Part shown: positions 1 to 64,000 of the stretch, piece by piece
Numbering within the stretch: position 1 is the first letter of the stretch
How the letters are laid out: every line of letters starts with the position of its first letter
Source of the DNA: Mytilus californianus
Taxonomy: Eukaryota
Direction of reading: 5' to 3'
Length of the DNA stretch: 64,000 nt
Assembly: GCF_021869535.1 (NCBI RefSeq)
Contig: NW_026262604.1
Location: 34,782,001 to 34,846,000, forward strand
Notes under the pieces: model-generated
Seen by the model: the letters and a program-made list of their open reading frames with translations, nothing else
Databases searched by the model: none
What the model was told of the DNA's origin: nothing
Position numbers and translations under genes: made by a program

Positions 1-591
1 GCTATACAAAATACTAAAATTAAAAACCCAACAATTCTCAAAATTTTATATGTAATGTGGAATTTAAAAATTCTTCTTAAAGAAATATTATTTCTATGGG
101 TGCCGAGTCATGTTGGAATCCTTGGAAACACAGCTGTAGACCTTGAGGCAAAGAATGCCCTGGGTGACCCTTTATCTAACTGTGATATACCATATACCGA
201 TTTTAAATCTAATATTAGAGAATATATTTTTAATATATTGAAAAATGAATGGAGTAAAAAAGATGGTAATAAATTACATGAAATTAAACCTTATTTATGT
301 AAACCTTTCAATAATTTTATGTGCAGAAAAGATCAGTGTGTTATTTCTAGATGTCGTATTGGTCATACTAGAATAACACACGAATATCTTTTAAAAAATG
401 AAGTAGAACCACAATGTATACCTTGCAACTGCAAGTATACTATTAAACATGTTTTAATCAATTGTATTGACTTTGCTGATATTCGGAAGAAGCATTTCAA
501 TGTCAATAATATGTATGATTTATTTAATAATATTCCTTTTACAAATATTGTTTCATTCTTAAAAGAAATTGGAATATATTATAAAATATAA
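1..591 (+). CDS. C-terminal part of LINE ORF2 (end of RNase H plus C-terminal CCHC-type Zn motif)
   Basis: WVPSHVGILGNTAVD (RNase H C-terminus), RCRIGHTRITH, CIPCNCKYTIKHVLINC; open to the stop at 591. Confidence 0.9.
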   Translation, partial: AIQNTKIKNPTILKILYVMWNLKILLKEILFLWVPSHVGILGNTAVDLEAKNALGDPLSNCDIPYTDFKSNIREYIFNILKNEWSKKDGNKLHEIKPYLCKPFNNFMCRKDQCVISRCRIGHTRITHEYLLKNEVEPQCIPCNCKYTIKHVLINCIDFADIRKKHFNVNNMYDLFNNIPFTNIVSFLKEIGIYYKI

Positions 592-821
592 AAATGTTGT
601 TATATTTAAAACGATTTTAATTTTTATCACGTTATCTTAGTGTTGATTTTTATTTGTAAATAATCAATTTGCTTTAGTCTAGAATTTTAGTTTATTGAAA
701 GACCTTTTGTCTGATTTTAAAAATATACCTTAAATTGTTATAATATTCGAATTAGCTCTCGCCGCGATATAGCCTTTCTGTGCTAATGCGGCGTAAAGCA
801 AACAACAATCAATCAATCAAT
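1..821 (+). mobile_element. 3' end of an I-group LINE (second copy of the 7556-13740 family), cut by the window edge
   Basis: Near-identical to about 12920-13740; ends in GCGGCGTAAAGCAAACAAC(AATC)n. Confidence 0.95.
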
Positions 822-2864
822 TAGAGATCAAACTCATTTGAGCTGCATTAGTGTTTTTTTCTAGTCCTCCATCTTAAAATTCAGGTTCAGATTCAGAAAC
901 AATCTTCTCAATTTGAACAGGTTGTGGAATTTGAATATCGTCAATAGGTGTACATGCAGATGGTTTATTAAGTCCCATTTCAATTGCAATAAAGATAAAG
1001 TTATATTATAAACAAACAAAAACATAATTGTTCTTTGATAATTTAAGATTAAGTATGCCTTACATCATAATGTATTACTACTCAGTCAAAGTGTGTAACT
1101 TTACCTTTAGATAAAGTAATAGATCAGGCTGATTTAAATTGGAAATTTATCAGATAATTCTAATACTGTTTTTTTTGTTCCTTTTGTAATCATGGTACGT
1201 CACATCCGGTTGTATAAGAAAATAGGTCGAAAAAAAATATTTCCTTGAATTTGACAGTTGTAGGTAATTAATCCTACATTTTATTGCAGTAAAACATTTC
1301 TGTGTCATAAACATATGTCTTAGGTATTTCAAAGCACCATTATTTTTTTATTTGGGATTTCTATAGAAAATTTTGTAAACTTGAGGTTACATGGTTACTA
1401 AACCTTGTACACAGATTAAATAAGGGGAGAAATTTGATTGGTTAACGTCCAGTGATGGTTATTTTCTTATATGCAATGAAATGGTATATGAAATTTTTTC
1501 TATAGTACTGGACAGGATAAAACTTTACTCGTGCAAAGTATTTCTTTATTTGAAATAAAGATAAATTCTGCACATTTTTTTGAAAAATGCAAATTTAAAA
1601 GACTAATAGGGGAAAAGCAATGGTGGTATTACACCTAATATGGGAAGCTATACATGCACCTTTGACCTTGTGAGTAATCTCATGTGTTAACATTTCTTGC
1701 TATTTAAGTGAAATATTACAAAAAAAGAAATATTCTGAGTGGATTGAGTCTCCAAAACACATTTTATGAGAAAAAATTTTGAAATAGGACTCTCCATGAA
1801 TATTCAGTTGACAAAACAAGCCATACTAAGTGGTTTTTTAGGGGGGGGGGGGGGCTGTTTCTCCTTATTCCTTATAATCTACTATGATAGAACATTTTCC
1901 TAGGAAATACTTTAATGAATATATAGTTATAAGTAAATGAAATTATTTTTAATGCTGTAACAACAAATTATTCACTATAAGAGAAGCCTTTTATGTCCCT
2001 CTCTGGAACGCGGCGTAAATTTAATTTTTACGTAAGGATTTATGAAACCTCCTTAGAGACCGTAAACTTATATATAGATTGGTCATTCTGCTTAAATACT
2101 TCAGTTACTCATTTCTATCATAAATGAGTGAAAGTTACCCCATTATTTTTATTTATTGGCCTGAAAAATTGAAATTTGAGGAAATGAGAGGTACAAATTG
2201 ACCTTACAAAGAAGACAAAGAGGTCCATTAGTATTATTTATCTTCCTAAAATCAACTTTTGTATCATATTCAACTGTTTGTAGGCAGATGCGATAAATAT
2301 TTGATCATTTATTGGTCCACACTATAATCTATCTTGATGCTGCTTGGTTTGGATGTGTCGAAGAAATTTTGCTTAAATCGCTGTAGATGTCGTCTTTCAT
2401 TATACTAGATTTTTCTCAAACTATGAACTGATTATGACAAAACCTGACAGAAATGCTTGAAATAACCAGTATTACAAAGGAAAAAAGTCACATTCAGTTT
2501 ATTTAACAAAAATGTCTTCTGTAACTGGAACACAAGTTTGGAATTGATTTATGTTAATACTTCAATTTCACGAAAGCAAATGAAAACTTTTTTTGTTTCT
2601 GTATTTCTTTTACAATTATGCTTCGCGCAAGTTTTCTGCGCAGTAAAATGTTTTCATCACTTAGATCTTGTTTTGATTTTTTGATAACCTTAAGATTTTT
2701 TTTACCAGTTTTTCACCTGGTTGGTTTGTGGTGTTGGTCTTTGGGCAAGCATCTTGGCTTTTTCCGATTGTTCCCCCACTACTGAATCATCTACTAGGTC
2801 ATCTACCTCCCCTATGGAGTCCATGATTTCATAATTTGGCTCCTCTCCAATATCCGATCTACAA

Positions 2865-3286
2865 CCCCCAAGGGTGACTGGGGAATAGAAGTATGGTCAC
2901 CATTGGTCTTCCTCCGACCGGCAGTGAAACCCGTGCTAAAGTGGGGCGTCCGTTTGGCTGTGCGGGATGTACAAATTTGCAGCCACGTCCGGTCTGAATG
3001 GGGACGTTAAATCCGATGCCTCGTGTAAAGAGAGTGCCACGCTCTTTGCACGTTATGAACACTTGCAACAACTCTTTGAGGGGTCCGTAGGTGACCTGTT
3101 GCAAGGCTAAATTTCTGTCCCTATCCAATATAACCTAATTTTCCGTGGCAGTCTTAATTTCTCCGACCATAATCCCTTAATCTATTACAGAACCTACCTA
3201 TTGTATTTATTGTAAACTTGTTCTCTTCCTGAATATGCATGAAATATTTGCCACTGGACGTTAAGCAACCAACAATCAATCAATCA
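2865..3286 (+). mobile_element. SINE (Meta-domain-like core, LINE-type AATC tail)
   Basis: Starts CCCCCAAGGGTGACTGGGG and ends GCAACCAAC(AATC)n; 13-bp TSD ATCCGATCTACAA at 2852-2864 and 3287-3299; at least 7 related copies in the window. Confidence 0.92.
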
Positions 3287-3689
3287 ATCCGATCTACAAG
3301 TTCGCCTTTGTTGGTTCCTCTGGCTTCTTCCTCGACTTGACTTCAAAAGTCATTTTACACCTAAAAAGTTTCCTCGTGTGCCTTTCCCTAGTCCCCAGTA
3401 TCTTGGTCACCTGATTTAGAGTGTGCTTGGATTCATTCAATTTTAGTTCTGACCCAAAAGTTTGTGGAGGCGCATGGTATTTCTTGGCAATCCCCATTCG
3501 TCCTCCTAGATTGTCCTTGGCCTTTGAGTCCTCCATGACCCAATGTACCATTTCTACCGTAAACCTATTTTGGTCTCCAAGATTAACTGTTTGGTGGCTA
3601 TTCCATCTCTTTAAAGTGGCACAGTTTTTTGAAAATGAAGTTCATGAACTATTGATGATTTTCAAAAATGTAATCAAAATCAACAATGT

Positions 3690-3960
3690 CGTGTCTAGCT
3701 ATCTCAACATTATGGAGAACAGCACATGCTCCCGTTATCTCAACTACATCGGCAGAGCAAGATCTTATTCCTTTCTGTAGACATGTGAATATTTGTTTCC
3801 CGATGCCAAATGTCTGCTCTATTGTCACTCTATTTCTTCAAAGGCTCTAGTTGAACCTCTGTTGTCCTAGTGTTGATGGGTTGAGAAACGGTGTCATTAG
3901 ATATCTCTGACAAGGGTACCAAGAGTCTCTTATCAGGTAACTATCATGCATTCCTATAAA
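3690..3960 (-). pseudogene. PIF/Harbinger transposase C-terminal relic
   Basis: Minus-strand translation [48 protein letters not shown] matches the DDE_Tnp_4 pattern; contains stops. Confidence 0.8.
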
Positions 3961-4233
3961 AAAGGATAAATAAAATAGAGGTTTATCCTTAACTTTGCAT
4001 TTGTTGTTATTTTACTTATTAACACTAATAATGCACACCTTGTTCCCATTTTAAGTACTTTCATAATTTATTGTGTGTTGTGTTGCGTTAAAGATCTCAA
4101 TACAAGTTTATCTTAGACTAACCTATATAAAATAATAAAGGAATAGCAAAGACATTTTCATTTTATAGTGAGATATTAATGTAGGGTGTTTGGTTTCTTG
4201 AGTTGTTCAACTGCAATTGCATGCAACATACCT

Positions 4234-4270
4234 CGTCGTGTGAATATTATAGTGATGTATGTCCATTTTT
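4234..4270 (+). repeat. Left TIR of the Sola1-like element
   Basis: 32 of 37 positions match the reverse complement of 14772-14808. Confidence 0.88.
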
Positions 4271-4501
4271 TTCATAAATTGACCTATGAATACTACTAGC
4301 TTCCTTGTGTAATGATCTATCTCCCTATCTATCTATATCTCTGAATCTTGCTCCGTTTAGGCCATATAAAATACTTTTATAATGATCTATCTCCACATCT
4401 TTACTATTTGAAAAAGTTATACTGATCTATGTGTCATCCAATGAAAATGTTTGGATTCGGGTCACATGACATAAGCTAGCAAATGGAGAAAGTTTGAAGC
4501 T

Positions 4502-5512
4502 ATGACAGAAAAGTAAGTTATATTTAAGCTTTTTAGTTCAATTTTGTTTACTTAAAATCATTCTAATAATGAAATACTAGTGTTTAAATGTGTATTAACT
4601 AAGTGATATAAACATATTTCTGAAGAAAAAGAAAGAGATTAAAGTATAAAGCATGATATATGGAGATACAACATTTTAAAACTTTCATTTTCCAAGTTAA
4701 TTTGGAGATACATCATTATAATCTTATTTTTACAAAAACACCAATTAAGAATTAATTATACATTTTGATTATTTTACAGGGATAACTGTCTTTTGCTGTC
4801 AATCTTAAACCTACCTAATGTTCCTCTGATAAGGATATTTTTCTTCTTAGATCTAGAAGATCTCGTGCTTGTAGTAAATAGAGTTTGTAAAAGATGTTAC
4901 CACCTAATTAAATCAACACCTGTCTTGTGGAGAGTATTTGAATTTTATTGGCCTCAAATAATAAAGGAGGAAGACTTACCTTACATATTTAGACACTCAA
5001 AGAGCTTCAGAGTTTTCAATATTGGATATTGTACTTACACAGGCCGTCTTTCTGTGCTAGATTATAGTTTTATATCAAATTTAAGCTGTGCAAGAAAACT
5101 CACCTGGTTAAATTTAACTAGAACTTCAATATCTAGCACATGCTTTCTACAGTACCTACCAAATCTTGAAATTCTTGATCTTTCAGAGTGTGATAATCTG
5201 AATGACTGTGATTTTCATGTAGTATCGCAGTGTCATAAACTTCAAAACTTATATCTCTCATTTAATAAAGTAAACCCAAAGACAATCAAAGATATTGTTT
5301 CGTGTATACCACAATTAGAAATTTTAGATATATGTGGTATATTTTTGAAATTTTTTGAAGTGACATCAATTCTTGATCAGTGTTACTGGACACTTATGTC
5401 TATATACTTTAGTCTTGATTCATCTGTGAATGAAGAGGACTTACACAGGGAGATACACTTTAATTACACAGACCTTTCCTATCACATATATAAACCAATA
5501 TTTAATAATTAA
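4502..5512 (+). CDS. F-box/leucine-rich-repeat (FBXL-like) protein, 247 aa, join(4502..4512,4780..5512)
   Basis: F-box ILNLPNVPLIRIFFFLDLEDLVLVVNRVCKRCYHLI followed by LRRs (LTWLNLTRT, LEILDLSEC, LQNLYLSFN, LEILDICG). ATG ACA GAA AA|GTAAGT...TTTTACAG|G GAT splices in frame (MTEKDNCLLLSIL...). No lesions. Confidence 0.85.
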
Positions 5513-7555
5513 CAATGGATTCTAATAAAAATAATTCTGAAGAAGAGATTTACACAGTCTCCAATGATCAAGAATTATATTCTATAATTCAAAACAGTGA
5601 TGACCACTGCACTATTATAAAAGTCGATGAAAATCACAATTTTCAGTTTACAGATTCAGTTGTAAACAATATATCTGAAACCCATGTTAACAGAAGTTTT
5701 GATTTAAATGAGGAACATAACACTGAACATGTCTATGCAAATGTACAGATTCTAAATCCTACAACCAGTTCTACATGTTCTAATGAATTTCAAAGCGATT
5801 CAACTGATAACATTATATATACTGCAATAGCACTACCTAATGAAAATGAAACCATAGTTTCAAGAAATGCGGAAGATTTTGATACAATTGAACAAATTGA
5901 CGAAGTCTCAAGTCATCAAGGTGAGGGTAATGTTAACAATACAATAGTGAAACAAAATGTAGAAAAAACAGAAGAGCAAAATGAAAACACAATAGAAGAA
6001 CAAAATGTGGAAACAAGCGATGATACAAATGCAAGTGATGAAACGATGAGAAGTAGAAAAAGGAAAAGACAAACGGAATTATGGAAACAAAATCTTAGGA
6101 AAAGAAGACGTCAGTCAGGTATGGAATATATAAATACTAGGGGTAATACACAGCGAAAGAGAGAAGTTAAGAAAGGAACGAAGGACTGTAATGGTGGATG
6201 CAGATTTAAATGTAGTAAAAAAATATCAGAAACTGAAAGGAAAGCGATTTTTAAAACTTTTTGGTCACATAGCGATTCCGAAAAGAATGCATTTTATGGA
6301 AATAATATTGAAAAATTACAGAAAGAAAGGAAGCGAACAAACAAAGAAATTTCAAGGAAACAATTTACATACAAGTATCATATACCTAAGGAGTGTGGTA
6401 AAATTCGTGTTTGTAAAGAGTTTTTTCTTACAACTCTAGATATAAGTGGCCTTAGGATTCAGTGGTTTTTTGATAAAAAGTCTCCACAGTTTGAGGACAA
6501 AAGAGGAAGACATGTTAAAAGGAAAATAGCAGATGAGTCTAAAGACAGAATCGGAAACCATATAAATTCATTTCATCGAATTGACTCCCATTATTGTAGG
6601 TCTTCTGTAAAAAGACAATACCTTGATCCGTGTTTGTCGATAGCAAAAATGTATGAGCTTTACGTTTTAACTTGTAATGCTACAGGTGTAATTCCAGAAA
6701 AATATCATACATATAAATACATATTTAATTTGGAATTTAATTTGGGTTTCCACACTCCCAAAAAAGACCGATGTGATCATTGTGAGGAGTACAAATCCAA
6801 TAAGTTGATCAATCAAGTTAGTGAAGATTTAAAAATGAAGTATGAACTACACATAGTTGGAAAATCGAATTCCAAGGTGGAAAGAGATAACGACAGAAGT
6901 TCCGACAAGGCAGTTCTTTGTTTTGACATGGAAAATGTTATAACTTGTCCAAGGGCAAATATTTCAAATTTTTTTTACAAAAGAAAATTGAATGTGTTTA
7001 ACTTAACCGATCATTTGTCCTGAAATAAATGTGCATATAATGCAGTATGGTCAGAAAACATAGCAGGCAGAGGTGCCAATGATATTTCGAGTGCCTTACT
7101 CAAAATTTTAGAAAAAGTGCTTGAAGATTTTCCTACTTTAGAAACCATAACGTTATGGTCTGACTCTTGCATCCCCCAGAATCGTAACTCTATAGTCGTT
7201 AGTGCATTGCAGCATTTTATGAGAAGTGACACATCATATTCGCTCAAGTCTGTAGAACACAAATTTTCTGAGCCAGGCCACTCATCTATTCAAGAAGTTG
7301 ACTGTGTACACATTCATATTGAGAAAGCATTGAATCCTAGCGAGATTTTTAGTCCTGTCAGTTTTTTGCGAATGCCGACAAGAGTTCGTAAAAGATCAAT
7401 GAAAATGATTCAATTACAGCCTGAACACTTCTTTGATTTCCAGGCAGCAAGTCGGACATTTAAATATAACTCTGTACCCTTTACTAAGATAAAGTATATA
7501 AAGTTAGAAGTTGAAAAACCGTTACAAGTTTTGTATAAGGTATCATTTTCTGATG

Positions 7556-7701
7556 CCCCCCGGTGGATCGCTATCCTTGCCGTGGTCGGGGGGCTTGCGT
7601 GTCTCAGTGACCCCAAGAGCTATGCCAGCTGGAGCTTCGTCTCCTGGTAGGGTTACCCATGCTGGACAGGTCGAAGGGTAGAGACCAGACTAAAGTGATC
7701 C
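7556..7701 (+). ncRNA. HDV-like self-cleaving ribozyme at the LINE 5' end
   Basis: P1 CCCCCCG(7556-62)/CGGGGGG(7587-93); P2 GGATCGCT(7565-72)/AGTGATCC(7694-7701); P3/L3 around ATCC-TTGCCGT-GGT; long branched P4 closed by GTCTC/GAGAC; J4/2 C7690-TAA. Folded by eye. Confidence 0.72.
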
Positions 7702-8314
7702 GAACATCGTACGAGTTGCCCGATGTTTTGAATAAAATAGGCTCTCCAACCCGTTGGCCGTGGGTTGCTACCCGTGTCGGTGGTTGACGAGATCCTTGCG
7801 GATGAGGGCTGTAGCCAGACTCCTTACGGTCAGAAAATACCCGGACGGACGAGACTATTGTTCAATAAGCTGCTTTGGCTCCAATATCATCTAAACGGGA
7901 GGTCGGATGGACCCGGTTCGATCAATCGGCTGGTCATGTCGAGCCCTTCAGTTAATCCTCAACAATAAGCTTTCTTGTAATATTTTTCATTATATACACA
8001 TGTGTTTTAAATTAAGCTATTTATATTTCGGAAAACTGAAGAAGGCGATGGCTCATGGGTCAATCAAGTGGTACGCTTTCTATTTCGCTTGATGGATACG
8101 CTCTGCTTGAGTATACTATTCTTGGAACATCTGGTGCTTTCCGCAGTGGATCTTGGGTGCTAATTTTGAGGACCAGCTACGTTATACATGTTATACTTGG
8201 AGCTCGTTTTCAGCATTAGCACTTGACCCCGGCTCGCCACGGAAACACAGCATCGCCCTTGTAGGCACTCCGAGATGGGTGGATGACAAGAATGGTGAAT
8301 CTTTCTCATTTCCT

Positions 8315-9841
8315 ATGGCACAACAAAACCAACCCTCTAAATCAGCTTTAATACATAAAAAAGAAAATGTGATGATTCAGTGCCCTGTCAGGAAGATGAC
8401 AGTTGGCCAAGATTTATTGTAATAAAAGGAACAGATGAAAAACCAATTTCCAAAATATCTCCCTTTGTGATTCACAAACAAATTCAAAGCGTTGCTGGTA
8501 CTGTAAAAAAAGTTTCAAAAATGAGATCAGGCAATTTGTTGGTTGAATGTTCCAACAAAAGTCAATCAACAAATTTGCTTACACTGACAACAATTACAAA
8601 CTTTCCTGTTTCTGCCTCTCCTCACAACAGTTTGAACAGCTGTAAGGGGATCATTCGAGACAGAAGTCAATACCTTGGTGACCTTACCGTGGAAGAAATC
8701 TGTGAGGAACTTTCAAGCCAAGGTGTAACTGATGTTGTTAGATTTCAAATAAAAAAGAATGGAAATATAATCAAATTAAATACATATCTTTTGACATTTA
8801 GAACTCCAACTCCTCCTCCATCTATTACTTTAGGTTGCTTTGGAATCAGAGTTGACAGGTTTATCCCTAACCCAATTCGATGCTTCACTTGTCAAAAGTT
8901 TGGTCATGGAAGCAAACAATGTCGTGGTACGCAGAGATGCTTCAAGTGTTCTGACGAAGGACACGAGGGAACAACCTGTAGCTCTGAATCCTCTAAATGC
9001 GTAAACTGTGGTGAATCCCATTTTTCATCATATGGACTGCCCTGTTTACCTTAAAGAAAAAAATATTATCAAAATTAAAACAGAAAGAAACATCAGTTAC
9101 CCAGAAGCTAAACAGATAGCTTCTGTTTCGAATGATCTCCTTGTTTCGAACAGACCATCGTACGCCAGCAAAGTTGTGCGCTCATTCAGTCACGAGCATA
9201 CACAAACTCGCATGACCTGGCCTATTGATGCTGAGACATTTACAATGCTGCCTGTTGAAACAGAACCTAACGATAAAATATTAATTCCAAGAAAACCAAC
9301 ACCTTCTAAAACCAGTACTCAGTCAACTCAATCTTCCTTACAGAGCTCAATGTCATCATCTAAAAAAAATGAAAAAAAGAAATCAAATAAAAAAGATACA
9401 GTTAAATCAGACAGTTGGGGCGGTGAATCTGTCTGGGATCTTCCCAGTGACATAGATGATTCTTCCATCTCCAATAGTCCTCCTTCATCTGCATCTAATA
9501 AAACTAGTTTATCTTCTGCATCCAGTACAAAGTCTTCTAAAGCCCCGTCTCCTCTTCGTTCTCCAGAACAGAAGGATGTCCCAAAGAAGCCAGCAAATAC
9601 ATCCTCTCAGAAGTCTTCTGATTCGAGGCTGCGGGGTAGGGGTCGAGGCGGAGTAAAACCAGCTGCGCATGGTCCTGGAGATCGACGACTCTCCTCACAC
9701 AACAGATTTTCAACACTTAACGACGAATCAGAAATGGAAATCGAAAGTGTTCCGCCACCCGAAAGATTACAATCTCAGGGTGAGCGAAATAAGAATGCTG
9801 GCAAACTCGATAGCATTCGCCCGTCTATTAACAAATCATGA
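8315..9841 (+). pseudogene. LINE ORF1 (gag-like with CCHC zinc knuckles), two frameshifts (about 8370 and 9030)
   Basis: WPRFIVI, SPFVIHKQI, RSGNLLVEC, CFTCQKFGHGSKQC, CFKCSDEGHEGTTC, CVNCGESH...DCPVYLKEK; Ser/Lys-rich tail. Confidence 0.9.
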
Positions 9842-12800
9842 CTAATATCATCCAATGGAATTGCCGAGGTCTTAAAATAAATCTTCTCGAGTTAACGCTT
9901 CTAGTTCAGTCATTTTCACCTACTGCATTTTGTCTTCAAGAAACTCATTTAAAAGAAAGTGACAATGTATCTTTAAAAGGATACAACATGTATAGCACAT
10001 TTTCTAAGGTAGATGAACGTGCTGCAGGCGGATCATCCATTTTTGTGAAGGACAACGTCATTCATAGCACAGTCCAACTCACCACGGATCTGCAGGCAGT
10101 TGCAATTCGTTTATCATTAGATAAAACAATTACATTATGTTCTTTATATATTCCACCCAATTCAATTATAGATAAAGCTAAACTCAAAAACCTCACTGAT
10201 CAATTACCCTCACCATTTATACTTATGGACGACTTCAATGCACACAACCCCTTGTGGGGAAGCAAGTCTAATAATATCAAAGGTAAGATCATTGAGGACT
10301 TTGTCTCTCAAGAAGGATTATGCATTTTTAATAATGGATCTAATACTTATCTTCATCCTGGAAACGGGTCTTATTCTGCTATTGATATCACTATTTGCGA
10401 TCCCTCTCTTCTTCTGGATTATTCATGGCGTGTTCATGATGATCTATGTGGAAGTGATCACTTTCCAATAGTACTTGAACATCTTTTTACTTCTGCCCAA
10501 CAGAGAGTACCACGTTGGAAACTTGACAAGGCGGATTGGTCCTTGTTTGAGAATCTCTGTCAAGCGGAACTTCAGTCAAAGATGTTTGAGACTGTACAAG
10601 ATCCAATTTTAACTTTTAATACAGTTTTAACGTCAATTGCTGACAGAACTATTCCTAAGACCTCGGCAAATCCGAAACATCCCAGCAAACCATGGTTTGA
10701 TGATGCTTGTGATCAAGCAATAGGTGACCGTAAAAAATCTGAAAAACGGTTCAATCAACAACCAACGACAGAAAACTTGAGTAATTTCCGTGTTTTTCGC
10801 GCTAAGGCACGGCGGACTTGCAGGCAAGCACGACGAACGTCTTGGAAGAAATTTGTCTCGGAGATAACATCTCGCACTCCGATGACAAAAGTATGGAACA
10901 TGATACAAAAGATAAAAGGTAAAAATTCTAAAGCCACAGTTAAACATTTAAAAAATGGCAATGATTTATTAACATCTGAAAAGGATATTGCCAACAAGCT
11001 TGGTGAAACTTTTGCGAAATCTTCTTCTTCTAACAACTACAGGGAAGATTTTAAAAAAGTTAAAAAACAAAAAGAAAAAATTAAATTAAACTTTAAATCA
11101 AAAAATGGTGAAAATTATAATAAACTCTTTTCTCTTGAAGAACTTAAAACATCTCTGTCAAAAGCCCATGATACAGCTTGTGGGCCTGATAATATTCACT
11201 ACCAACTGTTAAAACACTTGCCAGATTCCTCGCTGGAAGCTCTTTTGCAGCTTATGAATAACATCTGGGAATCTGGTGATTTACCATCAATCTGGAAGCT
11301 TGCAACCGTCGTGCCTATTCCAAAACCAAGTAAAGATCACACGGATCCTATTAATTATCGGCCAATTGCTCTTACCAGTTGTGTCTGTAAAACACTAGAA
11401 CGGATGGTCAATGATCGCCTTGTTTGGTTCCTGGAATCTAATAGGCTTTTAGCCAATATCCAGTGTGGATTCCGCCAAGGTCGCAGTACTCTTGACCATC
11501 TTGTTCGATTCGAATCATTTGTTCGTAATGGTTTTGCGAAAAATGAACATGTAGTGTCGGTCTTTTTCGATCTAGAAAAAGCCTATGATACTACATGGAA
11601 GTATGGTATTTTAAAAGATCTGTTTGATATGGGGTTGAAAGGCAATATGCCAAATTTTATTTCGAATTTTTTATCTAACAGACAATTTAATGTTAGAGTA
11701 AATTCAACCATGTCTGATCTGTATGATCAAGAGATGGGTGTCCCTCAGGGCAGTATTTTATCTGTTACATTATTTAGTCTTAAAATCAACTGCCTTGTTG
11801 AAGTTTTAAAAAGTAATATTGAAGGTTCATTGTATGTTGATGACTTTTTAATATGTTATAGAGGCAAAAATATGAATAACATAGAAAGACAATTACAGTT
11901 ATGTCTTGGAAGAATTGAAAAATGGGCCTCGGAAAATGGGTTTAAATTTTCCACTTCAAAAACGGTCGGGATGCATTTTTGTAACAAAAGGAAATTGCAT
12001 CTTGATCCAGAACTCACTTTGTACGGCAACCCAATCAAAATGGTTGATGAAACCAAATTTCTTGGGTTAATTTTCGATAAAAAGTTAACCTTTCTACCCC
12101 ATATCAAAATGTTAAAATCGAAATGTTTAAAAGCATTAGATATTTTAAAAGTTGTCGGCAGCACCGACTGGGGTGCTGATCGCAACATTTTACTTAATTT
12201 ATATAGATCTCTCGTTAGATCTAAACTAGATTATGGCTCTGTAGTGTATGGCTCTGCAAAGAAGTCCTACATACAGATTCTTGATGCTGCGCATCATCAG
12301 GGTTTGCGTCTCTGTCTTGGCGCATTTAAAACCTCACCAGTTGAGAGTCTGTATGTAGAGGCTGATGAGCACTCACTCTCTAACAGACGTTTGAAGCTTG
12401 GACTTCAATATGCTGTCAAACTAAAAGCCTACTCAGATAATCCTGCCTACAGCTGTGTTTTTAATCCAATTTATGAAGATATTTTGGCAAAACATGAAAA
12501 TAAAATTCCTCCGTTAGGTATACGTTTAAAACCACATTTAGCTTCTTTTGATTTAAAATCTGTTGCTCAAGTTGAAACTTGCAATTGTCCTCCATGGGAA
12601 CTTCCCAAACCAAAAATGATATTTGATCTCCGTGAACACAATAAAAATAAAACAAATCCTCTTTTAATTCAGCAACACTATGCTGAAATCAAAGCCAATT
12701 ATTAAGATTTCTCAACTGTCTATACTGATGGATCAAAAGATGGTGACAGAGTTGCATCTGCTGCTGTCTTCAGGGACAGAGCTGCAACTCTCCGTTTGCC

Positions 12801-13508
12801 ATCTGATGCATCGATCTTTACTGCTGAAGCAGAAGCAATAATTTTGGCTTTGAAATTTATTGCTTCTTCAGATAAATCCAAATTTATTATATGTTCTGAT
12901 TCACTTTCATGCTTACAAGCTATACAAAATACTAAAATTAAAAACCCAACAATTCTAAAAATTTTATATGTAATGAGGAATTTAAAAATTCTTCTTAAAG
13001 AAATATTTTTTCTATGGGTGCCGAGTCATGTTGGAATCCTTGGAAACACAGCTGTAGACCTTGAGGCAAAGAATGCCCTGGGTGACCCTTTATCTAACTG
13101 TGATATACCATATACCGATTTTAAATCTAATATTAGAGAATATGTTTTTAATATATTGAAAAATGAATGGAGTAAAAAATATGGTAATAAATTACATGAA
13201 ATTAAACCTAATTTGTGTAAACCTTTCAATAATTTTATGTGCAGAAAAGATCAGTGTGTTATTTCTAGATGTCGTATTGGTCATACTAGAATAACACACG
13301 AATATCTTTTAAAAAATGAAGTAGAACCACAATGTATACCTTGTAACTGCAAGTATACTATAAAACATGTTTAATCAATTGTATTGACTTTGCTGATATT
13401 CGTAAGAAGCATTTCAATGTTAATAATATGTATGATTTATTTAATAATGTTCCATTTACAAATATTGTTTCATTCTTAAAAGAAGTTGGAATATATTCTA
13501 AAATATAA
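9838..13508 (+). pseudogene. LINE ORF2: APE endonuclease, RT, RNase H, Zn motif; stop at 12703-12705 and 1-nt deletion near 13370
   Basis: IIQWNCRG, CLQETH, DFNAH, SDHFP; YRPIALTS, FFDLEKAYD, GVPQGS, YVDD; YTDGSK, CSDSLS, WVPSHVGI. Confidence 0.95.
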
Positions 13509-14771
13509 AAATGTTATTATATTTAAAACGATTTTAAATTTGATCACGTTATCTTTATGTTCATTTTTATTTGTAAATAATCAATTTGCTTTCATCTAGA
13601 ATTTTAGTTTATTGAAGGGCCTTTTGTCTGATTTTAAGAATATGCTTTAAATTGTAAAAAATATTCGAATTAGCTCTCGCCGCGATATAGCCTTGTTGTG
13701 CTAATGCGGCGTAAAGCAACCAACAATCAATCAATCAATCATTTTCTGATGATAGTTTAAATGAGGTTTCCATTGTTGCACAGAATACAAGAAAAAAACA
13801 GAAAACTGTTGTCATGCCAAAAATTAATATGCTGACCAAATCAAACTTATTGTCAAAGGAAAAAGTAAAGGATTTGAAAGACATGTTAAAGTATATGCCT
13901 CTCGATGACAGAAAGTATTATGAGACTGTTTTCAAGAGTTACAAGTAAGCTACAAGACGTAGACTCATTATTGCATTGTCAGTTTACGATGTTAGCAGAA
14001 TTATCGTCTGAAGAGACTTCAGGTATGCTGGACCTTTACATCCTGAATGGTTTTTGTGTTTAAGTTTTTGTTTAAATCTTTTTAATTATTCTTTACCACA
14101 AATGTAAAAGTTTAGAGGAAAACTGTTGCATGTTGAAGAGGTAATAATTTTCAGTGTCATTGTTTTGAAAGGAATTCAAAATGCTCATTCTCTGGGTTGC
14201 TGTTATTTACTGTTTGTGATTATTGTTTTTTTTTTATATATTATTTGTTATTTGTTTTGGTTAAATATACAAGAAGTATTTCTTTTCTTTCTTTTTGCCA
14301 AGATTTTCCACGATTATGCTTTATATTTTGTATTGAAAAAATTTTGTTGTGCGTTCAAATTAAAGATTCTATCTTCATGACTTAATGTTTTCCAGTTAAT
14401 TATCATTCTTGACAAATAATGGTGTCAAGAATATACGATGGTAAAAGATATACATAAAAATCATAATTTTGAATCCTTTAAATTCTTATTCTTCAATGCT
14501 TTCGTAGTTTACTGGTATAATATTATAATATAATAAGTCCAGTACCATTTTAATTCTTGTAAAATATGTGACCAAAAGATAAAAATGTTCTATCTCCAAA
14601 TATTTTATGTTTTTTTTTTTTATTTAAACAGTGTGTTAGTCAATATCGGTAACGAGAAAACATCAACATTCATCAATTCAAAAAACACAATAAATTAATC
14701 AATGCTCTTTCATTGCTCCTTGGTAGAAAAGCAGTCATTACAATTTCAGATGGAGTTATCTCCATTTTCAA

Positions 14772-14808
14772 AAATATGGACATAGAACACTATTAGATTC
14801 ACACGACG
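14772..14808 (-). repeat. Right TIR of the Sola1-like element
   Basis: Reverse complement of 4234-4270, followed by the TSD ACCT. Confidence 0.88.
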
Positions 14809-16599
14809 ACCTGTTATTGTAGTTAAAATAAAGCACTTTCTCTATCACAATTTCTTCAAACATTAATGTACAATGATGCCATTTTCACTCATTTTGATAT
14901 TTGTTCAATCATTTGCTTTAATATATGTTATTACTTGAGTTTATAACACGAACAACATTTTTTACCTGCATCTTACTGTTGTCGAAGGGCAGTCAGTTTC
15001 AATATTCTGCTATCGTGGACACTTCCTAGCATATTTCCCTTCATGCTGATAAATCTGTATTTGCCATTGATTGAAAAAGTAAACCATCGTTATGACTTGT
15101 GAGAAAAAAAAAACAGTAAAAAATAAAGAGCTTGTTAAGCTGCAATTCTAATCATGTGCAATATGATGTAGTTGTTGAACAAGCAATTAGGTTTGTGTCA
15201 TTTAATCAGAATGGCTATTAGGTTGGGTTTTTCTGTCATTTGTTTGTTGTCGTATTGGCGCAAATCTCACATCTTCTGCAGGTTTTTATTCGTTTGCTAT
15301 ATTCTTCTTCTATGAATATACTTACATGAAGATGAATAGAACATATATGTACCAAAATTTATAATGTAAAGTGAACAGATTTATTTTGTCTTTTCAACTT
15401 CTACCGCTCTTTTGATATATGGGAACATGTCTGTATGGCAAGATTCATGTGACCTTGACCTAATTTTTATGGTTCATTAGTCAATGTTAAAGTGCTTTTC
15501 TGTCAGGTTATCAGATAATATAAACAATAGATTTATTGAAACTTATTTTCCTCATCAAATCTATATTTGTTTTTTAAACAACGAGATCTTATCATATAAG
15601 GATCTGATAACTAGAGCTATCAGAACAATATATAAAAAATACACCAAAATGAAAAATAACGAAGTTTAAACTTTGCTTGCATTTTAACAAATTTCACCAT
15701 AATAGATTTGGTAAAAAGTAAAATTTCAAAAATACCGATCTTCAAAGAAAATTCTAAACGGAAAGTCCTCTATCTTTTGAATTTATGTTAATTATCATTT
15801 TTATTTAATATTTGATCAGTAGAGGAAAAGGAAAATGGTCAAAACCCAACTCATGTATTTCCAGTTTTTAGCGTGACTATATCAATTGGAGAACTTACAT
15901 ACCAAGAGAGGTGTCTCATTGTCAATTGTATTACATCTAAATAGGCTGTGTATTTGAGTACTTTCTCACAAAGTTTGTAAAAAAACTACTTATTTGTGAT
16001 GGGGAATGCCATTCTTCCTGCTTAAATACTTTGGTTCCCATCATCATCCCTTTAAGTTATATAATTCTTCAGCTACATCTTCTTCATTTGGTCGTTTACC
16101 TGGTGTGTCAAAAATATTTATGTATTGAAGATATGTAGTCTTTGACTTTTGTTGTCGCATTGGCAATCATACCACATCTTTTTATTTTTATAAAGTTTAT
16201 ATAGCATTTTTATATAGGTAAATATTTACAACTATATTCCCAAAACTATGTATATCAGAGGTAATTATGGTAAACAATTGCAACATTGGGCAAATCATAT
16301 GCTGTTGTTTATTTTCATTCATACAATAAATGGTTTAAACACAGAAAGGAGTTATTCAACAGCATATCAACATGATTTAAACCCCACTGCTGACATACTA
16401 ACTATAAATAACTCTTAACATGACATAGATGTTTTTATTAGAAGTATGATTAAGGTAAGCTCTTGTGTCTTTCTAGTATTACATGGGGTGATTTAGTGCT
16501 GTTTTTAAGTCATTTTCCGATATTTATTTTTTTCTCCTATTTCTCCTTTATTTATTTGACTTGAATTCATAACTATCACTCTAAAGCATGTGATCAGAA

Positions 16600-17395
16600 T
16601 TATTTAAACAAGTTATTGGTATGTAACATTGTATTATTGTCACATGATCATATGCATTTTGCAATGAACAGTCTTGGCATCACAGATGTCTTTGCCACAT
16701 TGTGCCTCGCTGAAGTTATATTGGAGAACCTTAATATGAACTTGAATTCAGATGTTGAATCAAAGGAAGCAGTGGTACACAGTGATAACATCCCGCATTG
16801 TCGCTCTTTAAGATGACCTCATTCACCTAGTCCTGACTGATACTAGCAGTTGTTTTAACAAATCTGTTATTTATGGACAACAGAGAACATACTCTGAGCT
16901 GCATGATATAGACAAAGGTTTGGACATCAAATTTGTCTGTATGAGTTGCAGGCGTTCCACCTAAATTCTATTAAGATGTTACAACTGATGAAATGTGCCA
17001 ACCAATGCCATTTTTCCATAGAAATCAGCCTGTGTTTTATAGGTAGGAACTTCATTGCCAAGTCCATTACACTTAAACATTGATGTGATTCCATTTTACT
17101 AGTACATCTCGTCGTGCCTGTTCTTGGTGCACTGTTCTAATGCAATGAGCTTTCCAACTTGATAAGTTTTATGTCGGTATCTGCAAGTCATGGTTTATCT
17201 CCTCCTAGATGTCAGCAGGAATTGCTTGTCTGACAGCTGATACTGAATTCAACATACTGTATTTCATACCCCTGTCATGGCCATGGTCACATTTATCGTT
17301 GTTACATTTTGATGTAGGATCACTTAGGCTGTATGTAGAACAGTGTTCTGCACATTTTGGTTTGTTTTCAACATGCCCCTTTATCTCTAACTTTA
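16600..17395 (-). pseudogene. DDE transposase relic (DWAMKFLP/SDNAGCYH family, Sola3-like)
   Basis: Fragments CAEHCSTYSLSDP, HQEQARRDVL, VMDLAMKFLP, QADFYGK, LKSDNAGCYH, GKDICDAK across several frames. The family name is tentative. Confidence 0.65.
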
Positions 17396-17830
17396 ATTTA
17401 ATTCTCTCTAGTTCCTTCTTCAGCTCTGTATTTTTGAGTGGTTTGCCGTATGGTAACTTACTAAATTTTGCAATAGGATTTTCAAGGAAGACACACCACT
17501 TGGTATTACTGAAGTTATGTTCACCAAAAGTATGTCCTTGCATTGCTTTAATTCCAGTTGTCACACCACCTTTTTATTCTGTTCAATCATATATGAGAAA
17601 TTCTGCATTATGTAATTGATAACCCTTTGTGACAATTCTTTGTAATTTTTATTTATTGCATATACCTGTTTTGAAATGTTTTTTCTTGGTATGGTGTTTG
17701 TCAGATCTTTTCTTAAGTTTTATTTTAAGAACGTTTTGTGCCCATTGAAAACATGTAGTGTCATCATCGCCAGCAATTTCTTTTATATGATTTTTATATC
17801 CACACCATTATTTATGAGATGTGGCTCTTG
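17396..17830 (-). pseudogene. Mutator-like transposase relic
   Basis: IAGDDDTT, KKRSDKHHTKK, YKELSQRVINYIMQNFSYMIEQN, HTFGEHNFSNTKWC..LPYGKPL. Confidence 0.6.
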
Positions 17831-17861
17831 TGTAGTGGCAAACATGTAGAATAAATGCTCC

Positions 17862-18035
17862 CCTAACGCGTGTCTCTTGACACCCCTCGTCACCACAGGA
17901 CAGCCGCGCACAGGGCAGTGTTGATCCCTTTGGCTCAGGATATATGTTCGTTCCATCTTGCCACTTCTGGGGGCACCTATAATCGTAGATCCCCTCAGGA
18001 TCAGCTACAGGTGCACTGTCTCCTCCTCTAAAAGA
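17862..18035 (-). mobile_element. Short GC-rich fragment of a related Gypsy ORF3
   Basis: QHCPVRGCPVVTRGVKRHA resembles QQCPIQGCPIRALDIQPHV of the ORF3 at about 19500. Confidence 0.55.
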
Positions 18036-18454
18036 TCTTCAACTAAATGGTTATGAATCTATTGCATACAAGCATTTTATTCAGAACTATATAGTAGAAA
18101 TTAATTAGTTGGCACGAGGACCCTCTTTTACTCTTTTATTATAGTGTCCATGACATATTTGAACTCAACAATGGTTAAGTTACATTTAAAGTAAAGAACA
18201 ATAATCAGCTTTTCATGATCAGTTTTTATCAACAAAAATATGAAGATGTGGTATGATTGCCAATGAAAGACAGGCAATCTCTCGGCATGTGCAATACTAT
18301 ATAATATATACCTTCTCATTCTAGTTACCTACAGGGATTAAAATGAACCGCCTCGTGCCGATTTGCCTCTTCCCGCAAATGATTTATATGTTCAATACGG
18401 CTGAAACGTTTCTTGTACATCCCCATTGTTTGTTTTCTTAACAGTTTCAAAATC

Positions 18455-19118
18455 TAATGCATTGTAAAATGTAATAGAAATACCAAAAGAAAAGGTTGCC
18501 GATTAAATTGATTGTTGTTGGTTGCTTAACGTCCAGTGGCAAATATTTCATGCATATTCAGGACGAGAACAAATTAACAATAAATATAATAGGTAGGTTC
18601 TGTAATAGTTGCCGATTAAAGATACCATCTTATATACAATTATCTCGAAAAAAAATGACCACTTTAAGGTAACTTTTAATGCAGTAATCTTTAAAAAGTG
18701 GTCGAATCTGGTAAAAATAAAGATAATTATCAGTCAAAAATATGACCGATTTAAGGTTACATCTGATACAATTATCTATAAAACATGACCGATTTATATT
18801 TCATCTAAGGCAATATTCTATAAATAGTGGTCATTGATGTATAGATATATCTACTATACGTATCTATAAAATATGATCGATTTAAGGTTACATCTAGTAA
18901 ATAATATATTTAAAGTGGTCGAATCTTGTCAAATGTAATATAGTTATCAACAAAAATGGCCGATTCAAGTATACATCTAATACAATTATCTATAAAAAGA
19001 AGTTGTCGATTTAAAGTTTAATCTACTACAATTTAAAAAAAAAATGAAAAAAAAATGTAGAATTTATTGAGAAAAAATAAATCTATTAAGAAAGTGACTG
19101 ATTTGATGTAAAATCATG
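18455..19118 (-). repeat. Satellite patch, same family as 48700-56693, opposite orientation
   Basis: Repeated GACCGATTTAAGGTTACATCT, the reverse complement of the main-array motif. Confidence 0.85.
18508..18607 (-). mobile_element. 5'-truncated SINE copy (tail only)
   Basis: SINE 3' end flanked by the 13-bp TSD GTTGCCGATTAAA (18495-18507, 18608-18620). Confidence 0.88.
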
Positions 19119-19119
19119 T

Positions 19120-20568
19120 AAAACCTAAACATTCCCCTGAATGCCTCTGCCCTATCTCCCAACTCTCCCATTATGGCTGCCTGGACCCTCCAGTCAATGA
19201 GGGCTCAAGGAGAGTTAACCGGCGCTGTCGAAAAGTATGGGGGAACTGGTCGTCCCCCTTCCAGGCATACTTCTTCCATCTGGCCCTGGACTGCCTGCCC
19301 AATGATGTGGGGTCGGGTTATTGCCAGCCTATTAATGTGGGTAACCAAATCCTCTAGGTCCCCATCCACTAGCATCCAGGCTTGTGCTTGTAGCGCTGCT
19401 ACCCTGATTGGTGCGAGGGAAGCCCTTGATGGATCGGATGATTCTCCGAATACTTCAGCCACATGTTCCAGCATCACATGTGGCTGAATATCCAATGCCC
19501 TTATGGGGCAACCCTGGATTGGGCACTGCTGTAGGGTGGGGAGGTTGCTCTCCCTTGGCGGTGTAGGTCCTTGGGGTGTCCTCTGGCCTGACACCCCAGT
19601 CTCCCTCAGCTGGTAGTCTGGTTGGGGTGTCCTTTGACTTGACACTCCAGTCTCCCTGGCTTGGTGGTTTCCTTGGGGTGTCCTCGGGCCTGACACCCCA
19701 GTCTCCCTCCGCTGGTAGTCTGATTGGGGTGTCCTTTGACTTGACACCCCAGTCTCCCGTGCTTGATGTTTTTCTTGAGGTGTCTCATAGCCTGACACCC
19801 CAGTCTTTCTCCCTGTGTAGTAGTTCAGGGGTGTCCTCTGTCCTGACACCCCTGTCACCTTGGACGTATAGCCACGTTGGGGTGTCCCTTGCCACGACAC
19901 CCCTGTCCCCCTCCTTCCTCCTCCCCGGAATGAGCTCTGTGCGGACACCCCTGCTCCATCCCTTGCTCCGGACTGGGGTGCCCGCCTCTCTTGGGTCTCT
20001 CTGAGGGCCCTCTGCAGTCTGGCCATTTCTCCTGCCTGGCGTTCTTTCTGCCTATTCCTCCTCCTCTTCCTCTCCTGTGTAGTTTCCTTACTACCCTGAA
20101 AACCCCTACCCAGTGGAGGCGCGCTGTGAGCATCCCGGTCGGCTGGAATGCCCACAGGGGTGTCCCTAGCCATCGGGACAGCGGCCCCTGGAGTGCTCCT
20201 GGAAACGGAACAGCGGCTCCTTCCTCCACTGGGGTCCCTAACTGTACCCTCCCTACTGCCTGACCGAGCCCTTCCCCGGGAACTGCGGCTCCCATCCCTG
20301 GTGTTCCTGACTGCCCCAGAACCCCACTCTAGACTTGTGTCTCCAGCCTTTGGGGAGGAGTCCCTGTGGTCCCCATAGATGGCTTTTCCTGGAACCTCAG
20401 CTTCCCCCCTTGGGCCTTGGGCTCTCCCTGGTTTGGGATACCCCTTTCAACTGAGGGGACCCTATTTTGGTGTCGTCCCCTGGGGCTTACCTCTCTCTCT
20501 TCTTTCTTTTCCTCGGCAGCCCAACTCCTCTTCGGGCTGCCCCCAGTGCTATCATCATCACTGGACAT
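19120..20568 (-). pseudogene. Gypsy ORF3 (env position): basic low-complexity N-terminus, tandem repeats, CP..GC..H motif; truncated
   Basis: ORF pieces 20329-20637 and 19205-20173; in-frame stop at 19205 followed by ALIDWRVQAAIM. No signal peptide or TM segment seen. Confidence 0.7.
19570..19900 (-). repeat. About 54-57-bp coding tandem repeat (TGVSGQRTPQ...RE), 5-6 units
   Basis: GGGGTGTCC...TGACACCCC recurs regularly. Confidence 0.85.
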
Positions 20569-20762
20569 CTGTCTTCTCTGCAAATACAAAAAATACAACA
20601 TTGTGAGGCCCAACTTACTTACATCTGGCCTCTTCATTCAATATAGCAGCTATTTAACTAGGTACTCAGGTGTGTAAATAGTTGCCTTCATATGTACAAT
20701 CTCTTAAAACTATTTACAATGACTAAAAAACTTCTTATGTACAACAGCATTATTACAGCAAT

Positions 20763-23607
20763 CTATTCTGAACCCTTCCTACGGGCTGACCGCAGTCCAG
20801 TAGGGTTCAGACTAGCTTGTGGTGGATCTGGTCTATTTATTTTTGTCTTACAACCAGAGCATACATAGTCCTGGTTTTCCCACTCTTCAGCTTCCCGTGG
20901 AGAGATTCCCACGCACCTACCATGGTACCACTCATTGCACTTGTCACAGGAGATCATAAACTCTCCCGTATAAGGTCCTCGACAAATGCAGTACAGTGCC
21001 CCAGTACTTCCCGTGGAGGCATTTGTTTTCCTGCCCTCAGTTGATTGTAGGGTGGGGGCACCAGGTCCACCCCGACAGCACCTTGAACGCTATCTTGTGA
21101 AGGGGTTGCTGGGTTATTAAGTTGCATTGCTTGGGCCACCCCTCCCTTTTGAAGCTCTACTATTGCCCGATTTACCCATGCTGGTAGCTCCCTATCCCTA
21201 CACAGCTTTAAACGGTCGTGGTTTACCGTGGTGAGGGCTTTCTTCATTTTTACCTTATAAAGGTAAGGGGATATCCTTTCAAGGATGACCCCTGGTCCCC
21301 TCCACATAGGGCTTAGCTTCTTGCACTTGCCTGGTAGTGAAGCTGTGTCCAGCTTATAGATAACGTCCCCTACCTTGTACTGACGGGCAACTACCCTGAG
21401 ATCGTAAGCTTGCTTAGCTCTAAGTTGGGAGGTCTTGAGGTTTGCCCTCGCAACCTCATGGGCAGACTGTATGGCCTCTTCCAAGTCACCCACATAACCT
21501 GCCAGGTCTGGAGATGGCCCTGTTTTTGGTGGCCTGAACATTAACTCAGCAGGGAGGTTTACCTCTCTGCCCAACATGAGGCGATTGGGGGTAAACCCAG
21601 TGGATCGATTCACTGATGCCCTAATTGCCCCCGCTAATTGGGGAATGTGTAAGTCCCAAGTTTTCTGATTGGTCCCCACAAAACACCTGATGGAGGCCAG
21701 GAGGGTGCGATTAAATCTCTCCACCTGGCCATTAGCAGAAGGGCGATATGGGGTGGTCCGAGCCTTGTAGATGTGGAGCAGCTCACAAACTGATTGGAAG
21801 AGTACTCTCAAAATTTCGTCCCTGGTCTGTAAATATTTCGTATGGATACCCAAACCTACAGAAAAAATCGTTAACAGCCGCCCTTGCCGTGACTTCAGCC
21901 GTCTGAGAGGGGAGGGGGATACACTCCACCCACTTGCTGAATTGATCTACAATCATGAGCAGGTGTTCATTTGCTCTATCTGACTTTGGTAGGGGCCCTA
22001 CAAAATCGAGGTGCACTCTCTCCATAGGAGCCCCAGCATGAAACATTGTCATTGGGCACCTTGCAGTCTTATTCGGTTTCTTGCTCTGGTTACATGCCGA
22101 ACAACTTGCTACATAGCCCTCCAAGTCCTTTTTAAGCCCATGCCAGTAGTAAAACTGTTTTACTCTTTCTTGGGTTCTAGTCATGCCCTGGTGCCCAGCT
22201 GAGGGGATGTCATGGCATAATTCCATAATGTCCCTCCTCCATTCTCGGGGCACCAGCAACCTGTTTCCCTCTCCATCTTTTGCATGATACATTATCATTC
22301 CCCGTCCATCCCTACTGAACCGTTCCTTGATTGTCCAGTAAAATTTTGCTGGTTGGCTACTCCGGAACAGGTCCCCCTGAGCAGGTTGACAACTGTTATC
22401 GTCAAGCCACTCAGTGAGCCACTTACATTCAGGGTCTTTGCTCTGTGCGTCACAAATTTGTTCAACAGAATATTTCCCTAACACCACCCCAAGCCCATCC
22501 TGGACAACCCGGATGGAACATTCTGGGTCGTCTGGGACTATCACCACATCTCTACCTACAGTGGCCACTGTCACCCGTGATATGCAAATACCCTTATCAG
22601 CTGTTTTTGGATCGACAACCGGTATTTCATCTAAAAACCCAACCTCTGCAGAATCTTGGCCAGTTACCAGTATTTCGTTTACAGATCGTCCCCCCACACC
22701 TGTTCCTTTGGATGCCAATGGGATCACGTCATCCACATCGGTCATAAATTTAGACCACTGTGTTTGAGCCCTTGCACAGTATGGACAACCCCCACAGGGC
22801 AGGGTTGCCAGGTTGACATCGATTTTAAAGTCCTGACATGGAGAGTAATAGGCATTCTGGACAGGGCATCCGCGTTTATGTGCTTGGAGCCCGCCCTATG
22901 TCGCACCTCCATGTGATATTGGCTCAACTCCTCGAGCCAGCTGCCCTTGAGGCTGCTTAAAGCGAAGCAGCCAGGTAAGGCTACTGTGGTCTGTGCGGAC
23001 TACAAAATTCCTTCACAGCAAGTAGTGCCGGAACTGTCTGGTGAAGCGTACTACTGCCAGGAGCTCCTTCCTGGTAGTGCAGTACCGCCTTTGCTCTGGA
23101 GTTAGAGTAAAACTGGCATAGCAAACTACCCTTTCCTCGCCGTTTTGTATTTGGGACAAAACTGCCCCTAGTGCATAGTCTGAGGCATCTGTGTCTAGGA
23201 TAAATGGATCAGAGGTATTTGGTAGGGCCAGTAGGGGTGCAGAGGTGAGAGCCTCCCGCAATTTATCAAATGCCTCCTGCTGTGTTTCCCCCCATGTGAA
23301 AGACCTTTTGCCTGTAACATCTTGAAGGGGGCCTGCGATTTTAGAATACCCCTCAATGAAAGCCCGGTGATAGTTGGCGAACCCCTGAAAACGTTCTACA
23401 GATTTAGTATTGTGAGGGGTTGGCCATTTCTTCACATCCTTTATATAGCCGGGGCCAATATTCATACCCTGCCTGCTCACTACTCTGCCAAGGAATTCTA
23501 CCTGTTCTTGAAACAGTTCACATTTCTTTGGCTTGAGCTTGAGGCCGTATTCCCTTAAGCGCTGTAAGACTGCCCTCAGGTTGGCCAGATGAGAAGCTAT
23601 ATCTTTT
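20763..23607 (-). pseudogene. pol: Gypsy pol 3' part: RT C-terminus, RNase H, integrase (H2C2 and DDE core)
   Basis: FILDTDAS, YCTTRKELLAVV, KHINADALSR, CHDIPSAGHQG, HLDFVGP, FTDQGRNFES, NGQVERFNRTL. Confidence 0.95.
20847..20996 (-). pseudogene. PHD finger downstream of the integrase
   Basis: LYCICRGPYTGEFMISCDKCNEWYHGRCVGI...DYVCSGCK gives C4HC3; one frame off from the integrase ORF. Confidence 0.9.
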
Positions 23608-23816
23608 CCCAGAACCCAATCTAATTAAAATTAAATCTCCGCACTTGCTCCTCGTTGTTTATATGTCGCGCGTGGGAGATCTAACAACAGCCGCTTGAGG
23701 GTCATGTCTAGGGTCAAATTTGGTGAACTTTGACCGACCAATCAGCGTGCAGAAAATCAATTTCGATTAACCAATCAGCGACGGGCTTGTATACCATTAT
23801 CGGATCGTTAAAAAAC

Positions 23817-26800
23817 ATGGATGCGCCCAGTTTGGACAACGTTTTGACAAAAGTTTTGCCAAAATTTGGTATAAATGATATAAAGAAGTAGCAAAAGGAA
23901 ATTTTAGAGTGTTTAGTTAACAAGAAGAAGTGCGTGGCTGTACTCCCGACTGGTTTTGGCAAGTCACTGTCGTTTCAACTGTACCTTCCAGTTGTCCGGG
24001 AGGTTATTGAAAACAGTTCTGACTGAAAAGTTTTAGTCTGTTGTCCCTTAGTAGCTCTGATGCAGGACCAGGTGGAAAAACTCGCGCACATTGGAAATAT
24101 TACTGCTGCATACAAAGGTTAGTGTAACTTTAAGCATGCAGTGGTAGTAAGGCTTCAATAAATGGAATAGTCTATACTATAGTATTTAATGCCATTAAAC
24201 ACCTAATTTATATTATAATTATTATGTTGGCAGTGTTGTATATTAAAGATGTTTATACCACATGAGAAATCAGTTAGGGAGTGACATGTTATCCCCCTGT
24301 ACAGTGGCGGATCTAGAACTTTTTGTAAGGGGGGCCCACTGACTGACCTAAGAGGGGGCCCCGCTCCAGTCATGCTTCAGTGATTCCCTATATAATCAAC
24401 TATTTTTCCCACAAAAGTGGGGCCCAGGCCCCCCTGGATCCGCATATGCTGTTGGAGCTTCTTATTTAATTAATGCAATGCCTCTATCTTACAAAAATGT
24501 CTTAAGATGTTATTCCCACACCTTATGGTGTCTAGATGCAGGGCCCCCTTTTCCATAGTCCTGGATCCGCATCTGACCAGGCAAAGATGTACATGTATGC
24601 CTTATTAAATAAAATAAAATTTATTTGCAGGAACATACATTTTAACTTCAGTATATCAACACATACACATGACTAACAGTAACAAAGCAGTAATATGAAA
24701 CTTAGATATACATGAGCAAAGTTAAAAAAAAACTGCAGAAGCAGTTGATCATAGCCACGGTAGCACATAAATTTGTCTCATTTCACTGAGAACAGATTGT
24801 ATCGGTCATATTGCCAGTATTTTACAGTCGTTTTGGCCATAATGCTAGTTCTTCATACTTTGTATAAAGATACATGTATATACTACATGTTGTATTAATG
24901 AAGCACCAGAGTCCAAGGGAAATGTTGTTAATTACATGTACTAATAATCTATCTCAAAACAAATATACATGCATATAAGAATAAGAAGATGTCGTACATG
25001 TACAAGACTTGAAGTAAAATTGCCAACTCAACTCTCCACCAGACAACAAATGACAAAGTTTACAACTATAGGTCACCATCTGACCTTCAACAATGAGCAA
25101 AATGATACAGCATAATTAACTACATGGCTCAGAAACGTGCGGGAAACTTAATTTTTAAATTAGATTGTTATTTGTCATGTTTGTGTTCAGGTGTTAAACA
25201 ATGAAAAAATAAAAAAAAAAATATGAAAAAGTGCAGTCTAAAAGACCTTGTTGGATGGCCAAACAGATACATTGGCAGAAACATCTCAAAATTGAGAAAA
25301 TATGCCATGCATTTATTGAAATCTCAGCTATATTCATTTCTGTATTGGACTTTACAACAATAAGAATTATTTCATTGGATTTCAATCTTTAATCAAACGC
25401 AGTGAAATGGAGAAAGGGTATTTGTACAGTGTACATTTAAATTATAGAAGTTATCATAGAAATATGTCTTTTTGGAGACTGCCCACCTACATTTTTTTTT
25501 GCATTTTAGGGTCATCTTCACCAGAGTGAACGGCCTAATTTATGCATAAAAAATGAACGAAAAACAAATACAAATGTATGTAACACATAAACAAATGACA
25601 ACTACTGAATTACAGGCTCCTGACTTGGGACAGGCACTATACAGAATGTGGCAGGGTTAAACATGTAAGCGGGATCCCAACCCTCCCCTAACCTGTGACT
25701 GTCTGTCAATCGTCCACCTGTCAGACAGTAACTCAAAAACTATTCAACTAATTAGCATGAAACTTTGATGAATTGTTTCTATATATTGATGTGTACTCCC
25801 TTCCCATTTTTATGAATTTAGATTTTCAAAAATATAGAAGTAAAAAATTAAGACCACTGGTACAGAACTGTACAGCTTTCAAGAACGAGATAACCTAATA
25901 CTAAAAAGTAAGCTCTTTTAAGACCACTACTTGCAAAATGATGAACCATTACAATGTAATTATAAGAATGTATGAAAAATAAAACCCTAAACAAATGTGA
26001 TAGACAGCAACCAACAACAACCACTGAATGATAGGCTGTTACATAACAATATGGACAAGCACATACATGTATTTAATTTTGTTTTGCCAAAAGAATTAAC
26101 AATCTAGGCAAGAGGTGCTGATATTTACCATTTATAAAAGTTTTTATAGAAGTAATTATTTCTATTTTTCTTTCAGGGGCCAAGATGAAGGAGACAGAAA
26201 AAAAGGCTTTTCGAAAATGGTTTTCTCTTTTCCGATGCTACAGTATTGGCTTTAAGTGCAACTTGCACTGTAAGCTTTAGGAAAAAAGTCATGAAAATAT
26301 TGCAGCTAGTGGAGGACACAACAGAAATTAATTTATCACCAAACAAGTCTAATATTAAACTAGTATCTTCCAAAATTAAAAATTAAATTGAAATTGGAAT
26401 GACATGGTTAGTAGATGCATTAGATGAAAAAAGTCAGGACTTCCCACGTACACTTTTGTATTGTTCATCGATAAATGACACTTCCAAACTTTATAAATAC
26501 ATTGTAACAGAATTGCCACATTGTGCCAAGTATATTGAGATGTTCCATTCTGAAACTCCAGATGTTAACAAAAACATCATAATTAATGCATTGAAGGAGG
26601 AAAGTAGTGATTTGAGACTTATTTTGTCAACCAGTGCCCTGGGAATGGGTTTAGATGTAAAAAAGTGTAGTGGAGTGGTATTATTTGGACCTCCAAATAA
26701 TCTGGTAGATTTGCTGCAAGAAATAGGGCGAGTGGGGAGGGATGGAAATCCATCAGTTGCCATTATCCTATACAATGGATACCACTTGCAGAAGTTGAAA

Positions 26801-27127
26801 CCGGAAGTTAAGGCAATTCTTAAAGCTAAAGATTGTAGGAGAAAGGATCTGATGTGTAATTTCCTCAGAAATTCAGACTTGGATGATTTGATGAAGAAAG
26901 AAAGCAGGAAACATTCATACCGTGACTTGTGTACTAAGTCTTGTAATTGTGAATCCTGTGATATGTTACCTCTTGAGAAGTTATTTCTGTCAGAACAAGT
27001 TGTTGAGGAGCTCGAGGAGCAAGAAGATTCTGCTGTTTCAGATAGCGATACTGAAGACTACAATTTGTCGGCCTATGAATACTTCGAAGATCTTGATATG
27101 GCTTTATTAGAAATACAAGATGATTAA
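23817..27127 (+). pseudogene. RecQ-like SF2 helicase of AcademH; exons about 23817-24117 and 26177-27127
   Basis: LPTGFGKS (Walker A), PLVALMQDQV, LALSATCT, STSALGMGLDV, QEIGRVGRDG, CRR. Stops at 23889, about 24025 and about 26385; the DExH exon was not found. Confidence 0.85.
24302..24448. mobile_element. MITE with CAGTGGCGGATC..GATCCGC termini (hAT-like)
   Basis: Short imperfect terminal inverted repeats. Confidence 0.6.
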
Positions 27128-27709
27128 AACAGTTGATATTTATTTATTTAATTTTTCAGTATCTGGTTTCTGTTACTTATTCAACTTTAGACTCTTCAAA
27201 TTTTTTTGACTTTGAACCCCCTTACAATTGCTGTATTGCCACTCTAGATCTGGGTTCATGTCATGCCTGCAGCTGTCAATGGGACTAAAAAGAGATGTAG
27301 CGTATAAAAACAAATGAGACAGTAACTGATTGACACACATCATAAGATATTTACTTTTTTTCATCTTAAAAATAAAGAGATGCGGTATGATTGCCAATCA
27401 GACAACTAGTACCCTCCAGACTTTTCAATAACTTGATATAAGCAATTGTAGAACAACGAGAAAAACCCATGCCTTTAGTCGGCTACAAAAGGCCCCGACC
27501 AGAAAAATATGAAAAAATTCAAAAGAGAAAACCATGTCTGTCATGTCCGTCAGATATGGTTGCAGATTCGCCTAATCTTGACCTCATTTCATGAAACAAG
27601 CATATAATAATATTAGGGGTCAAGTCTGCATCTCGATTACTATAAACATGATAAACAAACAGAAAAATATATTTGGTGTGGAATTATTGTAAGATGTACA
27701 TGTTATATA

Positions 27710-28095
27710 AAAAGAAGATGTGGAATGATAGCCAATGAGCATGATTAGACAACTCTCCACAAGAGACCAAATGACACAGAAAGTAACAACTATAGGTCAC
27801 TGTACGGCCTTCAACAATGAGCAAAGCCGATACCGCATAGTCAGCTATAAAAGGCCCTGAAATGACAAATGTAAAACAATTGAAACAAGAAAACTAACGG
27901 CCTAATTTATGTACAAAAAATGAACGAAAAACAAATATGTAACACATAAACAAACGACAACCACTGAATTACCTTAAGGCTCCTGATTTAGGACAGGCAC
28001 ATACATACATAATGTGGCGGGGTTAAACATGTTAGCAGGATCCTAACCTGGGACAGTGGTGTAACAGTACAACACAGGAACGAACTATAAAAATC
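27710..28095 (+). repeat. Abundant interspersed repeat (AAGATGTGGTATGATTGCCAATG family)
   Basis: Related pieces at about 25030, 25520-25720, 27380-27530, 38185-38480 (minus) and 42575-42960. Confidence 0.75.
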
Positions 28096-28526
28096 ACTCT
28101 GGTTGGTTTTTGACCTTGACTTTTCATGGTTTATTGATCAACAAGTCAACTATCTTTGGTGTATAGAATTATTGCTATTGATGTATGTCCTTTTGTGCTA
28201 AGTTTTGGCATGGTTCATATGACATGTATGACTTTGACCTTTTTGTTCATTGTTCTTGATGATGTTATATTTGTTCTATATAGCAAACTCATTGTATTTA
28301 ACTTGGTGTAGCCAACAGTATACATAGAGGATGATTATTTTTGCTCAAAATAAACATTGACAGGTTGATTGATTATTGATTTCTTCACTTGGGTTTCAGT
28401 GGCAAATATTTCATGCATATTCAAGACAATAACATGAAGTGGGACTATATCTTACTTACAACTTTGTTCAAGACCAATGTGTTCATCAAGAAAACAGTCA
28501 AATATAGACTTAATACCACATCTTCT

Positions 28527-29288
28527 TTTTTATACGACCACAAAATAATTTTGCGCAGCGGTCGTATATTGGTATGACGTTGGCGTCGTCGTCCGAAGAC
28601 ACATTGGTTTTCGCACTCTTACTTTAGTTTAAGTAAATGGATCTCCATGAAATTTTACCATAAGGTTCAATACCACAAAAGTAAGGTGGGGATTGATTTT
28701 GGGGGTTATGGTACCAACAGTTCAGGAATTAGGGGCCAGCAATAAGCATTTTTGTAACTTCCAGACATTACTTGTGTGTTAGTGTATGGATCTCTCTGAC
28801 ATTGTACCACAAGGTTCCATATCACAAAGGGAAGGCTGGGATTGATTATGGGGGTAATTGCCTCAAAATTTTAGTAATTAAGGGGCAAAAAACAAGTATT
28901 TTTCTAGTTTCATGACAATAACTTGTGTGTAAGTGTATGGATCTTTCTGAAATTGTACTACAAGGTTCCATATCACAAAGGGAAAGCTAGGTTTGAGTTT
29001 GGGGATAATTTCCCTAAATGTTTAGGAATTTTGAACCAAAAAGGGGCCAAAAAACAAGCATTTTTCTAGTTTCCAGTCAATAACTTGTGTTTGAATAGGT
29101 AAATTAAAAATTTATAAGTTCTTAGACCACATTTATTCTGTGTCAGAAACCTATGCTGTGTCAAATATTTAATCACAATCCAAATTCAGTGCTGTATCAA
29201 GCTTGACTGTTGTGTCCATACTTGCCCCAACTGTTCAGGGTTCGACCTCTGCAGTCGTATCAAGCTGGGCCCAGCAGAGCATTTTATT
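28527..29288 (+). mobile_element. Helentron-associated non-autonomous element (HINE-like) with about 150-bp internal repeats
   Basis: TTTTATACGACC...GGTCGTATA terminal hairpin, GTCGTC motif, AAGGTTC.ATA.CACAAA recurring three times. Confidence 0.65.
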
Positions 29289-29929
29289 ATATTAAGTTAC
29301 TCTTGTTTAATTTGACTAAGATAGAAATTGAACCAAATAATGTGCACTTATAACTTCATCACTCAGGAAAGCACATTTAACCAACACCACCTTGTATAAG
29401 TTTTATCAACAGCTCTTTACCAGTACATATAGGGTATATATCTGCATGCTGGTCGCCTTGTGAACAAATCTGTAAAAGTTTGGTTTTTATCTCATTTTTA
29501 AATATTTTTTTTTGTACAAACGTGCTTGATGTTTTCATAAAGTCATTTCGGGTCTTTGTACAGCTTGCTATAGGTTTTACTCAAAGTCAGAGGTGGAACT
29601 GTGAACTTTAATACAGAAAAATAAGTTGGTCCCTTTTGAATAGTTGTCTCATTAGAAATCAGGCCACATTTTTATAAACATGTTTTTGTAGGTAGTTATG
29701 CTGCCTAATCAAAATGACCATGATATTCTGCAACTAAACTGAAAGTATTTCATTACTTTGTTTGTTGGGTTGATGTCTCATTGACTTATGACACTTTAAT
29801 ATCAGCAACAAACTACTAAAAAAGTACCAGCTAATTAAGGTTATGACTTAAGAGAAAATCAAACCTGCACACTTTATTCACAATAATTTAATTCCAAGCA
29901 ATATTTTTCAAATATGTGGATTTGAAGGC

Positions 29930-30690
29930 GATGGAAGGGGACTGTTGGTTGATGTCACGGCGATGAATCAATGTACGAAGTCCTATAAATGCACTGTCAA
30001 ATGGGTTTTTGTCTTTTTTTAGCTCCTTGCACTTAATTGTTATTATTCTTGAAGTTTTATATGTTACATGTAGTACATTTTCTTGTAGTAGGTCTTTTGC
30101 AATTTTCTGAACATCAGCTTGGTATGACCGTATATGGTGGAACCCCTTCTTTCCTGTTAAATTGGTAATTTTATCAAAATGGCTTGCAAAATTAACTAGG
30201 TGAGGGTTGAAGGATACTTTCCTTTGTCTGATGTCCTGAACATGTTACTTTTGTATCCTTGTTCAACATCTCTCAAGTGTTCATCTAAGCTTATTTTATT
30301 GTTTGTTCCTCCTTGCAGATTAACAAATCTATTAGCAATTAATCTTTCTGATTGGTCAGGTGATAAGACACCCGAAGTTAGTCACTTAGTTCTTCTTGAA
30401 TTTTTAATGCATCTTTCTTTAATTTGATTGACTGTTGGACTTTTCTCAAACATTTAATACAGAAGCCATTGTCATTGTCTACTTCGGCGTTTACTTCAAA
30501 ACCAGTAACAACACTAGAAATTATTGCGATTCTCTCTGAGTTCTGCTGAAGTTTCAGTTTGAACAGTTTTTTTTCAACACGTTCTCCCGTTGAGGAGATT
30601 TCTATCTGGATGAAAGAAAAACCGCATAAAACACAAATGTTTGTTCATACTGATATTTTCCTTGGAGTGCATACTTCACTTGATGCCATT
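29930..30690 (-). pseudogene. Academ transposase relic, N-terminus joined to C-terminus by a deletion
   Basis: MASSEVCTPRK..NICVLCGFSF followed directly by NRFVNLQGGTNNKISLDEHL and HIRSYQADVQKIAKDL. Confidence 0.7.
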
Positions 30691-32680
30691 TTAACCTCGG
30701 AAGGCAATAATACAAACTATTATTACAGTTGTATGTTACGAAACGTTTTTCGCATGGGGGCTGCCATTTTTGTTTATATACATTCGGAAGACCTCTAGAC
30801 GCTACTAAGACTCCTATGCCAGTCCAATACCCTAACACTTTGTAGCACCTTCGCTGATTGGCTACAGCAAATTTGACCCTAGACATGACCCTCAACCGGC
30901 TGTTGTTAGATCTCCCACGCGCGACATATAAACAACGAGGAGCAAGTGCGGAGATTTAATTTTAATTAGATTGCCCAGAACCAAAATGTCATCCAGAAAG
31001 GCCAACACTATATCCCAGGTTAACCCCCTTAGAACCAAGCTTATGACCCTGGCATAAGTAGCTGGGGCATTACAGAGCCCAAATGCCATCCTGGCAAACT
31101 CAAAAAGGCCGTATTTTGAAATAAATGCGGTTTTAGACCTATCCTCCTTCTTGATTTTCACTTGCCAATACGCTGAGTTAGCGTCCAGCTTAGAGTACCA
31201 TCGATTCCCTGCAAGGGTATCCAGGCACTCTTCTACTAACGCTAAAGGAAATACGTCCTTTACACAGGTAGCATTCAAAGCCCTATAGTCAATGCACCAC
31301 CTGACCCCCCGTCCCTTTTTCTTACCAGTACTGGGGCAGAGCACCATTCAGAAACTGAAGGCTGAATGACCCCCTGCCTCCAACATTTTCTTTAAGTGGG
31401 TCTCCTCCTCTTGAGCAAACCCAATAGGGGTTCTTCTCATTCGTTGCTTTATTGGGGGGTGTCCCGCAGTGTCAATTTGGTGCTCAATGGTCGAAAAGTT
31501 CCCCAAATCAAACTCACTTGCTGCAAAGACATCCCCGTACTACCTTAACAGAGATGCCAAGGCTTCTTGCTCTTGGCTTCCCGGTAGTGCCTTGGAGCGA
31601 TCAAGGAGGTCCCTGAGATGCTCTGTGACTCCCTGGTCCGACTCTGTTGAGCCAGTACCCACCCCTGTACCTACTACTCGTACCTTTGCGGGGACCTCTA
31701 TGGGCTCCACCTCTACTGCCTGGGCAATTAATTTCCCCTGATGCACATGTACATGCTTATCTGAAGTATTTATCAGACACACTACTGGTTGGCTCCCCCC
31801 TGCATGTAAAGTGCGGGGAACCAAAAGACCAGAGTGACTGCCTGCCTCGACAATGTAACTTGGCATTTCGCAGTTGACCTGACAGCTGAGCTTCATCACT
31901 GAATTGGGCGGCACCGTAATTTTATTACGTATTGTCACATTAGCTACCCTGGGTGCCTGCCCGACCTTACCCATAGTCATGGGTATGACCTCGTCCCCTA
32001 CCCGCAGCTGTCCATCGGACATTTGTAAGTCGATACAATGTACCCTTAATAAGTCAAAACCCAACAGCATGTCGTCCTCTATATGGGCCACGTACAGATT
32101 TGTCTGTATAAGATTGGAACCCAGTTCCAAATTCACGGGCCCGACAACATACCCGTTCATTTGCATCCCCTTTCCTGCTGTATTCATGATGACTTCCCTG
32201 AGGATGGGTGGGACAGATTTTAGGGACCTGTATACCTCTTCTGATATAAGGGTCACTTCTGCCGCAGTGTCCACTACGGCAAACAAACTCTGCCCCTGAA
32301 CTTTAATGGGTACCCTAAATACCGTTCCGGAACGGAGCTGACAGACAGTGACTATCTCACAATCGTTCTCCTCATCCACTAATGTGGTGTCTGCTTCCCC
32401 CTCTGAAGAGGAGGCCCCACTGTTATGGGCTTCCTCATTATTTTCTAGGTCATTATCAATGGTTCTTACCGCCCTGAGAGGGCTATGGCCTTCAGTGGAG
32501 TCCCAGTTACCCTGGGGTTCTCCATAACTGGCCATAGTTACTGCTGCCGGGCTTGTATCTTCGCGTTCAAACCATAAGCTCCCTGATATTTCTCCCCTCT
32601 CCTCACCCCCAGGGTCCCCCTGATCTTTGGTAAGCACTGACTGAACAATAGGGCGTCCAAATTTGATTTGTTCTCCAGGG

Positions 32681-33241
32681 TCTAGATGAACAACCCCCAT
32701 AAAGAACTTGACGGGCAGGACTCCTGCCTGGTTACCTGGGCATAATATAGCCCTACTGGGTGCCCAAAAGAACTCGTAACCCTCGGCCTGAGCCCTTGGT
32801 ACATCTTTCATTATCTGTACTTCCCAATGAGGCTTGAAGGTAGGGGGTACCTCACTCAATAGATGAATGTGCTGTCTATTCATCCGTCTCAATCCTTCCT
32901 CTTCTATATCCCCCCCAGGCAAGCATGGTTGTGTAGTGGTAGGCATGGGCAACAGTGTTTTCCTCTACTGAGGGCATACCAAAAGATCCCACTTCAATGG
33001 AATGCCCCTGGTTTGCCTTTATTTTCCACCAACCATGATCTTGGTCCCTCTCTAAAGTGAAACGTTTGTCCACGTCTACCCCAACCAAACGGGTGAGCTC
33101 CTTAAGGGTGTACCCCGACAACCCTGGGTGCCTAGACAGGAGCTCATCAACATACACAAATCCCCCAGGGAGAACCTTGAGTCCCCATTTACTGGCACCA
33201 TGCCGCAACACATATATCAGTGTTTTTGACAAGTGACGGTC
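32681..33241 (-). pseudogene. TRPT1: Tpt1/KptA (TRPT1-like) NAD-dependent RNA 2'-phosphotransferase domain within Pol
   Basis: LSKTLIYVLRHGASKWGL..GFV, DKRF, IKANQGHS, HYT...W.DI..EGL..MNRQHIHL, D..RAQAEGYEFF, ILCPGNQAGVLPVKFF. One extra G in a G7 run at 32910-32916. Confidence 0.92.
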
Positions 33242-33540
33242 AACTCCATGGTCTTGAATGACTTCCTCCTCTGAATCGGAGGAAGCATTCTCCTTATCCT
33301 CTAATGGGCACTCAGGCGCTAGTTTAATTACAGACTCTGTGTCCTGGGTGCCCTCCCCTTCAGACTCTGTGTCCAGGGTGCCCTCCCCTTCAGACTCTAA
33401 TGATAACACTCCCTCTGCCTCTTGTATTTTTATGGGCATTACCTCTTTCCCCTGACAAACTGATTCTAGACCATGATATCCCAAGGTCACTTCCCCCACA
33501 TTTTGATCCCTAAACTGCACATCTGTTGACAGGCCAGACT

Positions 33541-35677
33541 CTATTTTTGGGGGCTTGCTCTGACCTGTGGAGCTGCCCCGTTGGAGTTTAACGAATTTGG
33601 TGTTGTACGAGTTTGGTCAGCAAAAGTGACAGTTCTCTCTTTAGACCGCAGATCTGGGCACTCAATTCGAATATGCCCAGGCTTATAGCAGTGATAACAT
33701 ACACTTTCACGCACAGACCCTCGATATGGGGATGGGCTTCTTGATTGTGACCTTCCCCTAAATTTTGGGCAGTCCCGTTTGAAATGTCCTCTCTCCCCAC
33801 AGTGGAAACATTCTCCTGTAGCTGGCCGTCCGCCCGGTGAGGGGCTTCTTGCCAGAGGGCGAGTGAGGAGTTTCCTAAATTGGTCCATCATGTCATCCAA
33901 TTTCTCATGCACTTGACCCAACTTATTTTCAAATTTTTTATTGGCTATTCCAATTCACTTTTCCAAGTACTCGCTGGGGCCCTCTCAGGGGCCATAGTAG
34001 CCCTTACCTGCGGTACCTGGTACTCATGGAACACCTCTGGGTGGTCGTCATACCGGCCACCCATTACCTGCCTAACCTCACGCCTAGTTGGCTTCCCATA
34101 TATTGCCTGGGTATTGTGCTGGAATAGCCGTATTTTATCTACGGCCTCCTCTATGCTTTGGGGCTGGAGATTTGAGACTTGCACCCCCAACTCTTTGTTT
34201 TCAATACCCTGGCACAGCCGCATTACGGCCTGCTCATACATATAGTCATCAGGGAGGTTTCTAAAGGCCCTGGTGGCCAAGGACAACACCCGATCAGCCC
34301 AGTCCTCGAGAGACTCCTCAGGGGCTTGCCGGGCATTGTTGAACTGGACCCGGGCGGTCTCAGGGAGTGCCTTGAAACCAAAGCGCTTGTGGAGCTTCTC
34401 CACAAGCTCCTTATAACTCACCTCCCTGTCTCTTTCCGTTATGAGGGCATAATACTCGCTGGCCTTCCCCTCAAGGCACCAGCAAAGTTGGTCTTTACAT
34501 TCCTGCGGACCCCATTCACAAACCTCTGCGTACCTTGCAAATTTTGTGAAAAAGGCCTGCCAGTTGCCCTACCCGTCATACTTAATATTTTTTGGGGCAT
34601 TGCTAACTTTAGAGACTGCACCTAAAGTTGCTCGTGCCCCACCTCTGCTGTCAGGTCCCCTTATGATTTCCCTGGGCCTATCCTCATTGTGTGGCATTGG
34701 GTAAGCATGTTGCCCGTAGCTTCCCCCGGTGTAGACCCCTTGTGGGGGCACCGGTGTAGACCCCTTGTGGGGGCACCGGTGTATACCCTTGGTTGTACGG
34801 ATTATGGGATTGCCTATCCCCATAGGCACAGGCAGGGGTCCGCCTTTGGTCCTCACCCCTGTTGTTTGGTCTTTCTTCATACATTGGGGCTGGAGCTTTT
34901 CTGGAGTCCTCGCCCCTATTGTCTTGCCACTTGCCATACCCGGGGTGTTTCATACTGTCTCCCACCAGTGTGAGCTGGTTGGGTACAGGGTGCTGACCCC
35001 TGACCTGCATAGTTAATTGTGTGACCCATGGGGTATGAAGGTGCGCCCCTTTTGGTTGGGACGGTTTTGTCCCATGCACTGGCTTTCCCTGGCCAGTGCT
35101 GTTTGGTCTTAATACTACTCCCTTGATGTTGGGGATTACCTTGGTTTGGGTCACCCATAATAGGTTGACTCCACTCATTTTTTGTAATTTGTTCCCTGAA
35201 TCCCCCATCCCAATTTTCGGGGGTCTTAGGTCTAGCTCCAGCATCCCCGGGATATGGGCTACACTCAAGAAAGGCAGAGTCCATCTGACTGGGCCCGGGA
35301 CTTTGCCCCTGATGCCATGCCTCTTGCTTAAATGCTGATTGGACATGTACCCGTGAGGGGGTGCTTTGTGAGGCAACGTGTCCCCCATCTATTAGTGTGT
35401 TAACCCTGCTCAACATTTCATTATGCCTGCCTTGGGCCTTAGGTGGTGGCCCACTATTTTGGCCACCCCCATTTTGATTGAAGTCAAGTCTGGACAAGAG
35501 GGCCATTGTCACTCGTAGATGGGAAATTGTGGCTAGGTCTGACTCAGTCACAAAGCCCTTGCCCTCCCTTATGTCCATAATTTGCTCCCCAGTTTTAATT
35601 CCTATACCTGGGAGCTGAAGTAACTCTTGAAAGCTACAAGTGTTTATGTTTATAATGGACATTGTAACTGTAAACAA
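33541..35677 (-). pseudogene. gag: Gypsy gag with N-terminal helix-hairpin-helix and two CCHC knuckles; frameshifted
   Basis: ININTCSFQELLQLPGIG (HhH), PKNIKYDG, RQAPEESLEDWADRV, CFHCGERGHFKRDC, CYHCYKPGHIRIEC. Confidence 0.9.
33547..33592 (-). promoter_or_regulatory. Putative -1 programmed ribosomal frameshift signal (gag/pol)
   Basis: G TTA AAC (33592-33586), 6-nt spacer, then hairpin GGGGC-A-GCTC-loop-GAGC-AA-GCCCC; pol is in the -1 frame and open from this point. Confidence 0.7.
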
Positions 35678-36187
35678 TTAACACTGATTTTCAACAAAGT
35701 TTATTTATTTATCAATAAACAACAACAACCAACACTTTTAATAATACAGATGGTTTTATTTTATTTTATTTTATTGAATAACAAATACTTCCGCTTTGGG
35801 TAACCCGTCCTTCTGGTCTGCGGTTAGTAGCGGAAGCGAACAGAACAATAATACGACTGGTAACCCGTCCTTCTGGTCTGCAGTTATCAGAGGTAAACAG
35901 AACAATAACAACACGACTGGTTCCCCGTTCCTCCCAGGTCACGTGATCCAAGTCGTCTTGAAAATACGAAAAAACAACAAATACTCAATACTACGCTAAA
36001 AACAGGGGTTCTACCGCGCTGCAAAACCCCTGTGATGTTATGTAATATGCTCTCCCAGAGTATTACACAACAAAAAACGATCGGCAAAGGTTTCCCCCGA
36101 ATCCTTTACCGCGGGAAATTCTGTTGAAGCGAACCTCGCCTCAACTCACAAAATGAGCCCTATATTGCAAATCACCACGCAAATTAG

Positions 36188-36201
36188 TGCTCGCAGCGCC
36201 A
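36188..36201 (-). promoter_or_regulatory. Primer-binding site, probably tRNA-Ser
   Basis: TGGCGCTGCGAGCA 1 nt after the LTR end; complementary to ...TGCTCGCAGCG-CCA, similar to the animal tRNA-Ser(CGA) 3' end as I recall it. Confidence 0.75.
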
Positions 36202-36202
36202 A

Positions 36203-36620
36203 TGTTGTGATCCCGAGTAAATATATGAACTTACCCAAGACGCTTCTTGGCGTTGATCGCTTAGATGGCTTTCTGGTATAATTTGGTGACTGTTGTCTTG
36301 ATTTTGGTTTACCGGAAAAAGAGAGAAGGCATCATGGGATCGGGCAACTTCCGGCAGGGTCTGGCTTAGTACCAACGAATACCACAACAACATACCAATA
36401 GAATAGTTCAGATTCAAAGTCAAACCAAGTTATTAATCTACGAAAGATACCAAGACCACATAACAACAACTACTTCCGGGTTCTAGGACCCGAGTCTCTT
36501 GTTTCTTAATTCAGTGAGGCGATAAAGTGTTCATATCTTAATTCGCATTAAAACATATATTTATGCAATTATATTTATGCAAGACAACATACAATATTCA
36601 CATTTAATCATTTCCTTACA
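36203..36620 (-). repeat. 5' LTR (about 418 bp, TGTAAGG...CACAACA)
   Basis: TG...CA ends, adjacent PBS. The outer end is inferred because no second LTR is available for comparison. Confidence 0.7.
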
Positions 36621-37050
36621 TAAATTCTCCCAAGTTATATTTTGCAAAATCCTATACTTGACCGTTATTTAATCGTAAAGCTTAATTCTATTTCTATCTT
36701 AATAATATATCCTACATGTCAAAGGAACAAGTATTTATTTCGAGGTGTGGCTATGCCAAAAAGGTAAAAATTAGGTAAAATTATCTCCCTTGCATCAAGA
36801 GAGGTAGACTGTTTATAACAAACCGTTTGTATATATATAGTGCCAGAGCACCTAAACTTAGTTGCATAATAGTATCCAATAGGATTCAAGTTTAGAAATC
36901 AAAACCAATTAAATTTACATTTACTTAATTTGTTATTCAAAAGTAAAATGGCGTACTCCCAAAAGTCGAAACAAGCAAAGCCTATGTTACATTCCGAGGA
37001 ACTACATTCGGAACCTCTCTAAATAGCAGCCATTTACACACGAGAAGACT

Positions 37051-37478
37051 CCCCAAGGGTGACTGGGGAATAGAAGTATGGTCACCATTGGTCTTCCTCC
37101 GACCGGCGGTAAAACCCTCGTCAAAGTGGGGCGTCCGTTTGGCTGTGCGGGATGTACAAATTTGCAGCCACGTCCGGTCAGAATGGGGACGTTAAATCCG
37201 ATGCCCCGTGTAAAGAGAGTGCCACGCTCTTTGCACGTTAAGAACCCTTGCAACAACTCTTTGAGGGGTCCGTAGTTGACCTGTTGCAAGGCTAAATTTC
37301 TGTCCCTATCCAATATACCCTCATTTCCCGTGGCAGTCTAAATTTCTCCGACCTTAATCCCTTAATCTATTACAGAACCTACCTATTGTATTTATTGTGA
37401 ACTTGTTCTCGTTCTGAATATGCATGAAATATTTGCCACTAGACGTTAAGCAACCAACAATCAATCAATCAATCAATC
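37051..37478 (+). mobile_element. SINE copy
   Basis: Same sequence as 2865-3286 from CCCCAAGGG to the AATC tail; no clear TSD. Confidence 0.9.
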
Positions 37479-38559
37479 ATATGGTCCGTTTCAACTGGTA
37501 CAATGTAAAAATAAAGGCAGTGTTTGTGTATATAAAAAGTACCAATACAATCAAATATCGGGAGTTCCTGTAACAATTTACTAGTTAAATTATTCATTGT
37601 TGATCAATCTTTTACAGATTTACTCAACTTGAAACTTAGTAAACATGTTCCCTATCATATGATCTTTCTAATTTTAATGCCAAATTAGAGATTCTATCCC
37701 ATTTTTAAGGTCCACAGAACATATAAAGTGATAGTGCGGATGGGTACTTTGGACACATACTTGTTGTTAGGTGTTTGTAAGATTCTACTAGTATTTACAT
37801 TTGATCTGGCTTGAAATAAAGCATTAATCTTTCCTGTAAACCATTCTGTTGAAGTGATAGAACGGTTGTTGATAATTTAGAAACAATTCCAAGCAGAACT
37901 CGATTGTCATTTCTGGGCGTGTTTTCGTTATTATCGTTTGTGCTAGGTGAAGTATTGGATCGCATATTCTCACCACCACGTGCGATTTGCAGTGGTTATG
38001 CATTATGATAAACCGCACTACCGTTTATTGGTTTGATGTGATACCTTCGCTATCGACATTTTCATTAATTGGATAAGCGATATTCTTTTTCTCCAACTGT
38101 GCTTTCAGTTAGCGATTATCCATTTTTTAACAATGAAGAATTCTAAACTGCACTATTGATTTTCTTTTTCCAAATCGGGCCCGTCAAAAAACATGTTTAA
38201 CCCCGCCGCATTTTTGCGCCTGTCCCAAGTCAGGAGCCTCTGGCCTTTGTTAGTCTTGTATCATTTTTAGTTTTAGTTTCTTGTGTATAATTTGGAGTTT
38301 AGTATGACGTCCATTATCACTGAACTAGTATACATATTTGTTTAGGGGCCAGCTGAAGGACGCCTCCGGGTGCGGGAGTTTCTCGCTGCATTGAAGACCC
38401 ATTGGTGGCCTTCGGCTGTTGTCTGCTCTATGGTCGGGTTGTTGTCTCTTTGAAACATTCCCCATTTCCATTCTCAATTTAACTGTATATAATTTGTAAT
38501 GTTAAAATGCACACAATTGAAATAAATGTTTGCCTAAAAAAATAAACATGAATCATAAT

Positions 38560-38830
38560 GAACTGTTGCTCAAATTTTGATTTAATAGCTTCCTTGTGAG
38601 CAGCAACCCTCTATCAAGAAAATCATTATAAGAAATACAAGCACGGGAATATCGTATCCATTGGGAGATGTATACCCCGTATGCAGTTTCTGCTGGAATG
38701 TTGCTTCTTAGAAATGAAAAGTTCAAAATTAGGAAAGCTGAAATCATCTCTATTGTCGTAAAGTTTTGTTTTCAACCGATCCTCAATGTCAATTTCATAC
38801 CATATCTTCTTATTTATACTGGTATATGAG
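38560..38830 (-). pseudogene. Reverse-transcriptase C-terminal fragment (Penelope-like)
   Basis: SNIPAETAYGVYISQWIRYSRAC...DRGLLLTRKLLNQ; same family as 45340-45720. Confidence 0.65.
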
Positions 38831-38949
38831 AAAGTATTTTTATGTCATTCACGGAATAAATGTAATGTAAATGTGGAACATCTGTACCCCAACGAAACTT
38901 AAGCTGTTTCTTCAGCTGTCTATATTCTCTGTCAAAAAAGAAGACAGAA

Positions 38950-39190
38950 ACCAAATTCACAAGTACCAACTAGATTTTAAATTCTTGCAGTATAAGATAG
39001 GTAATCAAGTTATTGACAAATCGCCAGAGGACAACAGTTTGTACATAATTGATAAGTTCGCACTAGACCATTGACACAAACTCAGGGACTGAAGTTTCTG
39101 CTTAACTGGAACAGATTTGAAAATGACCCGACCCCAAGAAGCATCTGAAATAAGTTTATTCTCTGAATAAACAGTACCTGACATTTGTAC
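38950..39190 (-). pseudogene. Retroelement gag-like relic (DIRS-type, tentative)
   Basis: WGRVIFKSVPVKQKLQSLSLCQWSSANLSIMYKLL; similar-style relics at about 37850-38170 and 59640-60230. Confidence 0.35.
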
Positions 39191-39699
39191 ATAAATCAGT
39201 AATGTCATAAAAATTTATAGTAACCTCAATAAAGGAAGGGTTTAAAAATATTTGTGGGTCTTTTCACGAAAAAAATGTTTGAGACACAGTCAAATTCTTG
39301 AATACCATCTGGATGTACCGTTGATTGTCCTTGGTTTGTCTTGCTGATGACAGGTCTTGATCATTATTTATTACTGTACAAAAAAAAACTAGGACTATCA
39401 TCTGACTGATAGAAAACATTTTAATAATGTTGCCTAATCAATTAACCTTTTAATTTCATTGTATGCATTTATAAATGTGAATATGATTTTGTCTTATCAT
39501 AAAATTATGTAAATCTACAGTTTAATTTTCGTTGAGAGTTTTAATATCGTGGATAATTCTTATCAACGAAATTGAATTGATTATTTTACTATATATAAAG
39601 CTTTCGGTAACTGTTTAAGCATTGGTTTTGGCATTTCTGTCCATGGTCTATGCTGCTACTTTTGTATTCCTCTATAACATTGTTTCTTTAATCTATGGA

Positions 39700-39950
39700 G
39701 GGATTGTAATGAAGCGGCCCAGTTTGTCTCGTTACTGGAGTTATATTAGGCTCTAACCATCCACGTCATTATTTAAAATTCTTGGATTAGTTGACTTGAT
39801 GGCAGCATGCTCATAAGATGCACCATTGTTTCTGCATCATTCTTTAGGTTATCTGATAGTTTACTGAATGCAGCATGTATATCCTCATGAATATGCCCAA
39901 CCACTAAAAATGACAGATGAACCTAGAATTACAAGAGAAGTGTATTTGAT
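39700..39950 (-). pseudogene. DDE transposase fragment
   Basis: LSFLVVGHIHEDIHAAFSKLSDNLKNDAET, matching the GHTHEDID-type motif. Confidence 0.6.
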
Positions 39951-41045
39951 TACTCTAGACTTATCTATGGCTATTCTTTTTACAAATTGTTACTATATTC
40001 CTCTAGTCTGAATGGCAAACTGTTTGTTAATATGGAAAGAGAAATATGGACATGTATGCTATTCTATTTTTGTATATACAGAGTAATGTAGAGGATGTTC
40101 CGATATCAAGAAATATTCACTTTCATTAATACTTAAAATCAAATTGAATCGGAAGATGATGAATGAGAGTGCTGTTATTTTTTTCAAAATCTATCTGATC
40201 TTGATGACACAGACGACAAGATTTTAAAAGGTGAAACACACCCCTAAGAAAGTAAAACCCCTACTGTAAGAATTGCCTGTTTAAAAGTTTATGATCCTCT
40301 TTAAACAAATTAATTAATATGTGCAACCAATTGTTCAAACATAGATGAAAACTCGAATGACAAGAAAAGAGGGTTTGGGTGATAAAAAAATGCGAAAAAC
40401 CAAAGCGCTGACCAATATTTATAGAGCCATACAGACTGTGCTAATAAAAAAATTGAAGCGTATATTTCAAACTTGTCGTTATGAACCCTTAGTTTAATCT
40501 GGGACTAGTTTATTAAATGTAATATATTATAATGGAAGTTTTTACGACCTTGACTGACTTTACAAATTGTTCATAAGAAAGTTTTATAAAACACAAATGA
40601 CCTACAAAGGTTCCAACCATTGATTGGTTGTGTTAAAAAAACATGTTTATATCTAGGAAAGAACAAAAAGAAATGAGGCCTCATTTCTCATTTTCCATGA
40701 CGGTGTATACTAATTGTAAATGGAGAACTAAATATGAAATACAACAACATATTTTTGGAATACACTGATGAATTTAATGTCATATATTGATATATATTTG
40801 TATTACTTTGACTGATAAAAAGCATTGCTATTTCAATTTGTATTTCCAATTCTCACTAACTATTTAAAAATAAATGCATACCATGAGGACAGAATACAGT
40901 GAACATCCCTAGGAGAGATAGATGACTGTTTCCCTTCTTTATGCACACCTTTTCGCTCATCTTTTTATCCATTGCATACATTCCTCTCTTTCTGATTTGT
41001 TTTAGATTTGGGAAGAAGATAAGAGAATCTTGTGTTATCCTTTAA

Positions 41046-41496
41046 CCCCCATCCCCCCCCCCCCCCCCCCCCCCCCAGGGTGACTGAGGAAACGAAATAT
41101 GGTCACTTGGTCTTCTCCCGACCGGCAGTAAAACGCTTGCCGAAGTGGGGCTTCCGTTTGGCTGTACGGGATGTATCAAGTTTGCAGCCACGTCCGCTCA
41201 GAATGGGGACGTTACATCCGATGCCTCGTGTAAAGAGAGTGCCACGTCTTTGCACGTTTAGAATCCTTGCAACAACTCTTTGAGGGGTCCGTAGGTGGCC
41301 TGTTGCAAGGCAAAATGTCTGTCCCTATCCTATATACCCTCATTTTCAAGTGGCTGTTTAAATTTCCCCGACAATTATCCCGAATGGCCTCTATTATGAC
41401 AAGACCTACCTATTATATTTATTATTAACTTTTTCTCGTCCTGAATATGTATGAAATATTTGCCACTGGACAATAAGCAACCAACGATCAATCAAC
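41046..41496 (+). mobile_element. SINE copy (second subfamily) with expanded 5' C-run
   Basis: Diagnostic variants CACTTGG and AAAACGCTTGCC; imperfect TSD GTGTTATC(C/A)TTT. Confidence 0.88.
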
Positions 41497-42233
41497 GTGT
41501 TATCATTTCCTAAGTTATATGTTCTGCCATATAGAAAAGTTTTGAGTGTAATCTCAACTACTACACTGAGTATGGTTTATAGAAATTTGAGAATTTCAGA
41601 TAAAGCAGTGTTCAACAAAACAGATGGAACAGAAGTGGATCTGTACTCTGTATGTGCTTCATTACATTAAGTTCTTACAAAAATATGTGCGATTAATGAT
41701 GTACTTCACATTGGCAATTTGCTGCACACACTGGTATGTTGGTTGCAAGCATTCTGATGAATTCTCTGTACTCCTCTGGACATGCATGCAAGCAACCTAC
41801 AAGAACATGCATGCAAGCAACCTACAAGACAAGGAACTAAAAGTATAAGCTGCATAAGAAATTAAGCGTTTTAGATGAAATCGTTATAATCATGATAGAT
41901 TTACTGGTACCGTTTACAGGTAATTTTCGCGGGTTTTAAATTTCGCGATTTATGTTCAACATAGTATACAAAAAATGTGGCAATTTTTATTTTGGCGGAT
42001 TGTTTAAATCCTAATTAAATATTTTGGTGGATACTGAAATTATTGCAGTTTAAAAGTTTTAAAAATGAGAAGTGTCTTGCTTTTTTTAAATGATTGTTTT
42101 ACATGCATGGGATTGTATTTATTTATTATACGATACATTTACCGGTACTTAGATATTTGTCACAAGCCTTTAACTCGAAGGAGGACAAACGAACGGACGA
42201 ACGAAAGAACAAACGAACAAACTAAAATATGTT

Positions 42234-42363
42234 AGTACAAGGAAAAAGGCTGTGAGTTTTCTATAAAATTTAAAATTTCCTTAAGGATGATATACCCTTG
42301 TGGTGACTCAATGCTAAACAAATGTAAATTTTATAGAAAACCCACAGCATTTCCCCTTGTACT
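42234..42363. mobile_element. Small MITE/foldback
   Basis: About 38-bp imperfect inverted arms AGTACAAGG...TTTTCTATAAAATTTA. Confidence 0.7.
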
Positions 42364-43628
42364 CTCATAGTTTGCAATTCGCTGCTTGATAGACAAAGGA
42401 TTATTGCACGCAGTGCTAGCAATAATTAAATAAAAAACAAGTTTATGAATTTAGATATTGGTTTAAACAAATATAAATATTGACCAATGAAAGTACACCT
42501 TCACGGTTGCGCTCGACTTAAGTGTCTCAGCACGTGGTTGTTCAAGAAAATCAAGTGAGTAATCTATAGATATAGGAAGATGTGGTATGAGTGCCAATGC
42601 GACAACTCTTCATCCAAGTCACAATTTATAAAAGTAAATCATTATAGGGCAAGATACGGTCTTCAACAGGGAGCCTTGGCTCACACTGAACAGCGAGCTA
42701 TAAAAGGCCCCATAATTTACTAGTGTAAAACAATTCAAACGGGAAAACCAACGGTCTAATCTGTATATAAACCAGAATCACTTATGAAGCACATAAACAG
42801 ACGACAACCAATGAACATCAGATTCCTGACTTAGGACAGGTGCAAACAATTGCAGCGGGATAACACGTTTTAATGGTACCAAACCTTACCTTCTCCCTTT
42901 CCAGAAACAATAGTATAACATCCCAGCATAGAAAGACTCTCTATAAAATATCAATTGGAAGGCATAACTCAATCAAAAATCGTAGTGACACAAATTACCT
43001 CATCTGTGTCTGCTTTAAATTTTATAACAAAAGTGTCTGTGTTAAAAGTCTGGATTTTCTATAAAAATCTTGGTTTATTTGCCACAAAATCCCGTTTAAC
43101 TATTGAATTCAATGAGACTACAAATAAAAAATGCTTTGCTCGAAGTGTCCCCTTTATATATGTACAAAATGGCCCATCTATATTATATTTGCTGTTTTTA
43201 TACTATTGCAGTTTGAAAATTTCGTAATTCAAAGGCTACAGAAGGGGTCATAAACCTTAACTTGTTTTTTTATGTACGACATTTCTTCTAACTTTGCGTT
43301 TTTGTCCAGGAATTTTGTCCTTAGTCCAGAAAGCTTGGGAATTTGTTATTTAAGAATTGAGTTTACATTCATCAGCAGATTGTGAACGTTTTGCAGAGTT
43401 AATGGTGAACAAACACTATACACTGCATTTGTCATTTCTCTTATGCATTTTTTCCTTTGCCATTTCTGTCAATTCTGTTTGACATTCTTCCTGAAATTCA
43501 AAATGGTCTTCTGTTTCTGAGGTAATACATTCTGGAATTATGTTAACTTATTGGCTGAGGAGACTGCTTTTTTAGTTATATCACTATCCAGATTAAATAA
43601 TGGTAATTTGTGTATTCTGATGGTAAGA

Positions 43629-44054
43629 TTGATTGATTGATTGTTGGTTGCTTAACGTCCAGTGGCAAATATTTCATGCATATTCAGGACGAGAACAAAT
43701 TAACAATAAAAACAATATGTAGGTTCTGTAATAGGGGCGTCAGGGATTAAGGTCGGAGAAATTTAGACTGCCACGGGAAATGAGGGTATATTGGATAGGG
43801 ACAGAAATTTAGCCTTGCAACAGGTCACCTACGGACCCCTCAAAGAGTTGTTGCAAGGGTTCTTAACGTGCAAAGAGCGTGGCACTCTCTTTACACGAGG
43901 CATCGGATTTAACGTCCTCATTCTGACCGGACGTGGCTGCAAATTTGTACATCCCGCACAGCCAAACGGACGCCCCACTTTAGCAAGGGTTTTACTGCCG
44001 GTCGGAGGAAGACCAATGGTGACCATACTTCTATTCCCCAGTCACCCTTGGGGG
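43629..44054 (-). mobile_element. SINE copy
   Basis: 14-bp TSD TTCTGATGGTAAGA (43615-28, 44055-68). Confidence 0.93.
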
Positions 44055-44929
44055 TTCTGATGGTAAGAAATCCCATCCATAAGAAGGGTATTGAGTGAAT
44101 AAGGCCAGCAGATGTATGCAGGGCCACTAATTCCATTTCTAGTTAAACAAGAACAATATGGTCCACCAGTATTGATCAACATAGTGTCCCGATTGTCAGA
44201 TTCAGGGCTTCTAACATTGAAGCCATCTTCTGTACCTAGTATCCTGCAAGGTGGGATTTCTAATTCACCGAGTGGCATTCTATCTAGACTGTGTCACTCA
44301 CAAACTGTCTATGTCTATCTTGTAAAAATGATGGAACATTAGATTAATATCACCTGTTATATTGCATATAGGAGAAATTGTGTCTTCTGTATCTGCAAAA
44401 TTGGAAAACAAATGCTGACATGTTCATGAGGGGTTTTCTTAGAATTAAGTATAATGGTGCTAGCTGATATCGAAAACCCAAGTCATGCCTTTAATCCCTG
44501 ACATTAACTAAGTAAGTATTGAACCTGCGATGCCAACATGTAAAACATTACACATTCCAGATAATAATCAATATAGCAGATGACAGTTTTTAATTACATT
44601 TTTATTTCATTTTTGTATCATTTATTTTATTGTTGTACTTATTATTGTCAGACTCTACGAAGTTCAGTAACTGCTTACTTCCATGCTCTTCGTTTAATTG
44701 GGTGAATAATTGGCAATCATACAACGTCTGCGTTTTTGTCAATAATATTTAAAAATAATACCGTCAACATCATTATTGGTACGGATGGACAGCTAGTACA
44801 CTGACTTTTTGGCCACACTCCAATCGGAAAACTGTAACCCCGATCTGTCCACGAGTAAGTGCTACCGTAAGGTGTCTGTACGCTGGGATGATGTTTTTTG
44901 CTTGCAGGTAGGTAAAGCTAACACCTTCT

Positions 44930-44986
44930 TGATTGATTGATTTTTGTTTGCTTTACGCCGCATTAGCATACAAAGGTTATATCGCG
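44930..44986 (-). mobile_element. Extremely 5'-truncated copy of the I-group LINE
   Basis: Reverse complement of the last about 57 nt of the LINE (CGCGATAT...GCGGCGTAAAGC...AATC). Confidence 0.85.
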
Positions 44987-45339
44987 TTCTGTTTATTTTA
45001 TGCCAATAAAAATGTTTCATTAATATAATAATAAAGAAAAAGATTGTTAATCAAGCTGAACCATTTATCATGTTTTCACTGAGGTTTATAAATACAAGCT
45101 GATTTATACAGACTTACGTGTTCGCTCTCCTTTTCTTCATATTGTTGCTTTTATAACACACCTGGCTTAACAGTGGTGTCGGTACGTTTTGAAGAAGCAG
45201 GCTGAATTTCTAAAGTAGCCATCAAGTAATTATTTTTAGAAATTGTGTAAAATCTGCATTTTGGGATTCTCCTTGAGCCTTATACAGACCACTGAAAACA
45301 TCGTTTTTTTTATGAAGATAATGTAAATGATTTATTAAT

Positions 45340-45720
45340 TTTTACGAACGCCATCACGAGTTGGTTGGCCGTTATGGAATAACCGTTTCACAAATGATAT
45401 CGGATATGTTCTTTACGCCGTAACTACAATCCCCTTCCCTTTCATGAATGTGACCTACCGAATTAGACTATTTACCGGGTTTGTTAAAGCATGAGCAACA
45501 CGACGGGTGCCACATGTGGAGCAGGATCTGCTTACCCTTCCGGAGCACCTGAGATCACCCCTAGTTTTTGGTGGGGTTCGTGTTGCCTATTCTTTAGTTT
45601 TCTATGTTGTGTCATGTGTATTATTGTTTGTCGTTTTCATTGTTAGCCATGGCGTTGTCAGTTTATTTTCGATTTATGAGTTTGACTGTCCCTCTGGTAC
45701 CTTTCGTCCCTCTTTTATTA
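45340..45720 (+). mobile_element. 3' part of a Penelope-like retroelement
   Basis: FYERHHELVGRYGITVSQMISDMF followed by the family's CCTTCCGGAGCACCTGAG 3' region. Confidence 0.6.
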
Positions 45721-46330
45721 AAAGTAGTAGCATGGTTGTTTTATTTTTCTGTAAATTTGATCACTTTAATGTTCGCATTTGATCCAGACTTAAATTGATT
45801 TTATGTTGGCAACTTGCATGACCAATATACATTTCTGTGCACTTTCCTGTTAGTGAATATGGTTATACTGAAAGAACCTACAGGTAAGTTTGAATTTTCA
45901 CTTGAATTATTTAGTTTTAAAGAAAAAAATTAATTTTGACATTGAGAACATTATGTTTTGTTTAATATCATTCATAATAAAATGTTTCAAATGCCTAATC
46001 ATTTAATTTTATTTAAAAAAAAAACTCTGTAGACTTAGATTCACTGTAACTTTCAGCCTCCCTACATTTTTAAGCTCCAATTAAAGATCGAACTATTTTT
46101 GCTGCAATAATGTTTTTTTTAAGTTCTTTTTCATAAGAGTTCAGGATCATCATTTGGATCAGGTTCTGAATCAGAAACAGGCTTCTCAATTTGAACAGGT
46201 CACGAAATTTTAATATCGGCAATAGGTGTACATGCAGTTTGTTCATTCCCATTTCAAATGCAATGAAGATACAGTTTTGTATATTTCAAACAAATAAAAC
46301 ATAACTATATTTTGATAATATAGTATTATT

Positions 46331-46519
46331 AACTGGCTGTTTCTGTATTGGCACTGGCATAGATTCTCGGTCAGCTGTATTGGCCCTCGACTCGACTGTT
46401 TCTGTATTGGCACTGGTATAAATTCAAGGTTTGCTGTATTGGCCTCGAGACCCGTATGGTTGAGGGCCAATACAGCTGACCTAGAATCTATGCCAGTGCC
46501 AATACAGAAACAGCCAGTT
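46331..46519. mobile_element. Palindromic MITE
   Basis: About 58-bp near-perfect inverted arms AACTGGCTGTTTCTGTATTGGC..., with an internal partial duplication. Confidence 0.85.
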
Positions 46520-46558
46520 CATAACACTTTTATTAAATAATCTAACTTTTTCAATACA

Positions 46559-47058
46559 GACTTGTTCTGAATGCTGTATTACATACATCAAATGTGAATA
46601 TAGGACCAATATTTCCAATACGGACTGGCAATGATGTGAATATAGGGCCAATGTTTCCAATACGGACTGGCAATGAATCCTGAATTACATGCACAATATA
46701 TGTTTACATGTAATTCAGGATTCATTGCCAGTCCGTATTGGAAATATTGGACCGGGCCGAAAAGCAATATAGATCACGTGATTCATATGACCAGGACGAC
46801 GTCACCAGAGACTTGTTCTGAATGCTGTATTACATACATCAAATGTGAACATAGGGCCAATATTTCCAATACGGACTGGCAATGATGTGAATATAGGGCC
46901 AATATTTCCAATACGGACTGGCAATGAATCCTGAATTACATGCACAATATATGTTTACATGTAATTCAGGATTCATTGCCAGTCCTTATTGGAAATATTG
47001 GAATTGGCCGAAAAGCAATATAGATCACGTGATTTATATGACCAGGACGACGTCACCA
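46559..47058. repeat. Tandem dimer of a 251-bp unit, each containing a long hairpin
   Basis: Unit starts at 46559 and 46810; each has about 44-bp inverted arms around CACAATATATGTTTA. Confidence 0.9.
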
Positions 47059-47964
47059 GTATGACACATGCCGTTTTGGTAGTATTAGGGCTATTTTAAT
47101 CTTATTATTTAACAATTTCAGATTAAGTATACCTGACATCATAATGTTTAAGTACAAGTATCTTACAGTAGGATACTTTGCTATCAAAATCCACATCAAC
47201 TGCACAAACAACTTATTATTTTCTAGAGTATCAAACTTGATCAATTTTAAGCCAAATTTATTGCGGACTACCAATATTTTTGTGCATGTACTTAATTTTG
47301 TGCACTTCCTGTTATTTAGTTATGTCACGCTATTCTAATATTCTCTAATATTGTGATAGACAGATTTTCTTTTTTTGAGAATGCGTAGGAAGAATTTGAC
47401 TCATCATACAAATGCTTCCAATAGGTAAATACTTTAAATAAATTACCAATCTTACATCAACCTACCAGTGCAATCAATATAATTTGATGATATCTGGGAG
47501 GGGGCAATTTTCCCCCTTAATCAATCTCTCCATTGTCTAATTAAATCTTGTATTTCTTGTCGCATAATTTTGGATGATCTTGTTGATGTTTTTGGAAAAA
47601 CGCGTTTTGGCCCTCCTTACTCTTTGTATGTATTCTCTGTTACTTAGCTTCATATTTATATAAAATTTGTGTGTATGATTGTATTGGGCAAAGATCATCA
47701 CTATGTGGCCTGTATTGGCTGGTCTACCCCTTTTCTGTTGGTTACATTTAATTTTTCACCTTCATTTTTTCTTCAGCTTTGTAACAACACATTGACATTC
47801 TGTCATTGTCGTGTTTTTTGAATGATTTTCAAGAAGCCAAACAATGGCGCACATCCTGTTCATTGGAGGACAATTTATTTTTAATTTTGATGTCTCTTTT
47901 CAGGATTTTTTTAGCTGTTTTCGTCTTTTGTGATTTACTTTTTGTTGGGTGTTAGTTTCACCAC

Positions 47965-48672
47965 GCCCATTCCAAAGCCATTAAATAAGCGTTGCAGAAC
48001 GAGCGCTACCACTCCCTCACCTGGTTTGTCCCCCTCCCCCCCTTTTGGAAGCAATGCAAGTTGCTCAATTGCACCGGATTGATTGCCATGCTCGTCATAA
48101 CTCCCAAAACCTCTCGATGAGGCCTGGCATGAACCTTGTCCAGTCTGTCGTCACGTACGTGTAGGTCCACATGCTGGTCGAAACGACACGACTGGAGGGC
48201 CCACCGTAATGTAGAGATCTGGAGGCCATGTAATCTCTCCTCAGCTGTGAAATCAGAACAGATACACCTGGGTGAGACACCCGCTGATTGAACCTGTGCT
48301 AAACGGCATCCTAAAACTGCCCCGCACTCTTGGGGTGGATCCCCACTGCCCCGACCCATCCCGGTTCAAGCCTAAGCGGCACACGGGGCCAAGTCTTGGG
48401 ATCGCAGAAGACTGCCACGCCTCCAGCCAGCTTGGCTAGATCCACAGGAGCGGGGGTCAACCGCATCCGTAGGAAATCCCCCAAGGATGTCTCAAGAGGC
48501 ATTCCCATCTTGCTTAGGGATCTATCAAGATCGAGTGGCTGTCAAAAGCATCAGGCAGATCCCTGCACAATCGGGACTCCACTTCCCTACTCCCTTGCGA
48601 ATCTGAGGCGATCCCCGAGCTCCCAGGGACAGAGGTGAGCTCTGAGACCCTAGACCTATGTAGGACTTGGAC
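47965..48672 (-). pseudogene. tatD: TatD-like nuclease fragment, Gypsy ORF3 type
   Basis: AFDSH(x)LDR (frameshifted), GGVAVFCDP, AVGIHPK, LHVRD, LHCF, VREW; GC-rich like the Gypsy element. Confidence 0.75.
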
Positions 48673-51600
48673 ACACTTATATATTATTTCATCATACTTT
48701 TGAAAATTGTGTAAAGAACATAACCTTAAATTTCACTTTTTTTCTTTATTGATAATTTTATTACATTTTTCAAGATTCAACCACTTTTTATAGATAATGT
48801 ATTAGAGGTAATCTAAAATCGACCAATTATTATAGATGATTGTATTAGATGTAATTTCAATCGGGTACTGTCTTTATTTATAATTTAATTTATTTTACAA
48901 TGAATTCGATCACTTTTTATAAATAGTTGACTAGATGTAACCTTAAATCTAATACATTATAACATAATTGTATAAGTTTAACCTTAAAACTGCAACTGTT
49001 ATGTTTATTATTTTAACATATTTACATTAAATATGACCACTTTTTATATATTTGTATTAAATGTAATCTTAAATCAGTCATTTTTTTTAAATTAGTGTAT
49101 TAGACGTATCCTTTAATCGAACACTTTTTATAAATAATTGTAGAAGATATAGCCTTAAATCTGCAAATTTCTTGATTTATACTTCCTTTACATTTTACAA
49201 GATTGGGCAACTTTTTATAAATATCTGTAATAGATGTAACATAAAATCTGCCATATTTTCAAGATAATTGTAGTAGATATAACCTTAAACCGGCCACTGC
49301 TTAATTGATAATTTACTACATTTTACAGTTAATTTGACCACTTTTTAGGATATTTGTATACGATGTTACATCAAATCAACAATTTTTCTAGAAAATTGTA
49401 TTAGATATAACCTTAAATCTGCCACTTTCTTTAGAGGTAATTTTATTTTTTTTATAGATAATGTATTAGATGCAACCTTTAATCGACATATTTTTATAGA
49501 TAATTGTATCAGATGAAATTTTCAATCGGCCACTTTCTTTATTGATAATTATATCAAATTTTACAAGACTCAAAACACTTTTTACAGGTAATTGAGATGT
49601 AACCTTTAATCGGTCATTTTTTTTAAATAATTGTATTAGACTTTACCTTAAGTCGAACACTTTTTACAATATTTGACCACTTTTTATAGATTATTAAATT
49701 AGATGTAACCTAAAATCAAACCCTTTCTTTGTTTTATTATATTTTACAAAAGATTTGGCCACTTTTTATAGATATTTTGTAACTGAAATTGACCATATTT
49801 TATAGATTTTGTATTAGATGCTACTTTTAATTGACCACTTTCTCTATTGATGATTATGTTAAATTTCACAAGATTTGACTACTATTTATAGATAATTGTA
49901 CTAGATATAACCTTAAATCGGTCACTTATATTTTTGATTATTCGGTTACTTTTTATAGATTATTGTTTTAGATGTAACCCTAAATCAAACACTTTTTGTA
50001 AATAATTGTAAGAAATAAAACCTACAATCGGCCACCTTATTTATTAATCATTCTATTAAATGTTACATTTGACCACTTTTTATCGATAATTGTATTAGAT
50101 GTAACCTTTAATCGACTACTTTTTATAAATAATTGTATTATATATATAACCCTAAATTGAACGCTTTTTATCAATAATTTTACTAGGTGTAACTTAAAAT
50201 CATCCACTTTCTTTATTGATTATTTTCCTACATTTTACAATCAACACTACCACTTTTTATAGATATTTGTATTAGATGTAACATAAAATCGACAATTTTT
50301 ATAGACAATTGAATATTATGTAATCCTCAACTGGCCATTGCTTAATTGATAATTTTACTACATTAGACAATAAATTTGACCACTTTTTTATAATTGTATT
50401 AGATGTTACCTTAAATCTGTAATTTTTTCTATATAAATGTATTACATGTTAGTTTAATTCTGTCACTTTCTATATTGATAATTAATTACACAAGATTCAA
50501 CCACTGTTTATAGATAATGTATTAGATTTTACCTAAATCGACCATCTTTTATAGATAATTGTATTAGATGTAACTTTTAATTAGCCATCATTTGGTATCT
50601 TGTGGAGAATTGTCTCATTGGCAATCATACCACTTCTTTTTATATGTTCTTTATTGATAATTATATTACATTTTACAAGATTCGACCATTTTTAATAAAT
50701 AATTTTCTCAGATGTAACCATAAACCTACCACTGTTTTATTGATAATTTTACTATATTTTACAGTAAATATGACCTTTTTTATAATTGTATTAAATGTTA
50801 CTTTAAATCGGCCATTTTTTGATAGATAAATGTTATTAGATGCAATCTCAAACCGGCAACTTACTTTATTGATAACCTGTACATTTTACAAGATTCATCC
50901 ACTTTTTATCGATAATTTATTAGATGTAACGTAACCTTAAATCGACCATATTTCACAGATAATTGTTTTAGATATGACCTTAAACCAACGACAACTTTTT
51001 ATAGATGATCATATAAGATGTAACCTTAAATCGGTCATTTTTTTTAGTTCATTGTATTAGATGTTACCTTAAATCGATCACTTTTATTCAGATTATTAAA
51101 TTGGATGTAACTTTAAATCGGCCACTTTTTTTATTGATAATTCTATTACATTTACAAAAATCAACCCTTTTTTTATAGATAATGTATACGATAAAACCTT
51201 AAAACGATAGAAAATTGCATTAGGGGAAACTATATCGGCCACTTTTTTTATTGAAAATTATAATAGATTGTACAATGAAATCGACTACATTTTATAGATA
51301 ATTGTATTAGATTTAACCTAAAATCGAACACTTTTTTTATTAATTATTTTACTATAGTTTACCAAAAATTAGGCCATTTTTATTGACTTTTATATTAGAT
51401 GTAACCTTAAATCGGTAACTTTTTTTGAATAATTATAATAAACGTAACCTTAAATCGAACCCTTTACATGATTCGACCACTTTTTATTTGGAATTATATT
51501 AGATGTTACCTTAAATCGACCATTATTTATATATATTTGTATTAGATGTAATTTTCAGTCGGCAGCTTTCTGTATTGATAACCACTTTTTAAAGATAATT

Positions 51601-52759
51601 TATAAGATGTAACGTAACCTGAAATCGACCATATTTTATACATAATTGTTCCAGATAAAACCTTAAATGTACGACCACTTTTTATAGATAATTATATAAG
51701 ATGTAACTTTATATCAGTGATTTTTTGTAGATAATTGTATAACATGTAATCTTATATCGACCACTTTCTTTATTGATAAGTATACCACATTTTACAGTGA
51801 ATTTCGCCATTGTTTTGATAATTGTATTAAATGTTACCCTAAATCGACAACTTTCGTTTAGATAATTGTATTGGATGTAACCTAAAATCGGCTACTTTTT
51901 TTTTATTGATAATTCTATTACATTTACAAGATTTAACCACTTTTTATAGATAATGTATTAGATGAAACCTTAAATCGACCATTTTTCTTTGTAGATAATT
52001 GTATTAGGTGTGACCTTATACACTTCCTTTATTGATAATTATATTACACTTTACAATATTGGACCACTTTTTATAGGTATTTGTATTAAATTGAACCTTA
52101 AATCGATCACTTTCTTTATTGATTATTTTACTATATTTTACAATAAATTCGATTATTTTCTTGATTATTGTATAAAATGTAACCTTATTTCAGTCATTTT
52201 TTTTTTTAGATAATTATACCAGATAATTGTATTAGATTTAAGCTTGAATTGGTCACCTTCTTTATTGAATAATTTCCTATATTTTACAATAAAATTAGAT
52301 AACTTTTTATAGATAATGGTAATAGATGTAACATTAAACTGGCCACTGTTTGTTTAATGATTTAACTACATTTTAAAGTAAATTTTACCTTAAATTTGTA
52401 AAAAAAAATATCATTGTAATAAACGTTACCTTAAATTAAACACTTTTAATAGATAATTGTATTAGATATAGCCTTAAATCGGCCTCTTTTTTTAATGACA
52501 ACTCTTTTAATTTTTACTAGATTCGACTCCTTTTTATAGATCTAATATTAAAGCGGTAACTTTTTTTAAATAATTATATCAGACGTTACCTTAAATAAAT
52601 TCCCTTTTTATAGATAATTGTATTAGATGTAACCTTTAATCGGTCACTTTCTTTATTGATAATTCTTTTACATTTAACAAGATAAGACCACTTTTTATAG
52701 ATAATCGTATAAGTTTTAATCTTAAATCGGTCACTTTCATTATTGATCATTTTACTGTA

Positions 52760-53077
52760 TTTTTCGTCCCTGAGGGTATCACCAGCCCAGTCGTCAGCAC
52801 TTCGGTGTTGACATGAATATCAATTATATGATCATTTTTATAAATTTCCTGTTTACCAAACTTTGAATTTTTCGAAAAACTAAGGATTTTGTTATCCCAG
52901 GCATATATTATCTTAGTCGTATTTGGCACAACTTTATGGAATTTTGGGTCCTCAATGCTCTTCAACTTTGTACTTTTTTGGCTTTATAACTATTTTTATC
53001 TGAGCGTCACTGATGAGTCTTATGTAGACAAAACGCGCGTCTGGCGTATCAATTTATGATCCTGGTACCTTTGATAA
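52760..53077 (+). mobile_element. Non-LTR retrozyme-like monomer inserted in the satellite
   Basis: About 320-bp non-satellite insert containing a minimal hammerhead. Confidence 0.75.
53004..53047 (+). ncRNA. Minimal type I hammerhead ribozyme, core mutated (GAAA to AAAA)
   Basis: GCGTCA-CTGATGA-GTCT(TATGT)AGAC-[A]AAA-C(GCGC)G-TC-TGGCGT; cleavage site GTC after 53041. Confidence 0.85.
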
Positions 53078-56000
53078 ATAATTACAATAAATTTGACCAC
53101 TTTTCTTGAATATTGTATTAAATGTAACCTTAAATTGGTAAAATTTTTAGATAACTGTTTCAGACTTAACCTTAAATCGAACATATATAGATTTAGATTA
53201 TTGTTTCAAATGTGGCCATAAAACCGACACTTTCTTTATTGGTAATTGTTTTACATTTACAAGATTCGATCACGTTTTATAGATAATTGCATTACATGTA
53301 ACCTTAAATCGGCCACTTTCTTTATTGTTACTTCTTTAACATTTACAATATTCGACAACTTTTCAGATAATTGGATTAGAATTAACCTTAAATCGGTCAC
53401 TTTTTTTATTGATTATTTTACTATATTTTACAATCAATTCGACCATTTTTCTTGATTATTGTATGAGTTGTAACCTTAAATCCCTTTTTTTTAATAATTA
53501 TGTCAGACGTAACCTTAAATTGAACCCTTTTTCATAGATAATTGTATTAGATGTTAACTTAAATCTACCACATTTTATGTATGATTGTTTTAGATGTAAC
53601 CTCAAACCAGCCAATGCTCTATTGATACTTTTTCCACATCTTACAGTAAATTTTACAACTTTTTGGATAATTGTATTAGAAGCAACCTAAATTCGAACAC
53701 TTTTTTATAGGTAATTTTATTAGATGAAGCTTTAAATCGGCCACTTTCTCATTGATAATTCTATTACATTTAATAAGATTCGACCACTTTTTATATCTAA
53801 ATGTATTAGATGTAACCATGAATAGGTCACTTTCTTTATTGATAATTCTTTTATATTTTACAAGATTCGACCACTTTTTATAGATAAATGTTTTCGATGT
53901 AACCCTAAAGCAGTAACTTTTTTTTAAGATAATTCTATCAGACGTAACCTTCAATCGAACCCTTTTTTCTAAATAATTGTGTGAAATGTAGCCTTAAATC
54001 GGCCACTTTCCTTATTGGTAAATCTTTTACATTTTACAAGATTCGACCACTTTTTATAGATAGTTGTATTAGATTTAACCTTCAATTGGTCACTTCTTTT
54101 AATGGTAATTCTATTACATTTAAAAGGTTCAACCACTTTTTAAGATAATGTATTAGATGTTACCTTAAATCAGTCACTTTCTTTATTGATCATTTTACTA
54201 TGATTTACAATAAATTTGACAACATTTTATAGATATTTGTATTGGATGCAACATTAAATCGACCATATTTTATAAATAATCGTATTAGATATAACCTTAA
54301 ATCGGTCACTTTCTTTATTGACTATTTTACTATATTTTACAATGAATTCGACTACTTTTTAAAAATAGTTGTATTAGATGTTAATCTACCACATTTTATG
54401 TATGATTGTTTTAGATGTCCTCAAACCAGAGACTGCTCTATTTATACTTTTATCACAACTTACAGTAAATTTGACCATTTTTTGGATAATTGTATTAGAC
54501 GTAACCTTAAATCGAACACTTTTTGTGTAGGTAATTTTATCAAATTAAGCTTGAAATCGGCCTCTTTCTTTATTGATAATTCTATTACATTTAACAAGAT
54601 TCGACCACTCGATCGCAGAAGTCAAACAGAAAATAGTTAAAAGAGATTATCAGTCAGAAACGTCTGACTTACATGGCATCTCCACAGGTTCTTGCTCCAG
54701 AATTTTAAATATAATTGTATTAGATGTAACCTATATTCAGCCACTTTTCTAGATAATTGGTTTGATGTGACCTAAAATCTATCATTTTTCCAGATAATTG
54801 AATAAGACATGACCTTAAATGAGTCACTTTTTCTAGATAACTATATAAGTTGTAGCCTTAAATACGCCAATTTATGAGTGGATAATTTTGCATTAAGTTC
54901 GAACGTTTTTATCAAGATAATTGTGTTAGATGTGACCTTAAATCGCTTACGTTTTCAAGATGATTTCATTAGATGTAACCTTAAATCGGACACTTTCTGT
55001 ATTGTTATTTTATCACATCTCACAGGACATTCAAACATTTTCTATAGATACTTGTATTACATGTGACTTTAAATCAATCAATTCTTAATGCGTTATTTTA
55101 TTATATTTTACATTTTACTTCTAAAATATAATTGTATTAGATGTATCCTATAGTTGGCCACTTTTTCTAGATAATTGTATTTGATGTGACCTGGAACATA
55201 TCATTTTTTTTCTAGATAATGGTAATAGACATGACCTTAAATGAGTTACTTTTTCTAGCTAACTGTAAAAGATGCGACCTTCAGTCGGTCACCTTTTCTA
55301 GATTATTTTATTAGATATAGACTTCAATCAGCAACTCTCTGAACTGATAATTTTGCATTAAATTCAAGAGTTTTTTTTTTAGATAATTGTTTTGGTGTGA
55401 CCTTAAATCGCTCAATATTTCTATATAATTTTATTAGTTGTAGCCTCAACTTGGCCACTTTCTGTATCAAAAGTCTTGCATTAAATTCCTTTTTTTTTAT
55501 ATTTTTTTATTGATAGTTTTAGTTTTACTTTATTTTTAAACCATTTGACAACTTTTTATGGATAATTTTATTAGATGTAAGCTTTATTCCATCACTTTGT
55601 TTAGGTAATTATTCAACATGTAACCTGAAATCGACCACTTTCTTTACTAATAATTTTACTATAACTACAATAAATTTTGACTTTTTTTTAAAGATAATTG
55701 TATTGGATGTTAGCTATATTCAATTACTTTTTCTAGATATTTGTAATAGATGTGACCATAAATCGATCACTGTTTACCAGATAATTGTATCAGACATGAC
55801 CTGAAATCGGTCATTTTTTTAACAGATAATTGTAATAGATGTGACCTAATATCGGTCACTTTTTCTAGATAATTTTATAAGATGTAGCCTTAAATCGGCC
55901 ACTTTCTGTATTGATAATTTTGCATTAAATTCAAGCGTTTTTTTCAAGATAATTGTATCAGATGTGACCTTAAATCGGTCATCTTTTCAAGATAATAAAG

Positions 56001-56693
56001 GATATTACCTCACATCGGACACTTCTGTATTGTGATTTTTTTAACATCTTACAGTTCATTCAAATTTTTTTTTAAAGATTATTGTATTACATGTGACCTT
56101 ATACAATCAATTCTAAATGGTTAATTTTATTATATTTTACATTTTACTTTTAAAATATAATTGTATTAGATGTGACCTTTATTCAACCACTTTTTCTAGA
56201 TAATTGTTATAGACATGACCTTAAATGAGCTATTTTTTCTAGCTTACTGTAAAAGATGTAAGCTTCAATCGGTCACCTTTTCTAGATAATTTTATTAGAT
56301 ATAGACTTTAATCGGCAACTCTCTGAACTGATAATTTTGCATTAAATTTAAGCTGTTTTTTTTTATATAATTGTTATAGATGTGACCTTAAATCGGTCAT
56401 TCTTTCTAAATAATTTTATTAGTTGTAGCCTCAAATAGGCCACTTTCTGTATCAATAATCTTGCTTTGATTTCAAACAGTTTTTTTTTTAATCAGTCACT
56501 TTTTTTTTTGATAAATTAATTATATATAAGCTAATATCGGCAACATTCTTTATTCACAATTTTACTATATTTTAAATCATTTTACAACTTTTTATGGATA
56601 ATTTTATTAGATGTAAGCTTTTTTTTTATCACTTTTTGTAGGTAATTATTCAACATGTAACCTGAAATCGACCACTTTCTTTAATGATAATTA

Positions 56694-56708
56694 AGTCTCC
56701 CAAACGAA

Positions 56709-56760
<52 letters not shown>

Positions 56761-57450
56761 TTCTTCCGCCGCTTTTAAATTTGAACTTGTCCGCACCTGT
56801 TCTCCAAAACCGCTTGTCAGATTAACTTAGGGTTTCACAATATGTTAGACATGTCTAGTGGTGCAATCAGGGTTTTGTTTGAGCAATGGGGTTTATAAAG
56901 GTTTGAGGGGCAAAAAGAAAGGAGGGTTTTACTATAGAACCCTATGGGATTTTATTTTTTTAAATTTTCAAATGATTATAAATTGAAAACCGTTTGTGAT
57001 AGACACAATCTTTTTACTTGAAAATGTTCTCAATGATAAAGCACATTAAATGAAATACAGGGTTAGTCCCCAGGGGTCACCCCCACCCCCTGCCATTTAA
57101 GAAAGTTCTAATATCTTGTAAGTGGTCAAGATCCCCACCCCTAAACCATATATATTCTGGTTTGTTATGCGAAGATGGTTTGTATGATATACAGGGTTAG
57201 TCCCCAGCGGTCATCCCGACCCCCAGTCATTTGAGAAAGTTCTAATATCTTGTAAATGGTCGAGATCCCCACCCCTAAACCATATATATTCTGGTTTGTC
57301 ATGATAAAGCACATCAAATGAAATACAGGGTTAGTCCCAAGGGGTCACCCCCACCCCTGCCATTTAAGAAAGTTCTAATATCTTGTAAGTGGTCAAGATC
57401 CCCACCCCTAAACCATATATATTCTGGTTTGTCATGATAAAGCACATCAC
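56694..57450 (+). mobile_element. Helentron-type element with (TTA)n microsatellite and three about 140-bp repeats
   Basis: AAGTCTCCCAAACGAAG head, (TTA)n at about 56710-56759, ATACAGGGTTAGTCCC units at about 57055, 57189 and 57323. Confidence 0.65.
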
Positions 57451-58859
57451 TAGATATTTGTATAAGATGTGACCATAAATCGTCAAACACGTGTTCCTTG
57501 TGCAGTTTCTTCATTGATTTTTTTTTTATCTTGTTTATGATTCTACTCTTGGAGCTCCGCAAAGTTTTAACTGGTTGTCCCTTTTTTTCTTATCACATTC
57601 TTGGTCACACCTGGTTTTATTTTTTAGTCTTTATTTTTTGCATATTGTCTGTCATTATGGTAATGTCTGTAGGCCCCGGGAAATCAGGCACCGCCTCTTT
57701 GTTGGTTGTACCTGAATCTGTGAAAAAAGCAACGCTTTTAAATACCAATTTAACCATGTTTACATGTTAAATAACCATGATAAGGTGAAACACAAATAAA
57801 TTTTTCACACAGAAATGAAAATGACATCAATGACCAATCAAACACTAGCAATACAATGATCATGATGGAACTGCTGCGTAATGTCCAGTGGCAAATATAA
57901 TATCTAAGCAGATTCGAGACAAGAAAATGTTAATGTAATATAAATATAGTATTCTTCAAAGCAATAAATAAATTAAAAAGATCATTGTTACTCGCAATTA
58001 GTATAAAACAGGGTCCTTGTCTGGAAATACATTTTGACAATAAGTCTCGGAAGGAACAATTATTGTTACTTTTTTGCTGCCAGCTGGTAATCATAGCAAG
58101 CGCCTAGCTAGTATATGTGCAGCGAGATTAAATGTATTTGCTTGATCAAACCCTCAACGGTGTTACAGCACAATGTAACAACAAACATTTAATCTTATAA
58201 AGTAGGCATTACTTCAGTGACAGATACCATGCCAAACTTTGAAATGTAAAATAAACAGTTGTTCAATTAAGCAATAAACAAATAAACAGGTATAAAATAA
58301 ATAAAAAAATAAACCATATAAGGTACAAAGTTTAAATGTCCTAAATGAGAATTGCAACTTTATAAATAAATGATGCTGAAGCCAAAATACTCAAATTCAA
58401 AATGAATAAATAGTGCAGCAGGGATAACACAGGGTCCTTGTCTGGAAACTGTGATACAACCATCTTTTTATACCTCTTATTCATTAAATTTACAGCTCTG
58501 TTATTCAATTTTAGCCAAAAAATCTGCTACTTCTATAACTACCAAGATTTCCAATCAGTTAAAAGAGGGACTGGAAATTGATATATCATTATACAGGAAA
58601 AGCAACAAAAAATCGGAACCAATTGAGGGGAGACCCTGTTATTCACAAGAAGCGAGACAAAAAAGTGGACAGTCACCATAGGTTCAATATCTACCTACAG
58701 CTGTATCTGCCAAATAAAAAAAGAACCTCAAAAAGTAAATAAGAAAAAAAGTACTGGCATATACCTTATCAACCAAGTGGAGCTTGAGTGTGTTATTTGA
58801 AAATATCTTAAAGATGCAAACTAGAGTTGTGTCTAAAGTGACCTAAGGGGTCGTTGGGT

Positions 58860-59040
58860 ACCAATTTATGTGGATTTCGTAGGTACAGGTGAACGAAATA
58901 ATTAAATGTTCAACGAATGATACATTTTCTATAGGCCTGTATGCAAACTTCCGCAAAACCACACAATTTAATATCAACGAATATGTAAGTTTTCTTATCA
59001 ACGAAAATTGGTACCCTCGAAAATAAATAAATCCACAGTA
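58860..59040. mobile_element. MITE fragment ending ...ATCCACAGTA
   Basis: Internal inverted GGTACCAATTT/AAATTGGTACC; TAC/GTA-type terminus. Confidence 0.5.
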
Positions 59041-59129
59041 GAACAATATCAGCACCTTTGTTAAAAGTTCTGTTGTAGAACAAAATCAGCACATTGGTTC
59101 AACATACATTTTACACATTCTGTTATTGA

Positions 59130-59548
59130 TTGATTGATTGTTGGTTGCTTAACGTCCAGTGGCAAATATTTCATGCATATTCAGGACGAGAACAAGTTCA
59201 CAATAAATACAATAGGTAGGTTCTGTAATAGATTAAGGGATTAAGGTCGGAGAAATTTAGACTGCCACGGGAAATGAGGGTATATTGGATAGGGACAGAA
59301 ATTTAGCCTTGCAACAGGTCACCTACGGACCCCTCAAAGAGTTGTCGCAAGGGTTCTTAACGTGCAAAGAACGTGGCACTCTCTTTACACGAGGCATCGG
59401 ATTTAACATCCCCATTCTGACCGAACGTGGCTGCAAATTTGTACATCCCGCACAGCCAAACGGACGCCCCACTTTAGCACGGGTTTTACTGCCGGTCGGA
59501 GGAAGACCAATGGTGACCATACTTCTATTCCCCAGTCACCCTAGGGGG
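59130..59548 (-). mobile_element. SINE copy
   Basis: 14-bp TSD CATTCTGTTATTGA (59116-29, 59549-62). Confidence 0.93.
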
Positions 59549-59977
59549 CATTCTGTTATTGAGTTGATGCTTATTAGCTAGAGTTTGTGCGCTTAGTTGC
59601 ATAATAGTTAATATCGGAGATTGTGTTTAAGTTCCTTGTTGTACTCTTAAAATCCCTTCCCCGGATACCTGGTGTCGATATCTTCTAAATCACGGCGATT
59701 AAGATCCAGGTCACTTCTACGGTGTGGAAATGTTGTATACATTATATTCCTATTTATAATACCGAAAGCCTGAATGAATTCACCCTGAGACTAGGATCTT
59801 GAATTTAATTGGGTTTTTTTTTCTTCACTTAAGTTTAACTCGCAACTTCCTGAATCATAATAGTATGTATCAGTAAGGACGGTATATTAATGTCTTTACT
59901 GATTTAATATACTCTCTGAACTGGGATAAAATTGATTCCACAAGTCTCTGCAGAATACCCGCGCGCTGTGTTCCCAT

Positions 59978-60125
59978 CCCAAATGGTGACTGGGGAATAG
60001 AAGTATGGTCACCATTTGTCTTCCTCCGACCGGCAGTAAAACCCTTGCTAAAGTGGGGTGTCCGTTTGGCTGTGCGGGATGTACAAATTTGCAGCCACTT
60101 CCGGTCAGAATAGGGACGTTAAATC
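59978..60125 (+). mobile_element. SINE 5' fragment
   Basis: CCCAAATGGTGACTGGGG through GGGACGTTAAATC, then stops. Confidence 0.85.
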
Positions 60126-60840
60126 TGACATGATGTGATACCTTTCAGTCTAGCGATTGTCCATTTTTTTCAGTAATGTAGGATTATAAGCTGCACTTAT
60201 GATTTTCTTTTCAAAATTCTGTCCGTTAACGTGTGAAAATGTAATGTTCAAATAAAGTCATCATACATACTAGTATTGAAATTTTGTATGAACGTCAGAG
60301 ATGGTTTTTCGTCTGCAAAAGACTCACCAGTGACGCAAGTGCAACAAAAATGAAATATATACTTGCAAAAACAAACATCATACATAGAGCATAACGAATT
60401 GTTGCCCAAATGAGAACCTAAAAGATATAGTTTTAAGTTGTCAAAATCTTCGAAGTCGGTTTAAACTTGGAAATCACCTGTATCAAACGTATTAATCAAC
60501 AGCTTGCGAAAAACTCTTCTCATAAAACAGTTCAATATTTTATTGCGTTCCAATTTCCGAGTATAATATTCTCAAGAAATCAGATTACAAGAAATTGTTA
60601 TTTCTAATTAAACCTGAATACTGCTTAACAAGGTTTTATATAATCACATTAATTAAAAAAAATTAGTATGGCTTCCTTGTATACTTACTCAGTACTCACA
60701 ACTATAAGCGTAATCATTTTACATCTTGAAAGTGTGGCGTGATTAACAATGTGACAATTATCCACCAAAGTTCAAAACAAATGGAGGGAACAATTACTGT
60801 GTTTCTGATTCAAGGTACTGATAAATAAAATGAGAAAGTC

Positions 60841-63091
60841 CCTTTAGTTCACCGGGGCCCGAAGGGCCCCATTTGAGCTTATGCCATCACTTGGCGTCCG
60901 TCGTCTGTGTCTGTCGTCGTAAACTATTTCAAAAATCTTCTCATCTGAAACTACTGGGCCAAATACCTTCAAACTTTACTACTAAATGAGGGTATCAAGT
61001 TTATAAATTGTATCCGAAGTTTTGATCCATCGACAAACATGGCCGCCATGGCTAAAAATAGAACATAGGGGTCAAATGCAGTTTTTGGCTTATATCTCAA
61101 AAACTAAAGCTTTTAAAGAAAATCTTTCAATTGGTCAGTATCTATCAGCTCTGAAATTTTCAGACGAATCGAACCCACCGAATTGGTAGTTTTAACAACA
61201 TTTTGCAGTTTTTTGTTATTATTTTGAATATAATTATATTCCTCAAGTTTGCTAACATTTAAAAATCTTCTCTGAAACTACTAGGGCAATTACCTTCTAA
61301 CTTTAACTAAATGTTCCTTAGGGTATCTTGTTTATAAATTGTATCCGAAGTAAGTATCCATCGACAAACATGGCCGCCATGGCTAAAAATAGAACATAAG
61401 GGTCAAATGCAGTTTTTGGCTTATATCTCAAAAACTAAATCTTTTAGAACAAATATGACAGGGGTAAAATTGTTTAATTGGTCAAGATCTATCGGCCCTG
61501 AATTTATCAGACGAATCGAACAACCCATTGTTGGGTTGCTGCCACCGAATTGCTAGTCTTAACAAAATTTTGTAGTTTTTTGTTATTATTTTGAATATTA
61601 TTATAGATATATATAAACTGTAAGCAGCAATAATGTTCAGCAAAGTAAGATCTACAAAAAGTTAATATGACCAAAATTGTCAATTGACTCCTTAAGGAGT
61701 TATTGCCCTTTAAAGACAATTTTACACAATTTGTTCATCATGTTTGCTAACATTTAAAAATCTTCTCCAGCAATAATGTTCAGCAAAGTAAGATCTACAA
61801 AAAAGTTAATGTGACCATAATTGTCACTTGACCCCTTAAGGAGTTATTGCCCTTTAAAGACAATTTTACACAATTTGTTCCTCAAGTTTGCTAACATTTA
61901 AAAATCTTCTCTGAAACTACTGGGGCAATTACCTTTAAACTTTAACTAAATGTTCCTTAGGGTATCTTGTTTATAAATTGTATCCGAAGTTTGTATCCAT
62001 CAACAAACATGGCCGCCATGGCTAAAAATAGAACATAAGGGTCAAATGCAGTTTTTGGCTTATATCTCAAAAACTAAATCTTTTAGAACAAATATGACAG
62101 GGGTAAAATTGTTTAATTGGTCAAGATCTATCGGCCCTGAAATTATCAGACGAATCGAACAACCCATTGTTGGGTTGCTGCCACCGAATTGGTAGTTTTA
62201 ACAAAATTTTGCAGTTTTTTGTTATTATTTTGAATATTATTATAGATATATATAAACTGTAAGCAGCAATAATGTTCAGCAAAGTAAGATCTACAAAAAA
62301 GTTAACATGACCAAAATTGTCAATTGACTCCTTAAGGAGTTATTGCCCTTTAAAGACAATTTTACACAATTTGTTCATCAAGTTTGCTAACATTTAAAAA
62401 TCTTCTCCAGCAATAATGTTCAGCAAAGTAAGATCTACAAAAAAGTTAATGTGACCATAATTGTCACTTGTCCCCTTAAGGAGTTATTGCCCTTTAAAGA
62501 CAACTTTACACAATTTGTTCCTCAAGTTTGCTCACATTTAAAAATCCTCTCTGAAACTACTGGGGCAATTACCTTCAAATTTTAACTAAATGTTCCTTAG
62601 GGTATCTTGTTTATAAATTGTATCCGAAGTTTGTATCCATCGACAAACATGGCCGCCATGGCTAAAAATAGAACATAAGGGTCAAATGCAGTTTTTGGCT
62701 TATATCTCAAAAACTAAATCTTTTAGAACAAATATGACAGGGGTAAAATTGTTTAATTGGTCAAGATCTATCGGCCCTGAAATTATCAGACGAATCGAAC
62801 AACCCATTGTTGGGTTGCTGCCACCGAATTGGTAGTTTTAACAAAATTTTGCAGTTTTTTGTTATTATTTTGAATATTATTATAGATATATATAAACTGT
62901 AAGCAGCAATAATGTTCAGCAAAGTAAGATCTACAAAAAAGTTAATATGACCAAAATTGTCAATTGACTCCTTAAGGAGTTATTGCTCTTTAAAGACAAT
63001 TTTACACAATCTGTTCATCAAGTTTGCCGACATTTAAAAATCTTCTCTGAAATACAGGTGAGCGATTCAGGCTCTTAAAAGCCTCTTGTTT
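60841..63091 (+). mobile_element. Helentron-associated element (HINE) with an internal tandem array (about 640-bp unit)
   Basis: 5' TTTAGTTCACC..GGCCGAAGGGCC, GTCCGTCGTC; 3' CAGGTGAGCGATTCAGGCTCTTAAAAGCCTCTTGTTT; ATGGCCGCCATGG at about 61039, 61369, 62008 and 62649. Confidence 0.85.
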
Positions 63092-63666
63092 AGTTAATAG
63101 AAAACAACAATCCGAAATGACAGCTGTAAGAGACCTATAGGGCAATATCACAGTGGGAATAACCTTCCATTACAATTCTCTCAAAGGAGATCTCCTCGTG
63201 GCAAATCTGATGCGAGTATATATTTTTTTCATAGGATTTCGATTATTAAATATTATATCCGATTGTGTGTATACTTGGCCTTGTGCAGTAATGTGTCAGT
63301 ACACTTTTTTCAATATCTAGCCATTTACAGAATTTTATTTATTTAAACATCTATAGAGTGATAGTCCTATTTTAATAATACAAGCTGTTTGAACACTATA
63401 CACTTGAACATTAAAATAAAAAAAAAAATAGACTTGTTTTATCATTTGCAAAATGAATTTGATTTGGTTTGACGTATTAGTCATTAGTCAGAAACAAAAT
63501 TTGCATGTAGCTTCTATATTAAGTGTTATCGGAGTTGCTCAATTGTTTGTGTGAGAAGTTTTGACATGCGTCACTATTTTCTTTGAACCTCCTGTTTATT
63601 GTTCTCAAAGCTGTATTGTTTACATTTACTTCACCTTCTTATATGTACAAACTATTGTTATGTTTG

Positions 63667-63937
63667 CCCCCAAGGGTGACTGGGGATTCGAAATATGGTC
63701 ACTTGGTCTTCTTCCGACCGGCAGTAAAAGCTTGCCAAAGTGGGGCGTCCGTTTGGCTGTGGGGGATGTATCAAGTTTGCAGCCACGTCCGGTCAGAATG
63801 GGGGCGTTAAATCCGATGCCTCGTGTGAAGAGAGTGTCATGCTCTTTGCACGTTAAGAACCCTTGCAACGACTATTTAAGGGTTAGTAGGTGGCCTGTTG
63901 CAAGGCAAAATTTCTGTCCCTATCCAATATATCCTCA
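63667..63937 (+). mobile_element. SINE copy (subfamily 2), interrupted at its 3' side
   Basis: Starts CCCCCAAGGGTGACTGGGG; breaks at ATATCCTCA. Confidence 0.88.
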
Positions 63938-64000
63938 GGGGGACTCGGTGGCCGAGTGGTCTAAGTAGTTTCTACTGTAATCACTAGCCAGTCAACACTG
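63938..64000 (+). mobile_element. Head of a different, tRNA-derived SINE (cut by the window edge)
   Basis: A-box TGGCCGAGTGG at 63949-59 followed by non-tRNA-like sequence; B-box not in the window. Confidence 0.6.

What the first reader, a model, noticed from the sequence alone, without database searches (positions are those of the whole stretch)
4234..14808. Sola1-type transposon carries an intact, spliced F-box/LRR gene
An FBXL-like gene (F-box plus LRRs, canonical GT-AG intron, no lesions) lies inside the TIRs and TSD, next to the transposase. F-box proteins recruit substrates to SCF ubiquitin ligases, and some viruses use them against silencing (polerovirus P0 targets AGO). I do not know of such cargo as a standard Sola feature. 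Hypothesis: a transposon-encoded E3 adaptor that degrades a host silencing factor or controls the transposase.
Basis: partly seen in the sequence, partly recalled or inferred. Interest (0 to 1): 0.78.

Follow-up and report, generated by a model that had tools for sequence, protein, structure and literature searches.

The report
Jumping gene with its own F-box gene
A mussel cut-and-paste transposon carries, beside its transposase, a conserved gene for an F-box/LRR protein (the kind that picks targets for ubiquitin tagging); the same gene sits in every related mollusc copy examined, so it belongs to the element, though what it targets is unknown.

Summary
45-nt terminal inverted repeats (4234-4277 / 14765-14808) with a perfect 4-bp duplication (ACCT) enclose an F-box/LRR gene and, 2 nt after its stop, a DDD-type transposase. 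The F-box gene is intact. The element is dead: the transposase has a premature stop (7021-7023) and is split by a nested 6.2-kb LINE (7556-13737).

Seven diverged lineages all carry the F-box ORF just upstream of the transposase: three Mytilus species, the limpet Lottia gigantea and several unidentified hosts. On a transposase tree the carriers form one well-supported clade. Four more distant relatives, including beetle and mosquito copies, lack the ORF.

The ORF is under purifying selection. Within the family dN/dS is 0.14-0.29, against 0.22 for the transposase. Between lineages synonymous sites are saturated while pN is 0.20-0.36. Start codon, splice donor and acceptor, and intron phase are conserved in five lineages.

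A profile of the family hits SKP2, FBXL2 and FBXL17, and the predicted fold matches SKP2.

Not shown: transcription (one RNA run gave no reads), SKP1 binding, and any target. I found no published description. This scan earlier noted an F-box on a Harbinger partner protein in this same genome. Verdict: a new variant of a known transposon kind.

The parts
4230..4233 (+). left target-site duplication ACCT
   Evidence: identical ACCT at 14809-14812
4234..4277 (+). left terminal inverted repeat (CGTCGTGTGAAT...)
   Evidence: pair I1. The terminus is conserved in L001, L002 and L010. 4251-4269 matches the published Sola1_NA TIR block with 2 mismatches (PMC3845634).
4459..4501 (+). conserved upstream block with an E-box-like palindrome (GGGTCACATGAC); putative promoter and 5' UTR of the F-box gene
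   Evidence: densest run of invariant columns in alignment A1 of six diverged copies. A function as promoter is inferred.
4502..4512 (+). F-box gene exon 1 (ATG ACA GAA AA, phase 2 donor)
   Evidence: ATG and GTAAGT donor conserved in five lineages
4513..4779 (+). GT-AG intron, with inverted copies of the subterminal repeat motif
   Evidence: Position and phase are conserved while the intron sequence diverges. Not confirmed by RNA.
4780..5512 (+). F-box gene exon 2: F-box (about residues 8-51) plus about 6-7 leucine-rich repeats, stop TAA at 5510-5512
   Evidence: Pfam; AF2 model pLDDT 84.7; Foldseek best matches SKP2; family profile against SKP2 E 8e-13; dN/dS 0.14-0.29
5515..7020 (+). transposase ORF, first part (disordered N-terminus, basic stretch that looks like a nuclear localisation signal, Cys/His motifs, first catalytic D at 6925-6927)
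   Evidence: 91% identical to the intact 734-aa M. galloprovincialis protein P0018
7021..7023 (+). premature stop codon in the transposase
   Evidence: S*NKCAY here, against SLNKCAY in L001 and SINKCAY in L002
7024..7555 (+). transposase, second part (catalytic D at 7162-7164 and 7300-7302; weak Pfam DUF7869)
7556..13737 (+). nested non-LTR retrotransposon (gag-like zinc knuckle, APE, RT, RNase H-like). It is not part of the transposon.
   Evidence: Pfam; LINE-free copies L001 and L010; 13-14 bp TSD at 7542-7555 and 13738-13751; (CAAT)n tail
13752..13948 (+). transposase C-terminus resuming after the LINE, with stop at 13946-13948
   Evidence: matches the C-terminus of P0018
14765..14808 (-). 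right terminal inverted repeat
14809..14812 (+). right target-site duplication ACCT

Best explanation
This is a dead copy of a Sola1-type cut-and-paste transposon whose lineage has two genes. The first is a small spliced F-box/LRR gene (247 codons here). The second is the DDD transposase, which follows directly. Shown: the F-box gene lies inside the TIRs at independent insertion sites. It is present in every examined member of one transposase clade, which includes bivalves and a limpet, and absent from the examined relatives outside that clade. It evolves under purifying selection at least as strong as that on the transposase. Its sequence and predicted fold are those of FBXL-type SCF substrate receptors such as SKP2, FBXL2 and FBXL17. 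Inferred: the element makes its own substrate receptor, which docks through the F-box onto the host SKP1-CUL1-RBX1 ligase. Through the conserved LRR face it would present a conserved target for ubiquitination, to the benefit of transposition. I rate a host factor that limits transposition (silencing, chromatin or repair) as the likelier target, and the element's own transposase or post-transposition complex as second. How the downstream transposase ORF gets translated is also open. Stop-to-start distances run from an ATGA overlap to about 100 nt. Reinitiation or a separate transcript are the candidates.
For: Inside the element at independent sites: the window has TSD ACCT, M. galloprovincialis L010 has TSD TCGT, and Lottia L012 has TSD ATAT. 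The window, L001 and L010 flanks do not align to each other. F-box ORF directly upstream of the transposase in L002, L008/L009, L010, L011, L012, L025 and L030. L030 was chosen afterwards as a test of the clade's earliest branch, and it carries the ORF. Tree: six carriers fall in one clade with SH-aLRT 99, four non-carriers fall outside, and one change suffices. Selection: F-box dN/dS is 0.149 (window-L010), 0.286 (window-L001) and 0.139 (L010-L001), with binomial p of 2e-8, 0.002 and 2e-10 against neutrality. The transposase of the window-L010 pair gives 0.224. Between lineages pN is 0.20-0.36 and pS 0.75-0.92, which is saturated. The ORF is uninterrupted in six lineages. Exon 1, donor, acceptor and phase 2 are conserved in five lineages. 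F-box identity: Pfam 29.8 bits; family profile against SKP2 8e-13, FBXL2 1.9e-12 and FBXL17 1.9e-11; AF2 pLDDT 84.7, pTM 0.81; Foldseek top hits are SKP2 in SCF complexes, TM 0.57-0.65. The family is small and seen only in this context: 26 proteins at E<=1e-10, none of them a named cellular FBXL orthologue.
Against: No transcription was seen. One RNA-seq run of the species, about 6% of it read, gave 0 reads on 4134-7555 and no splice joint. The contigs that cover the intron are unspliced and probably DNA. SKP1 binding, ubiquitin ligase activity and a target are all untested. The F-box part of the model has only moderate confidence (pLDDT 53-71). This copy cannot transpose. The M. coruscus copy L001 has a stop in the F-box ORF too, so single copies decay. 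Exon 1 could not be recognised in the most divergent lineage, L030. Pairwise F-box and transposase identities across deep lineages do not correlate (r 0.38, p 0.16), so co-divergence is not demonstrated beyond co-location.
Confidence: 0.55

Rival explanations
1. One-off gene capture or chance flanking: a host F-box gene happens to lie between the TIRs of this one copy.
For: DNA transposons do capture host gene fragments. Only this copy is present in the window.
Against: The same ORF sits in the same position in seven lineages whose F-box proteins are 33-66% identical to the window's, including Lottia. It lies within TIRs and TSDs at unrelated sites. The carriers form a single clade. dN/dS is far below 1. 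No close cellular homologue was found.
Confidence: 0.02
2. The F-box protein acts on the element itself. It would mark the transposase, or the stable post-cleavage or strand-transfer complex, for SCF-dependent removal. That would either limit transposase dose or clear the complex so that repair can finish.
For: A target encoded by the element would explain retention across hosts as distant as bivalves and gastropods. The two ORFs are tightly juxtaposed: 2 nt, 11 nt or an ATGA overlap in the Mytilus lineages. From general knowledge, bacteriophage Mu complexes need ClpX, and RAG2 is an SKP2-SCF substrate. These are analogies only.
Against: There is no direct evidence. Pairwise divergence of the two proteins is not correlated. 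An internally deleted copy, L008, keeps the F-box ORF intact while lacking the catalytic core.
Confidence: 0.2
3. An accessory protein that does not work through ubiquitination. In this reading the LRR domain tethers or imports the transposase, or binds chromatin, much as the Myb-like partner does in Harbinger. The F-box would be a vestige or a mere SKP1 anchor.
For: Two-gene DNA transposons with non-catalytic partners exist, Harbinger among them. The F-box scores are modest for the single sequence.
Against: F-box positions (LP, IF, VCxR, LW) are among the best conserved columns over all lineages, which argues for a working SKP1 interface. The profile aligns over the F-box and the LRRs with SKP2.
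Confidence: 0.15
4. A host-domesticated gene family: the F-box ORFs are kept by selection on the host, and only happen to survive in transposon remnants.
For: The F-box ORF is intact in several copies whose transposase is broken (window, L002, L008).
Against: All copies with flanks still sit in element context, with TIRs where these could be read. The intact copy L010 has both genes whole. The ORF is lost by mutation in L001. Multiple diverged lineages coexist, as expected of transposon subfamilies. An ORF of about 730 nt is a much smaller mutational target than the roughly 2.2-kb transposase gene.
Confidence: 0.05

Closest known systems
Sola1 DNA transposons (Sola superfamily, Bao et al. 2009, as described in PMC10741241 and PMC3845634)
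   Same: TIRs, 4-bp TSDs, and a DDD triad on an RNase H-like fold. A 19-nt TIR block matches the Sola1_NA MITE of Bombyx, Rhodnius and Heliconius at 17 of 19 positions and at the same offset. The length is close to the 5.4-kb mean reported for curated bivalve Sola1 elements (PMC10294476).
   Different: The insect Sola1 elements described are 2.3-2.8 kb with a single 630-aa ORF (PMC3845634). This clade has a second, spliced F-box/LRR gene upstream of the transposase.
FBXL-type SCF substrate receptors (SKP2, FBXL2, FBXL17)
   Same: An N-terminal F-box followed by an LRR solenoid. Profile E-values are 8e-13 to 2e-11, and the fold matches SKP2 with TM 0.57-0.65 at 21-22% identity.
   Different: It is much shorter (247 aa, about 6-7 repeats), it is encoded inside a transposon, and no cellular orthologue was identified. 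SKP1 binding is untested.
F-box proteins of viruses and bacteria that hijack host SCF (polerovirus P0, nanovirus Clink, poxvirus ankyrin/PRANC proteins, Agrobacterium VirF). Cited from general knowledge.
   Same: A genetic parasite encodes its own F-box adaptor.
   Different: Those are viral or bacterial effectors with known targets. Here the carrier is a cut-and-paste transposon, and the target is unknown.
Two-gene DNA transposons such as PIF/Harbinger (transposase plus Myb-like partner). Includes the Harbinger of this same genome whose partner carries an F-box
   Same: A DNA transposon that needs or keeps a second, non-catalytic gene. The same genome may hold an independent F-box acquisition.
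   Different: The superfamilies are unrelated. Here the F-box/LRR protein stands alone rather than being fused to a DNA-binding partner. I could not compare the two F-box sequences.

Membership tests
Sola superfamily / Sola1 | 4-bp target-site duplication | tested here: met
   ACCT/ACCT in the window, TCGT/TCGT in L010, ATAT/ATAT in Lottia L012. Matches of 3 of 4 in L001 and L002.
Sola superfamily / Sola1 | DDD catalytic triad in an RNase H-like transposase | tested here: met
   D460, D539 and D585 of P0018 are invariant or nearly so in 20 relatives. In the AF2 model they lie at the end of strand 1, after strand 4 and on the following helix of a b1-b2-b3-a-b4-a-b5-a core. Weak fold matches to IstA, TnsB, retroviral integrases and Hermes. 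Window codons 6925-6927, 7162-7164 and 7300-7302.
Sola superfamily / Sola1 | Sola1 target preference AWWT/AWDT (PMC3845634, citing Bao 2009) | tested here: inconclusive
   ATAT (L012) and AAGT/AAAT (L002) fit. ACCT (window) and TCGT (L010) do not. Only five sites were read.
Sola superfamily / Sola1 | Terminal sequence like known Sola1 elements | tested here: met
   The 19-nt block of the published Sola1_NA TIR matches 4251-4269 with 2 mismatches, 17 nt from the terminus as in Bombyx. It is the only match in the window at up to 3 mismatches, with 0.06 expected by chance.
Sola superfamily / Sola1 | Transposase similarity to Repbase Sola1 reference proteins | not testable with these tools
   No Repbase library or Sola1 profile is on hand. 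Pfam gives only sub-threshold DUF7869.
F-box/LRR (FBXL) SCF substrate receptors | F-box motif | tested here: met
   PF12937 at 29.8 bits (cut-off 24.3) and PF00646 at 22.3 bits (cut-off 20.5). The profile aligns with the SKP2 F-box.
F-box/LRR (FBXL) SCF substrate receptors | C-terminal leucine-rich repeat solenoid | tested here: met
   AF2 shows alternating strand and helix repeats with pLDDT above 90 over residues 80-235. Foldseek matches SKP2, FBXL2, FBXL17, FBXL3 and TIR1.
F-box/LRR (FBXL) SCF substrate receptors | Binding to SKP1 and assembly into an SCF ligase | not testable with these tools
   Only single-chain prediction is available, and there are no experimental data.

The most novel reading that the evidence does not exclude
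A clade of Sola1 transposons, spread over bivalves and gastropods, has for a very long time encoded its own SCF substrate receptor. That receptor would hijack the host ubiquitin ligase to remove a conserved host brake on transposition, which would make it a transposon counter-defence gene of the kind so far known from viruses. The OTU protease fused to a related transposase, and the F-box on a Harbinger partner in this same genome, would then point to a wider habit of mollusc DNA transposons of tapping the ubiquitin system.
Probability: 0.3. Interest if true: 0.85.

Novelty: new variant of a known kind. Interest (0 to 1): 0.66.

Why it matters
Accessory genes of eukaryotic cut-and-paste transposons are few, and most bind DNA. 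An F-box adaptor kept under selection in a whole transposon clade would be a clear candidate for a transposon-encoded manipulator of host protein turnover, comparable to viral F-box effectors. It is directly testable: M. galloprovincialis holds a copy (L010) with both genes intact. It also matters for annotation. These ORFs are filed as host 'F-box domain-containing proteins' in Mytilus gene sets, and as an 'F-box protein' of a bacterial MAG.

Tried and rejected
- RNA evidence: one RNA-seq run of the species gave no read on the element. The three contig runs gave no joint, and they cover the intron unspliced. This is inconclusive. It does not show silence, because only about 6% of one run was read.
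- A metagenome scan with the F-box alignment returned only generic LRR proteins at 25-42% identity. It was no help.
- Frameshift fusion of the two ORFs: the transposase frame is -1 relative to the F-box ORF in the three Mytilus lineages but +1 in four others. The overlap in the window is two codons, with no slippery site (own reading). Rejected.
- A poly(A) signal right after the F-box stop (AATAAA at 5524-5529) is not conserved in L002 or L008. Not pursued.
- Co-divergence of the F-box and transposase identities across six lineages showed no significant correlation. The deep branches are star-like.
- Exon 1 in L030 could not be identified.
- Literature searches for Sola plus F-box, for DUF7869, and for a transposon second ORF with an F-box found nothing relevant. 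Bao et al. 2009 itself is not held.
- The word search with the family alignment answered the question well enough.
Full report
**What is at the locus**

The repeat finder reports one long inverted pair, 4233-4277 against 14765-14809, 45 nt and 84% complementary. Reading the ends puts the termini at 4234 (CGTCGTGTGAAT...) and 14808. ACCT lies on both sides, a perfect 4-bp target-site duplication.

Between the ends the + strand carries these features:
- An ORF at 4793-5512 with a Pfam F-box-like hit of 29.8 bits (cut-off 24.3) and weaker LRR hits.
- A 502-codon ORF starting at 5515, two bases after the F-box stop.
- An ORF in the same frame from 7117.
- A complete non-LTR retrotransposon with zinc knuckle, APE, RT and an RNase H-like part.

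The window holds no N and no second copy of the element.

**State of this copy**

The two transposase ORFs are one reading frame broken by TAA at 7021-7023. Other copies read Leu or Ile there.

LINE-free copies exist in M. coruscus (L001, 9734-14175) and M. galloprovincialis (L010, 6678-11309). They align up to window 7555 and resume at 13738. The LINE therefore occupies 7556-13737. It has a 13-14 bp duplication and a (CAAT)n tail, and the last 65 transposase codons follow at 13752-13948.

So the element is dead, while its F-box gene has no lesion. L010 carries an intact F-box ORF and an intact 734-aa transposase (P0018, 91% identical over the conserved part).

**Gene model of the F-box gene**

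With ATG at 4502, a donor after 4512 (AA|GTAAGT) and an acceptor at 4779|4780, the product starts MTEK-DNCLLLSILNLPNVPLIRIFFFLDLEDL....

I aligned the 5' parts of six copies from five lineages whose synonymous sites are saturated. The ATG, the GTRAGT donor, a YAG acceptor and the intron phase (2) are kept, while the intron sequence and length drift.

The best conserved non-coding stretch of the whole 5' region is a block of about 60 nt just upstream of and including exon 1. Its core is an E-box-like palindrome.

One RNA-seq run of the species, about 6% of it read, gave no read on 4134-7555. The other three runs are contigs that cross the intron unspliced and show no joint.

**Is the F-box gene a family feature?**

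The word search found a small family, 17 proteins at 48-94% identity. Fetching their contigs, and those of transposase relatives, gave the following:

| Locus | Source | F-box identity to window | Arrangement |
|---|---|---|---|
| L002 | metagenome contig | 61% | TIRs at both ends; transposase starts 11 nt after the stop |
| L008 / L009 | M. edulis and a Logan contig | 66% | stop and start overlap as ATGA; L008 is an internally deleted copy that keeps TIRs and the F-box ORF |
| L007 | Logan contig | 48% | contig ends 10 nt after the F-box stop, so no transposase could be read |
| L011 | ENA contig | 45% | F-box ORF directly upstream of the transposase |
| L012 | Lottia gigantea | 37% | whole element 6725-10682 bounded by TIRs starting CGTC and the TSD ATAT |
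| L025 | contig filed under a Sedimenticola MAG | 34% | F-box ORF about 500 nt upstream of the first transposase match |

Relatives from Diabrotica (L013) and Aedes (L014), and two further contigs (L026, L027), show no F-box ORF in roughly 4-6 kb upstream. This was checked by tblastn and by a family HMM on six-frame translations.

On a maximum-likelihood tree of 70 transposases, the six carriers fall in one clade of 20 rows with SH-aLRT 99. The four non-carriers fall outside it, so one change explains the distribution.

I then used my last look-up on P0051, a member of the clade's earliest branch whose status was unknown. Its contig has an F-box gene just upstream. That makes seven of seven.

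**Selection**

Within the family, F-box dN/dS is:
- 0.149 for window against L010,
- 0.286 for window against L001,
- 0.139 for L010 against L001.

All three differ significantly from neutrality. The transposase of the window-L010 pair gives 0.224.

Between lineages pS is 0.75-0.92, which is saturated, while pN is 0.20-0.36. The ORF is open in six lineages.

Individual old copies do decay: L001 has a stop in the F-box ORF.

**What the protein is**

- A profile of the family hits SKP2 at 8e-13, FBXL2 at 1.9e-12 and FBXL17 at 1.9e-11. The alignment runs over both the F-box and the repeats.
- The AlphaFold model has pLDDT 84.7 and pTM 0.81. It shows three short N-terminal helices followed by a strand-helix solenoid.
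- Its best PDB matches are SKP2 in SCF complexes, TM 0.57-0.65 at 21-22% identity. FBXL2, FBXL17, FBXL3, KDM2A and TIR1 follow.
- The conserved columns include the LP, IF, VCxR and LW positions of the F-box. They also include residues I expect to be exposed in the LxxLxL strands, such as W109, E130 and Y158. That exposure is my inference from the repeat motif.
- A search with the family alignment found only 26 proteins at E<=1e-10. None of them is a named cellular FBXL orthologue.

**Is the element Sola1?**

The defining features taken from papers are DDD transposases and 4-bp TSDs (PMC10741241) and an AWWT/AWDT target for Sola1 (PMC3845634).
- TSDs are 4 bp in all copies read.
- Two of five sites fit AWWT/AWDT. 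The window's ACCT does not.
- Three Asp residues are invariant or nearly so in 20 relatives. They sit where an RNase H-like fold puts them, and the model matches DDE transposases and integrases weakly.
- A 19-nt block of the published Sola1_NA TIR matches 4251-4269 at 17 of 19 positions and at the same distance from the end. It is the only such match in the window.
- Direct comparison with Repbase Sola1 proteins was not possible. Pfam offers only a sub-threshold DUF7869 hit.

I file the element as Sola1 with that caveat.

**Mechanism**

Shown: the F-box gene is an ancestral, selected, co-mobilised second gene of one Sola1 clade, and it has the sequence and fold of an SCF substrate receptor.

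Inferred: it docks on host SKP1-CUL1 and brings a conserved target to ubiquitination.

Whether that target is a host factor (my first choice) or the transposase itself is open. So is how the second ORF is translated. A frameshift fusion is unlikely, because the relative frame differs between lineages and the overlap here is only two codons.

**Novelty**

Full-text searches gave no description of an F-box gene in Sola or any other cut-and-paste transposon of animals. Bao et al. 2009 and Repbase could not be read, so a passing mention there cannot be excluded.

I could not compare the sequences.

A relative of this transposase carries an OTU protease domain (P0117).

Taken together this is a new variant of a known transposon kind, and it is worth an experiment.

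Noticed in passing
P0117 (protein from a 2,075-nt contig filed under a Candidatus Thiodiazotropha MAG): A relative of this transposase (36% identity) carries an OTU cysteine-protease (deubiquitinase-type) domain at residues 186-281. It groups with L026 and L027, outside the F-box clade. This is a second ubiquitin-system module in the same transposon superfamily.
   Followed up: partly
window 4459-4518: A block of about 60 nt (GGGTCACATGAC ... ATGACAGAAAAG|GTAAGT) is the best conserved non-coding part of the element across six diverged copies. Its core is an E-box-like palindrome (CACATG here; CACGTG in L002 and L030). It is likely the internal promoter and 5' UTR.
   Followed up: partly
window 7556-13737: A nested, apparently full-length non-LTR retrotransposon with a 13-14 bp TSD (7542-7555 and 13738-13751) and a (CAAT)n tail. 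Its 5' end is the only part of the laid stretch with RNA-seq reads. In many reads and contigs its first base, 7556, is where similarity to the window begins and unrelated sequence lies upstream. That fits many copies of the LINE elsewhere in the genome.
   Followed up: partly
L008 9736-13609 (M. edulis): An internally deleted, non-autonomous copy of a sister subfamily keeps both TIRs and an intact F-box ORF but lacks the transposase catalytic core.
   Followed up: partly
L025-L029 (contigs filed under Sedimenticola, Poribacteria and Cytophagales MAGs); P0137 is named 'F-box protein [Sedimenticola sp.]': Contigs of bacterial metagenome-assembled genomes hold these animal transposons. They are almost certainly host DNA binned by mistake.
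   Followed up: no
window 4312, 4382 (+) and 4662, 4704 (inverted): The subterminal motif ATGATCTATCTCC recurs near the left end, and inverted copies lie inside the F-box intron. The same motif (GGAGATAGAAC) ends the Lottia TIR. These are candidate transposase binding sites.
   Followed up: no
L001 and L008 gene models (P0002, P0016, P0017): Mytilus genome annotations list these transposon ORFs as 'F-box domain-containing protein' genes. Some models fuse F-box and transposase pieces of decayed copies.
   Followed up: no

Follow-up and report, generated by a model that had tools for sequence, protein, structure and literature searches.

The role of the NAD-dependent RNA 2'-phosphotransferase Tpt1/TRPT1 in animals and bacteria has long been an open question, there being no known source of RNA 2'-phosphates (PMC6333775, PMC6097658). 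Domains of this family, named KptA, have been described embedded in the polyproteins of the Botrylloides leachii nidovirus and the Beihai picorna-like virus (Iyer et al. 2022, PMC9503650), in a paper whose text contains neither the word 'retrotransposon' nor the word 'retroelement'. LTR retroelements are in their turn known to carry accessory domains: dUTPase, chromodomain, DnaQ-like exonuclease and DNA methyltransferase (PMC6338049, PMC5890265). Macro domains and 2H enzymes belong to the same chemistry, the former reversing nucleic-acid ADP-ribosylation and the latter processing the product of Tpt1 (PMC9503650, PMC6582358).

We describe here a Tpt1 domain within the Pol region of a Gypsy retrotransposon. 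Comparison of related loci shows that the domain is an integral, selected part of an element family and not a passenger of the copy in which it was noticed. The literature searched, which did not include Repbase Reports or most subscription journals, yielded no description of Tpt1 or TatD as part of a retrotransposon; the occurrence of Tpt1 in a reverse-transcribing element is thus probably undescribed, while accessory Pol domains and the KptA of RNA viruses were already known.

Layout of the element and its Tpt1 domain

The DNA analysed, called the window below, is a stretch of 64,000 nt from Mytilus californianus (GCF_021869535.1 NW_026262604.1:34782001-34846000) that is free of N, with positions counted from its first letter; neither it nor the other loci compared showed anything resembling human sequence. 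The window holds a decayed copy of a Mytilus mussel LTR retrotransposon, a Ty3/Gypsy element of 11-12 kb; this copy lies on the minus strand and runs from 36387 down to approximately 19124 (Table 1). Read along that strand, the copy consists of an LTR, a sequence resembling a primer binding site (PBS), an HHH_3 domain, a gag capsid region, two CCHC knuckles, a -1 overlap, an acidic linker and Tpt1, followed by protease (PR), reverse transcriptase (RT), RNase H (RH), integrase (IN) and the opening part of a third ORF, which contains 51-bp repeats. The Pfam domains thus occur in the order that marks Ty3/Gypsy elements, CCHC Gag and then PR-RT-RNase H-IN, and the same order is found in elements of M. 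galloprovincialis (L004) and M. edulis (L007) and in P0028, a protein of metagenome contig L001.

The 5' LTR of the window is recognisable solely through comparison with M. galloprovincialis L004. Direct-repeat and blastn searches revealed no 3' LTR or LTR pair in the window, and no second copy of the element is present there. The PBS-like sequence occurs once in the window, against 0 occurrences expected by chance; no tRNA gene was found in the window, and the primer tRNA is unidentified. The HHH_3 segment is frame-shifted with respect to gag in this copy, while in M. edulis L007 it lies in one 709-aa frame with gag and the knuckles. Gag itself was identified by its Pfam profile scores (Retrotrans_gag, E 6.7e-4; zf-CCHC, E 6.2e-11). 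An A-rich stretch lies immediately upstream of the gag stop, within the overlap. The gag stop, the -1 overlap and the frame relation are common to the window and to L003, L004 and L005, from which programmed -1 frameshifting is inferred, and the linker that opens Pol is in the same frame as Tpt1 in L003, L004, L005 and L007.

Downstream of the protease, the region of P0028 that matches window positions 22745..23624 carries RT_RNaseH_2 and RT_RNaseH. The third ORF runs on in L004 and L007 into a TatD_DNase domain (Pfam E 1.1e-37) that lies within the LTR pair; in the window the alignment to these fuller copies ends at approximately 19124, and both the 3' LTR and the last part of ORF3 are absent. 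The RT is interrupted by a nested DNA transposon of 7.4 kb, bounded by 109-bp terminal inverted repeats (23617-23725 and 30865-30973, 98% identical), flanked by an 8-9 bp duplication of RT target sequence and holding a Helicase_C fragment at 26399-27127 (+). Because of this insertion, the 3' truncation and further frame breaks (ORF1 and the integrase each occupy more than one frame), the window copy is dead and unable to function.

Table 1. Features of the element copy in the window, listed from its 5' end
Feature	Position	Strand	Remarks
5' LTR, ~185 bp, TGT...ACA	36203..36387	-	Aligns to both L004 LTRs (7039-7235, 18366-18560)
PBS-like sequence starting TGG, one base past LTR end	36187..36201	-	Kept beside the 5' LTR in L002, L004, L005
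ORF1 N-terminal part with helix-hairpin-helix (HHH_3)	34919..35677	-	Pfam HHH_3 E 2.1e-8
Gag	33544..34568	-	Capsid-like 33948-34568 and two CCHC knuckles 33544-33954, in two different frames
gag/pol overlap	33544..33616	-	pol open in -1 frame 72 nt upstream of gag stop
Acidic, repeat-containing linker opening Pol	33242..33616	-	80-83% identical in L003, L004, L005, L007
Tpt1 N-terminal (RNA-binding) lobe and start of NAD lobe	32915..33241	-	LRHG, KRF, ANQGHS, HYT
LRHG	33208-33197	-	Tpt1 motif
KRF	33067-33059	-	Tpt1 motif
ANQGHS	33016-32999	-	Tpt1 motif
HYT	32938-32930	-	Tpt1 motif
Frame break in Tpt1, homopolymer G run	32910..32916	-	Frame 1 to frame 2 change
Tpt1 NAD lobe, remainder	32683..32913	-	GL, R-x-HIHL, PGN; donor loop SGMR deleted
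NRQHIHL	32880-32860	-	Tpt1 motif
Retropepsin-type aspartic protease	32044..32313	-	Pfam gag-asp_proteas E 3.2e-7, residues 214-303 of ORF 31540-32952
RT, N-terminal part	30974..31347	-	Pfam RVT_1 E 3.9e-17; 92% identical to L004, 66% to L001
DNA transposon nested in RT, separate from the Gypsy element	23617..30973	.	Inverted repeats
RT C-terminal part and RNase H	22745..23624	-	94% identical to L004
Integrase, two overlapping frames	20957..22895	-	Aligns to L004 genes with Integrase_H2C2 and rve
ORF3 N-terminal part	19208..20446	-	71-91% identical to L004 and L007; 51-bp tandem repeats 19568-19924

A full Tpt1/KptA domain (Pfam PF01885, PTS_2-RNA) occupies positions 32683-33241 of the minus strand, between the gag/pol -1 overlap and the protease. 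Of its two pieces, the upstream one (ORF 32876-33520) matches profile positions 4-113 of 177 with E 1.4e-21 and 77.8 bits, and the downstream piece (ORF 31540-32952) matches positions 115-177 of 177 with E 2.3e-5 and 24.9 bits, so that the downstream piece alone falls slightly below the gathering score of 26 bits. Since the two pieces together tile the whole profile, we regard the domain as complete but split by one frame change; it was read as its two pieces or with an X at the break. Sister copies that are intact reach 118.4 and 124.9 bits, in each case over profile positions 4-177. Among solved structures, mouse and human TRPT1 (7YW2 and 7YW3) are closest in sequence to both pieces (E 7e-11, 1.5e-7), and the downstream piece aligns to TRPT1 residues 138-212 with a gap of six residues. 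The copies L004, L005 and L007 are in frame across the position of the break in the window, which may be a real mutation or an assembly error, two possibilities that cannot be told apart without reads.

The domain had been proposed by a first-pass annotation made from sequence alone, and most of what that annotation claimed was borne out. A Tpt1/TRPT1 domain in Gypsy Pol was confirmed by a strong PTS_2-RNA profile match; the translation of 32681-33241 (-) is as described, ending in out-of-frame stops, and the coordinates given for the arginine-histidine pair, KRF and the MNR arginine held to within one codon. The placement of the domain between the frameshift site and the protease also held, the gag stop and 72-nt -1 overlap being conserved in the window and L003-L005. 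An extra G in a G7 run was confirmed as a frame break inside 32910-32916; the further claim that this is the only lesion held for the domain and failed for the element, which has the nested transposon, the 3' truncation and other frame breaks. The SGMR segment, described as apparently replaced, is in fact missing, through a six-residue deletion relative to canonical TRPT1 that is common to the whole Mytilus lineage. Four outcomes had been named that would overturn the proposal: no profile match, a domain unique to this copy, catalytic residues not conserved among copies, and prior publication. None of the four was met. The domain is not unique to this copy, since it recurs in an equivalent position in Gypsy elements from at least three Mytilus species and on two metagenome contigs; the Arg-His-Arg-Arg set is retained, the tetrad being invariant among diverged copies; dN/dS, suggested as a check, came to ~0.15-0.34; and the literature searched held no such report.

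Spread, constraint and origin of the domain

An exhaustive HMMER search with the N-terminal Tpt1 piece returned 754 proteins at E <= 0.001. The top matches are Mytilus gene models named 'TRPT1' that are 94-98% identical to the window piece and that also hold gag, zinc-knuckle, HHH, protease or integrase segments of the element. We compared the DNA of seven loci (L001-L007). Two are whole elements between LTRs, from M. galloprovincialis (L004, 87% identical) and M. edulis (L007, 85% identical). The M. coruscus locus L003 is partial, with HHH, gag, knuckles and Tpt1, and ends in the linker before the protease. Two are short derivatives with gag and Tpt1, each with a 4-bp target duplication, from M. 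coruscus (L002) and M. edulis (L005). The remaining two are metagenome contigs with unbroken ORFs, one of 1325 aa that encodes Tpt1-PR-RT-RNase H-integrase start (L001) and one of 1549 aa that encodes RT-RNase H-Tpt1-integrase (L006).

The order HHH-gag-CCHC, -1 overlap, linker-Tpt1-PR-RT-RH-IN was found in both whole elements, L004 and L007, and in L003 as far as that locus extends; in L007 the linker, Tpt1 and PR lie in one 648-aa frame. Further features of the element family are the HHH domain of Gag and an ORF for a TatD DNase. In L001 the RT is 59-66% identical to that of the window, and Tpt1 is canonical in every motif, matching PF01885 with E 3.6e-54. The RT of L006 is only ~40% identical, and because its Tpt1 lies between RNase H and integrase we take L006 to be a second architecture in a distant Gypsy lineage. 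LTR pairs were found in L002, L004, L005 and L007, 85-94% identical, and no target-site duplication was found at L004. Since every Mytilus copy examined is decayed and the LTR pairs are no more alike than this, recent activity of the Mytilus elements is not shown.

These findings also explain several Mytilus gene models that bear the name 'TRPT1' or 'tatD' and are in reality fragments of retrotransposons.

Two further scans did not extend this distribution. When IMG/VR was scanned with the Tpt1 alignment, all hits were Tpt1 genes of phages and giant viruses (25-36% identity) and none was a retroelement, and a metagenome scan with the N-terminal half of P0028 returned nothing useful. Proteins with tandem Tpt1 domains, at first assigned to bivalves, are protist, fungal or metagenome sequences.

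Constraint on the domain was assessed in an alignment of 25 sequences, comprising the element domains and cellular TRPT1s from animals, fungi and a slime mould. In all 25, the retroelement ones included, LRH, the R of KRF, A-x-x-GH, H-x-T and R-x-x-I of R-x-HIHL are invariant, as is the GL motif region with Ile and Gly before GL. The Arg-His-Arg-Arg tetrad (LRHG, KRF, R-x-HIHL) is present in the window and invariant throughout this alignment. Between Mytilus subfamilies that share 55% protein identity, dN is 0.32 and dS ~2.1, a ratio of ~0.15; this is the most informative comparison, and in it dS is saturated. Among close copies dN/dS is 0.31-0.34, a value that blends selection with neutral decay after insertion. 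Both comparisons are likely to reflect constraint, and neither is a clean test of it.

The fold was modelled not on the window copy but on an intact counterpart from M. edulis, P0295:419-634, which shares 96% identity with it. The model has a mean pLDDT of 89.4 and superposes on human TRPT1 (7YW3) with TM 0.82/0.86 and rmsd 2.0 Å; it predicts that the intact sister copy keeps the two-lobe Tpt1 fold, with a winged-helix RNA lobe and an ADP-ribosyltransferase-type NAD lobe.

The NAD site of the Mytilus lineage is altered. In TRPT1 the H-H-h motif is made up of the His of HGT, the second His of HIH and the hydrophobic residue of N-x-V (PMC10415124), and the window satisfies it through a histidine from each of HYT and HIHL and, where TRPT1 has Val, an Ile. 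The Ser-Gly-x-Arg donor loop is lacking, the six-residue deletion removing GVISGMR in all copies of the Mytilus lineage. HGT reads HYT or HCT in this lineage, N-x-V reads R-A-I in the window, with the Asn lost in the window subfamily, and the L002 subfamily additionally lacks the HIH histidines. P0294 lacks SGMR and keeps N-G-V. By comparison P0028 has every canonical motif, including HGT, GVISGMR and N-x-V. For mammalian TRPT1, changing the donor-loop Ser/Gly to Trp nearly abolishes ADP-ribosylation, a double-alanine mutant of N-x-V is lethal in yeast complementation, and the N-x-V nicotinamide contact is dispensable for ADP-ribosylation of 5'-phosphates (PMC10415124). The Mytilus lineage may thus have a constrained but modified Tpt1 whose chemistry has perhaps shifted, and it cannot be excluded that some or all Mytilus copies are catalytically altered or inert; there are no enzyme assays. 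Judged from its sequence only, the L001-type Tpt1 looks fully conventional.

The Tpt1 of L001 (P0028) is 50-58% identical to the TRPT1 of Ptychodera, Branchiostoma, gastropods and Lingula. Host mollusc TRPT1 genes are long (690-1016 aa), mostly number one or two per species and form a clade of their own (P0020, P0026, P0058, P0046 and others; support 83/86). The Mytilus element Tpt1s form a separate clade (support 100/99) on a long stem branch, and the domain thus derives from an old capture of an animal-type TRPT1 rather than from a recent copying of the Mytilus gene. The tree is unresolved at depth, and an AU test did not reject a single clade for all retroelement Tpt1s (p 0.33), so the tree does not decide between one capture and two. 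The two domain positions and the ~40% RT identity point to two capture events or to a relocation. The Mytilus hosts also possess their own TRPT1, so the element's need for a copy of its own is unexplained.

Possible functions of the domain

In the model that we prefer, Tpt1 would be made within Gag-Pol, would co-assemble into the virus-like particle and would then be released by the protease. Packaging and proteolytic release were already proposed in the first-pass annotation and remain inference. The packaged enzyme would use cytoplasmic NAD+ on phosphates of the element's own replication intermediates, and the reaction that we favour, as a conjecture that is less likely than not, is the ADP-ribosyl capping or removal of 5'-monophosphate ends. 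RNase H cleavage leaves 5'-phosphate ends. The RNase H of the element would generate them on primers and at the two termini of the linear cDNA; once capped or dephosphorylated, these 5' ends would be unligatable and would resist 5' exonucleases and end-joining into dead-end circles. The 3'-OH ends, the only ones that integration needs, would stay free.

The chemistry that this would require has precedents. TRPT1 ADP-ribosylates 5'-phosphorylated nucleic acids (PMC10415124, PMC6582358), Tpt1 is able to transfer a DNA 5'-phosphate to NAD+ (PMC12678800), and capping or removal of 5'-monophosphates on RNA or DNA is known for TRPT1 and archaeal Tpt1 (PMC6582358, PMC10415124, PMC12678800). We prefer the 5'-end model because an RNase H of the same polyprotein makes 5'-phosphate ends, because the Tpt1 of L006 sits between RNase H and integrase, and because the window subfamily has lost a contact that is needed for the 2'-phosphotransferase reaction and not for 5'-end modification. 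These arguments are indirect: the choice of 5'-end capping over 2'-phosphate removal is inferred, without biochemical, expression or proteomic data. The functions suggested by the first-pass annotation, capping or protection of ends and healing of the tRNA primer, likewise have no experimental support yet. As a whole, the explanation that a selected Tpt1 resides in Pol, with 5'-end capping as its preferred though inferred function, seems to us to have a modest edge.

The alternative that survives best is repair of template or primer, which remains possible. Here packaged Tpt1 would clear the genomic RNA or the tRNA primer of internal 2'-phosphates. These would be left wherever a ligase of the 5'-P type had rejoined RNA cleaved by host RNases, and their removal would let RT pass. 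In support of it, P0028 is canonical in all Tpt1 motifs, HGT, GVISGMR and N-x-V among them, RNA-end repair was proposed by Iyer et al. for KptA in the polyproteins of invertebrate RNA viruses (PMC9503650), matches by fold to a Melipona virus protein and to the Botrylloides nidovirus replicase are in line with that proposal, and the PBS-like sequence starting TGG points to tRNA priming. Against it, nothing in this analysis documents a mollusc pathway that would produce 2'-phosphates, the window subfamily lacks the Asn of N-x-V, a motif whose double-alanine replacement in mammalian TRPT1 is lethal in yeast complementation (PMC10415124), and the identity of the primer tRNA, including whether it contains an intron, is unestablished.

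A second alternative is that the domain of the Mytilus lineage is a noncatalytic pseudo-enzyme, kept as a Gag-Pol module that binds phosphate ends or RNA, for instance in RNA packaging or primer positioning. The six-residue donor-loop deletion, the change of HGT to HYT or HCT and the altered N-x-V speak for this, as do a TRPT1-profile score of ~140 bits, compared with 280-330 for canonical domains, the long stem branch of the Mytilus element clade and the absence of SGMR from P0294 as well. However, all four catalytic residues, together with both NAD-site histidines, are kept across subfamilies that are only 39-55% identical (the L002 subfamily, without its HIH histidines, excepted), an invariance that would not be expected if binding alone were selected; the structural model is of high confidence for the fold and for the NAD lobe; and P0028 is canonical. 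We consider this alternative unlikely.

That the domain is a neutral passenger or an artefact, a transduced host exon or an assembly chimera without a role in the element, is favoured by Mytilus host gene models labelled TRPT1 that merge element fragments and by the broken state of the window copy, but it is largely refuted and very unlikely given the constant placement of Tpt1 at six or more loci (drawn from three species and two metagenome contigs), the unbroken Tpt1-Pol ORFs of 1325 and 1549 aa, dN/dS well under 1, invariant active-site residues and an element clade that stands apart from host TRPT1 genes.

The preferred 5'-end model allows a bolder version, which we offer as no more than a possibility. 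In this version the element would carry a kit for processing nucleic-acid ends, made up of HHH on Gag, an NAD-dependent Tpt1 and the TatD nuclease ORF, with Tpt1 capping or removing the 5'-phosphates left by RNase H on cDNA and primers. If true, this would be the first physiological role for 5'-phosphate ADP-ribosylation by an animal-type Tpt1, and would add to retroelement replication a step not described before, one that the two positions of the domain would show to have been recruited on at least two occasions.

Comparison with known systems

The 5'-phosphate ADP-ribosylation activity of Tpt1 has no assigned role. A selfish element that keeps Tpt1 under purifying selection beside enzymes that make 5'-phosphates offers defined candidate substrates and a testable prediction, and the mussel elements are in this respect a natural setting for asking what animal-type Tpt1 is for. 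They add an enzyme of the ADP-ribosyltransferase fold to the short list of accessory Pol domains, and the Tpt1, TatD and HHH modules together make for an unusually equipped bivalve Gypsy lineage.

Animal TRPT1 (7YW3, 7YW2) shares with the element Tpt1 the two-lobe fold, the tetrad, ANQGH and R-x-HIHL, with 32-34% identity to the Mytilus type. TRPT1 is a free cellular protein, whereas the element Tpt1 is embedded in a retrotransposon Pol, and the Mytilus element lineage differs further in being without the SGMR loop, in having HYT for HGT and in its altered N-x-V. From the long host TRPT1s of molluscs (700-1000 aa) the element Tpt1 differs in falling outside their clade.

Coronaviruses and other RNA viruses have macro and 2H phosphoesterase domains, which belong to the same network of NAD and ADP-ribose chemistry, but these act downstream of the Tpt1 reaction or against it, and Pfam domain annotation found no macro or 2H domain in the mussel element. 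The known accessory domains of LTR retroelements resemble the Tpt1 of the mussel family in being extra, non-essential gag-pol domains that were captured and kept in a lineage, plausibly for replication or host conflict. None of those listed is a Tpt1 or an ADP-ribosyltransferase, and the mussel family adds HHH on Gag and a TatD nuclease ORF.

The KptA of invertebrate RNA viruses is alike in that a Tpt1 lies in the replicative polyprotein of a parasite with an RNA genome and a marine-invertebrate host, and the element Tpt1 gives a fold match to the Botrylloides nidovirus replicase with E 1.8e-12. The viral carriers are without reverse transcription, whereas the mussel carrier is an LTR retrotransposon with DNA intermediates.

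Position of Tpt1 and the gag/pol junction

The Tpt1 domain occupies a second position in Gypsy-type elements as an accessory domain, shown by a distant element on an ENA metagenome contig that encodes an unbroken 1549-aa ORF (P0294) in which Tpt1 lies between RNase H and integrase. Within the Mytilus family, short derivatives from M. edulis and M. coruscus, bounded by LTRs, are flanked by 4-bp target duplications (CAAA, ATGT), and the deletion in the M. edulis derivative leaves the TatD portion of the third ORF (ORF3) joined to the end of Tpt1. A conserved C-run/A-run stretch is located immediately 5' of the gag stop codon, with pol open in the -1 frame, in the window copy, in the partial M. 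coruscus copy (L003), in the M. galloprovincialis copy (L004) and in the M. edulis derivative (L005). Inferred from sequence alone, this stretch is a possible slippery site of a form other than the classical X XXY YYZ heptamer.

Coordinates of element features and window repeats (L002, M. coruscus; L005 and L007, M. edulis; L006, metagenome contig; PR, RT and IN, protease, reverse transcriptase and integrase)
Feature	Location	Strand	Remark
gag stop region	window 33544-33560	-	equivalent site in L003, L004, L005
HHH_3 (ComEA-like helix-hairpin-helix) domain	window 34919-35677	-	Gag N-terminus
HHH_3 counterpart, within the 709-aa frame	L007:9986-12112
ORF3	window 19208-20446	-	N-terminal, repeat-rich part alone retained
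ORF3 homologues	L004:16590-17930; L007:17646-20127
Short derivatives	L005:7135-12363; L002:7095-12030		HHH-gag-Tpt1 retained, PR-RT-IN absent
Distant Gypsy-type element	L006:1419-6068
DNA transposon in RT gene	window 23617-30973		109-bp terminal inverted repeats, 98% identical
Helicase_C fragment in transposon	window 26399-27127	+
Tandem repeats in transposon	window 28618-29042		roughly 150 bp
SINE-like repeat sites	window 37051-37474; 2866-3289; 41072-41495; 43627-44053; 59125-59547; 63668-63937
SINE-like repeat fragment	window 18507-18608

Additional domains of the element

In the element family, ORF3 is located 3' of the integrase, within the LTR pair, and carries a C-terminal TatD-family DNase domain (Pfam E 1.1e-37). 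Mytilus has multiple copies of homologous ORFs, which bear annotations as host 'tatD' genes; the literature searched contained no description of a retrotransposon with a TatD nuclease. The whole M. edulis element has a single 709-aa frame comprising HHH_3, the capsid domain and zinc knuckles. An HHH of the DNA-binding type is unusual as part of Gag.

Other repeats in the window

The DNA transposon nested in the RT gene has a target duplication of 8-9 bp. Six or more positions in the window also carry a SINE-like repeat of ~425 bp, with 86-97% identity between copies.

Protease-TRPT1 paralogues and host TRPT1

In three proteins from M. trossulus and M. edulis (P0290, P0022 and P0292, the last representing 17 sequences), a long TRPT1 of the host type is preceded at its N-terminus by a retropepsin-like protease domain that shares 30% identity with the Gypsy protease. 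The TRPT1 part shows about 63-66% identity with the host gene P0020 across ~520 aa. These may be host-element chimeras or, alternatively, merged gene models. Mollusc host TRPT1 proteins (P0020, P0058, P0046, P0043, P0027 and P0035) have large conserved N- and C-terminal extensions without a Pfam match and, at 690-1016 aa, are far longer than the TRPT1 of most animals (~200-250 aa).

Follow-up and report, generated by a model that had tools for sequence, protein, structure and literature searches.

Enzymes carried in the position that env occupies in retroviruses are already known from bdelloid rotifers, where the LTR retrotransposons Juno and Vesta encode a DEDDy exonuclease or a GDSL esterase in a third open reading frame (ORF3), without a demonstration of enzyme activity for these products (PMC5408684). 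TatD nucleases are a second relevant group. Class II members use an HxH motif and two metals, and TATDN1 and TATDN3 are described as DNA exonucleases and AP endonucleases (PMC10085689). Human TATDN2 degrades the RNA of R-loops and hairpins and needs its disordered N-terminus for binding, according to PMC10711561, which also reports little DNA exonuclease activity, very weak AP activity and scarcely any cutting of plain RNA:DNA duplex. Mollusc Gypsy elements have been arranged in clades (MolGy1–16, CsRN1, Cigr-1) defined by reverse transcriptase (RT) and RNase H, in a paper whose main text contains none of the words 'TatD', 'ORF' or 'nuclease' (PMC6238403). 'TatD' is likewise absent from the main texts of PMC5408684 and PMC13524379, and in PMC6962438 the sole mention of TATDN2 is in the legend to a figure. 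Our searches turned up no publication that connects TatD with a retrotransposon; annotation of this kind may exist in Repbase, Dfam, supplements or subscription journals, which lay outside them.

Here we describe a TatD fragment in a 64-kb stretch of DNA from Mytilus californianus (hereafter the window), and compare it with the Gypsy element in the same window and with related elements elsewhere. We consider it very probable that the fragment derives from the 3' part of an ORF3, now a pseudogene, that belongs to an old Ty3/Gypsy clade of marine invertebrates.

The fragment occupies a GC-rich island on the minus strand (48672–47964), where GC content per 100 nt is 0.47–0.63 as against 0.20–0.38 on the flanks, and codes for a decayed TatD nuclease. 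When one 98-residue piece of its translation was searched against 1.84 billion proteins, five matches were returned at E 0.001 or better, the best of them P0004 (75% identity, E 2.8e-34), a protein of 257 residues from the same species annotated as 'putative deoxyribonuclease TATDN2'. P0004 in turn matches the Pfam TatD_DNase model (PF01026) at E 1.2e-33 and 117 bits, the curated cut-off being 27. Because one piece alone finds P0004 at this E value among so many proteins, the similarity to TatD is beyond chance. Pfam assigned no family to the window's three TatD pieces alone; the hmmscan proposed in the initial annotation is thus positive for P0004 and for five element ORF3s described below, and negative for the window copy itself.

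The window copy is a pseudogene and is dead. Its motifs are spread over three frames (Table 1), and it carries at least six breaks (six in 585 nt). Four of the motifs named in the initial annotation, D-S-H, GIHP, H-x-R (as H-V-R) and HCF, are indeed present on the minus strand in GC-rich sequence, whereas the complete D-S-H-x-H is lost to a frameshift. The piece stops near residue 180 of P0004, so that some 75 C-terminal residues and the E-x-D motif are missing, and the metal-ligand residues are not intact, HxH and GExG being broken and the E-x-D region absent. The 3' cut is genomic, since contigs from two studies bridge this junction with no differing letters (X1 record 4 and X5 record 22), although X1 may be the sample from which the window itself comes; no contig among the matches listed spans the 5' junction. 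The multicopy repeat that begins where the TatD piece ends is common to other runs and has a few RNA reads, on the strand opposite TatD; it contains no long ORF and has no Rfam match, and Rfam found no family anywhere in 35500–49000.

A Gypsy element lies on the same strand at approximately 37006–19124, with the order gag then PR-RT-RH-INT that is typical of Ty3/Gypsy and is seen also in all five full relatives considered below. Its ORF3 (20568–19124) does run on the same strand as the TatD piece and is truncated before any TatD domain, as first noted; the cut, at about 19124, is made by AT-rich satellite. An acceptor-like site stands 9 nt before the ORF3 ATG. No second copy of the LTR was found within the 64-kb window, nor any after the TatD piece.

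Table 1. Features of the Gypsy element, the TatD piece and their borders in the window.
Feature	Position	Strand	Basis or remark
AT-rich satellite array, ~43-nt unit, bordering TatD piece 5' end	48677..56700	+
Linker 5' of TatD domain, homologous to N-terminus of M. coruscus P0005	48544..48672	-	begins at satellite junction
Decayed TatD (class II, TATDN2-like), first ~70% of barrel	47964..48543	-	protein match and translation
D-S-H	48543-48535	-	translation
Frameshift inside HxH	near 48532	-	translation
FCDP		-	translation of TatD piece
GIHP	48343-48332	-	translation
Stops	48313, 48301, 48008	-	translation
Short deletion removing G-E-x-G motif	near 48260	-	translation
H-V-R	from 48161	-	translation
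HCF	48056-48048	-	translation
Further frame shift	near 47985	-	translation
Separate multicopy repeat where TatD piece ends	47416..47963
5' LTR (~37006-36203, ends set by eye) and primer-binding site	36188..37006	-
gag: N-terminal helix-hairpin-helix, capsid-like region, CCHC knuckles	33541..35660	-	Pfam
pol 5' part: Tpt1/KptA RNA 2'-phosphotransferase domain, protease, RT start	30973..33616	-	Pfam
7.3-kb insertion splitting RT, 109-nt terminal inverted repeats	23617..30973
pol 3' part: RT end, RNase H, integrase, PHD finger	20760..23624	-	Pfam
ORF3 5' part: SPKRSW start motif, long low-complexity region, CPxxGC..H..H and NSP..WR domain (19531-19139)	19124..20568	-
Satellite of same kind, opposite orientation, bordering ORF3 cut end	18630..19120	-

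Several other features of the window were recorded. The Tpt1/KptA domain in pol (33250–32720, minus strand; Pfam E 1.9e-21 and 2.4e-5 on two pieces) sits between the CCHC knuckles and the protease, its second piece in frame with the protease, and is absent from all 75 relative loci examined. The insertion that splits RT has inverted repeats 98% alike and encloses a helicase C-terminal fragment (26387–27127). At 17917–17840 (minus strand) another short CPxxGC..H stretch resembles the ORF3 domain (46% over 26 aa, E 0.03) and is possibly a scrap of another family member. The ~43-nt satellite is very high-copy and its two orientations bracket the whole Gypsy-plus-TatD segment; the blocks at 48677–56700 and 18630–19120 may be arms of a foldback-type element. 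Elsewhere on the plus strand, 8359–13374 holds an ORF1 and an ORF2 (957 aa) of non-LTR retrotransposon type, in which endonuclease and RT were recognized by eye, and then an RNase H-like frame; at 4769–7650 an F-box/LRR ORF is followed directly by a transposase-like ORF without a Pfam match. A SINE-like repeat of ~420 nt recurs with 94–97% similarity at 2865–3288, 37051–37473, 41070–41495, 43627–44058 and 59125–59548.

In relatives, ORF3 and TatD are linked. Over its last 142 codons the window ORF3 aligns to the domain lying just N-terminal of TatD in fused proteins: P0010 from M. edulis (40% over 136 aa, E 3e-30), P0009 (E 5e-11) and P0011 (E 1e-11), all three of which terminate in TatD. In the M. 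coruscus gene model P0028 the ORF3 domain is fused with Gypsy protease. A comparison of the ORF3 C-terminal region with proteins of 724–2065 aa scored none of 331 candidates, and one candidate, P0008, was rejected as a chance repeat match. When scanned with the ORF3 domain, 598 metagenome candidates yielded at least 27 loci and 29 GTDB candidates yielded 8. For the 36 loci among the matches listed, gag or pol lies upstream on the same strand in 16 and gag lies downstream, in circular order, in one; 15 span 3.4 kb or less, two are off-target (L027 was rejected on this ground), and two, L013 and L025, have 5.7 and 3.9 kb of upstream sequence without pol.

Five elements (L012, L026, L031, L032 and L033) have three long open frames, in which Pfam identified gag, then PR-RT-RH-INT-PHD, and then TatD as the sole family in ORF3 in every case (TatD_DNase 120–136 bits, cut-off 27); neither an env family nor a DEDDy exonuclease was found by Pfam in these five ORF3s. 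Their RTs are 64–73% identical to that of the window, and in all five a polypurine tract (PPT) and an LTR-like start follow ORF3. Across 16 loci, a G-rich tract of the family type and then TGT follow the TatD stop in ten, with a TGGCG primer site further 3' in seven; L032, L035 and L006 share the primer site of the window. Six relative contigs are circular, as collapsed LTRs would give, and no locus showed two separate LTRs with distinct flanks, the relatives being circular or wrapped with collapsed LTRs. We infer the 3' LTR of the relatives from the PPT, the primer site and these circular contigs. The SP(K/R)RxW start motif of the window ORF3 recurs in 4 of 15 TatD-ending ORF3s, and ORF3 length in the clade is ~690–1100 aa. 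Hence the suggestion that the fragment formed the C-terminal half of such an ORF3 is supported, at the level of the family, by fused proteins and intact elements alike: in full-length relatives ORF3 enters TatD and is followed by the PPT and an LTR-like segment, to which the circular assemblies add the primer site and gag. The full elements derive from invertebrate DNA in metagenomes and MAGs, with TatDs 31–45% identical to P0004; evidence from full elements therefore comes from loci outside Mytilus, and the link within Mytilus from the M. edulis protein P0010 and the M. coruscus gene model P0028.

A scan independent of author-set patterns used the Pfam TatD model over two GTDB Sedimenticola MAGs (G001 and G002). 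It gave 28 TatD matches, four of bacterial type and 24 on 23 other contigs, eight of which overlap the 36-locus set. Gag or pol lies upstream in 16 of the 23, and the remaining seven, only 2.4–3.7 kb long, have no room for them. Together these two MAGs (L029–L036 and L041–L075) hold 23 contigs with element-type TatD, many of them whole Gypsy elements; judged by this gene content, the element contigs come from the host and were placed in bacterial bins. The element clade also includes P0012, whose database entry gives it as a Thiodiazotropha TatD. L075 (G001:C1280) and L008 are internally deleted, retaining gag, protease and TatD and lacking RT, and L008 keeps an intact ORF3 of 755 aa; both are possible non-autonomous forms that retain the nuclease. 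Among viral contigs, one search found one bacterial-type TatD and another none in 18.

A narrower reading, compatible with the cargo identity, would derive the TatD piece from the element in the window, as its lost 3' half, which a satellite-bearing insertion in ORF3 detached and a later rearrangement moved upstream. One and the same satellite borders the two cut ends, inverted at one relative to the other, and the two fragments match successive, non-overlapping parts of P0010 (residues 32–167 for ORF3 and 213–401 for the TatD piece). Rejoined, they would leave a gap from WR to DxH of ~75 residues, compared by eye with ~66 in P0010 and ~100 or more in P0009, a weak fit given that the family ranges from 35 to 284 residues. 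However, a simple insertion would not give this order, the TatD piece lying 11 kb upstream of the 5' LTR and not downstream of ORF3. Breaks are also denser in the TatD piece (~10 per kb) than in pol (~1.3 per kb; 7 in ~5.5 kb), which points to an older copy, and the species has other copies 80–99% alike. We hold descent from this very element to be possible and lean somewhat towards another copy as the source.

In phylogenetic trees, for which P0004 stood in for the window piece and TATDN1 and TATDN3 were left out, the element TatDs form one group, with support of 95/94 (30 rows) or 81/77 (26 rows including the deepest). Its sister group is host TATDN2, sampled from snail, amphioxus and mammals, and five bacterial-type rows fall outside (100/99). 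P0004 sits inside the element clade (94/89), where it joins P0009 and P0010 at 96/97. From this position an animal TATDN2-like gene is the donor that we favour; in separate searches the bit score was 49 for YcfH and 84 for the snail TATDN2-like protein P0013. The sister position of host TATDN2, and the labels 'putative deoxyribonuclease TATDN2' and 'tatD' that the closest proteins carry in Mytilus annotations, might suggest a processed pseudogene or decayed paralogue of host TATDN2 without any tie to the Gypsy element. That origin is largely refuted and we consider it very improbable: P0004 nests in the element clade, away from the snail, amphioxus and mammal proteins; P0009 and P0010 bear the ORF3 domain; and the species has many divergent copies, one contig having a depth of 53 where same-locus contigs have 7–11. 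A host gene, or homologues without a Gypsy flank, would have told against the initial annotation; both were looked for and neither was seen.

The cargo is constrained across the clade. All eight His/Glu/Asp positions are kept in 28 of 30 element-type rows, the exceptions being P0004, which lacks its N-terminus, and P0023, with two substitutions. Among the 12 closest pairs from 25 TatD genes, eight were saturated at synonymous sites, and the four unsaturated pairs gave dN/dS values of 0.015/0.037, 0.075/0.255, 0.21/1.47 and 0.33/2.3; these substitution patterns show that TatD evolves under purifying selection. TatD identity across 15 elements (27–66%) tracks integrase identity (Mantel rho 0.70, n = 15, 0 of 5000 permutations), a correlation in which close pairs weigh heavily. 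The idea that TatD was gained recently and passively, or from a bacterium, and is useless to the element draws on copies deposited as bacterial proteins or located in bacterial MAGs, and is the least probable of all: its 'recent and passive' part is refuted by dN far below dS and by the parallel with integrase, the MAG contigs concerned bear Gypsy gag or pol and so are host DNA binned with the symbiont, and the MAGs' own TatDs cluster apart.

A structure model of the C-terminal half of the L008 ORF3, built from a 32-row alignment, reached a pLDDT of 93.7, and the top 16 matches listed by Foldseek were all TatD-type structures (E 1e-13 to 2e-10), which predicts a TIM-barrel amidohydrolase fold in this relative. 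A single-sequence model of P0010 (pLDDT 39) was too poor to use. For the C2H2-like and helical domain of ORF3 there was no Pfam family, and an Atlas search gave nothing at 0.9 or above; a BFVD search returned one giant-virus TIM-barrel match and noise. As regards expression, 10 of 19 ORF3s have an acceptor-like site no more than 15 nt from their first ATG, compared with 15 of 231 internal ATGs, under a pattern relaxed post hoc, and a stricter splice-acceptor filter retains 5 of 19 and misses the window site. In one RNA run, of which 6% was read, 18 reads fell on the stretch, none of them 95% alike or more; those over TatD are oriented as sense transcripts would be, a hint that transcription comes from other copies and not from the window copy.

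The layout of the clade is LTR – gag (HhH, CCHC) – pol (PR, RT, RH, INT, PHD) – ORF3 – PPT – LTR. At its N-terminus ORF3 is basic and disordered; a small domain, C2H2-like and helical, comes next, and the protein closes with a whole class II TatD barrel. TatD lies between integrase and the PPT, in the slot where retroviruses have env. The barrel would have been captured from the animal TATDN2-like gene and expressed, like env, from a spliced subgenomic RNA.

The description of the fragment in the initial annotation as a DNA exonuclease or AP endonuclease probably takes the wrong branch of TatD, the nearest characterised relative being TATDN2, reported as an RNA/R-loop nuclease (PMC10711561). 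Since TATDN2 is also the nearest host group sampled, DNase or AP activity seems less likely than was supposed. Our tentative first choice is a two-metal TATDN2-like nuclease that would cut the RNA strand of structured RNA or R-loops arising from the element transcript or from reverse-transcription intermediates, because TATDN2 acts on RNA and ORF3 shares its plan of low-complexity N-terminus and C-terminal barrel. A plain second RNase H is unlikely by the same analogy, as TATDN2 barely cuts simple RNA:DNA hybrids. We give less weight to each of two other roles: trimming of DNA ends or cDNA repair, and a counter-defence directed at small RNAs or at the sensing of nucleic acids. More speculative than the first choice is a fuller scenario, which we put forward as doubtful: a single ancient capture by a multi-phylum marine Gypsy clade would have made TatD part of a splice-expressed third gene, the active nuclease would remove R-loops or structured RNA against a host block of transcription or silencing, and the mussel subfamily would have added Tpt1 in pol to form an end-processing kit.

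With many divergent, intact families keeping TatD under purifying selection, the function becomes testable with natural proteins. The results also bear on annotation: retrotransposon genes account for many mollusc entries named 'tatD/TATDN2' and for some TatD entries of symbiont MAGs that pass as 'bacterial'. The TatD-bearing clade may itself be one of those already named MolGy1–16, CsRN1 or Cigr-1.

Compared with known enzymes, the element TatDs resemble YcfH, YjjV and TATDN3 in their HxH motif, further His/Glu/Asp ligands and TIM-barrel fold (PF01026; PMC10085689); those are more distant, act as separate proteins of the cell, and have activity as DNA exonucleases and AP endonucleases. Human TATDN2 is closer: it too has a C-terminal class II HxH TatD behind a long disordered N-terminus (PMC10711561) and shares with the element TatDs the C-D-P motif and an insertion after HxH. 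Unlike it, the cargo is element-encoded and multicopy, has the extra C2H2-like/helical domain, and is only ~30% identical. The closest parallel in organization remains that of Juno and Vesta, which are likewise Gypsy-type, with an enzyme in the env position, in one case a 3'-5' exonuclease, and with intact catalytic residues. In those elements the exonuclease has a DEDDy fold and the enzymes were gained family by family (PMC5408684), whereas here the fold is a TIM-barrel TatD and the cargo is clade-wide, co-diverging with integrase. Taken together, the rotifer and marine elements suggest repeated selection for 3' nucleases in the env slot.
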